Assembly: GCA_039714175.1 (NCBI GenBank)
Contig: JBDLJV010000003.1
Location: 1-34,466, forward strand
Length of the DNA: 34,466 bases
Source of the DNA: Actinomycetota bacterium
Lineage (GTDB): Bacteria > Actinomycetota > Acidimicrobiia > Spongiisociales > UBA5794
Direction of reading: 5' to 3'
Below the pieces are notes generated by a model that saw nothing but the letters and a program-made list of their open reading frames with translations, made no database searches and was not told the DNA's origin. A program made the translations under genes and the position numbers. Below, piece by piece: positions 1-34,466 of this stretch; the stretch's first letter is position 1; each line of letters opens with the position of its first letter.

Positions 1-105
1 GTTCTCCTCGACGTTCTTTCCGACGAGGCCCCACGTGACGCCCTCCGGACTGAGGAAGTCGTTCTGTGGATCCGTTATGACGAGGGCTGTTGCGTTGTTG
101 CCCAT
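1..105 (-). CDS. isochorismatase-family cysteine hydrolase (N-terminal part; runs off the window start)
   Basis: Not in the ORF track. Manual translation from ATG 105 gives MGNNATALVITDPQNDFLSPEGVTWGLVGKNVEEN, and TALVITDPQNDF is the N-terminal catalytic-Asp motif of the family. A purine-rich RBS (GAAGGGA) lies upstream. Confidence 0.85.
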   Translation of the reverse strand, partial: MGNNATALVITDPQNDFLSPEGVTWGLVGKNVEEN

Positions 106-235
106 TGTTCCGTTCCCTTCTGACCCGTGTGGGCCATTGCATCGGAACAGGTTCTCGGATGTCGGGTCCGATTTGGTACTTCAGATGTGCGAAATCGTCC
201 AGACACGCTCCAATCGGCTTCGGTAGCATGGTCTG

Positions 236-1162
236 ATGCTCCTGGATCGTCTCATGAAGGACCTGCACGTCTCAGTCGGTCCTTTCGCCATGTGCGAGAT
301 CGCAAGCGGGTCCCGGCTCACAATCGGTGAACTCGGCTGGGTAACGATCCATTTCGTGCTCGCAGGATCGGGGCACGTCAGCATGGGAAGGGCTCGCGGC
401 CCTGAGATCTCCAAATACACGCTCGCCCTTGTGAAGCGGAGGCACATTCTGGAGGGTTCGGGAGGCGATGACACACCAGCAGAAGGTCTCAGCATTCCGG
501 GTGGCGAGCGCCTGATCGGCGACCCTCCCGGCAACGCTGATTTCGTGGTTGCCTGCGGTCGTATCCAGGCCGCGTACGGTGAAGGCCTCAGCCTCTTTGA
601 CGGCATCGACGATCCAATCCTCGAGGACTTCTCCGACTCGAAGACCATGCGTCTCCTCTTCGAGATGATCCTCTCCGAATCCGGGGAGCACACCGAGGGC
701 AGCCTCGGCATGATCGAAGCCCTCATGCGCCAATGCTTGGTGCTACTCCTCCGACGACTCAAGGAGACCAACGACAGCAGGCTCACGTTCCTCGATGGTC
801 TTCAGGATGCACGCATGAGCGCGGCGATCGCTGAGGTCCTCGACGATCCCGCTTACCCGCACACGGTTCAGTCGATGGCGTCGGCGGCAATGATGAGCCG
901 CTCGGCATTCTCGGACCGATTCAGGAAGTGCTTCAACGACACACCTATGGCATTTGTCCGGCAGGTCCGGTTGCGGCAGTCAGCAGAGATGCTCCGCACG
1001 ACGCAGAGGTCCATCAGCGCCGTCGCGGCAGCGACCGGTTTCTCAAGCCGGAGCCATTTTTCCCAATCGTTCTCCACTGCATTCGGAGTACCGCCGGGCG
1101 AATTCAGGAGACGAGTCGGACAGGATTCGCCCGTCTCCTCCCCGGTCGAGATGCCAGCCTGA
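236..1162 (+). CDS. AraC family transcriptional regulator (cupin N-domain)
   Basis: C-terminal double HTH (MSRSAFSDRFRKCFNDTPM ... GFSSRSHFSQSFSTAFGVPPGEFR); divergent from the hydrolase gene. Confidence 0.93.
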   Translation: MLLDRLMKDLHVSVGPFAMCEIASGSRLTIGELGWVTIHFVLAGSGHVSMGRARGPEISKYTLALVKRRHILEGSGGDDTPAEGLSIPGGERLIGDPPGNADFVVACGRIQAAYGEGLSLFDGIDDPILEDFSDSKTMRLLFEMILSESGEHTEGSLGMIEALMRQCLVLLLRRLKETNDSRLTFLDGLQDARMSAAIAEVLDDPAYPHTVQSMASAAMMSRSAFSDRFRKCFNDTPMAFVRQVRLRQSAEMLRTTQRSISAVAAATGFSSRSHFSQSFSTAFGVPPGEFRRRVGQDSPVSSPVEMPA

Positions 1163-1386
1163 TACGAGGTTTCTCGCGTTCTCCCGTCATGGCGTTGTCG
1201 TGAGACGTCGACGCGCGGTCACGGGCCCCTGCAGCTGTTGCGATCGAGAATCGACTCAGTGACGCGACCGATGTCCGAGGCATCTCGTACCTGCGTTGCT
1301 CATCAACGCGGGCATGCGGTGACATCACGCTCCATTCGGTGTAACAAACACTGACCACAGCAATGGAACCACGAAATGAATGCCCC

Positions 1387-1414
1387 TTGACGGTTGTCGA
1401 GTCGCGTGTAGCGT
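1387..1414 (+). promoter_or_regulatory. putative housekeeping-sigma promoter
   Basis: TTGACG-N16-TAGCGT about 60 bp upstream of ATG 1474. Confidence 0.35.
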
Positions 1415-1473
1415 TGGTTTTGGCTTGGACCAGGACACGGTGGGCACCCACTCACAAGAGAAGGGACCCAACA

Positions 1474-3234
1474 ATGTCGTCCACGAAACGACGCGTCGCT
1501 GCCACTGCAGCAGCGTTCGCACTCACTCTCCTACTGGTTTCCCCTGCGGCGGCAGCCACACCCGCTTCGGAAACCGTCCACGTCGAACTCGGCTTCAGCA
1601 CTGAAGTGGCCATCAGCGAGGTCGAGGCCGACGACATGCTTGGCATCAATTGGGAGTTCTCGGTTGACGCTGTCGGCGAGATCCGGGTCGACCTGGGAGC
1701 CGATATCACGATCAGTTACGATCGCGAGGACCTCGTTCCGGGCGGAACCGTACCGGTCGACGTGACGTTCCAACCAACAAACGACGCCAGTGTCGAACTC
1801 GATCTCGATGTGACCGCCGATCTGGTTGCGGATTTCGATGTCGACGCAGGCACATTCGTCGCTGCATGCCTGCCATTCTCACCGCTGCTCCCACTGTGCC
1901 CGTTCCTCGTGTCCCTGGATTCGATCGATGAGGAGCTCGAATCCTTCAATCTCGTGGGAACCACCGGTCACTTCACCGCGCCGATGGGTGGCGACGCCGC
2001 TGTTGTTCTCCCTGCCTCCGGCGACACCGCGACTCTGAGCTTCGCCGGACTCGATGTCATCAGCGCGCAGGTTGTCGGTGATATCACGCTTGGACCGGTG
2101 GCCCCTGGAGGCTTCCCCGGTCTCGGCGGAGCAGCCACGGTTGCAACGGTCGGCAACGCGACGCTTGTCGGCGGCGAGCTTCCGGGTATCGCAGACGTGT
2201 TGGAGTGGAGCTCTGCCGGGTCGGTCCAGACCGTAACTCTCCAGATTCCCGCAACTCCCGGCGACGATGTCGGCATCGATCTCCAGCCGATCTACCACTG
2301 GCTCAGCACGGCGGCAACGCTGGACCTCAACCTCGATTTCGAGGGCGTCTTCAGCATCCTTCCCGATCCGGACAACATCACGTTGATCTCGGGGAGCCTC
2401 GGACAGATGTTCGTCGATGAAGGAATCGACGTGATGATCGGCGACGCTGTTGAGGCTGCCATCGGCATCGATCCCGGGTTCGCAGCCCAGGTTGCCGCAG
2501 GCAACATCCCTGTGCCGCTGACAGATCCGCCGATCGCCGAGTTTCCCCCAGCGCCAACACTCGACGGTGTCGGATTCACTATCGACCTCGATGCTGATGA
2601 CGATGGACTCCTCGACGGAGAGGAGATCGCCTTGGGACTCGATCCCGATGACGACGACTCCGACGACGACGGGTTAAGTGACGGCGACGAAGTCAACATC
2701 CACGGAACCGACCCACTCGACCCCGACACCGACGACGACGGACTAAGCGACGGCGACGAAGTCAACATCCACGGAACCGACCCACTCGACCCCGACACCG
2801 ACGACGACGGACTAAGCGACGGCGACGAAGTCAACATCCACGGAACCGACCCACTCGACCCCGACACCGACAATGACGGACTCGACGACGGACTCGAAGT
2901 GGAATTCGGTACCGATCCGCTCGATTCGGATACTGACGACGACGGCATCCCTGATGGACAGGACACAGAGTTCATCGAGAACGCCATCAATGGTCTGAGT
3001 GACGATTCGTTCACCGGACCCGGGAATCGAACGGCGACGATTGCTCGTCTTGTAGCGGCCCAACGCGCCGTCGCGAGAGGTAATCACGCCCAAGCCATAC
3101 ACATGCTCGAGAACCTGAGGATGCGTCTCGATGGGTGTGGTGCGGCACCCGATGCCAACGACTGGATCGTCGATTGCGACGATCAACTGCTGATCCGGTC
3201 GCTCGTAGATCTGCTCATCAGCAACCTCACCTGA
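1474..3234 (+). CDS. secreted acidic protein with bacterial thrombospondin type-3-like Ca-binding repeats
   Basis: RBS AGAAGGGA before ATG 1474; signal peptide MSSTKRRVAATAAAFALTLLLVSPAAAA; tandem DxDDDGLxDGxE repeats; C-terminal helical domain with a Cys pair. Confidence 0.85.
   Translation: MSSTKRRVAATAAAFALTLLLVSPAAAATPASETVHVELGFSTEVAISEVEADDMLGINWEFSVDAVGEIRVDLGADITISYDREDLVPGGTVPVDVTFQPTNDASVELDLDVTADLVADFDVDAGTFVAACLPFSPLLPLCPFLVSLDSIDEELESFNLVGTTGHFTAPMGGDAAVVLPASGDTATLSFAGLDVISAQVVGDITLGPVAPGGFPGLGGAATVATVGNATLVGGELPGIADVLEWSSAGSVQTVTLQIPATPGDDVGIDLQPIYHWLSTAATLDLNLDFEGVFSILPDPDNITLISGSLGQMFVDEGIDVMIGDAVEAAIGIDPGFAAQVAAGNIPVPLTDPPIAEFPPAPTLDGVGFTIDLDADDDGLLDGEEIALGLDPDDDDSDDDGLSDGDEVNIHGTDPLDPDTDDDGLSDGDEVNIHGTDPLDPDTDDDGLSDGDEVNIHGTDPLDPDTDNDGLDDGLEVEFGTDPLDSDTDDDGIPDGQDTEFIENAINGLSDDSFTGPGNRTATIARLVAAQRAVARGNHAQAIHMLENLRMRLDGCGAAPDANDWIVDCDDQLLIRSLVDLLISNLT
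2662..2868 (+). repeat. 69-bp tandem repeat x3 (DDDGLSDGDEVNIHGTDPLDPDT)
   Basis: Units at 2662-2730, 2731-2799 and 2800-2868. Units 2 and 3 are identical; unit 1 differs by 3 synonymous changes. Degenerate units flank the block. Confidence 0.97.
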
Positions 3235-3247
3235 GCAACGCCGGTTT

Positions 3248-3281
3248 GATGCAGCGTCCCAGCCTGACGGGGCGCTGCATC
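3248..3281. terminator. hairpin between convergent genes
   Basis: GATGCAGCGTCCC-N8-GGGGCGCTGCATC, a 13-bp stem with one G:U pair. Confidence 0.7.
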
Positions 3282-3326
3282 TCCGGACGATACGGAATAT
3301 CTGAGTGACTCTGAAGGGGGCTGGCG

Positions 3327-4580
3327 TCAGGACTCGGTGGTTTCGGTCTCGACGCGAGAGCGACGTCGAAGCGACCGAAAACCAGCAGCGATCAACGTGA
3401 TCGAGACAGCGAGGACTCCCATGATGAAGGCGGGGCCGCGCCAATCCGCTGCCGACCCCTCCGACGTCAACAGAGTCTCATTCGTTCGCGCCCACGGTGG
3501 ACCTCCCCGTCCCGACGGAGGCGAGGGCGTGGCAACAGCTGGTGCCGTGTCCTCCCATGAACGGATGAACCCGACGACCGATTGAATCTCGGCTTCCGTC
3601 ATGCGATCACCCCACGCTGGCATGGGTGTGCCGGGTACTCCAAGCGTCACAATCTGTTCGATCGCAGCATCAGATGCTTCTCCGAGGAAGCCTTCGACAT
3701 TGAGCGCTGGGATACGCATGGTGCCCTGCCCTTCGACACCGTGGCACGTCGAACAGTTGTCGGCGTACAGGGTTTCTCCAAGGGCAAGTGACTCCTCGGT
3801 CGTGGCGATCGGAACGTCAGGTGCAGGGACGGCACCGGAAGGAACCTCCTCCCAGCGAGCGATGAGTTGTGCGAGATCGTCGATCGTCTCGTCGTCGAGG
3901 CGTCCACCCCACGGAGCCATCAACGTGCCGGGTATCCCCAGTTCGATCGTGCGTGTTATCTCATCCGGTGTCTGCTCTCGTACATCCGGATCGTTCAGCG
4001 CTGGTGCAAGCCCCGTTCCGAGTCCATCCGCACCGTGACACGCCACGCATTCCGCGGCGTAGATGTCGACAGCGTGTTGGAGCGATGCGCCGCCGTCAAG
4101 CTCGCCCATCGACTCGTAGATGGCGGCGTCCGGCTCGGCGGAGAACGGGACAAGTGGGGCAAGACCAAGGTTCACAACCCGATCACCGACCTCATCCCAG
4201 TTCCCGTAGTTGATGAGTGAGACAAGCTCCGACACCTGGTAGTCGCTGAACGGCCCGCCATCGTCAATCGACCAAGCCGGCATCGCCGTACCAGGCTGTC
4301 CCCGAGCGATGATCTTGCTCAGCATGTCCTCGTCGGCAGCGCGGAGTGCTTCGTCGTTGAGCGGCGGATTCGATCCGATGCCTTCACCACTGAGGCCGTG
4401 GCAAACCGAGCACTGTTGTGCGTACAAGTTCATGGCGTCGTCGATCTGCTCATCGAGGATCTGGTCGGCGGCGGTAACGACCCGGTCCGGTTCGTCCACA
4501 ATCGCGATGCCGAGGGCGATGGTGAGGGCGACTCCTGCGACCAACCCGACGCCTATCTCGATGCTCCTTGTTCTGGTCAT
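3327..4580 (-). CDS. membrane-anchored triheme c-type cytochrome (three class I domains)
   Basis: CSVCH, CVACH and CSTCH, each followed by a PGTxM Met-ligand motif; hydrophobic helices at both termini. Confidence 0.93.
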   Translation of the reverse strand: MTRTRSIEIGVGLVAGVALTIALGIAIVDEPDRVVTAADQILDEQIDDAMNLYAQQCSVCHGLSGEGIGSNPPLNDEALRAADEDMLSKIIARGQPGTAMPAWSIDDGGPFSDYQVSELVSLINYGNWDEVGDRVVNLGLAPLVPFSAEPDAAIYESMGELDGGASLQHAVDIYAAECVACHGADGLGTGLAPALNDPDVREQTPDEITRTIELGIPGTLMAPWGGRLDDETIDDLAQLIARWEEVPSGAVPAPDVPIATTEESLALGETLYADNCSTCHGVEGQGTMRIPALNVEGFLGEASDAAIEQIVTLGVPGTPMPAWGDRMTEAEIQSVVGFIRSWEDTAPAVATPSPPSGRGGPPWARTNETLLTSEGSAADWRGPAFIMGVLAVSITLIAAGFRSLRRRSRVETETTES

Positions 4581-5086
4581 GCGTACACCGCCTGAGACGG
4601 ATCGAAGTCATCCCGCGAGATCGTGGTTCCGGTGTCCACGGACACGATGTCGCCCTCGATCGAGACGGAGAACAGGTCGAGCGGTCGGGGGGCGGGCGGG
4701 TTCAAGACGTCACCGGTGTCGTCGAATTGGGAGTTGTGGCAGGGACAGATGAACTGCCCGGCCGCCTGATCCCACGGCACGGTGCATCCAAGGTGCGTGC
4801 ACCGCTGGTGCAGAGCCAGGAACCCACCGTCGTCAAGACGAGCGATGTAGAAGCGACCGTTCGGAATGTGCGTGATCGATCCCGTCGGGAAGTCGTCGAC
4901 GGCACCCACAGCGATGACGCCCCCGAAATCCCCTTCGGCGACTCTCGGTTGCGCGTAGCGGAAGCCGATCGTGCCGATCTCCGCAACGGCGAGCGCCCCA
5001 ACGGCGATGCCGCTGTACTTGAGGAATGACCGGCGGTCGATCCTGCGGGCACCTTCTCGTTCGATCTCGATTTGTTGTTCGTTCAT
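4577..5086 (-). CDS. Rieske [2Fe-2S] subunit of a Rieske/cytochrome b complex
   Basis: Start at MNEQQ (ATG 5086); Tat motif DRRSFLK plus TM helix; boxes CTHLGC and CPCHNS; PPAPRPL motif; ATGA overlap with the cyt c gene. Confidence 0.93.
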   Translation of the reverse strand: MNEQQIEIEREGARRIDRRSFLKYSGIAVGALAVAEIGTIGFRYAQPRVAEGDFGGVIAVGAVDDFPTGSITHIPNGRFYIARLDDGGFLALHQRCTHLGCTVPWDQAAGQFICPCHNSQFDDTGDVLNPPAPRPLDLFSVSIEGDIVSVDTGTTISRDDFDPSQAVYA

Positions 5087-5093
5087 GTAGTTC

Positions 5094-6491
5094 TCAGTGT
5101 GGAGAGGGCATCGACCAGGGCCAGAACAGTTCCATGCCGGGACCTCGGAAGAAGACGCCGACCACGGTGAGGACGACGAGGGAGACGGCAAGGAAGGTGA
5201 AGAGGAACAGCACCCGCTCCTCGAGGGTGCCACCGAGCCCTTTCTCGATCCAGAGGTCGAGGAGCGCCAGAACCACGACAACGGTGGCGAGCGGGAGGAA
5301 TCCGTTGGACAGCACGGTCGGCCACGTGTCGAGCCACACCGACCAGTCGAGGTACCGATCGTCGATAACGATCCAGGCGGAGGTGAGGACGAGGGACAGT
5401 CCGGCTGCGATCGCCCCAAGAGACCGCCCCCGCCGTGATCGGAACCAGATTCCTTCGTGTAGCGCGTCGTGGTCGAGGAACGGCAGCGAGAAGAACCCGG
5501 CAAGGGCGAGGCCCGGGATGACGATCGCTGCCACGAACGGATGGAAATGGACGAGCAGCTCCTGGATGCCCATGAAGTACCACGGTGCCTTCGCCGGATT
5601 CGGGCTCACCGCAGGGTCAGCAATGCCTTCGAGTGGTGCTGGGACAAATACCGAGAAGGTGACGACGATGGCGATCCATGCGAGTGCCCACACAGTCTCA
5701 CGCCGGACAAGGTGAGGAATCGTGGTGACGCGTGTTGGCCGTTCGTCCATCTCCTCATCGACTGCGCGAGGGATCGTCAAGCCTCCGTCCTTGCGGACCC
5801 GCCAGAAGTGCAGTGCCATCAGCAGGAAGATGGACAGCGGGATGAACGAGATATGCAGCGCGTAGAAATGGAGGAGTGTCGTGCCCGATACCTCCGGGCC
5901 GCCGAGAAGAAGCGACTCGATACTCCCGCCCACAAGCGGTATGTATGTGATGAGGCTTGTTCCGACCGTGATCGCCCAATAGGCAAGTTGGTCCCACGGC
6001 AACAGGTAACCGGTGAAGTTGGCGCCGAGGATGAGCAGGAGCATCACAACGCCGAAGATCCAGTTGACCTCCCGCGGAGGCCGGTAGGCACCGGTGAAGA
6101 AGACCCGCAGCAGATGGAGGACGGCAACAACGATGAGCAGATTCGCGGACCAGTGGTGGATGTTGCGCAGCAGTTCACCGAACCAGATGTTCGAACGAAG
6201 GTTCAGGATGGACAGATAGGCATCGGGGGCCGTCGGCGTGTAGTTCACGAGGAGGAGCACACCTGTAGCCACGAGCAGGGTGACAAGGAGCGCAGCCAGA
6301 CCGCCGAGACCCCACGTGTACGTCCATTTCAGCGTCCTTTTGGGAATCCTCGCCGGATGGAGATGGAGAACAAGCGTGTCAAGCACAAGCCTGGACCGTG
6401 CGCGATCGTTGCTCGGGACACCGGGAGGTGCCAGACGCTTGCGCGCCCGATCGAATCCCGACTGCTCATCGTCGAGGACGCTGTTGCTCAT
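5094..6491 (-). CDS. cytochrome b (b6-like N-domain fused to subunit IV-like domain)
   Basis: Four heme His (RNIHHWSAN...LHLLRVF and FYALH...LHFWR); TGYLLPWDQLAYWA; NPAKAPWYF in place of PEWY. Start uncertain (6491-6551). Confidence 0.93.
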   Translation of the reverse strand: MSNSVLDDEQSGFDRARKRLAPPGVPSNDRARSRLVLDTLVLHLHPARIPKRTLKWTYTWGLGGLAALLVTLLVATGVLLLVNYTPTAPDAYLSILNLRSNIWFGELLRNIHHWSANLLIVVAVLHLLRVFFTGAYRPPREVNWIFGVVMLLLILGANFTGYLLPWDQLAYWAITVGTSLITYIPLVGGSIESLLLGGPEVSGTTLLHFYALHISFIPLSIFLLMALHFWRVRKDGGLTIPRAVDEEMDERPTRVTTIPHLVRRETVWALAWIAIVVTFSVFVPAPLEGIADPAVSPNPAKAPWYFMGIQELLVHFHPFVAAIVIPGLALAGFFSLPFLDHDALHEGIWFRSRRGRSLGAIAAGLSLVLTSAWIVIDDRYLDWSVWLDTWPTVLSNGFLPLATVVVVLALLDLWIEKGLGGTLEERVLFLFTFLAVSLVVLTVVGVFFRGPGMELFWPWSMPSPH

Positions 6492-6621
6492 CTCGTTGTT
6501 CCATTGCCGATCATGACGGCCCTCAGGCAAGCGCGACAGCATGGAGTCCACGCGTCGTTCACATGTTGATTCTGTGAAGCTTGATTCGGCTGATCTTCGC
6601 CTCCCTCAGCCGAGAGCCCGG

Positions 6622-6668
6622 TTCACGCCTTCATCGAACCTTCACACACGCGATCGCCCATCGTTCAT
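6622..6668. promoter_or_regulatory. TTCAY direct repeats, candidate OmpR-family binding boxes
   Basis: TTCAC 6622, TTCAT 6630, TTCAC 6641 (CCTTCA repeated at 11-bp spacing) and TTCAT 6664 in the divergent intergenic region near the OmpR-type regulator. Confidence 0.45.
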
Positions 6669-6710
6669 AGCCATGCGGTTACCTACAACTGACGAATGAA
6701 AGGATTTCTC

Positions 6711-7193
6711 ATGATTCGCAAGCTCGCCCTCGGAGTTGGAGCGACGCTCCTCATCATCGGGCTACCCGCTATGGCGCTCGCCGTCTCCAGAAGCCACAAC
6801 GAAACCGCAGCCGCCCTTGTGCAGGAACGCTACGAGCAGACGGAACAGACCCAGACACAGGATCCGGCAGCGGTTCCCCAGGACCAGGTCCAGATGCGAC
6901 AACGGCTACAGGTCCACGCCGAGACCGGACCCCCGACCGATGATTACGAACCGACACAGGCACGTCAGCGCCTCCACGAGCAGTCCCAGGTCAGTGCCCA
7001 GGATTACAGCGGGGACGCGGTCAAGGGCCAGCAGTACCGCGGCGGCGGTCAAGGTGGCCACGGCCAGGGAGGCCACGGGCAGGACGGCAAGAACGGCGGC
7101 GGACAGCACGGTAACTCGGATGGTTCCGGTACCGGTGAGTGCACGCACGAGGACGGCCCGGTGGGCAGTGGACCGTACGGAGGCACCGGCTGA
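6711..7193 (+). CDS. secreted Gln/Gly-rich low-complexity hypothetical protein
   Basis: RBS AAAGGA; signal peptide MIRKLALGVGATLLIIGLPAMALA; Q-rich middle and GGHGQ repeats. Confidence 0.8.
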   Translation: MIRKLALGVGATLLIIGLPAMALAVSRSHNETAAALVQERYEQTEQTQTQDPAAVPQDQVQMRQRLQVHAETGPPTDDYEPTQARQRLHEQSQVSAQDYSGDAVKGQQYRGGGQGGHGQGGHGQDGKNGGGQHGNSDGSGTGECTHEDGPVGSGPYGGTG

Positions 7194-7210
7194 ACCGAAT
7201 TCGCACCATC

Positions 7211-7241
7211 GGGGGAGGTCGCACCGGTCGCGTCCTCCCCC
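7211..7241 (+). terminator. GC-rich hairpin after the secreted protein gene
   Basis: GGGGGAGG...CCTCCCCC inverted repeat. Confidence 0.6.
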
Positions 7242-7256
7242 ATCTACGATTCCACC

Positions 7257-7943
7257 ATGGCACGCATTCTCGTCGTTGACGACGAACCCAAGATCCGCAA
7301 GATCGTCACCTCGTACCTTCGTCAGGAGGGCTTCGAGGTCGCGGAAGCGAACGACGGACCTTCTGCAGTCTCCCAGACGCAGCGACTCGATCCCGACGTC
7401 GTCATCCTCGACGTCATGTTGCCCGGGTTCGACGGCATCGAGGCACTCCGGCAGATTCGCACCACGTCGGATGTGTACGTGATCATGCTCACGGCTCGCA
7501 GTGAAGAGACCGACAAGCTGATCGGACTGTCGGTGGGTGCTGATGACTATGTCACCAAGCCGTTCAGCGCCAGAGAACTTGTCGCACGCGTCAAGGCTGT
7601 CCTCAGACGCAACCGCGCCACGGGCGTCGAGGCATCCGAACGTATCACTGTTTCCGGTCTCTCCCTCGACCATGCCACTCGCACCGTCACCGTCGACGAA
7701 ACGGCTGTTGACCTGACGGCTCTCGAATTCGACCTCCTCGCGGCACTTCTCGACGGACCCGGTCGTGTCTACAGCCGCGGGCAGCTCCTCGAGAAGGTTT
7801 GGGGATGGGACTTCTTCGGTGATGAACGCGTCGTCGACGTTCACATTCGGAAGATCCGCCAGAAGCTTGGCGACGATCCCAGCGATCCTCGATTCATCGC
7901 CACCGTCCGCGGTGTCGGCTATCGATTCGAGGGCGAGTCATGA
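7257..7943 (+). CDS. OmpR/PhoB family response regulator
   Basis: ILVVDDE, LDVMLPG, KPFS, and winged-helix VDVHIRKIRQKLG...TVRGVGY. Confidence 0.96.
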   Translation: MARILVVDDEPKIRKIVTSYLRQEGFEVAEANDGPSAVSQTQRLDPDVVILDVMLPGFDGIEALRQIRTTSDVYVIMLTARSEETDKLIGLSVGADDYVTKPFSARELVARVKAVLRRNRATGVEASERITVSGLSLDHATRTVTVDETAVDLTALEFDLLAALLDGPGRVYSRGQLLEKVWGWDFFGDERVVDVHIRKIRQKLGDDPSDPRFIATVRGVGYRFEGES

Positions 7944-9040
7944 AGATCCTGCGGCACCTCGGGCCGCGACTGTTCATCTCGCATCTCGCAGCAATAGCGA
8001 CAGCCACGAGCACATTCGTCATCACCTTCCGCCTCCTGGCATCCGAAGTGTTCGGACGTCGTCTCCAGGGCGCAGACGGGTCCGGATTTCCGGGCGGACA
8101 GCCGGGAGGGCCGGGTTCACCGGGCTGGGGCCACGAGGTCATCAAGACCTTCGAGAGTTCGGTGGATATCGCAATCCTCATCTCCGTGGTTGTCGGTGCT
8201 GTCGCAGCTGCGATAGTCGCTGCCATCGTGACCCGGTTACTCGCGCGGCCCGTCGAGGACATCCGTGCAACAGCACACTCCCTCGCTGCGGGCAACTACG
8301 ACGAGCGGGTCTCCGAGCCGTCGGTCGCCGAACTCGCCGAACTCGCCCGCGATGTCAACGCCCTCGCGTCCGCACTCGAATCAACCGAACTCAACCGAGC
8401 CCAACTCATCACTGACGTCGCCCACGAGCTGAGGACGCCTCTCACGACGATCGATGGATACGTCGAAGGAGCCGCTGATGGGATCTTCACGGCGGACGAG
8501 ATGCTTCTGTCCGTCTCCGAGGAAACCCGGCGCATGCGAAGGCTCGTCGACGATCTTTCGCTTCTCTCCCGCGCACAGGAGGGCTCCCTTGATCTCGATC
8601 GGGATGACACCGATGTGACGGCCCTCGTCGAAGATATCACCGACCGGCTACGGCCCCAGTTCGAGACCGCAGGCGTGACGCTTACCGTTACAGGGCAGAC
8701 CGGAACAGCGAGTGTCGACACGATTCGGCTCGGTCGGGTTCTGACGAACCTGCTCGGCAATGCGTTGGGACACACCGCCGAAGGAGACGCAGTCACCGTC
8801 GAGACATCGGCCGACGGGTCGGGCTTGCTCATCATCGTGGCCGACGACGGGGATGGCATCCCAACCGACGATCTGCCACACGTCTTCGACCGCTTCTATC
8901 GGGGAACGACGACTTCTCGATCCGGCACTGGTATCGGCCTTGCGATCGCTCGAAGCATCGTGGACGCTCACAGTGGCACGCTCACGGCAGCATCCGAGGG
9001 TTCCGGCAAGGGAGCAACCTTCACGATTCACATTCCGTGA
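7940..9040 (+). CDS. HAMP-domain sensor histidine kinase (BaeS-like)
   Basis: Two TM helices, HAMP, H-box AHELRTPL, N-box NLLGNA, DDGDGI, GTGIGL; ATGA overlap with the regulator. Confidence 0.96.
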   Translation: MKILRHLGPRLFISHLAAIATATSTFVITFRLLASEVFGRRLQGADGSGFPGGQPGGPGSPGWGHEVIKTFESSVDIAILISVVVGAVAAAIVAAIVTRLLARPVEDIRATAHSLAAGNYDERVSEPSVAELAELARDVNALASALESTELNRAQLITDVAHELRTPLTTIDGYVEGAADGIFTADEMLLSVSEETRRMRRLVDDLSLLSRAQEGSLDLDRDDTDVTALVEDITDRLRPQFETAGVTLTVTGQTGTASVDTIRLGRVLTNLLGNALGHTAEGDAVTVETSADGSGLLIIVADDGDGIPTDDLPHVFDRFYRGTTTSRSGTGIGLAIARSIVDAHSGTLTAASEGSGKGATFTIHIP

Positions 9041-9079
9041 CGTACAGATTCGCAGATCGAGGGCGTCCCTGAGCGACTC

Positions 9080-9703
9080 TCAGTCGGCAGTCGTGCGGAC
9101 TCCGGCATGTGGTTCGATATGGATGCCGACGACCCCGGTCACAGTCGCAACAGATCGGCGCACAGCCTCCATGTCTCGACGGGAACCAGAGACGCCCGTG
9201 AGAATCACAGATCCACTCTCGACGTGGACGCTGGGCAGAGCAGCTATCGCCGGGTTCCGAAGCTGCGTCAACCGCTTCTGGACATCGAGTCGGATCGACT
9301 CATCCGTACGAACCGACGCCGAAGCGACATCTGCTGCAGACACGATGCCAACCAGCATCCCATTGGGGTCGAGGACCGGGAGCACGGATCGGTTGATGTA
9401 CCGCATCACCCGGGCAGCATCAGCGATCGACTCACCGACAGAGACACCGATGGTCTCGTGGGTCATGACCTGCGCCACGAGAACAGGGCGTTGCAGCGTC
9501 TTGGCCCATCGACGAGACCTGCTCCTGCGAGCCTCCCAACGCACGAGATCATTCACCGACAGCACACCTACGAGCTTCGATTCGGCATCGAGCACGGGGA
9601 CGGCCGCAAGGTCGTGCTCGCACATCAAGCGGACTGCGGCTACGAGCGACTGGGACCGGCGGCACACCGGAGGTTGCCTGGTCATCAGGTCTTCAACGAG
9701 CAT
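9080..9703 (-). CDS. CBS-pair plus BON domain protein
   Basis: MLVEDLMT, AVPVLD...LVGVLS, LPVLD...LVGIVS, then RTDESIRLDV...VESGSVILTG (BON). Start could be 9742. Confidence 0.85.
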   Translation of the reverse strand: MLVEDLMTRQPPVCRRSQSLVAAVRLMCEHDLAAVPVLDAESKLVGVLSVNDLVRWEARRSRSRRWAKTLQRPVLVAQVMTHETIGVSVGESIADAARVMRYINRSVLPVLDPNGMLVGIVSAADVASASVRTDESIRLDVQKRLTQLRNPAIAALPSVHVESGSVILTGVSGSRRDMEAVRRSVATVTGVVGIHIEPHAGVRTTAD

Positions 9704-9833
9704 CGCCGCCTGCCTCACGATCGTTCGGCCCAGAGCCCGCATGAAAGCGAGCCTTGTAGTACGATATCTTTGTCGTGATAATACTATCCGGAATTAGAAC
9801 TCGTCAATCAGATTTCGTCTTTGGGTGCGAACA

Positions 9834-12032
9834 ATGATGACATCCGAGATCCTGCTCTCAACGTCGGCAACCGCTGCTCCCCTGAGCGAGCACCAGGTTC
9901 TTGTCCTGCTCGTCCAGCTGCTCATACTCGTGGGGTTCGCCAGAATCCTCGGCGGGCTGATGAAGCGTGCCGGTCAGCCCCCTGTCGTCGGTGAGCTCCT
10001 CGCAGGGGTAATCCTCGGCCAGACCATCTTCGGACGTCTCGCACCGGGCGCTTTCGAATGGGTCTTCGGAGATGACCTCGTACGGTCGGTTGTGTTCGCC
10101 CTTGCATGGATCGGCGTGATCCTCCTTCTCGTGGTGATCGGTTACGAAACCGATCTGGGAATCATCATGCGATTCCGCAAGGCCGCGGGATGGGTGTCGG
10201 CGGGCGGATTCCTCGTACCGCTCCTGATCATGGGCTCGGCCGCGTGGCTGGTCCCGGACGACTTCGTGGGCGAAGGAATCGACCGGGCAGTCTTCGCCGG
10301 GTTCTTCGCCCTCGCTCTGTCGGTATCGGCACTTCCTGTGGTCGCCAAGATCCTTCAGGATCTCGGAATGATGCGACGCAACTTCGCTCAGATCACGCTC
10401 GCTGCAGGGATGACGATGGATGCCGTTGGGTGGCTGCTCCTTGCTGCACTGACGGGGATCGCCCTCGATGGATTCAGGCCTGAACTGCTGGCGCGGTCCT
10501 TCGGAGGGCTGGTGGTTTTCATGGCTGTGCTGATCACCCTTGGACGCTGGTTCCTCGACCGAGTGATGCTCCATATCCTCGACCGTGGGTCGAGCGTCAC
10601 CGCGGCCCTGACGGTGGCCATCCTCGCAGCCTTCGCCGGGGGTGTCGTGACCCAGGCGCTACAGCTCGAAGCCATCCTCGGAGCGTTCATCGTCGGCATC
10701 CTGCTTGCCACGACACGACACCAACTCCCCGAGGTTCGCCGCACGCTCGAAACCATTACAGCAGCCATCTTTGCTCCGATCTTCTTCGCCTTCAGCGGTT
10801 TGCAGGTCGACATCGGGTTGCTCAGGTCGGGATCCGCAATCGCATGGGCGATCGGACTCGTCGTACTCGCCATGCTTGCAAAGATGATCGGTACGCTCCT
10901 CGGGGCGCGACGGGCATCAATCGTGGGACGCGAAGCACTCGCACTGGGTGCCGGGCTCACAGCGCTTGGCGCAATGGGCATCGTGGTCGCCATCGTTGCC
11001 CTCAATCTCGGCGTCGTCAGCACCACCGGCTACACGGTGCTCGTTGTCGCCGCAATCGCCACATCGCTCAGTGCGCCCCAACTACTCCGATCGATCGTAC
11101 GCGGCTGGAAGATCCCCGAAGAAGAAGCGCATCGTCTCGAGCGCGAGGCCATACAGGCAAGCTCCGAGATCCTTGGTAGCCGACGCATCCTGCTCCCCAC
11201 CCGCGGTGGAGCGAACAGTGCCTACGCGGCACGCCTTGCTGCGCGCATCTTCGATGGAGCGGAGATCACCGTGCTCGCCGTTGATGTTCCGACCCGACGT
11301 TCACTCTTCCGCCGGCGCCGCGTCGGCTCATCGACACACGCAAGCGACGTGTTGGCCGAGCTCAACGGCACGCGCCACCACACCGTCCGGGTCCAAGCGC
11401 AGGATCCGGCCACTGCGATCGCCCGCGAGGCACGGCTGGGATACGACCTCATGTTGATCGGAGCATCCGGCAGCGGCGAGGACAGGTCCGGGATGCACTC
11501 CACAATGGTCGACCGGGTTCTTGCCCTGGTCGACGTTCCGACAGTGGTTGTGCATCTCCCCGAGGATGCGTCGCGTGACATGCTTACTCCGACCCGAATA
11601 CTCGTTCCGGTGGTCGCCAGCCGATCGTCCAGAGCAGCTGAGGAATTCGCGTACTCGATCGCTCGCAGCGTCGACGGCGAGGCTGCAGCTCTCCATGTTG
11701 TGAACCGCCCGCAGGGACAGGGAATGATGTTCAGCTCGACCACAGAAAAGGAGGCGATCCGTTCGGGCAAGGAGATCGTCGCCGGAGCCGCTGCGTTCGG
11801 GGAACGGCTTGGCGTTGCTGTCGGAGTCCACGTGCGGACGGCCACGAATGCCGAGGAAGTGATCGTCGACTTCGTCGACGAAGGCGGCTTCGATCTCCTG
11901 GTGATCGGCGCCTCAAGCCGACCGCTCACGGATCGCCCATTCTTCGGCCACCGGGTCAACCACATCCTCGACCACGCGCAGGTACCCGTAGCGGTTATCG
12001 CTCTGCGCTCTCATGCCAATGATGGAAGGTGA
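9834..12032 (+). CDS. cation:proton antiporter (CPA2) with two C-terminal universal-stress-protein domains
   Basis: GQPPVVGELLAGVILG, SVSALPVVAKIL, many TM segments, then RILLPT...YDLMLIG and RILVPV...FDLLVIG USP folds. Start could be GTG 9825. Confidence 0.92.
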   Translation: MMTSEILLSTSATAAPLSEHQVLVLLVQLLILVGFARILGGLMKRAGQPPVVGELLAGVILGQTIFGRLAPGAFEWVFGDDLVRSVVFALAWIGVILLLVVIGYETDLGIIMRFRKAAGWVSAGGFLVPLLIMGSAAWLVPDDFVGEGIDRAVFAGFFALALSVSALPVVAKILQDLGMMRRNFAQITLAAGMTMDAVGWLLLAALTGIALDGFRPELLARSFGGLVVFMAVLITLGRWFLDRVMLHILDRGSSVTAALTVAILAAFAGGVVTQALQLEAILGAFIVGILLATTRHQLPEVRRTLETITAAIFAPIFFAFSGLQVDIGLLRSGSAIAWAIGLVVLAMLAKMIGTLLGARRASIVGREALALGAGLTALGAMGIVVAIVALNLGVVSTTGYTVLVVAAIATSLSAPQLLRSIVRGWKIPEEEAHRLEREAIQASSEILGSRRILLPTRGGANSAYAARLAARIFDGAEITVLAVDVPTRRSLFRRRRVGSSTHASDVLAELNGTRHHTVRVQAQDPATAIAREARLGYDLMLIGASGSGEDRSGMHSTMVDRVLALVDVPTVVVHLPEDASRDMLTPTRILVPVVASRSSRAAEEFAYSIARSVDGEAAALHVVNRPQGQGMMFSSTTEKEAIRSGKEIVAGAAAFGERLGVAVGVHVRTATNAEEVIVDFVDEGGFDLLVIGASSRPLTDRPFFGHRVNHILDHAQVPVAVIALRSHANDGR

Positions 12033-12133
12033 AGGTGTGCGCAACATGATTGTCTGCGGCGAGGTTGTGCACGGCAACCGATGCCGAGATGCCCAGCGTG
12101 GTAGTGCCTATCATGGCCACCGACCGCAAACCG

Positions 12134-12472
12134 ATGAGCAGGGCCTCGCACATGGCCAATAGCGTCCCACGCGGATGGACATTCCTCACCAACCACGCTC
12201 GCGTCTTGATTCTGATCGCCGGAAGTCCGGGCATACGACTTCGCGACGTCGCAGACCAGGTCGGGATCACCGAACGGGCGGCTCAGAGGATCGTTGCCGA
12301 GCTCGAGTCCGCTGGCTACCTCGACCATGAGAAGGTTGGGCGCCGGAACCAGTACCACCTGCGTCCCGATGCCCACCTCAGACATCCGTTGGAGAACGAT
12401 GTGGAAGTCGGGCAGCTTCTCGCCCTCTTTGTCGACCGAAGCACGGCGAGGAACACGTCCCGTGGCGAGTGA
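12134..12472 (+). CDS. winged helix-turn-helix transcriptional regulator (MarR/AsnC-like)
   Basis: WTFLTNHARVL...LRDVADQVGITERAAQRIVAELESAGYL...GRRNQY; start uncertain (12113/12134/12152). Confidence 0.88.
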   Translation: MSRASHMANSVPRGWTFLTNHARVLILIAGSPGIRLRDVADQVGITERAAQRIVAELESAGYLDHEKVGRRNQYHLRPDAHLRHPLENDVEVGQLLALFVDRSTARNTSRGE

Positions 12473-12753
12473 CCTCTGCCTCCGCTGTCCAGAGCTCGAA
12501 CAAGATCAGGGTTTGGCAACCCCAGGTCCGGAACATTACAGATCCACCTGAGGCCTGGCTGGGGCGTGCTGCATGTACGCGTTTTGGACCCGCTGGTGGG
12601 CGCGGATTGATCCGTACGAATCGATCAATGGGCTGATCCGGTGCGAGTCCTCGTCGGCACCGAATCCCTCACCGGGAGACCGAACATGTACTCGCGTCTC
12701 CCCCGGCCAGCGAGTCCTGCTCGATCTCCCGGATCAGGCCACGTTGCCGTTCC

Positions 12754-14553
12754 CTACTTCGGCAGCGGTGGAACCAGGCAGACCAGCGGACTCGAGGAGT
12801 TCCCTGAAGCGTCCGTCGCGTAGACGAGCATGTCCCCTTGGCCGGTCAGGTGCCAGGCAACAGCATCAGCCTCGCCCCGCACACTCCCGATCGGCCGCTC
12901 GGTCGGCTCAGCTCCCGGCGCTTGGGTCCACTTGATCTTCGTACCCGCGGCATACGGGCCGAAGACATAGCCCGTGCCCTCGTCGACAACGAACACATCG
13001 GGATTCGGATCGACAGCATCAGAGGCAGCCAGGTCATAGAAACCGTCCTCGTTCTGACCACCATTCGGTCCGGGGAGGCTGCTTGAGCCTGCGGGCGGGA
13101 TCTTGTCTCCGTGCGGGTTCGGTCCCGGCATGCAGGCCGCCAGTGGTGGGGTCGTGTCGGCCCACCTGACAGTCGCTGTTGCACAACCGGTCTGTCCGCT
13201 GGGTTCTTCGACGGTGAAGCACGCCTCGATCGTATCGGTGCCTCCCGCGCCGGTGTTCGTGTACGTCCATGGAACACCGCCGAGGACCCCTGTGGTTCCT
13301 GAGCCGGTGGCGCCGTGATTCGGTCCGTCGATGACGGTGAACGTCACGTCACGTCCGCCGACCGTTCCAGCCAGGCCTTCGATGGTTGCCGTGACCGTGT
13401 GCGTGGTGTCAGTGCCAAGTTCCTTGGTCGCGGTCTCAGGTGTGAGATCGATTCCGTACACGAACACCGTGGTGCACGCCTCGCCGGAGTCACCACCTCC
13501 GCCGGCATCACTACCTACGGCGGTGACGCACATCGTGTGCTCACCGACACCGAGGCCGGTGACAGGTGTCGAGTAGGTCACAGCCAGCGGTCCCGCGTGC
13601 GGCAACGGTGTCGAGATGTCGGAATTCGGGATGACGGTCGGGGAACCACCATCGACGGTGAGTTCCAGATGATGAAGCTCAGAAGTGAGCAACCCGGAGA
13701 CGAGCCCGGCGAGATCTGCCGGATTCTGGACTTCGGTGCATGTGCCATTGGTGGCGTTGGCGATCTCCTGCAGCGTGCCATCGGAACCGACGCTGCACGA
13801 TGATCCCTGTCCAACTGCAAACGTGTGAACGACCGCGCCGGTCGCGGCGAGCTCACCAAGATTCGCCCCGAAGTAGCCAGCCCCATCGTTGCTGCGCCCG
13901 TCGGAGAGGAAGACGACGAGGTTCGAAGCGCTTGTGGATGCCCCCACGATCGTTCCGGCTGCACCAAGCCCTTCGGCGAAATTGGTATTGGCACGGTTGA
14001 CATGTTTGGCGGTGAAGTCCGTCGGACCTGCATGGGTCGGCGAAGCAACGACGGAAGTGGCGACCGTGTACACATGGGCCGGTCCGGCGCTCGGAGAGGT
14101 GGTCGGATCAATGCCGACGATCGGCGACATATCTGCAGCGGCACCGTACCTCCCGTATACGGCAAGGCCGACCTCATCGACCCATCCGGAAGAAGCGGCC
14201 GCGGCATTGAGGGCAAGCACCGCTGCGATCTCACAATCCAGGATCGTGTCCGAGAGACCGTCGTCGTTGACATCGCCACCACAGTTTCCGTTGGCAGAGT
14301 CGTTAACGCTGCCTGAGACGTCAACGACATACGTGATCGTCAAGTCGGCGGTTCCGTATCCAATCGACGCCGTCCCCTCGACGCTCACATCAACCCCGCC
14401 CGGTGGCAGCACGTACTCGGTGCCGTCAATAGGCGCATCCACCGTGACCTTGATCGGCGTGCCGCCCGGCAGAGACGATTCTGATTCCGAGGCAAGCGCG
14501 GGCAGTGCCGTAACCACGAGAAGTAAGGCGATTGAGATGGCAAGGCGCCGCAT
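12754..14553 (-). CDS. secreted VWA-domain protein with Ig-like domains
   Basis: Signal peptide; RBS AGGAGG; MIDAS residues DVSGS, TNF, FLSDG; beta-rich C-terminal half. Confidence 0.88.
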   Translation of the reverse strand: MRRLAISIALLLVVTALPALASESESSLPGGTPIKVTVDAPIDGTEYVLPPGGVDVSVEGTASIGYGTADLTITYVVDVSGSVNDSANGNCGGDVNDDGLSDTILDCEIAAVLALNAAAASSGWVDEVGLAVYGRYGAAADMSPIVGIDPTTSPSAGPAHVYTVATSVVASPTHAGPTDFTAKHVNRANTNFAEGLGAAGTIVGASTSASNLVVFLSDGRSNDGAGYFGANLGELAATGAVVHTFAVGQGSSCSVGSDGTLQEIANATNGTCTEVQNPADLAGLVSGLLTSELHHLELTVDGGSPTVIPNSDISTPLPHAGPLAVTYSTPVTGLGVGEHTMCVTAVGSDAGGGGDSGEACTTVFVYGIDLTPETATKELGTDTTHTVTATIEGLAGTVGGRDVTFTVIDGPNHGATGSGTTGVLGGVPWTYTNTGAGGTDTIEACFTVEEPSGQTGCATATVRWADTTPPLAACMPGPNPHGDKIPPAGSSSLPGPNGGQNEDGFYDLAASDAVDPNPDVFVVDEGTGYVFGPYAAGTKIKWTQAPGAEPTERPIGSVRGEADAVAWHLTGQGDMLVYATDASGNSSSPLVCLVPPLPK

Positions 14554-14693
14554 GCTGGCCCTCCTATTGAGGCTCTGATGCCACCTATCCCCCCACTGCC
14601 CGTAGTCAAGTTAACACATAGGGTGGTTATTCGTCAACCGAGCGACACCCGACCTCCCCGTGTCACCCACCCGGCCCGAGCCATATCGTCGGA

Positions 14694-15152
14694 TCACTCC
14701 TCCGCCGGTGGACCGGGCCGGATCATCCATTGCGTGCTGTCAGCGAGCGGCACGAATCCGAATTCCCCGTACACGCCATGGGCATCGTCCGTGGCGAGCA
14801 GTTGCCACTTGAGTCCCTTCAGCTCGGGGTGCTCAACGATCGCTTGAACGATTGCCGTGCCAAGACCGGTGCCCCGGTGGCCGGGCAGCACGAAGACGTC
14901 AGCCAGATAGCCGAATGCGACGAGGTCGGTCACCATGCGAGCGAACCCGACCTGCTGGCCGTCGAGATAGGCACCGACCACGAGAGGACTCAAGTCGTTG
15001 GCCAGGCGTTGGGCATCTCTCGATCGGCCCCTCGCCCAGTAGGACTCCTCACTCAGGAATCGGTGCACAACATCAAGATCAACGCGATCGGGGTCCGTGC
15101 TGATGATGTACCGACCGTGCGTTTCTTCGATCGATCCTCCGAAAGCGCTCAT
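14694..15152 (-). CDS. GNAT family N-acetyltransferase
   Basis: QVGFARMVTD, YLADVFVLPGHRGTGLG, DAHGVYGEFGF. Confidence 0.92.
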   Translation of the reverse strand: MSAFGGSIEETHGRYIISTDPDRVDLDVVHRFLSEESYWARGRSRDAQRLANDLSPLVVGAYLDGQQVGFARMVTDLVAFGYLADVFVLPGHRGTGLGTAIVQAIVEHPELKGLKWQLLATDDAHGVYGEFGFVPLADSTQWMIRPGPPAEE

Positions 15153-15460
15153 TTTCCAATGTCCTCGTTCCACAAGTCCGGATTGCCCTTGATGAATCTA
15201 TCCATCTCGTCAACGCACTCAGCGTTGTCGGCGATCACGACCTCGACGCCGTGACTGGCCAAGAGAGACTCAGTTCTCCCCCACAACGACACGCTGTATC
15301 CCGTACAACACGATGGCGCCGCTGCGCATGTCGCACAGCGACAGCGTGGTGTACATCGTGGAGCGCTTGTAGACCTGCGCCGGTTGGCGTCCGGCCGCTT
15401 CGAGCGCGTCCACCTCGCCGTGCCGAATGGGAGATCCTACCGGCACGGCAGAGATGGGGG
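15149..15460 (-). pseudogene. decayed cytosine/nucleoside deaminase (yeast FCY1-like)
   Basis: Manual translation: GSPIRHGEVDALEAAGRQPAQVYKRSTMYTTLSLCDMRSGAIVLYGIQRVVVGEN*, then frameshifted ESLLASHGVEVVIADNAECVDEMDRFIKGNPDLWNEDIGK*. PCxxC is mutated and the N-terminus is missing. Confidence 0.88.
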
Positions 15461-15465
15461 GAAGA

Positions 15466-16098
15466 TCAAGTGCTCTCCGGATGGTTCAGATCGATCGCGA
15501 CGGTGCGAAGCGCGGAATACATCGCAGACGTGGCGAGCGCTTGGGTTGGCACCGGCAGCTCCAGTCTGACTGCACCGTCTTCTGCGTGGGATCTCGTTGC
15601 TCCTATCGCCTGGAGAGCCTCGAGGACCTGTCGGTTTGACAGCGAAACGTACGCTCGGAAGCGTTCGATTCCGTTCTCGTGCGCGGCGTTCGACAACGCC
15701 TGAAGCAGGATGCGTCCCAATCCTTTTCGCTGACAACCGTCGACAACGGCGAGCGCAGCTTCTGCGACTGTTGGGTCATCGTCGGTGCGGATGTACCGGG
15801 CGATGCCGACGCCGGGCGGGTCAGCAACATCGAGGGTTTCGGCTGCCCACGCGAAGTGATTGGCGTAGTCAATCTCGGTCAGATAAGTCAGATCAGCTTC
15901 GGTGAGCGTGGCCTTTGACCACATGAAACGGAGGTAGCGTGAACGAGCTGAGAGGTTCTCCCAACCTTCGGCAAGGCGAGCTCTGTCCTTCGGTGCAATG
16001 GGCCTAACGCGCACAGGCGTGCCGTCGTTGAGCTGCGCCGTGAACGCCAGATGCTCAACAAATTCGTTGACATCTTCGGGATTTCTGCTCGCTTCCAT
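15466..16098 (-). CDS. GNAT family N-acetyltransferase (type resembling the GNAT domain of protein lysine acetyltransferases)
   Basis: LNDGTPVRVRPI, LSARSRYLRF, EIDYANHFA, VGIARY, AEAALAVVDGCQRKGLG. Confidence 0.9.
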   Translation of the reverse strand: MEASRNPEDVNEFVEHLAFTAQLNDGTPVRVRPIAPKDRARLAEGWENLSARSRYLRFMWSKATLTEADLTYLTEIDYANHFAWAAETLDVADPPGVGIARYIRTDDDPTVAEAALAVVDGCQRKGLGRILLQALSNAAHENGIERFRAYVSLSNRQVLEALQAIGATRSHAEDGAVRLELPVPTQALATSAMYSALRTVAIDLNHPEST

Positions 16099-16174
16099 GG
16101 AGGCAGTATGGCGGCAGCGAGGAACCAGCGTCACTCCTTCTGCGAGTAACCGAGCCGTTGGTGTGGGTCATACA

Positions 16175-18004
16175 ATGAGCAAATCCTGCGCAACGAGTGA
16201 GGTAGCCATCATCGAGTCAACCACGGCCCCCGGTAGTGTGTCCGTATCGCTCAACGACAATGTCGTGTCTGCCCTGCTGACACGCGCTGAGGCTGCACCG
16301 GATCACGCAGCTCTCGGATACCGGGTTGACACCGCTTTCCTGACCACGGACACCGCCCAGTTCGCGCGAGAGGTGAAGGAGATGGCAGCGGGGATCATCG
16401 CTCTTGGGCTCGACCCAGGGACACGAATCGCGCTGTTCTCCGCCACGCGACCTGAGTTCACGTTGATCGACTACGCGATCTGGGCGGCTGGTTGCGCCAC
16501 AGTTACCATCTACGAAACTTCTTCGGCGGAGCAAGCCGAGTGGATCATCGATGACTCGGACGCAGAAGTGGTCTTCTGCGAGACCCCCGCACACCAGAGC
16601 ATCCTCAGTTCGATGGCCAGCCGCCTGCCACAGTGCGGGACACCGTACGTGATCGACGATGGCGCTATCGATGAGGTGAAGGCTCTGGCAACACAGGAGA
16701 CACGTGCAGAAGTCGATCTGCGGATCCGTGCCATTTCGCACGATGATCTTGCGACGCTCGTCTATACCTCTGGAACGACCGGAAAGCCGAAAGGCTGCAT
16801 CCTGACCCATGGCAATCTGATCTGGGAGTCCCGGCAACTGGCGGCGATGGCGCCTGAGGTGATCAATGATGGTCACCATCAGTTGATGTTCCTGCCCCTT
16901 GCGCACATCTGGGCGCGCCTCGTCCAGGTGGTCTGTATCACGAACGGGGTCACGATCTACTACTCAACAGGGATCCCCCGCCTCGTCGAGGAACTCTTGA
17001 TCGTGCAGCCGACATGGATCTTCAGCGTGCCTCGGGTCTTCGAGAAGATCTACAACACGGCCAAGCAGAGGGCTGACGCTGACGGTAAGGGCGCCATCTT
17101 TGATCACGCCACCAACGTCGCCATCAACTACTCGGTTTCCCTTGACGCTGGCGGTCCCGGCCTGTGGATTCGACTTCAGCATTCGGTGTTTGACCGGTTG
17201 GTGTATGCAAAACTCCGCGCTGCGTTTGGCGGTGACTTGAAGTACGCGTTCTCAGGAGGAGCACCTCTGGGGGCCCGACTCGGCCACTTCTTCCGCGGGA
17301 TCGGCCTATCTGTCCTGGAGGGATACGGACTGACGGAAACAACGGCTGGAACATCACAGAACGCGCCTGGCGAGTTGCGAATCGGCTCAGTCGGTAGACC
17401 GTTCCCGGGAACATCGATCAGGATCGCTGATGACGGCGAAATCATGATCCGTGGCGGACAGATCTTCTCCGGCTACTGGGAGAACGATGCAGCCACCCAG
17501 CAATCCGTCGATGCCGACGGGTGGTTCCACTCAGGCGATCTCGGTGAGATCGACAATGACGGGTACCTGTGGATCACCGGACGAAAGAAAGAGATCATTG
17601 TCACTGCCGGTGGCAAGAACGTTGCACCAGCAATCCTCGAGGACCGAATTCGCGCGCACCCACTCGTCAGCCAGGTGGTTGTCGTCGGGGACGGAATGCC
17701 ATTCATAGCTGCCCTCGTTGCGGTCGATACGCAGTATCTGCCCGAATGGGCGGCGGCGAACCGCAAGGCGAACAGTGATCTCGAGGATCTGATCGACGAC
17801 ACCGACCTCAACAAGGAGCTCCAACTGGCAATCGATGAGGCCAACAGCGCCGTATCAAGAGCCGAAGCCGTTCGGGCCTACAGGATCCTCCCGAGAGATC
17901 TGACCGTGGAGAACGGTGAGCTGACGCCCACATTCAAAGTACGCCGGGCAGTAGTGACCAATCGATATGAAGCCGTGATCGCTGACATCTACACACCGAG
18001 CTGA
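16175..18004 (+). CDS. fadD: long-chain fatty acid--CoA ligase (AMP-dependent synthetase)
   Basis: YTSGTTGKPKG, FLPLAH, EGYGLTET, GWFHSGDLG, ITGRKKEIIVTAGGKNVAP, LTPTFKVRR; start uncertain. Confidence 0.92.
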   Translation: MSKSCATSEVAIIESTTAPGSVSVSLNDNVVSALLTRAEAAPDHAALGYRVDTAFLTTDTAQFAREVKEMAAGIIALGLDPGTRIALFSATRPEFTLIDYAIWAAGCATVTIYETSSAEQAEWIIDDSDAEVVFCETPAHQSILSSMASRLPQCGTPYVIDDGAIDEVKALATQETRAEVDLRIRAISHDDLATLVYTSGTTGKPKGCILTHGNLIWESRQLAAMAPEVINDGHHQLMFLPLAHIWARLVQVVCITNGVTIYYSTGIPRLVEELLIVQPTWIFSVPRVFEKIYNTAKQRADADGKGAIFDHATNVAINYSVSLDAGGPGLWIRLQHSVFDRLVYAKLRAAFGGDLKYAFSGGAPLGARLGHFFRGIGLSVLEGYGLTETTAGTSQNAPGELRIGSVGRPFPGTSIRIADDGEIMIRGGQIFSGYWENDAATQQSVDADGWFHSGDLGEIDNDGYLWITGRKKEIIVTAGGKNVAPAILEDRIRAHPLVSQVVVVGDGMPFIAALVAVDTQYLPEWAAANRKANSDLEDLIDDTDLNKELQLAIDEANSAVSRAEAVRAYRILPRDLTVENGELTPTFKVRRAVVTNRYEAVIADIYTPS

Positions 18005-18070
18005 ACCGGTACAACCCGATCCGGCCTTCGGATTCTGAGTCCGATGCCTCCGACCCGGTACAGTGCGAGC

Positions 18071-19018
18071 GTGAATACGGCTGACCGCATCCATCTCGCC
18101 CGGCTCCCCACACCGCTCGATCATGCCGACAGGCTCTCTGATGCATGGGACGCCGACATCTGGATCAAACGTGACGACCTGACAGGGTTCGGCCTGTCAG
18201 GAAACAAGGTGCGCAAACTCGAGTACCACCTGAAGGCAGCCCTCGACGCGGGAGCTACGACGGTTCTCACATGCGGTGCAACGCAGTCAAACCACTCACG
18301 CGCCACGGCGCTGGCGGCCGCCAGGCTGGGACTGCGCACCGTCCTCTATCTACGTACACCGGACGGCCGGCCACCGGAGGAGGTGTGGGGGAATCACCTG
18401 CTCCAGCGCCTCGCGGGGGCCGAGTGCCGCTTCATCACACCTGAGGAGTACGACGAACGGGACTCGATCATGGAGACCGCCGCCAACGAGATCGGCAGTG
18501 CGTGGGTCATCCCCGAAGGTGCTTCTGATGTGCTCGGTGCGAGAGGTTTCGTGAACGCTGCCCACGAGCTCGCAGCACAGGTGGAGCACTTCGACGGACC
18601 CTTCACGTTGTGGCACCCCTCCATGTCTGCTGGGACGACAGCCGGCCTCATTCGCGGGGCGAGCGACACAAACCTCGATGTCGACATCGTTGGGTGCGCG
18701 GTCGGTGACTCCGCTGAAGGAATCGCCGATCGTGTTCGCTCGATCCTCGGCGAAGACATGCCAGACGTGCGTTGGCGGATTGACGACAGCCACATCGGCG
18801 GCGGGTACGGCGTGATCTCCAACGATGAGATGGAAACCCAAGCCGAAGCGACCCGACTCACCGGCCTGCTGTTCGATCCCACCTACACCGGCAAGGCCCT
18901 GTACGGCCTCTACCGGGAGATACAGAGCGGGTCACTCGGGCCCGACGACACGGTCATCTTCTGGCACACCGGAGGCGGGTTCGCCACCTTTGCCTATGAC
19001 TGGTCCCTGTTCGTCTAG
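18071..19018 (+). CDS. D-cysteine desulfhydrase / ACC deaminase family PLP enzyme
   Basis: KRDDLTG...GNKVRKLEY, QSNH, DPTYTGKA, FWHTGG. Confidence 0.92.
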   Translation: MNTADRIHLARLPTPLDHADRLSDAWDADIWIKRDDLTGFGLSGNKVRKLEYHLKAALDAGATTVLTCGATQSNHSRATALAAARLGLRTVLYLRTPDGRPPEEVWGNHLLQRLAGAECRFITPEEYDERDSIMETAANEIGSAWVIPEGASDVLGARGFVNAAHELAAQVEHFDGPFTLWHPSMSAGTTAGLIRGASDTNLDVDIVGCAVGDSAEGIADRVRSILGEDMPDVRWRIDDSHIGGGYGVISNDEMETQAEATRLTGLLFDPTYTGKALYGLYREIQSGSLGPDDTVIFWHTGGGFATFAYDWSLFV

Positions 19019-19135
19019 AGACCTGAACATGGCGAGTATCCGCCAGCTCTACCATGGGCTTGCCGAACCAGAACAAGCATGTTCCGTTCCTTCGGAGCCA
19101 CCCGGCGGAACGCGACCGCGTCGATAGGAGACCAG

Positions 19136-20164
19136 ATGTACAGCGCAGCAAACGATCGATACGACTCGATGCCGTACGCCAGATGTGGACGCAGCGGGCT
19201 CGACCTCCCGAGGATCGCTCTGGGTCTGTGGCAGAACTTCGGCAGTCAGGCACCGCTCGAGGCTGCGCGGGACATGGTCCTGCGGTCCTTCGATCGAGGG
19301 ATCACCCACTTCGATCTCGCGAACAACTATGGGCCGGAGTACGGGACCGCTGAGGAGAACTTCGGTCGGATCATGGCATCAGATCTTGCGCCGTACCGTG
19401 ACGAACTGGTCATCTCCACCAAGGCGGGATACGACATGTGGCCCGGCCCATACGGCCAGGGTGGCGGAGGACGCAAGTACATGCTTGCGAGCCTTGATCA
19501 GAGTCTCGAACGGATGGGCCTCGACTATGTGGACATCTTCTATTCGCATCGCTTCGATCCCACGACGCCGCTCGAAGAGACGATGGGTGCCCTTACGAGT
19601 GCCGTCCAACAGGGCAAGGCGCTCTACGTCGGCGTCTCGTCCTACGGCGCAGCGAAGACCAGGGAGGCTGCAGCGATACTGCGCTCATCGCGGACACCTG
19701 CGCTCATCCACCAGCCGTCGTACTCGATGCTCAACCGGTGGATCGAGGACGACCTTCTCGATACAACAGAGGACGAAGGAATGGGCGTGATCGCGTTCTC
19801 ACCGCTGGCTCAGGGCATGCTCACCGACAAGTACCTCAAGGGAGTTCCCGAGGGATCAAGAGCATCAGAGGACGATTCATTGAGTTCCGGGTTCCTCACC
19901 GAGGAGAACCTCACGAGGATCAACGCGTTGAACGAGATCGCTGCCGGCAGGGGTCAAACCCTCGCCCAGATGGCCATTGCATGGGTGCTCCGTGACCCCA
20001 GGGTGACAACTGCTCTCATCGGCGCGAGTCGGTGGACCCAGATCAACGACAGCCTTGGCGCCCTCGACAATCTCGACTTCAGTGATAGCGAACTGGCGGA
20101 GATCGACCGGTTCGCAGTCGAGGGTGGCATCGACCTCTGGGAAACGTCAAGCAGCCAGGACTGA
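19136..20164 (+). CDS. mgrA: aldo/keto reductase, L-glyceraldehyde 3-phosphate reductase type
   Basis: LGLWQNFG, THFDLANNYGP, STKAGYDMWPGPYG, IHQPSYSMLNRW, FSPLAQG; RBS AGGAG. Confidence 0.9.
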   Translation: MYSAANDRYDSMPYARCGRSGLDLPRIALGLWQNFGSQAPLEAARDMVLRSFDRGITHFDLANNYGPEYGTAEENFGRIMASDLAPYRDELVISTKAGYDMWPGPYGQGGGGRKYMLASLDQSLERMGLDYVDIFYSHRFDPTTPLEETMGALTSAVQQGKALYVGVSSYGAAKTREAAAILRSSRTPALIHQPSYSMLNRWIEDDLLDTTEDEGMGVIAFSPLAQGMLTDKYLKGVPEGSRASEDDSLSSGFLTEENLTRINALNEIAAGRGQTLAQMAIAWVLRDPRVTTALIGASRWTQINDSLGALDNLDFSDSELAEIDRFAVEGGIDLWETSSSQD

Positions 20165-20292
20165 GCCGAAACACTGAGGTGACTTGCCAACGACAGTCGG
20201 CTGGACGGCCGCTCGGCGAAGCAGCCACGGCAAGTGACAGGGCACCTCGGACTTCCTGACGTGTCCGCGCCGTCCCGACAACTCGGTAGCCC

Positions 20293-21420
20293 TCAGACTG
20301 GCCGGGTCGCTCTCTTCTCCATCAGGTGGTTGACGATGTGCTGCACGTCGGGCTGCACCCCCGTGATTGTTTCGGACCACATCGAGTGAAGGAAAAAGAG
20401 TCCGACGAAGTAGAAGCCGGGGACATCAGGCACAACACCGCGCTTGTGATCCGGTAGGTGATGTTCATCGAAGACGGGGAGTTCGATCCAGTCGAAGCCC
20501 GGACGAAACCCGGTGCACCAGATCACGTTGGATACGTCGAGTGGAGGTTCGTTACTCACCACAGGCTTGCCGTTCTCGACACCGACGACTCGATCCACCC
20601 GGGCCACTCCTGCTGCGGACAGCTCCTTGGGGCGCACTCGAACGAGTGGCGGACCCTGCTTCATCAGCTTGGGCCGTGCTCGGCGGCCGATTGGCGTGGA
20701 CGTGTTGAGCACTCGGACCATCATGAACCTCACGAGCCGCGTGCCGAAGTTGCGTCCGAACCACCCTTCGAGATTGAACGGGATGCTCCCGGATTCGGTG
20801 CCGGACACAATCGTGTCGTGGGTCTGTGCGACATCGAGGGCGATGTCTGACCCGGAGTTACCCAACCCGACGACCAGAACGGGACCATCGCGAAGCTGCC
20901 CCGGGTTCTTGTACTCGGATGAGTGCATCTGAAGAATGCTTGGATCGAGATCATGTGCGAACAAGGGAAGCGCCGGCTTCTGGTAGTCAGCCATCGCAAC
21001 GATCACATTCCGCGCCGTGATTGTCGTGTCGTCCGTGTCAATGACGAAGCCATCGCCGTTCTGCCAAAGCCGATCCACCCGCGTGCCCAGACGAAGTGGC
21101 ATATCCATCTGAGTGGCGTACTCCTCGAGAAAGTTGGCGATCTGGTCCTTGGAGACGAAGGAGTTCTGATCGCCAGGAAACGCCATGCCCGGCAGTCCGT
21201 TCATGAACCCTTGGGTGAAGAGTCGCAACGAGTCCCACCGCTTGCGCCAAGCGTCACCGACGCGGGCATTCGCGTCGAGTATCACAAAGTCGATGCCACG
21301 CTGCTGGAGGGCGTACCCAGTGATCAGCCCCGCCTGGCCGCCCCCAACCACCACCGTATCGAATTGATTGCCAGACATCCTGCTCACCGCCGTCGCTCCT
21401 CCCGGCAGCTCAGACACCAT
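20293..21420 (-). CDS. flavin-containing monooxygenase (CzcO-like)
   Basis: GGGQAG, W..RWDSLRLFT, QMHSSEY, VGLGNSG, IWCTGF; start may be 21378. Confidence 0.9.
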   Translation of the reverse strand: MVSELPGGATAVSRMSGNQFDTVVVGGGQAGLITGYALQQRGIDFVILDANARVGDAWRKRWDSLRLFTQGFMNGLPGMAFPGDQNSFVSKDQIANFLEEYATQMDMPLRLGTRVDRLWQNGDGFVIDTDDTTITARNVIVAMADYQKPALPLFAHDLDPSILQMHSSEYKNPGQLRDGPVLVVGLGNSGSDIALDVAQTHDTIVSGTESGSIPFNLEGWFGRNFGTRLVRFMMVRVLNTSTPIGRRARPKLMKQGPPLVRVRPKELSAAGVARVDRVVGVENGKPVVSNEPPLDVSNVIWCTGFRPGFDWIELPVFDEHHLPDHKRGVVPDVPGFYFVGLFFLHSMWSETITGVQPDVQHIVNHLMEKRATRPV

Positions 21421-21430
21421 TCGGCTGCCT

Positions 21431-21473
21431 ATACTCCTAACGCTAGTAAACCATACGCTCGCGTTTGGAGTAT
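21431..21473. promoter_or_regulatory. inverted-repeat operator between FMO and PadR genes
   Basis: ATACTCCTAACGCTAG ... CTCGCGTTTGGAGTAT, arms match at 14/16. Confidence 0.65.
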
Positions 21474-22179
21474 GTCAACCGTGACGGATCTCGAGCATCG
21501 ACGTCTCACCACCACGTCCTATGCCCTACTGGGGCAACTCTCGCTGCGCCCGTGGTCAACCTATGAATTGGCCCAGCAGAAAGTGAGGTACTTCCGGTAC
21601 GTATGGCCGCGAGCAGAGAGCGCCATCTACCGCGAGGTGAAGCAACTCGCCGCCGACGGACTGATCGAGGGAACGCGGGAGCGCACCGGCATGCGCTCAA
21701 GGACCGTCTATTCGATCACAGATGCCGGCCTTGAGTCGCTCAGGGCGTGGCTGGACACGCCGGTGTCGCCTTTCGCCATGGAGTTCGAAGGCATGATCAG
21801 GCTTTTCGTCGCCCAGATCGGCACGACAGACCAGATCGTTACCGCCATCGAACAAGTCCAGAACGACGCCCGGCAGATGCTTGGGTTCGGAGGAGAAGTG
21901 AAGCTCGAGTATCTCGAAGGGCGCGGAGCACTCCAGGACCAGGTGTACATCCGAGCCCATGCCATCGACTTCTTTGTCAGCCTTCTCAACATGGTCGACG
22001 ACTGGACAATACGAACGTTGGACGAGGTGCGCGATTGGGAGACACGTTCGATCGAAGAGAAGAACGAGCGAGCCCTCCAGCTTCTCGCAGAGGTTCCCGC
22101 ACCAACACCGGACAACGCCAGTGGTGAGACACCTGTTGCCCCACTGACCCAGTCACGTCGAAGAGATAGAACCGGCTGA
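21472..22179 (+). CDS. PadR family transcriptional regulator
   Basis: LTTTSYALLGQL..RPWSTYEL, WPRAESAIYREVKQL, RTVYSITDAG...LRAWL. The ORF-track extension to 20923 is antisense to the FMO gene. Confidence 0.9.
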   Translation: MSTVTDLEHRRLTTTSYALLGQLSLRPWSTYELAQQKVRYFRYVWPRAESAIYREVKQLAADGLIEGTRERTGMRSRTVYSITDAGLESLRAWLDTPVSPFAMEFEGMIRLFVAQIGTTDQIVTAIEQVQNDARQMLGFGGEVKLEYLEGRGALQDQVYIRAHAIDFFVSLLNMVDDWTIRTLDEVRDWETRSIEEKNERALQLLAEVPAPTPDNASGETPVAPLTQSRRRDRTG

Positions 22180-22281
22180 CGTCGGAGCCATGGGCGGTGT
22201 CCGCACATGCCAACGGGCGCAAGATCGGTGGGCGCAGATCTGACTGCGCGTCGCCAAGACGCTGGGGTTGCAATCCAGCGT

Positions 22282-23994
22282 TCAGAAGAGAGACATCAGC
22301 TCCCATACTCGTGTGACAACGAACACCAGGACGACGATGCCAGCGAGATCCAGGATGATTCCCTTGCGGAAGATCTCGCCGGCTGTGTACAGCCGCGTCG
22401 CGTAGGCGATCATCGTCGGAGGAGTCCCGACTACCAGCGCGAAGTCGATCGACGACGCTATCGCCACGATCACGACGAGTTCCGTTGCGTTCACACCGAG
22501 GACGCCGGCGAGAGGCAGCGCCAGCGGGATCAGAATCGCCGCTGATGCCGTATTCGATGCAACCGTCGTCAGCAGCAGCGTGATCATCGCCACGGCAAGT
22601 ACCGCTACTACGGCGGGGACGGCGACGAGGCCCGTCAGTTGTGTCGCCAGATAGTCCGACGTACCGCTCCGTACGAGGAACAGTCCCAGTGTCAGCCCAC
22701 CTCCGAACGTGAGCAGAGCTGGCCATGAGATCCGTCCGAGATCTTCGGGCAACAGTTGCCCGACAGCGAAGAGCGCCACGGCACCCGCGAGCGCCACGAT
22801 CCCGGGATGGATGCCGTGCAAGGTCTGGGTGAGCCACCCGACCACGACCACCACGAATACGGCAAGCACGATCACCTGGTCACGATTCGGTTGACCAAGT
22901 TGCCGACGCTCCTGCTCGGCTACCCGACACGTTTCGCTGAACCGCTCGGGATCGATGTGAACTCGACTGCGTTTCCACAGATACACACCCACGATCGGAA
23001 GGAGCACAACCACCACGGGAAGCCCGAAGGCGAACCATTCGACAAACGAGATCGACTGCTCACCGAAACCTTCAAGAAACTCGATGGCGAGCTGATTGGC
23101 TGGCGTGCCGATAGCGCTTCCGATGCCACCAATGGTCGCTGCATACGCAATGCCGAGCACGAGTACCTTGCGGAACGATTCATCATCGAGTGGATCTGTG
23201 ACTGCGACCGCGATCGGAACCAGCAGGGCAGCTGCTGCGGTGTTGGACATGAACATCGATGCGACGGCAGTTACGACGAGCATCGCTCCGAACAGCGAAA
23301 CCGGGCTCCTACCGGAATGGGCCGTGATCGATACAGCCGCGTAGTGTCCGAGGCCTGACCGCTGCATCGCCTCGGCCATGAGGAACCCGGCGAAGAAGAG
23401 AACGATGATCGGGTTGAAGAAGGGGGCAACAGCATCGTTAGCTTCGGCAACACCACCGAAGACCAGAACGACCGGGATCAGCAACGACGTGACAAAGAGC
23501 GGGAAGGCCTCTGCCACCCACAACACGACAACAAAGCCAAGCAAACCAAGCACCAGAGCTGAGTCCTGGGGCGGGCGTCGTAGTGCATCAAGGTGTCCCT
23601 CCGCGTCGTTCCACCGAGAGACCGGAATCAACTCGTCACGACCATCCGGTAGCTCTACGCGCAGCACGACTTGGGCGAGAGCTGGCTGAACACGCTCACC
23701 GTCCTTGGTCACCGAGATGGTTGCCCTTAGCGGGCCGTCAACCGGAAGGCCCTCGTCGTAGGTGAGCACAACCTCGACATCCCCCGATCCGTTACCGACA
23801 AAGGACACCGACTCTGTGGAGCCGACAGTCACCGGAGCCTCGACGACGGGCTCGCCCTGGTAGTCGAGAGTCGTGGCTCCCTCGCCGGGCTGCCAATCCT
23901 CAGGGGCAAGAAGCGACAGGACCACACCCGCAATCACAGCGAGGACGACGTATGCGAGACGTCTCAGAGTTAGCGGTCGATCGTCACGACTCAC
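22282..23994 (-). CDS. SLC13/DASS family anion symporter
   Basis: LWVAEAFP, SMFMSNTA, IGTPAN, ASNTAS, VGTPP motifs; RBS GGAGG. Confidence 0.92.
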   Translation of the reverse strand: MSRDDRPLTLRRLAYVVLAVIAGVVLSLLAPEDWQPGEGATTLDYQGEPVVEAPVTVGSTESVSFVGNGSGDVEVVLTYDEGLPVDGPLRATISVTKDGERVQPALAQVVLRVELPDGRDELIPVSRWNDAEGHLDALRRPPQDSALVLGLLGFVVVLWVAEAFPLFVTSLLIPVVLVFGGVAEANDAVAPFFNPIIVLFFAGFLMAEAMQRSGLGHYAAVSITAHSGRSPVSLFGAMLVVTAVASMFMSNTAAAALLVPIAVAVTDPLDDESFRKVLVLGIAYAATIGGIGSAIGTPANQLAIEFLEGFGEQSISFVEWFAFGLPVVVVLLPIVGVYLWKRSRVHIDPERFSETCRVAEQERRQLGQPNRDQVIVLAVFVVVVVGWLTQTLHGIHPGIVALAGAVALFAVGQLLPEDLGRISWPALLTFGGGLTLGLFLVRSGTSDYLATQLTGLVAVPAVVAVLAVAMITLLLTTVASNTASAAILIPLALPLAGVLGVNATELVVIVAIASSIDFALVVGTPPTMIAYATRLYTAGEIFRKGIILDLAGIVVLVFVVTRVWELMSLF

Positions 23995-24322
23995 GTGCTA
24001 CCTCCGGTAGTCATCAACCAAATTGTCTCACAGCTATGCGCAACCCATCGGGTCGCGTTGAGCCGATCGAACCGGCGGTCCAGCATTCGAGGTGGCCCTG
24101 GTACGAGTAGGAGCGTCACTGGAGCTCTTCGTGGCGCGCGACATCACAGTCGTGGCGTGTGCAGCACTTGAACCTGCGATCGTCGGGTCATGAGACCGAT
24201 TACTTGTGACCAACCGACAGAAGAGGGGATCGGCGCTCCACCATATTGAAGTGGGCCTGACGCTGTGGATCGTTCCCATCGCACGTAGTAGTACCTGCGA
24301 GCCAGCAACGCACCGCATCGCT

Positions 24323-25522
24323 CTACGTGAGGACAGCTTCGATCTGCTCGAGTGCCCAGTTCACTTGGTCCTTGGTGATCACGAGCGGCGGAGCAATACG
24401 GATCGTCGAGCCGTGGGTGTCCTTGACGAGAACGCCGCGATCCTTGAGCGCGTTCACAACCGGTTTGGCGCCGCCAGCGTCCTGCTTCAACTCGATCGCG
24501 AGCATGAGACCGCGGCCGCGAACCTCCTTGACCCGATCCGATCGGATGGAGCGAAGCTGCTGCAGGAAGTACTCACCCAAGCGTTCCGAGTTCTCAATCA
24601 TTCCCTCCTCCACGAGAACGCGAAGGGCCATCCGTGCAGTTGCGGCTGCAAGTGGATTACCGCCGAACGTACTTCCGTGCTCCCCCGGCTTGAGGACACC
24701 GAGGACCGCTTCGTTCGACAGGACGGCCGAGACCGGATAGAACCCTCCGGCCAGGGCTTTACCAATGAGAGTGACGTCAGCCTCGATGCCTTCGTGCTCT
24801 TCGGCGAGGAGGCGTCCGGTACGACCGAGACCGGTCTGGATCTCGTCGAGGATGAGTGTGATGTCGTGCTCGGTACACAGCTCGCGCACTCGCGGGAAGT
24901 ACCCGGGCGGCGGGATCTTCACCCCGGCTTCACCCTGGATAGGTTCAACGAGGAAGGCGACGGTGCGGGGCGTGATCGCAGCCTCAAAGGCCTCAGCGTC
25001 ACCGAATGGGACGACCTTGAAGCCGGGTGTGAACGGCCCGAACCCCTGACGGGCCATCGGATCTGTGCTGAAGCTGACAATCGAGATTGTTCGGCCGTGG
25101 AAGTTGTCGGCGCACACGATGATCTCGGCCTCGTCCTCCGGTATGCCCCGCTCCTCGTATCCCCATTTCCTCACGGCCTTGATCGCCGATTCGACGGCCT
25201 CGGCGCCACTGTTCATGGGGAGGATCCGGTGCGAACCGGTGAGTGCAGCCAACTCCTCATACAAGAGAGCGAGCTGATCGTTCCGAAATGCCCTAGAGGT
25301 CAGGGTGAGGCGACTTGCTTGCTCGGTCATCGTCTCCAGAATCCGGGGATGGCAGTGGCCTTGATTGACCGCCGAGTATGCGGAGAGGCAATCGAGATAC
25401 CGGGTGTCGTCGACATCCCAAACCCACACCCCCTCGCCACGCGTGAGCACCACGTCGAGCGGTTCGTAGTTGTGGGCCCCGAGGAGCCGTTCGCTGGCGA
25501 TGAGGTCCGAGGCAGTAACCAT
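24323..25522 (-). CDS. rocD: ornithine--oxo-acid aminotransferase
   Basis: [57 protein letters not shown]. Confidence 0.93.
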
Positions 25523-25526
25523 ATTC

Positions 25527-26306
25527 CTAGAGCACCTTCGACACGAAGGCCTTGGTCCGTTCATGCTGCGGGTTCGAGAGAACTTCCTTGGGAGGCCCGG
25601 ACTCGATGATGACGCCTTCGTCCATGAGATACAGGGAGTCGGCAGCTTCTCGAGCGAAGCCCACTTCATGCGTCACGACGATCATCGTCATCCCATCGGC
25701 GGCGAGCTGTCTCATGACTTCGAGTACCTCCCCAACGAGTTCAGCGTCCAGTGCCGAAGTGGGTTCGTCGAAGAGCATCAGCTTCGGCTCCATCGCTAGC
25801 GCGCGAGCGATGGCAACCCTCTGCTGCTCGCCGCCGGACAGCTGCGCCGGGTAGGCACGGAGCTTGTCGCTGAGGCCGACGCGGGCCAGGAGCTCCTCAC
25901 CCTTCGCGCGGGCATCCGAGCTCTTGAGCTTCTTCACCTTGATCGGGGCGACCGTGACATTCTCCAGAGCGGTCCGATGGGGGAAGAGGTTGAACCGCTG
26001 AAAGACCATGCCGATATCGCGGCGCTGGCGGGAGGCATCTCGTGCGTGCATCTCGTGCAGCCGGCCGCCTCGTTCCTGATAGCCCACGAGTTCGCCATCG
26101 ACATAGAGACGACCCGCGTTGACCTGCTCAAGATGGTTGATGCACCGGAGGAACGTGGACTTGCCCGACCCGGAGGGTCCGATGATGCAGGCAACCTCCC
26201 CCGGCTCAACGGTCATGTTGATGCCTCGCAGGACTTCCAGCGCTCCGAACCGCTTCCAAACATCCTCAGCCTGTACGACCGGGGTTTGGTTTGGTAGATC
26301 GTTCAT
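25527..26306 (-). CDS. polar amino acid ABC transporter ATP-binding protein
   Basis: [44 protein letters not shown]. Confidence 0.95.
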
Positions 26307-27262
26307 CAGCGATCCCCTTTCACCATCGTGGATGCTTCTGCGAGTGCCTCGAGTTGCCGCTCGGTCATGACACGGCTGGCACCCTTTGCGAAATACCGCT
26401 CCAGGTGCATCTGGCCGACCATGAGAATCGAGGTGAAGGCCAGGTACCACGTTGAAGCGATCATGAGCATCGGAATTGGGTTGAACGTCTCGATTGACAG
26501 GTCACGGGCTCTGGCGTACAGATCGAGCGTATAGGGCACAGCGATGACCAGGGAGGTTGTCTTGAGCATCGAAATGAGTTCGTTGCCCGCCGGAGGAATG
26601 ATGACACGCATGGCTTGGGGCATGACGATCTGAGCCATTGTCTGCGTCCACGACATGCCCAGTGCGGTCGCTGCCTCGGTCTGACCCTCATCGACGCTTG
26701 TGATGCCTGCACGGACAATCTCCGCCATATAGGCAGCTTCATTGAGCGCAAGCCCGATGACAGCGATCCAGAACGTGTGGTCGAGGAACGCCCTCATATC
26801 GAAGGTGGCGAACGTCGGACCAAACGGGATGCCAATGTCGATCTGGTGGTAGATGGTGGCGATGAGCCCCCAGAAGACGAGCTGCACATAGACGGGTGTT
26901 CCCCGGAAGAACCACAGCACACCCCAACTGACCGACCGCAGAACCGGGTTCGGGGACAAGCGCATCGCTGCAAGCATCACGCCAAGGACCAATCCCAAGG
27001 CCATCGCAAGAACCGTCAGCATGATCGTGATACCGGCCGCATTGATGATCCGGCTGTCGAATAGGTACTCGGCGTAGGTCGGCCACTCATAGGCGGGATT
27101 GGTCGCTGCTCCGTAGAGGAACAGTCCAAGGAAGAGCAGCACTGCGGCGGCCGAGAACGTACGTCCCGGCCGCCGGAGTGGCACTGCTTTGATTGGCTCC
27201 GGCCCGGCGGGCTCGGAGTCAGCTTCTTGGCTACTCGTGCTTCGCTGGTTGGAGCCGGACAT
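26306..27262 (-). CDS. polar amino acid ABC transporter permease
   Basis: FRGTPVYVQL, NEAAYMAEIVRAG, GQTEAATALG, MLKTTSL. Confidence 0.95.
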   Translation of the reverse strand: MSGSNQRSTSSQEADSEPAGPEPIKAVPLRRPGRTFSAAAVLLFLGLFLYGAATNPAYEWPTYAEYLFDSRIINAAGITIMLTVLAMALGLVLGVMLAAMRLSPNPVLRSVSWGVLWFFRGTPVYVQLVFWGLIATIYHQIDIGIPFGPTFATFDMRAFLDHTFWIAVIGLALNEAAYMAEIVRAGITSVDEGQTEAATALGMSWTQTMAQIVMPQAMRVIIPPAGNELISMLKTTSLVIAVPYTLDLYARARDLSIETFNPIPMLMIASTWYLAFTSILMVGQMHLERYFAKGASRVMTERQLEALAEASTMVKGDR

Positions 27263-28153
27263 TTAGTACACCGCGCCGTTGATCGTGACCTCTTCGATGG
27301 CTCCCTCTTCGACTCCCCACTTCGTGAGAATCTCAAGGTATGTGCCATCATCGATCAAGGACTGCATCGCTGTTGCCAACGCATCCTTCAACGTCCCGGC
27401 GTCCTTGCCGACAGCGATACCGAACGGGGCCGAATCGACGATGTCGCCAGCCAGTTCGAGCTTGCCTTCGGTCAGTGACACCGCGTACTGGGTGACGGGA
27501 GAGTCTGCCACAAAGGCATCCGCTCGCCCGAGGACAACGGCGTTGGTGACGACCTCGTGGCCGTCGAGCTTCAGTATGTTGATCGGCTCTTTGCCGTCGG
27601 CAACACACGCATCGCTTATCGCCGGGACCTCGTCTGTCTCCTGCCATGTTCCCGTACCGACCGCGACGATCAGGCCGCACGCGTTGGCGGGATCGACATT
27701 GGAGCCGGCCTGAGCCGCCCACTGGCTGCCGGCCTCGAAGTAGTCCACGAAGTCAACCGACTCTTGTCGCGAGAATGTGTCGGTGAACGACGCCCATCCG
27801 ATGTCGAAGGTGCCACCCTTGACGCTCGGGATGATGTTGTCGAATTGCGACTCGCGGAATTTCGGCTCAAGCCCAAGCCTGTGGCTGAGCGCCGTGACCA
27901 ACTCGATTCCCCAACCGGTGGGGTTGCCGTCCGGATCCTTGAATTCATCCGGGGAGTATGAGAGCTCGGTGCCGATCACGAGCTCGCCTGAGGACTTGAT
28001 GTCGTCAGGCAGAAGCGCAACGGCAGCCTCATCCACCACTCCCGAACCCGCGGTAGTGGTGATGTCACTCGAATCGTCGCTCGAGCAACCCGTAAGGGCG
28101 GTCATCACCATGACGACGCTGATTGCAATCGTGATTAGGCGATATCTGGACAT
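27263..28153 (-). CDS. amino acid ABC transporter substrate-binding lipoprotein (family 3)
   Basis: Lipobox LTGC; FDNIIP, VDFVDYF, DGTYLEILTKWG; RBS AGGAGG. Confidence 0.93.
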   Translation of the reverse strand: MSRYRLITIAISVVMVMTALTGCSSDDSSDITTTAGSGVVDEAAVALLPDDIKSSGELVIGTELSYSPDEFKDPDGNPTGWGIELVTALSHRLGLEPKFRESQFDNIIPSVKGGTFDIGWASFTDTFSRQESVDFVDYFEAGSQWAAQAGSNVDPANACGLIVAVGTGTWQETDEVPAISDACVADGKEPINILKLDGHEVVTNAVVLGRADAFVADSPVTQYAVSLTEGKLELAGDIVDSAPFGIAVGKDAGTLKDALATAMQSLIDDGTYLEILTKWGVEEGAIEEVTINGAVY

Positions 28154-28164
28154 GTGCGGACCTC

Positions 28165-29157
28165 CTATGGTGCCGACTGGTTGTGTGTGGATAAGGCAGA
28201 ATCAAGAACGGTATGCCTGTCATCTGCGAACTGTCTGTGGTCGTGAATGAAGTCCATGACGGTTGCGCTGGTCGTAGCCCCTGCGCGAGCTCCTGCGACG
28301 GTCACGGCTCTCGCGGAAGCAGCAGTGGCGAAGATCGCGGCGAGCTCTGCGTCCCCGGTGCGATTGAGGGCGTACAGGAACGCTGCGCCGAAGGTGTCAC
28401 CGGCTCCGGTGACATCAACAACGTCGACTTGGATACCTGGAATCTCGCGGACGACGTCGGCGTCGTAGAGCCGGCATCCATCCTCGGCGAGAGTTACGAC
28501 AAGCGTTTGCAGCCGCCCGGATAGCAGCTCGGCCACCGCCTGGGCTTCACTGCCGCCGTGAGCGAGATGTTGCATGCCGACGCGATTGACGAAGAGGATG
28601 TCCGCAAGACCGAGGAGTGCATCGTCTCCGACCCGGAGGTCTCCCACATCGAGGTCAAGAACGAGTTTTGCCCCAGCGGCGTGAACCTCGCCGATGATCT
28701 CACCCGGGAGCCTGTCTCGGTGGCGGAGCATCCGCAGGTCACCAATAGCCGTGTAGATGTAGCTTGCTTCGGTGATCGTGGCGAGCGCTTCGTCACTCAA
28801 TTCGATGCGTTCCAGCCCAGTCCTGGGAGTCAGGACAGTGTGCTCATCCCCTGCAGAGACGATGATGCAGCGGGAATCGGCCAACGCCTCGTCGCGGCTG
28901 ACCAGTTGGGTGTCCACGCCGCTCTCGGACAAACCGGCAAGCAGGGAATCCGTGGTGGGACTGTCGTTCATGACCCAGCAGAACCGAGCCTGCTCGCCGT
29001 ACCCGGCGTACACAACAGCAGCGTTGGCGATCATGCCTCCCGGGAACGCGCCCACCGCTTCGACTTCGATCTTCGTGCCGTGTTGCGGCCATTCATCGGC
29101 GCGGTAGTGCTCGTCGAGAGCAGCATCGCCGATGAAGACGCAGTAGTCGCTCGTCAT
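28165..29157 (-). CDS. PfkB/ribokinase family carbohydrate kinase
   Basis: GGMIANAA and DVTGAGDTF signature; ATGA overlap with the upstream gene. Confidence 0.92.
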   Translation of the reverse strand: MTSDYCVFIGDAALDEHYRADEWPQHGTKIEVEAVGAFPGGMIANAAVVYAGYGEQARFCWVMNDSPTTDSLLAGLSESGVDTQLVSRDEALADSRCIIVSAGDEHTVLTPRTGLERIELSDEALATITEASYIYTAIGDLRMLRHRDRLPGEIIGEVHAAGAKLVLDLDVGDLRVGDDALLGLADILFVNRVGMQHLAHGGSEAQAVAELLSGRLQTLVVTLAEDGCRLYDADVVREIPGIQVDVVDVTGAGDTFGAAFLYALNRTGDAELAAIFATAASARAVTVAGARAGATTSATVMDFIHDHRQFADDRHTVLDSALSTHNQSAP

Positions 29158-29660
29158 ACCAAGCTCTCTTCGGCGAGCTCGATGGCGACCGGCCCGTTGT
29201 CGAGTTCGATCCAATCGTCCTGCAGTGCCTCGTCGACGGCTGCAAACCAGTAGTAGACCGCCGGTCCGTCCACGCCGACGCACGGGGCGTGCCACACGCC
29301 GGGATCCAGGATCACGCATTCACCCCGAGAGATCAACAGCGCTTCCACGTCCACCGTCCGAGGCCGAGCTTCGGTCGGTGCGGCGACCGGCAGAATGACG
29401 GGATCCCCTGAGCAGAACACCGCTTCCGAGGTGTGCAGGTGTCGCTCCATCTGGTGGACACTCGAAGGGAGTTCGGGACCGGCGGTCAACCCCAGATGTC
29501 CACCAGACCCGATCAACGCATCACTGGTGTACCGATCGCTGAATCCAGGCCCTGCCGTATCAACGACACCCGGCCCGCCAGTCGCAAGGTTCACGTACCG
29601 CCCGTACGGAGACACGTCTGCCTCGCTGCACGGAACGGCTGTGGCATGCGCTCGGGTCAC
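29154..29660 (-). CDS. ureidoglycolate lyase (AllA)-like cupin
   Basis: SPYG, MERHLHTSE, LPVA, PGVWHAP. Confidence 0.75.
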   Translation of the reverse strand: MTRAHATAVPCSEADVSPYGRYVNLATGGPGVVDTAGPGFSDRYTSDALIGSGGHLGLTAGPELPSSVHQMERHLHTSEAVFCSGDPVILPVAAPTEARPRTVDVEALLISRGECVILDPGVWHAPCVGVDGPAVYYWFAAVDEALQDDWIELDNGPVAIELAEESLV

Positions 29661-29661
29661 G

Positions 29662-30441
29662 TCACACTCCCCTCACGGTGTCGATGGGAGCAGCACCACG
29701 GATTCTGCGCACAGCTTCCACGAGGCTCTCGGCGTGCTCGGCGCTGACATCGCCGTTGTCGGTAAACGTGTCCTTCAGATAGCTCCCGACGATCGCACCA
29801 TCAGCGACAGAGAGTTGGTTTTCGGCGTTGCGGATCGTGACACCTGCGCCGGTGATCAGCGGGAAGGATTGTCCAACGACGTCCCGGAAATCGACGATCT
29901 TGCTCAGATCGGTCTCAATGCCGGTTCCCACGCCTGTTACGACGACCGCGTCGCATCGCTCAATGGCCAGACGCAGATCGGTCTCCACAGAGTTGCCTGA
30001 GAGAACCGGCTGGTACTTGAAGCGAACGCCGCCGAAGACCAACGCTGAGGACTGTTCACGCTGCTCGGCCAGCCACTCGGCGAATGCCGCGTCGTCATCG
30101 GGAGCGAGATGGCCGGCGACCGAGTCCAATTGGATGAAGGCGGCCCCGTAACTTCGCGCAAGTTCGAACGCGCGCACATCGTCGTCGAGCACGTTCACGC
30201 CGTAGGTGCACTCCGAACGATGGGTTGCGAGATACTCGAGAACGCTCTCGACGTCATCCGCGCTGCCGAAGTAATTCTCGACGATGACACCGTCGACTCC
30301 TGCTTCGGTGAGGATGTCGATTTCTCGAAGTGTTCGCCGCAGACGATCGTGCTCTGTATCGCCCTTGAGATGCAGCATCGCAAAGACGGGCTTGTTCCCG
30401 AATGTGCTGTTGAACCGTTCCATGGGACTCATGTCGGTCAC
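29662..30441 (-). CDS. BtpA/SgcQ family TIM-barrel protein
   Basis: KPVFAMLHL, GVDGVIVENY, GVNVL, DAVVVTG..TG, GAGVT..N, ADGAIVGSYLK. Confidence 0.88.
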   Translation of the reverse strand: MTDMSPMERFNSTFGNKPVFAMLHLKGDTEHDRLRRTLREIDILTEAGVDGVIVENYFGSADDVESVLEYLATHRSECTYGVNVLDDDVRAFELARSYGAAFIQLDSVAGHLAPDDDAAFAEWLAEQREQSSALVFGGVRFKYQPVLSGNSVETDLRLAIERCDAVVVTGVGTGIETDLSKIVDFRDVVGQSFPLITGAGVTIRNAENQLSVADGAIVGSYLKDTFTDNGDVSAEHAESLVEAVRRIRGAAPIDTVRGV

Positions 30442-31163
30442 AGTTCTCCCCCGGGGAACTCGGCGATGGCGGTGGTCAGGTTGAACTCCACGCGCGATGC
30501 GTAGAGAACCTTTATCTGTTCGATCTCGACATCGTTCTGATCAAAGGCACTTCCCTCGGTCTTGATCAGCGCAGGACCATCGGAAGGTTCTCCAAGAAGT
30601 TCAGCCACGTCAGGAGAAGGGATCTCGGTCGAAAGCGTGATCTGCGTGCGCCGCGGATGTGTTTTGTACTGCTCACGGAGTATTTGGTAGAGGGATCGAT
30701 CCTCGAAGTCGATGTCCTCGATCCCGGGGAATCGGCTGGCGTCCATCACGGAAGTGTCCAACGAGAGGTAGGTCGTCCGCTCAGGCGTCCTGGTTCCGCG
30801 AAGGCGGACCATCCGGAAGTACTGGTGACCATCGATCTCGGTCAATCCCGCCTCTATGACATGCGCCACAGGGGATTCGGCGCGCCCTCTCAGGCTGTCC
30901 GTGAAACCGCCCATGTTCAGAATGCTGTGACGAATGGGCTGCAACTGGACGAAGGTGCCCTTGCCGTGTTGCCGGCGCACCAGGCCTTCGCTCACGAGAA
31001 CATCAACCGCCTGACGAGCGGTCCCACGCGCGGTGCCGAACATCGACATCAGCTCGGCTTCCGAGGGAATTGCATCGCCGGGCTTGTACGTCCCCTCCAA
31101 GATCAACCCTCGAAGCTGCTGGCTCATGTGAACGTATCGCGGTGTGAAGCTGGACTTGACCAC
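30438..31163 (-). CDS. GntR family regulator (HutC/UTRA subfamily)
   Basis: IPSEAEL...TARQAVDVLVSEGLV.R.HGKGTFV plus UTRA-type SLYQILRE; RBS GGAGG. Confidence 0.93.
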   Translation of the reverse strand: MVKSSFTPRYVHMSQQLRGLILEGTYKPGDAIPSEAELMSMFGTARGTARQAVDVLVSEGLVRRQHGKGTFVQLQPIRHSILNMGGFTDSLRGRAESPVAHVIEAGLTEIDGHQYFRMVRLRGTRTPERTTYLSLDTSVMDASRFPGIEDIDFEDRSLYQILREQYKTHPRRTQITLSTEIPSPDVAELLGEPSDGPALIKTEGSAFDQNDVEIEQIKVLYASRVEFNLTTAIAEFPGGEL

Positions 31164-31187
31164 CTGTGTCGTTCCTCCGTTGAGGTC

Positions 31188-31211
31188 ACTTGTCTAGACG
31201 TCTATACGAGT
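31188..31211. promoter_or_regulatory. palindromic GntR/HutC-type operator
   Basis: ACTTGTCTAGAC|GTCTATACGAGT, arms match at 10/12, about 25 bp upstream of the GntR start. Confidence 0.75.
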
Positions 31212-31346
31212 AGAGTAACACGCAACATCTGATTCTGTCAATCAAGCCGCTGCCGTCCGAGAGCATCTCAATAGTCTCCTGTCAAGATTCTCCACAGAGT
31301 GCTCGATGTCGATTGGCACAGACCAATCACCCTGGCCCAGACGCGA

Positions 31347-31469
31347 GTGAATCCGAACGGCGATGAACTGAATGCCATTCCGACGGCCGGACTCGACTTC
31401 TACGGGATCTTCCGAGCCTACGAACCCGAACCGGATCTGGTCTTCCCCGAAGTCAAGCGAATCAACTGA
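31347..31469 (+). pseudogene. C-terminal remnant resembling a DUF1214-type protein
   Basis: VNPNGDELNAIPTAGLDFYGIFRAYEPEPDLVFPEVKRIN* resembles the N.IPT....F....R.Y.P ending of DUF1214 proteins. Confidence 0.5.
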
Positions 31470-31781
31470 CCCCCTATCGGTGACGCGAATCGCCGAACGC
31501 TGCAGATGGGAAATAGGACGCACACTCGGTTCCAACTCCTGGGGACTATGTCTGCTGGCGACCGGGAGTTGAATCGTGCTGGGGAAGACCATGATGACGT
31601 CCTCCGCTCCGACCTCGGTGGGCACATCGACTTCGTGCAGGCGGCCGTCCTCCCGGCCGATTCGAGTAGTTGACGACGTCGAGAGACGCTGGATCGGCCG
31701 CGCCCACACCGAGTCGTGGTGGTCGCGGCACATCGATCGCAGCGTCGGCACCGCCGATGCGTCTTGGTCCGCGACACCTCG

Positions 31782-32447
31782 TCAGAGCAGGATCTCGACG
31801 GCATCCCCGACCAGCGACACGCCGATGACGAGGAGCAGAACAGACATCACAACAGAGTTGTTCTGAATGAGCCAGTCCTTGGCACTCGTAAGGAGCGTGT
31901 CGGCGCCCTCACCGACGATGAGATAGCCGACAACCGGAATGATGACCGTGCTCGCCGCTATGAGCGTGAAGATGAGCAACGCCGTCACCGTCTCTCCCGT
32001 TGCGAGCCCAGCAGCCGAGATCGTTGCGGCAGCCGCCACGACGAGCAGGAGGTTCTTGGGATTCAAGCCGGACAGGAGAAACCCCATCCCGAACGACTTG
32101 CCGGGGCTGAAGCTGTCGATCGTGTCCATCCATTTCGGCGCTTCAGCACTCTCACCTGGCTTCGGACGTTTGCGCCATGCGCCCACGGCAAGCACCAGCA
32201 GGAGCACCCCGAGAAGGCCCTTGATGACGCCGGAGGTGGTCGACGGCTCTCCCCCGGTCTCCATGCCGGGGATCACAAGGACGATCGAGCCGGCAACCAG
32301 GATCCCGGCGATCCATCCGACCATGAACACCGGCGCATTGGTCTTCGCCTTCGGCGTGAAGAGAATCACGATTGCGGCAGCGATCGGCACGGGACTCACC
32401 GCGACCCCGATAGCAACTGAAAGCGTCTCCCCGATCACGTCAATCAT
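31782..32447 (-). CDS. GAP (SfLAP) family membrane protein
   Basis: AIGVAVSPVPI, PKWM, NPKNLLL, KDWLIQNN; six TM segments; RBS GAGGTG. Confidence 0.9.
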   Translation of the reverse strand: MIDVIGETLSVAIGVAVSPVPIAAAIVILFTPKAKTNAPVFMVGWIAGILVAGSIVLVIPGMETGGEPSTTSGVIKGLLGVLLLVLAVGAWRKRPKPGESAEAPKWMDTIDSFSPGKSFGMGFLLSGLNPKNLLLVVAAAATISAAGLATGETVTALLIFTLIAASTVIIPVVGYLIVGEGADTLLTSAKDWLIQNNSVVMSVLLLVIGVSLVGDAVEILL

Positions 32448-32786
32448 GCTTCACCTCACCTCGACTGTTTGTTCTCTCGCCACACGCTAACGCGGCTCCG
32501 CAGGACCGAAGCGGAACACATTCTCAGCGATCTCAACCGCTCCGTGATTGATGGGCGCCCTCGACAGAGGGCAAGGACAGGAGCCGTAGACGCTCACGAT
32601 ACGAACCTGCGTCGTGTCTGAGTCGAGGCGTCTTGTGTGCGACAGGGGAAATCGTACGGTTGGTCGAACACGGTCAGCCGGCACAGATCCCGATCCGACG
32701 ATCAAACCGGCCAGTGTCGCGAGCGAGGGAGGACACAGCTGTCCATGACACGGATCGTGATCGATCTGCCCGATGAAAGGGGAACC

Positions 32787-33254
32787 ATGTCAGCATTCGC
32801 ATTCGACAGGAACGCGGGTCCGATGCCCAACTCCGCCCCTGCACCAGAGACCCTCGAGACGAGCTTCGGCACGATCGAGTTCGCGGGAGGGGCGTATCCC
32901 ACACCCGAGTCCGCCCGCCTGCTGTTCGACGAACTCGGTTTCCAGCCTGCCACTCAGGCATACATCAACTTCTACCCGGCGCTGTCGCTGCTCGGCTTGC
33001 TCGCCGGGCAGAGCCGCGACGTCGGGGCGATGTCCTGTTCCGAATTCGGCGTCTACGCCGACTTCGCTACGGCGACAGATCTCTACCTGACTGCCGACAC
33101 CGACTCCGTCTACGCAACGCTGACCTTCGATCTGGGCGAGGACGGTCCCACAGTCGTCGAGACCCCGGAAGGGATGTACGGTCCGGCCGACGACGCCTAC
33201 TTCAGGTCCATTGTCGAGATGTCAAGCCCTGTCATCCGTTTGACACAGGTTTGA
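32787..33254 (+). pseudogene. truncated DUF1254-domain protein (N-terminal part only)
   Basis: LETSFGTIEF..G.YPT, LFDELGFQPATQAY, LYLTADTDSVY, DL..DGPTVVE.P, DDAYFR; ends at 155 aa inside the domain. Confidence 0.75.
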
Positions 33255-33288
33255 CATGACTCCCTCGCACGGGCGCCGGACGCGAGAA

Positions 33289-33319
33289 GACCGCTGAGAC
33301 ATGTAGGAATCTCAACGGT
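33289..33319 (-). terminator. hairpin directly downstream of the tRNA remnant
   Basis: Minus strand ACCGTTGAGA-N11-TCTCAGCGGT. Confidence 0.6.
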
Positions 33320-33326
33320 TCCCTTC

Positions 33327-33349
33327 GTAGCGGGGGCAGGATTCGAACC
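33327..33349 (-). other. 3' fragment of a tRNA-Met (initiator-like), candidate att-site scar
   Basis: Minus strand GGTTCGAATCCTGCCCCCGCTAC = T-loop plus 3' acceptor strand. No D-arm, anticodon arm or 5' acceptor strand is visible upstream. Confidence 0.75.
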
Positions 33350-33506
33350 CTCCCCACCGAGCACACGGAGAAGGGGATTCCCGCTCGAAGGACCGCTGTC
33401 TGGTTGCGTCCTCTGACGTGGCATATGAGCGGCACCGCGTCGACCTCGTTGTTGTCTTCCCAGCCGATTGCTTCGAGTGCTGCAACTCCCGACCACGCTG
33501 CCTGGA

Positions 33507-33998
33507 TCAGGATTGAACAGCGCTTCGATACGTGTTGAGTTGTTCAGCGTCGGTGATGGAACCGTGGTGATGGATCTGGCCCCAACGTCCGTTGATTCGA
33601 TGGAACACACGGGTCGTGCGAATGTCGAGATCAACGGTCACACCGGCTCTGGTGAACTCGCCACGTTCCCTCCCGGAGAAGACAGCAGCATCCTGGCCGA
33701 GCTCGTAGGCAACGATCTCCGTGAACTCGACCCACACGTCAGCGGGTCCGTTGAAGATGCCGGCGTAGAGATCGGTGATGGGGTGGATCCCTTCGAGGAT
33801 CCCGCCGAGGGGGTTCTTGAGTCGGATCAGCTCGTGGGCCACCCAGACCTGGCGGAAGACGCCGAGGTCGCCATTGTTGAAAGCGAAGTAGAACGACTCG
33901 AGCGCGGCCAGGGCACCGGCAATACCGGGTCGGGTGGCCTCGTCGAGACGATTGGCTGCATCCTTGCCGAAGGTCTCGTCGACTCGGGTGTACGTCAT
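33507..33998 (-). CDS. NTF2-like / SnoaL-like protein
   Basis: ALESFYFAFNNGDL...W, NPLGG, GRERG, IRTTRVF, WGQIHHHGS. Confidence 0.85.
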   Translation of the reverse strand: MTYTRVDETFGKDAANRLDEATRPGIAGALAALESFYFAFNNGDLGVFRQVWVAHELIRLKNPLGGILEGIHPITDLYAGIFNGPADVWVEFTEIVAYELGQDAAVFSGRERGEFTRAGVTVDLDIRTTRVFHRINGRWGQIHHHGSITDAEQLNTYRSAVQS

Positions 33999-34466
33999 GG
34001 TCGACGCCTCCCGATGGCGGTGTGGATGAGCGCAACCAACGCGGATGTGGCATTCGCCTGGGCGTCCGGGTCGCCAGTGGCTCGGGCAAGGACATAGCTG
34101 CCCTGGACCGTGGCAATGGCAAGATCAGCGAGCGCTACCGGTTCAATGTCGATGTCGATGACATCGAACGCATCGGTGAGGCGTTCACGGATATGGACGA
34201 AGTATCTGGCGATGGGATCCATGATCCGCGGGTCCGTGAGGGATGCTTCCATGGTGATGCGCCCGATTCGGCAACCCGCCAGGGCGTCTCGTGGGCATGA
34301 GAGGAACGCCTCGCCAACAGCGAGACCGGTCTCTTCGGTCAAGGCATCGAATTGATCGCACATCTCTTCCGCGAGTGAGGTGAGAGCCGCCTCGGCGAGG
34401 TCGGCCTTGCTGGCGAAGTGGTGGTAGAAGCTGCCTTGACCGACCCCGCTCGCGCTTTGGATCTGT
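33995..34466 (-). CDS. TetR/AcrR family regulator (N-terminus beyond the window end)
   Basis: QIQSASGVGQGSFYHHFASKADLA HTH; GCRIG; ATVQGSYVLARA; ATGA overlap with the NTF2 gene. Confidence 0.9.
   Translation of the reverse strand, partial: QIQSASGVGQGSFYHHFASKADLAEAALTSLAEEMCDQFDALTEETGLAVGEAFLSCPRDALAGCRIGRITMEASLTDPRIMDPIARYFVHIRERLTDAFDVIDIDIEPVALADLAIATVQGSYVLARATGDPDAQANATSALVALIHTAIGRRRP

Follow-up and report, generated by a model that had tools for sequence, protein, structure and literature searches.

Seven genes, encoding a GntR-type regulator, a BtpA-family barrel protein, an AllA-like cupin, a PfkB-family kinase and the binding protein, permease and ATPase of an ABC importer, form a conserved, mobile cassette that is shared horizontally among distant bacteria and that probably imports and degrades sugar–amino acid conjugates via two enzymes of undescribed chemistry. 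The copy analysed here lies in a 34,466-nt stretch of DNA from an Actinomycetota bacterium (contig JBDLJV010000003.1; the whole stretch is referred to below as the window), where an eighth gene, rocD, stands at its 3' end as a lineage-specific addition outside the conserved cassette. The literature searched contained no described enzymatic reaction for BtpA/SgcQ proteins and nothing on the gene combination as a whole, in line with an earlier note on this DNA, which had not recognised the combination as a characterised pathway.

The eight genes (Table 1) occupy positions 24323–31163 of the minus strand and are co-directional and tightly packed, with junctions, in order of transcription, of −4, +1, −4, +11, 0, −1 and +4 nt. 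All family calls in the operon are at or above the Pfam gathering score; the starts of the PfkB, ATPase and RocD genes are internal ATGs of longer ORFs and were chosen by homology support. Coordinates, junctions and Pfam scores all agree with the tight eight-gene operon, and with the protein families, that the earlier note had described. The next gene beyond rocD encodes a DASS transporter and lies across a 328-nt gap.

Table 1 Features of the operon and its upstream region, in order of transcription
Feature	Position	Strand	Evidence or comment
−35-like hexamer TTGACA, putative operon promoter	31236..31241	-	weak −10 (TACTCT) 18 nt downstream
Operator-like palindrome ACTCGTATAGACGTCTAGACAAGT, HutC/GntR GT..AC type	31188..31211		just downstream of −10
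GntR/HutC-type repressor, UTRA effector domain, FrlR-like	30438..31163	-	PF00392 67 bits; PF07702 50 bits
BtpA-family phosphate-binding TIM barrel	29662..30441	-	PF03437 92 bits
AllA-like cupin	29154..29660	-	PF04115 35.5 bits
PfkB-family sugar kinase	28165..29157	-	PF00294 119 bits
Family-3 solute-binding lipoprotein (SBP_bac_3), lipobox LTGC, polar-amino-acid-type ABC importer	27263..28153	-	PF00497 96 bits
ABC permease, His/Glu/Gln/Arg/opine family	26306..27262	-	PF00528 67 bits; TIGR01726 60 bits (cut-off 42)
ABC ATPase	25527..26306	-	PF00005 120 bits
Ornithine-oxo-acid aminotransferase RocD, last operon gene	24323..25522	-	TIGR01885 526 bits (cut-off 378)

The gene order of the cassette is preserved in seven other loci (L003, L004, L030, L039, L040, L041 and L054); two more are colinear without the cupin (L001 and L002) and three are partial (L044, L052 and L063). 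Across the cassette loci the ABC proteins are 56–82% identical to those of the window, with the ATPases of colinear cassettes at 70–82%. A permuted order is found in Arthrobacter, Paeniglutamicibacter, Mesorhizobium and metagenome contigs, and also in Ensifer and Antarctobacter replicons from a plasmid collection, in which the cassette comprises exactly seven genes. Culturable carriers include Ensifer adhaerens and Mesorhizobium loti DSM 2626. Colinear or permuted, the cassette ranges over Actinomycetota, Rhizobiales, Rhodobacterales and Bacillaceae. Of 101 BtpA loci (at least 5 kb long, BtpA at least 45% identical), 75 have a PfkB gene no more than 7 kb away; a family-3 binding protein is present at 24 loci, 23 of which have PfkB, 22 the cupin and 19 GntR; these kin loci are non-independent and include near-duplicates (L005/L093, on the same contig, L108/L109, and L120–L127 with L145), and each ORF cluster took its family label from a Pfam scan of one or two representative sequences. 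The arrangement is far from chance, and the gene-neighbourhood check that had been called for shows that BtpA and the cupin do recur with PfkB and an amino acid ABC transporter.

Conservation extends to the regulatory region. The operator-like sequence is a 24-nt imperfect palindrome whose 13-nt arms are 85% complementary, and the window has no second site of this kind (chance expectation 0.16). It sits between the −35 hexamer and the GntR start; 11 related loci carry the same palindrome at the corresponding position ahead of GntR and eight more a variant of it, so that the claim of a GntR regulator with its own palindromic operator holds. TTGAC(A/T) is found at the matching relative place in L001, L002, L004, L030, L039, L040 and L054. 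A consensus promoter scan gave nothing reaching threshold, and we therefore treat the promoter as putative. The best NCBIfam model for the regulator is that of FrlR (NF008491), on which it scores 100 bits, below the cut-off of 269 (E. coli FrlR itself scores 490), and the two proteins are 32% identical (E 6e-28). A preprint describes FrlR as a roadblock repressor whose GT..AC operator lies past the start site, with fructoselysine-6-phosphate as the ligand that releases it (bioRxiv 10.1101/2020.01.13.904318). In our reading, one promoter and one operator would drive all eight genes of the operon, with the FrlR-like repressor occupying the palindrome until the phosphorylated intermediate releases it.

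The binding protein retains an Arg and an Asp that align with R75 and D157 of E. coli GlnH, residues which we take to clamp the carboxylate and amino group of the ligand. Among its PDB matches is SocA, a binder of deoxyfructosyl-glutamine (E 1e-14), although Gln/Arg binders score better (9e-26). The kinase passed no NCBIfam equivalog: its best model is ribokinase (90 bits, cut-off 300), it is 26% identical to FrlD (47 bits on the FrlD model, cut-off 247), and among solved structures sulfofructose kinase is its best match (E 2.6e-15).

The BtpA structure model (pLDDT 93.6) has KDPGal/KDPG aldolases as its top solved folds (Z 19–20; KDPGal aldolase Z 20.4, 200 residues aligned, rmsd 2.4), on a flat list that runs at Z 16–20 across dozens of unrelated phosphate-binding barrel enzymes. 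It shares PF03437 membership with E. coli SgcQ and cyanobacterial BtpA, and SgcQ too lies inside a PTS operon, but the window's protein is only 28% identical to SgcQ and belongs to a clade with a GGVRFKYQP motif and mutual identities of at least 45–50%, its closest relatives there being P0003, P0005 and P0007 at 71–74%. The cupin model (pLDDT 96.1) matches AllA structures at a TM of about 0.7 and 16–17% identity and, after these, sugar isomerases, epimerases and DUF4867. It has the ERH and WH motifs of AllA, with ERHxHTxE in place of ERHPLGTQ, but reaches at most 26 bits on the AllA equivalogs, whose cut-offs are 160–282 (260 for the one giving 26 bits), and it has no allantoin-pathway context. 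Judged by sequence, it is only a distant relative of true ureidoglycolate lyases, and the suggestion that it releases urea was not borne out. That the two proteins work together is suggested by BtpA–cupin fusions (P0020 and P0173), and the cupin is also found fused to PfkB (P0211). We propose that BtpA is the enzyme acting on the phosphorylated conjugate and the cupin its helper.

Clues to the substrate come from sister loci, in which the same BtpA clade adjoins ECF, LIV, FrlA-like APC or mannose-type PTS transporters. Nine loci have a mannose-family PTS with a LevR-type activator; PfkB and the cupin are each absent from all nine (0/9), and BtpA is the sole enzyme gene flagged in these operons by gene-family labels. 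It is precisely the PTS-bearing loci that lack PfkB, which we read as a sign that the substrate of BtpA is phosphorylated. In seven BtpA loci there is a permease that matches E. coli FrlA from end to end at 52–56% identity, with 564 bits for the FrlA model and 200 for the next family, and in Mediterraneibacter (L066) the entire operon is GntR–GntR–FrlA-like permease–BtpA::barrel fusion–kinase. Fusions of BtpA to a weakly xylose-isomerase-like barrel make up 14 clusters (640–647 aa, two of them checked). At L061, BtpA adjoins true frlB and frlC homologues (54% and 51% identity); an FrlB-like SIS protein was found in only three of the 176 sequences searched.

Among known systems, the E. coli frlABCDR operon for fructoselysine/psicoselysine likewise joins an amino-acid-type transporter, a PfkB-family kinase, an amino-acid-freeing enzyme and a GntR/UTRA repressor whose GT..AC operator follows the promoter, and its repressor and permease have the relatives described above in the window and in sister loci, respectively. 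It differs in having FrlB and FrlC where the window has the BtpA barrel and AllA-like cupin, in its kinase, in using FrlA rather than an ABC importer and in lacking an appended rocD. Phosphorylation of fructoselysine accompanies or follows its uptake, and FrlB then cleaves the product (PMC10285752); Bacillus subtilis frlBONMD-frlP and Salmonella fra/gfr are reported to take up Amadori/Heyns compounds by ABC or mannose-family PTS transporters and to cleave the phosphorylated form (PMC12632257, PMC12675984). Unlike the window, these last systems have SIS-domain deglycases. The LevR–IIA–BtpA–IIB–IIC–IID order of the sister PTS loci mirrors the gfr layout. The B. subtilis frl importer is a sugar-type (CUT1) ABC transporter and not of the polar-amino-acid type. 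A family-3 binding protein, SocA, does import an Amadori compound in the Agrobacterium soc system, with the reservation about binder scores given above, but soc uses oxidative amadoriases and is not known to take a kinase route.

With moderate confidence, we regard the cassette as serving the utilisation of fructosamine-like compounds, with BtpA, assisted by the cupin, standing in for the SIS deglycase. The ABC importer would take up a small molecule with a free alpha-amino-acid head joined to a sugar, most likely a fructosamine (Amadori-type) or a closely similar conjugate, and PfkB would phosphorylate the sugar moiety. BtpA and the cupin would then fill the FrlB slot, converting the phosphorylated conjugate to a sugar phosphate and a free amino acid. 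As a mechanistic guess, BtpA may isomerise the ketosamine phosphate to an aldosylamine phosphate, and the cupin may then cleave the hemiaminal C–N bond; AllA cleaves a bond of the same type in ureidoglycolate. Against this reading, no cassette enzyme is orthologous to a characterised fructosamine enzyme, the window's transporter is not FrlA-like, SocA is a poorer match than Gln/Arg binders, and the flat BtpA fold list is topped by aldolases, not isomerases; nor need BtpA replace FrlB, since both coexist in L061.

Those aldolase folds could instead point to an EMP-like isomerase–kinase–aldolase route for a sugar that is charged or resembles an amino acid (for example a glucosaminate-type amino-sugar acid), with isomerisation or deamination by the cupin, phosphorylation by PfkB and cleavage to triose phosphate by BtpA. 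Sulfofructose kinase as the closest solved relative of PfkB and the sugar isomerases and epimerases among the cupin's matches would fit such a route, and the Salmonella glucosaminate system likewise pairs LevR with a mannose-family PTS. We nevertheless think it rather unlikely: the fold list is flat, KDPG-type aldolases have their lysine on strand 6, where alignment and model give BtpA none, its invariant K139 following strand 5, the PTS loci need BtpA alone by gene-family labels, and the FrlA-like permeases and true frlB/frlC neighbours indicate fructosamines. Also against the fructosamine reading, sister loci with ECF transporters (37 of 101; S component 100 bits against the CD3073 family, cut-off 180), nucleoside hydrolases (nine) or M24 hydrolases (23) could hint at ribosides or at substrates of another kind. 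A salvage system in which an N-ribosyl compound enters at low concentration, receives a 5'-phosphate from the ribokinase-like PfkB and is processed by BtpA is consistent with these ECF loci and hydrolases, with the ribokinase score and with the close kinship in the tree of ECF-type and binding-protein-type BtpAs of Bacillaceae. For the window it is decidedly unlikely, as the inosine-uridine-type hydrolases are almost confined to the LacI/M24 branch, away from the window's GntR/cupin branch, the binding protein keeps its amino-acid clamp residues, and mannose-family PTS and FrlA-like permeases are not known to carry pentosides. Highly improbable is a chance juxtaposition of two unrelated modules, one for sugar (GntR–BtpA–cupin–PfkB) and one for arginine/ornithine uptake and RocD. 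By family the ABC proteins resemble ordinary polar-amino-acid importers, and RocD is a genuine ornithine aminotransferase, but the ABC genes accompany the enzymes and not rocD, in two gene orders and at least three phyla (Actinomycetota, Pseudomonadota and Bacillota), with ABC proteins up to 82% identical to the window's and a single operator without internal terminator in the window. The co-occurrence with PfkB (23/24) and cupin (22/24) refutes the idea that the ABC genes are chance neighbours of the sugar genes.

The earlier note had favoured yet another route, in which import of a glycated or ribosylated Arg/citrulline/Orn-type compound is followed by phosphorylation of its sugar, cleavage or isomerisation by BtpA, removal of a ureido/amidino group by the cupin and transfer of ornithine to RocD. 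Its outline of conjugate import, PfkB phosphorylation and BtpA processing survives, on the strength of the FrlA-like permeases, the PTS that replaces PfkB, the FrlR-like regulator and the fusions; the urea-releasing Arg/citrulline part ending in RocD does not, and the route as a whole seems to us improbable. In its favour are the AllA fold and motifs of the cupin, DDAH/arginine-deiminase-like genes (five loci) and creatinase-like genes (four) in LIV-type sister loci, and rocD as the last gene of the operon, separated from the ATPase gene by 4 nt, with neither a further operator nor a terminator in between. Neither rocD (at E ≤ 1e-60) nor the cassette was found in any of ten same-genus genomes, making both equally foreign to the genus, and in G010 the DASS gene has no rocD ahead of it. 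However, neither rocD nor any class-III aminotransferase is present in any of 172 related loci, including nine colinear ones whose sequence continues for 5 kb or more past the ATPase gene, or in the two inspected plasmid-collection replicon regions (H1 and H2); the cupin fails every AllA equivalog; BtpA stands without a cupin in PTS-type loci, by gene-family labels; and arginase was not found in the 89%-complete source genome. With the cupin only a distant AllA relative, no support for urea release and no arginase found, an Arg/citrulline/Orn substrate is a guess, hinted at only indirectly, by rocD here and, at a few sister loci, by the genes resembling DDAH and creatinase.

Because rocD is absent from the 172 loci and the ABC genes go with the enzymes, the ABC–rocD half of the operon is not a unit, and rocD would be an addition to the 3' end that is confined to this lineage. 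Should its function be coupled to that of the cassette, the amine released from the conjugate would be ornithine.

Eight genes on the minus strand of the window lie head to tail (see table), with junctions of -4, +1, -4, +11, 0, -1 and +4 nt, and all eight proteins exceed the Pfam gathering scores of their families, which bears out the earlier note's description of a tightly packed, co-directional set. The regulator has the domain make-up of the HutC subfamily of GntR regulators, whilst the family-3 binding protein, HEQRo-type permease and ATPase, encoded together, have that of a PAAT-type importer. RocD scores above the cut-off of the ornithine–oxo-acid aminotransferase equivalog TIGR01885 and below that of PRK04073 (531 versus 656 bits). 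The BtpA protein exceeds the threshold of its family model, PF03437, and falls under the subfamily cut-off of TIGR00259 (86.9 versus 153.4); no NCBIfam equivalog cut-off was reached by the PfkB kinase. E. coli SgcQ was ruled out as an orthologue of BtpA (28% identity), as was an ectoine system, EhuA scoring 313 bits (cut-off 345) and EhuB only 31. A gap of 328 nt separates rocD from the next gene, which encodes a DASS-type transporter and has its own ribosome-binding site. This spacer folds no better than shuffled versions of itself (z 0.57) and Rfam gave no match anywhere in the window. Elsewhere in the window, some of the long open frames without a Pfam match may be shadow frames in DNA of 61% GC.

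Genes of the operon and other features of the window
Feature	Position	Strand	Assignment
GntR/UTRA regulator	30438-31163	minus	PF00392 67 bits (N-terminal winged helix), PF07702 50 bits (C-terminal UTRA)
BtpA-family TIM barrel	29662-30441	minus	PF03437 92 bits versus 30
Cupin	29154-29660	minus	PF04115 35.5 bits versus 23
PfkB kinase	28165-29157	minus	PfkB family, above Pfam gathering score
Family-3 solute-binding lipoprotein	27263-28153	minus	PF00497; lipobox LTGC
ABC permease	26306-27262	minus	PF00528; TIGR01726 60 bits versus 42 (HEQRo-type)
ABC ATPase	25527-26306	minus	PF00005
Class-III aminotransferase RocD	24323-25522	minus	TIGR01885 526 bits versus 378
Imperfect palindrome, 24 nt	31188-31211		
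Cytochrome c, Rieske protein and cytochrome b genes in a row	3327-6551	minus	bc1-type complex usual in Actinomycetota
Na+/H+ exchanger fused to two universal-stress-protein domains	9825-12032	plus	
623-aa protein	1363-3234	plus	Four bacterial TSP3 repeats
Long open frames of 599, 174, 150 and 366 aa	12754-14553; 14730-15703; 5469-6569	minus (12754-14553)	No Pfam match at E<=0.001

Loci with relatives of BtpA were gathered by a pattern scan of one genome per species (508 relatives, 80 kept) and a metagenome scan that added 80 loci, and both sets were searched by tblastn with nine proteins of the window. The order GntR–BtpA–cupin–PfkB–binding protein–permease–ATPase is colinear in L003 (Microbacterium), L004 (Ca. 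Phosphoribacter), L030, L039, L040, L041 and L054; it is kept minus the cupin in L001 and L002, and in part in the Leifsonia loci L044, L052 and L063. A permuted order, permease–ATPase–binding protein–GntR–BtpA–cupin–PfkB, is found in Arthrobacter, Paeniglutamicibacter, Mesorhizobium loti and several metagenome contigs. BtpA also occurs in 15 records of a plasmid collection. The two inspected, from Ensifer and the diatom-associated Antarctobacter heliothermus, carry exactly the seven genes from the regulator to the ATPase, in one case adjoined by an IS6 transposase. Across 40 genomes related to that of the window, BtpA-like matches reach only 28-34% identity and so none looks like an orthologue. 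Such a gene is present in 31 of the 40; it was not found in a PF03437 search of the window's own genome (89% complete). This patchy spread, together with the absence from relatives, indicates that the seven genes are a mobile cassette to which rocD has been added.

The earlier note had proposed asking whether BtpA and the cupin recur with PfkB, an amino acid ABC transporter and rocD; the first two partners do recur, in both colinear and permuted loci, and rocD does not. Neither RocD nor any other class-III aminotransferase was present at any of 172 loci, including nine colinear loci where 5 kb or more of sequence lies past the ATPase gene, the closest BtpA relatives (71-74% identity; clusters P0002-P0007) lying outside the metagenome-scan loci. 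Two unpublished genomes (G027 and G038; loci L091 and L092) enter this count and the tallies for relatives, as negatives only. None of ten genomes of the same genus has a rocD match at E<=1e-60, so that rocD and the cassette are equally foreign to the genus, and, judging from one relative (G010), rocD does not natively adjoin the DASS gene. In three relatives (G005, G007 and G010) the genes next to DASS and SfLAP have no further match in the window. On gene content, then, rocD appears to be an addition met in this window alone among the loci examined.

Between a TTGACA box and the start of the regulator gene lies an imperfect palindrome, ACTCGTATAGACGTCTAGACAAGT, the sole such site in the 34-kb window (0.16 expected by chance). 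The same palindrome occupies the same position 5' of the orthologous regulator in L001, L002, L004, L030, L039, L040, L041, L044, L052, L054 and L063, and a variant, AACTTGTACACAyrAGTG, is found at the corresponding place in L003 and seven loci of Bacillales (Bacillota). The palindrome that the earlier note had taken as the regulator's operator is present and conserved. No sigma-70 promoter reached the threshold of a consensus scan. Neither an internal terminator nor a second operator is present on the coding strand of the operon, which speaks for a single predicted transcript that includes rocD; the sequencing runs found were two marine-metagenome DNA runs from one study.

The wider settings of the clade were surveyed at 101 loci, each 5 kb or longer and with a BtpA identity of 45% or more, using six-frame clustering of open reading frames and labels from Pfam and NCBIfam scans of cluster representatives. 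Within 7 kb of BtpA, PfkB was present at 75 of the 101 loci, the cupin at 44 and a short M24 hydrolase at 23, the cupin and the hydrolase never co-occurring (0/101); these counts include some near-duplicates, and kin are not independent. Transporters were of ECF type at 36 loci (with an additional LIV system at one more), family-3 ABC at 24, mannose-family PTS with a LevR-type activator at nine, LIV-type ABC at five and APC permease at five, with no transporter seen at 21. On a quickly built tree, the window's BtpA groups with L001 and L002 (SH-aLRT 85) amid actinobacterial ABC-type loci, and transporter type changes 20 times (minimum possible five), implying many switches. PfkB and the cupin are both absent from all nine PTS loci, as expected if the substrate of BtpA is phosphorylated.

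These PTS loci (L046, L048, L062, L064, L067, L070, L071, L079 and L111) are from Firmicutes and have the layout LevR-type sigma-54 activator–IIA–BtpA–IIB–IIC–IID, BtpA being the sole enzyme gene recognised by gene-family labels; in L064 a split transketolase and a transaldolase-like gene then follow. A sister system, LacI–PfkB–ECF(S,T,A,A')–BtpA and then the short M24 hydrolase, is found in L005, L013, L018, L019, L022, L024, L026, L027, L029, L031, L042, L043, L053, L059, L060, L074 and L093-L095, often with a GATase1-like protein, a HAD phosphatase and an inosine-uridine-type nucleoside hydrolase. At five further loci (L032, L033, L058, L068 and L075), BtpA–PfkB, with or without the cupin, lies by a DDAH/arginine-deiminase-like gene, a creatinase-like M24 protein and a LIV-type ABC transporter, possibly a variant for guanidino compounds.

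Gene fusions join members of the cassette directly: BtpA to the cupin (protein clusters P0020 and P0173) and PfkB to the cupin (P0211). In 14 further clusters, of 640-647 amino acids, BtpA is fused to a domain of ~390 amino acids. Two of these were checked; the extra domain is 58% identical to a stand-alone protein of L016 in one (P0131) and weakly matches a xylose-isomerase-like barrel in the other (P0127; E 1e-5). A predicted complex of BtpA with the cupin scored 0.02 against a mark of 0.32 and is evidence neither for nor against.

Clues to the ligand come from alignment of the binding protein with E. coli GlnH. The arginine matching R75 is kept in 14 of 14 sequences and the aspartate matching D157 in the window and the actinobacterial colinear cassettes, with glycine at the latter position in the permuted cassettes of Arthrobacter, Mesorhizobium, Antarctobacter and relatives (Alphaproteobacteria/Micrococcaceae-type). 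From the GlnBP literature, we take the two residues to clamp the carboxylate and amino group of the ligand. If that role holds here, by analogy the window's ligand would have a free alpha-amino-acid head and carry its sugar on the side chain; the glycine-type proteins may accept alpha-substituted ligands.

The closest functional parallel is with the frl system of E. coli. In that system, phosphorylation of fructoselysine accompanies or follows its uptake, and FrlB converts the product to lysine and glucose-6-phosphate (PMC10285752); FrlR is described as a roadblock repressor, bound to a GT..AC operator just past the start site and released by fructoselysine-6-phosphate (bioRxiv 10.1101/2020.01.13.904318). 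The window has a GntR/UTRA regulator and a conserved palindrome, which may amount to a repressor and operator of the FrlR type. The best NCBIfam model for its regulator is NF008491, at 100 bits and below the cut-off of 269; this is the FrlR model, since the E. coli protein itself reaches 490 bits, and the two regulators are 32% identical. Seven BtpA loci carry an APC permease with full-length identity of 52-56% to E. coli FrlA (564 bits on the FrlA model, the next family scoring 200). The whole operon of one, L066 of Mediterraneibacter massiliensis, is GntR–GntR–FrlA-like–BtpA::barrel fusion–kinase, flanked by unrelated housekeeping genes, and on a Clostridium contig (L061) true frlB (54% identity) and frlC (51%) adjoin BtpA. 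In the window the importer is of polar-amino-acid type, the FrlA-like permeases being confined to sister loci. What defines frl systems, a SIS-domain deglycase (FrlB, FraB, GfrE/F) and an FrlD-type kinase, is lacking from the window's cassette: E. coli FrlB has no tblastn match in the window, and PfkB scores 46.8 bits on NF007321 (cut-off 247) with 26% identity to FrlD. An FrlB-like protein was found by tblastn in only three of 176 sequences, two of them weak matches. The SIS proteins of the window's genome are on other contigs; two double-SIS-domain proteins on contig C10 (772-1626 and 13814-14928; open frames of 334-371 amino acids) could be FrlB/AgaS-type enzymes. On the proposed reading the cassette would work like frl, yet it is not a member of it, as neither the deglycase nor the kinase is of the defining type.

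Whether the operon serves the utilisation of a sugar–amino acid conjugate is, in our judgement, evenly balanced, this being the likeliest of the readings considered. The ABC system would import the conjugate and PfkB would phosphorylate its sugar; BtpA would isomerise the ketosamine phosphate to an aldosylamine phosphate, and the cupin would cleave the hemiaminal C–N bond, of the type split by AllA, to leave a sugar phosphate and an amino acid, the phosphorylated intermediate lifting repression. If the amino acid released is ornithine, it may go to the rocD product, an outcome that we put forward tentatively, as a minority prospect. The BtpA model (pLDDT 93.6) is a standard phosphate-binding (beta/alpha)8 barrel in a family with, by sequence, no solved structure. 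Its solved-fold neighbours form a flat list (Z 16-20) headed by KDPGal and KDPG aldolases, the kind of chemistry that a rival, aldolase-type route for an amino-sugar acid would use; hexulose-phosphate synthase, TrpA, TrpF and HisA/HisF are in the same list. TrpF and HisA run in the forward direction the Amadori chemistry that BtpA would run in reverse were the clade a new, non-SIS class of fructosamine-phosphate deglycase, with the AllA-like cupin as a general hemiaminal C–N lyase that releases an amino acid, not urea. This last proposal we consider somewhat unlikely.

A riboside route is a further rival, as is the reading of the earlier note, in which a sugar conjugate of arginine, citrulline or ornithine is imported, the cupin releases urea or an amidino group and ornithine passes to RocD. 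The cupin has a likeness to AllA, its nearest structural neighbour (model pLDDT 96.1; TM ~0.7, 16-17% identity), ahead of sugar epimerases and isomerases; a profile of its subfamily matches AllA at E 3e-11, with ERH and WH motifs common to both. The two differ at the first motif, AllA having ERHPLGTQ and the cupin subfamily ERHxHTxE, and the cupin stays well under the cut-off of every AllA (ureidoglycolate lyase) equivalog (160-282 bits), the best being NF002952 (26.4 versus 260). No allantoin genes were seen in Pfam scans. The subfamily is small: an exhaustive profile search, used because a word-indexed search had returned only six proteins, gave 44 representative clusters at E<=1e-30 among 1.84 billion proteins. 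A kinase, BtpA and a transporter neighbour the cupin at all 44 cupin-bearing loci.

Full-text literature searches returned no enzymatic role for BtpA/SgcQ and no such gene combination, in agreement with the earlier note's view that this is not a characterised pathway; among the matches listed for fructoselysine, deglycase and Amadori literature, a TIM barrel went unmentioned. In control genomes PF03437 (BtpA/SgcQ) ranges from E. coli to cyanobacteria and archaea. Were the deglycase proposal true, it would provide the first enzymatic function for a widespread family of unknown chemistry, and a mobile seven-gene module would give bacteria of marine, soil and gut habitats access to glycated amino acids as nutrients, the substrate here being delta-glycated ornithine, passed straight to RocD. 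Processed food, decaying biomass and the gut are rich in Amadori compounds, which shape microbiomes (PMC10285752); a second, non-homologous Amadori route would alter counts of fructosamine degraders in metagenomes. The patterns of neighbourhood, fusion and replacement of the kinase by a PTS make the chemistry of BtpA concretely and cheaply testable, and the cassette's presence on large plasmid-collection replicons, one by an IS6 transposase, points to a complete nutrient-use trait moving between phyla.
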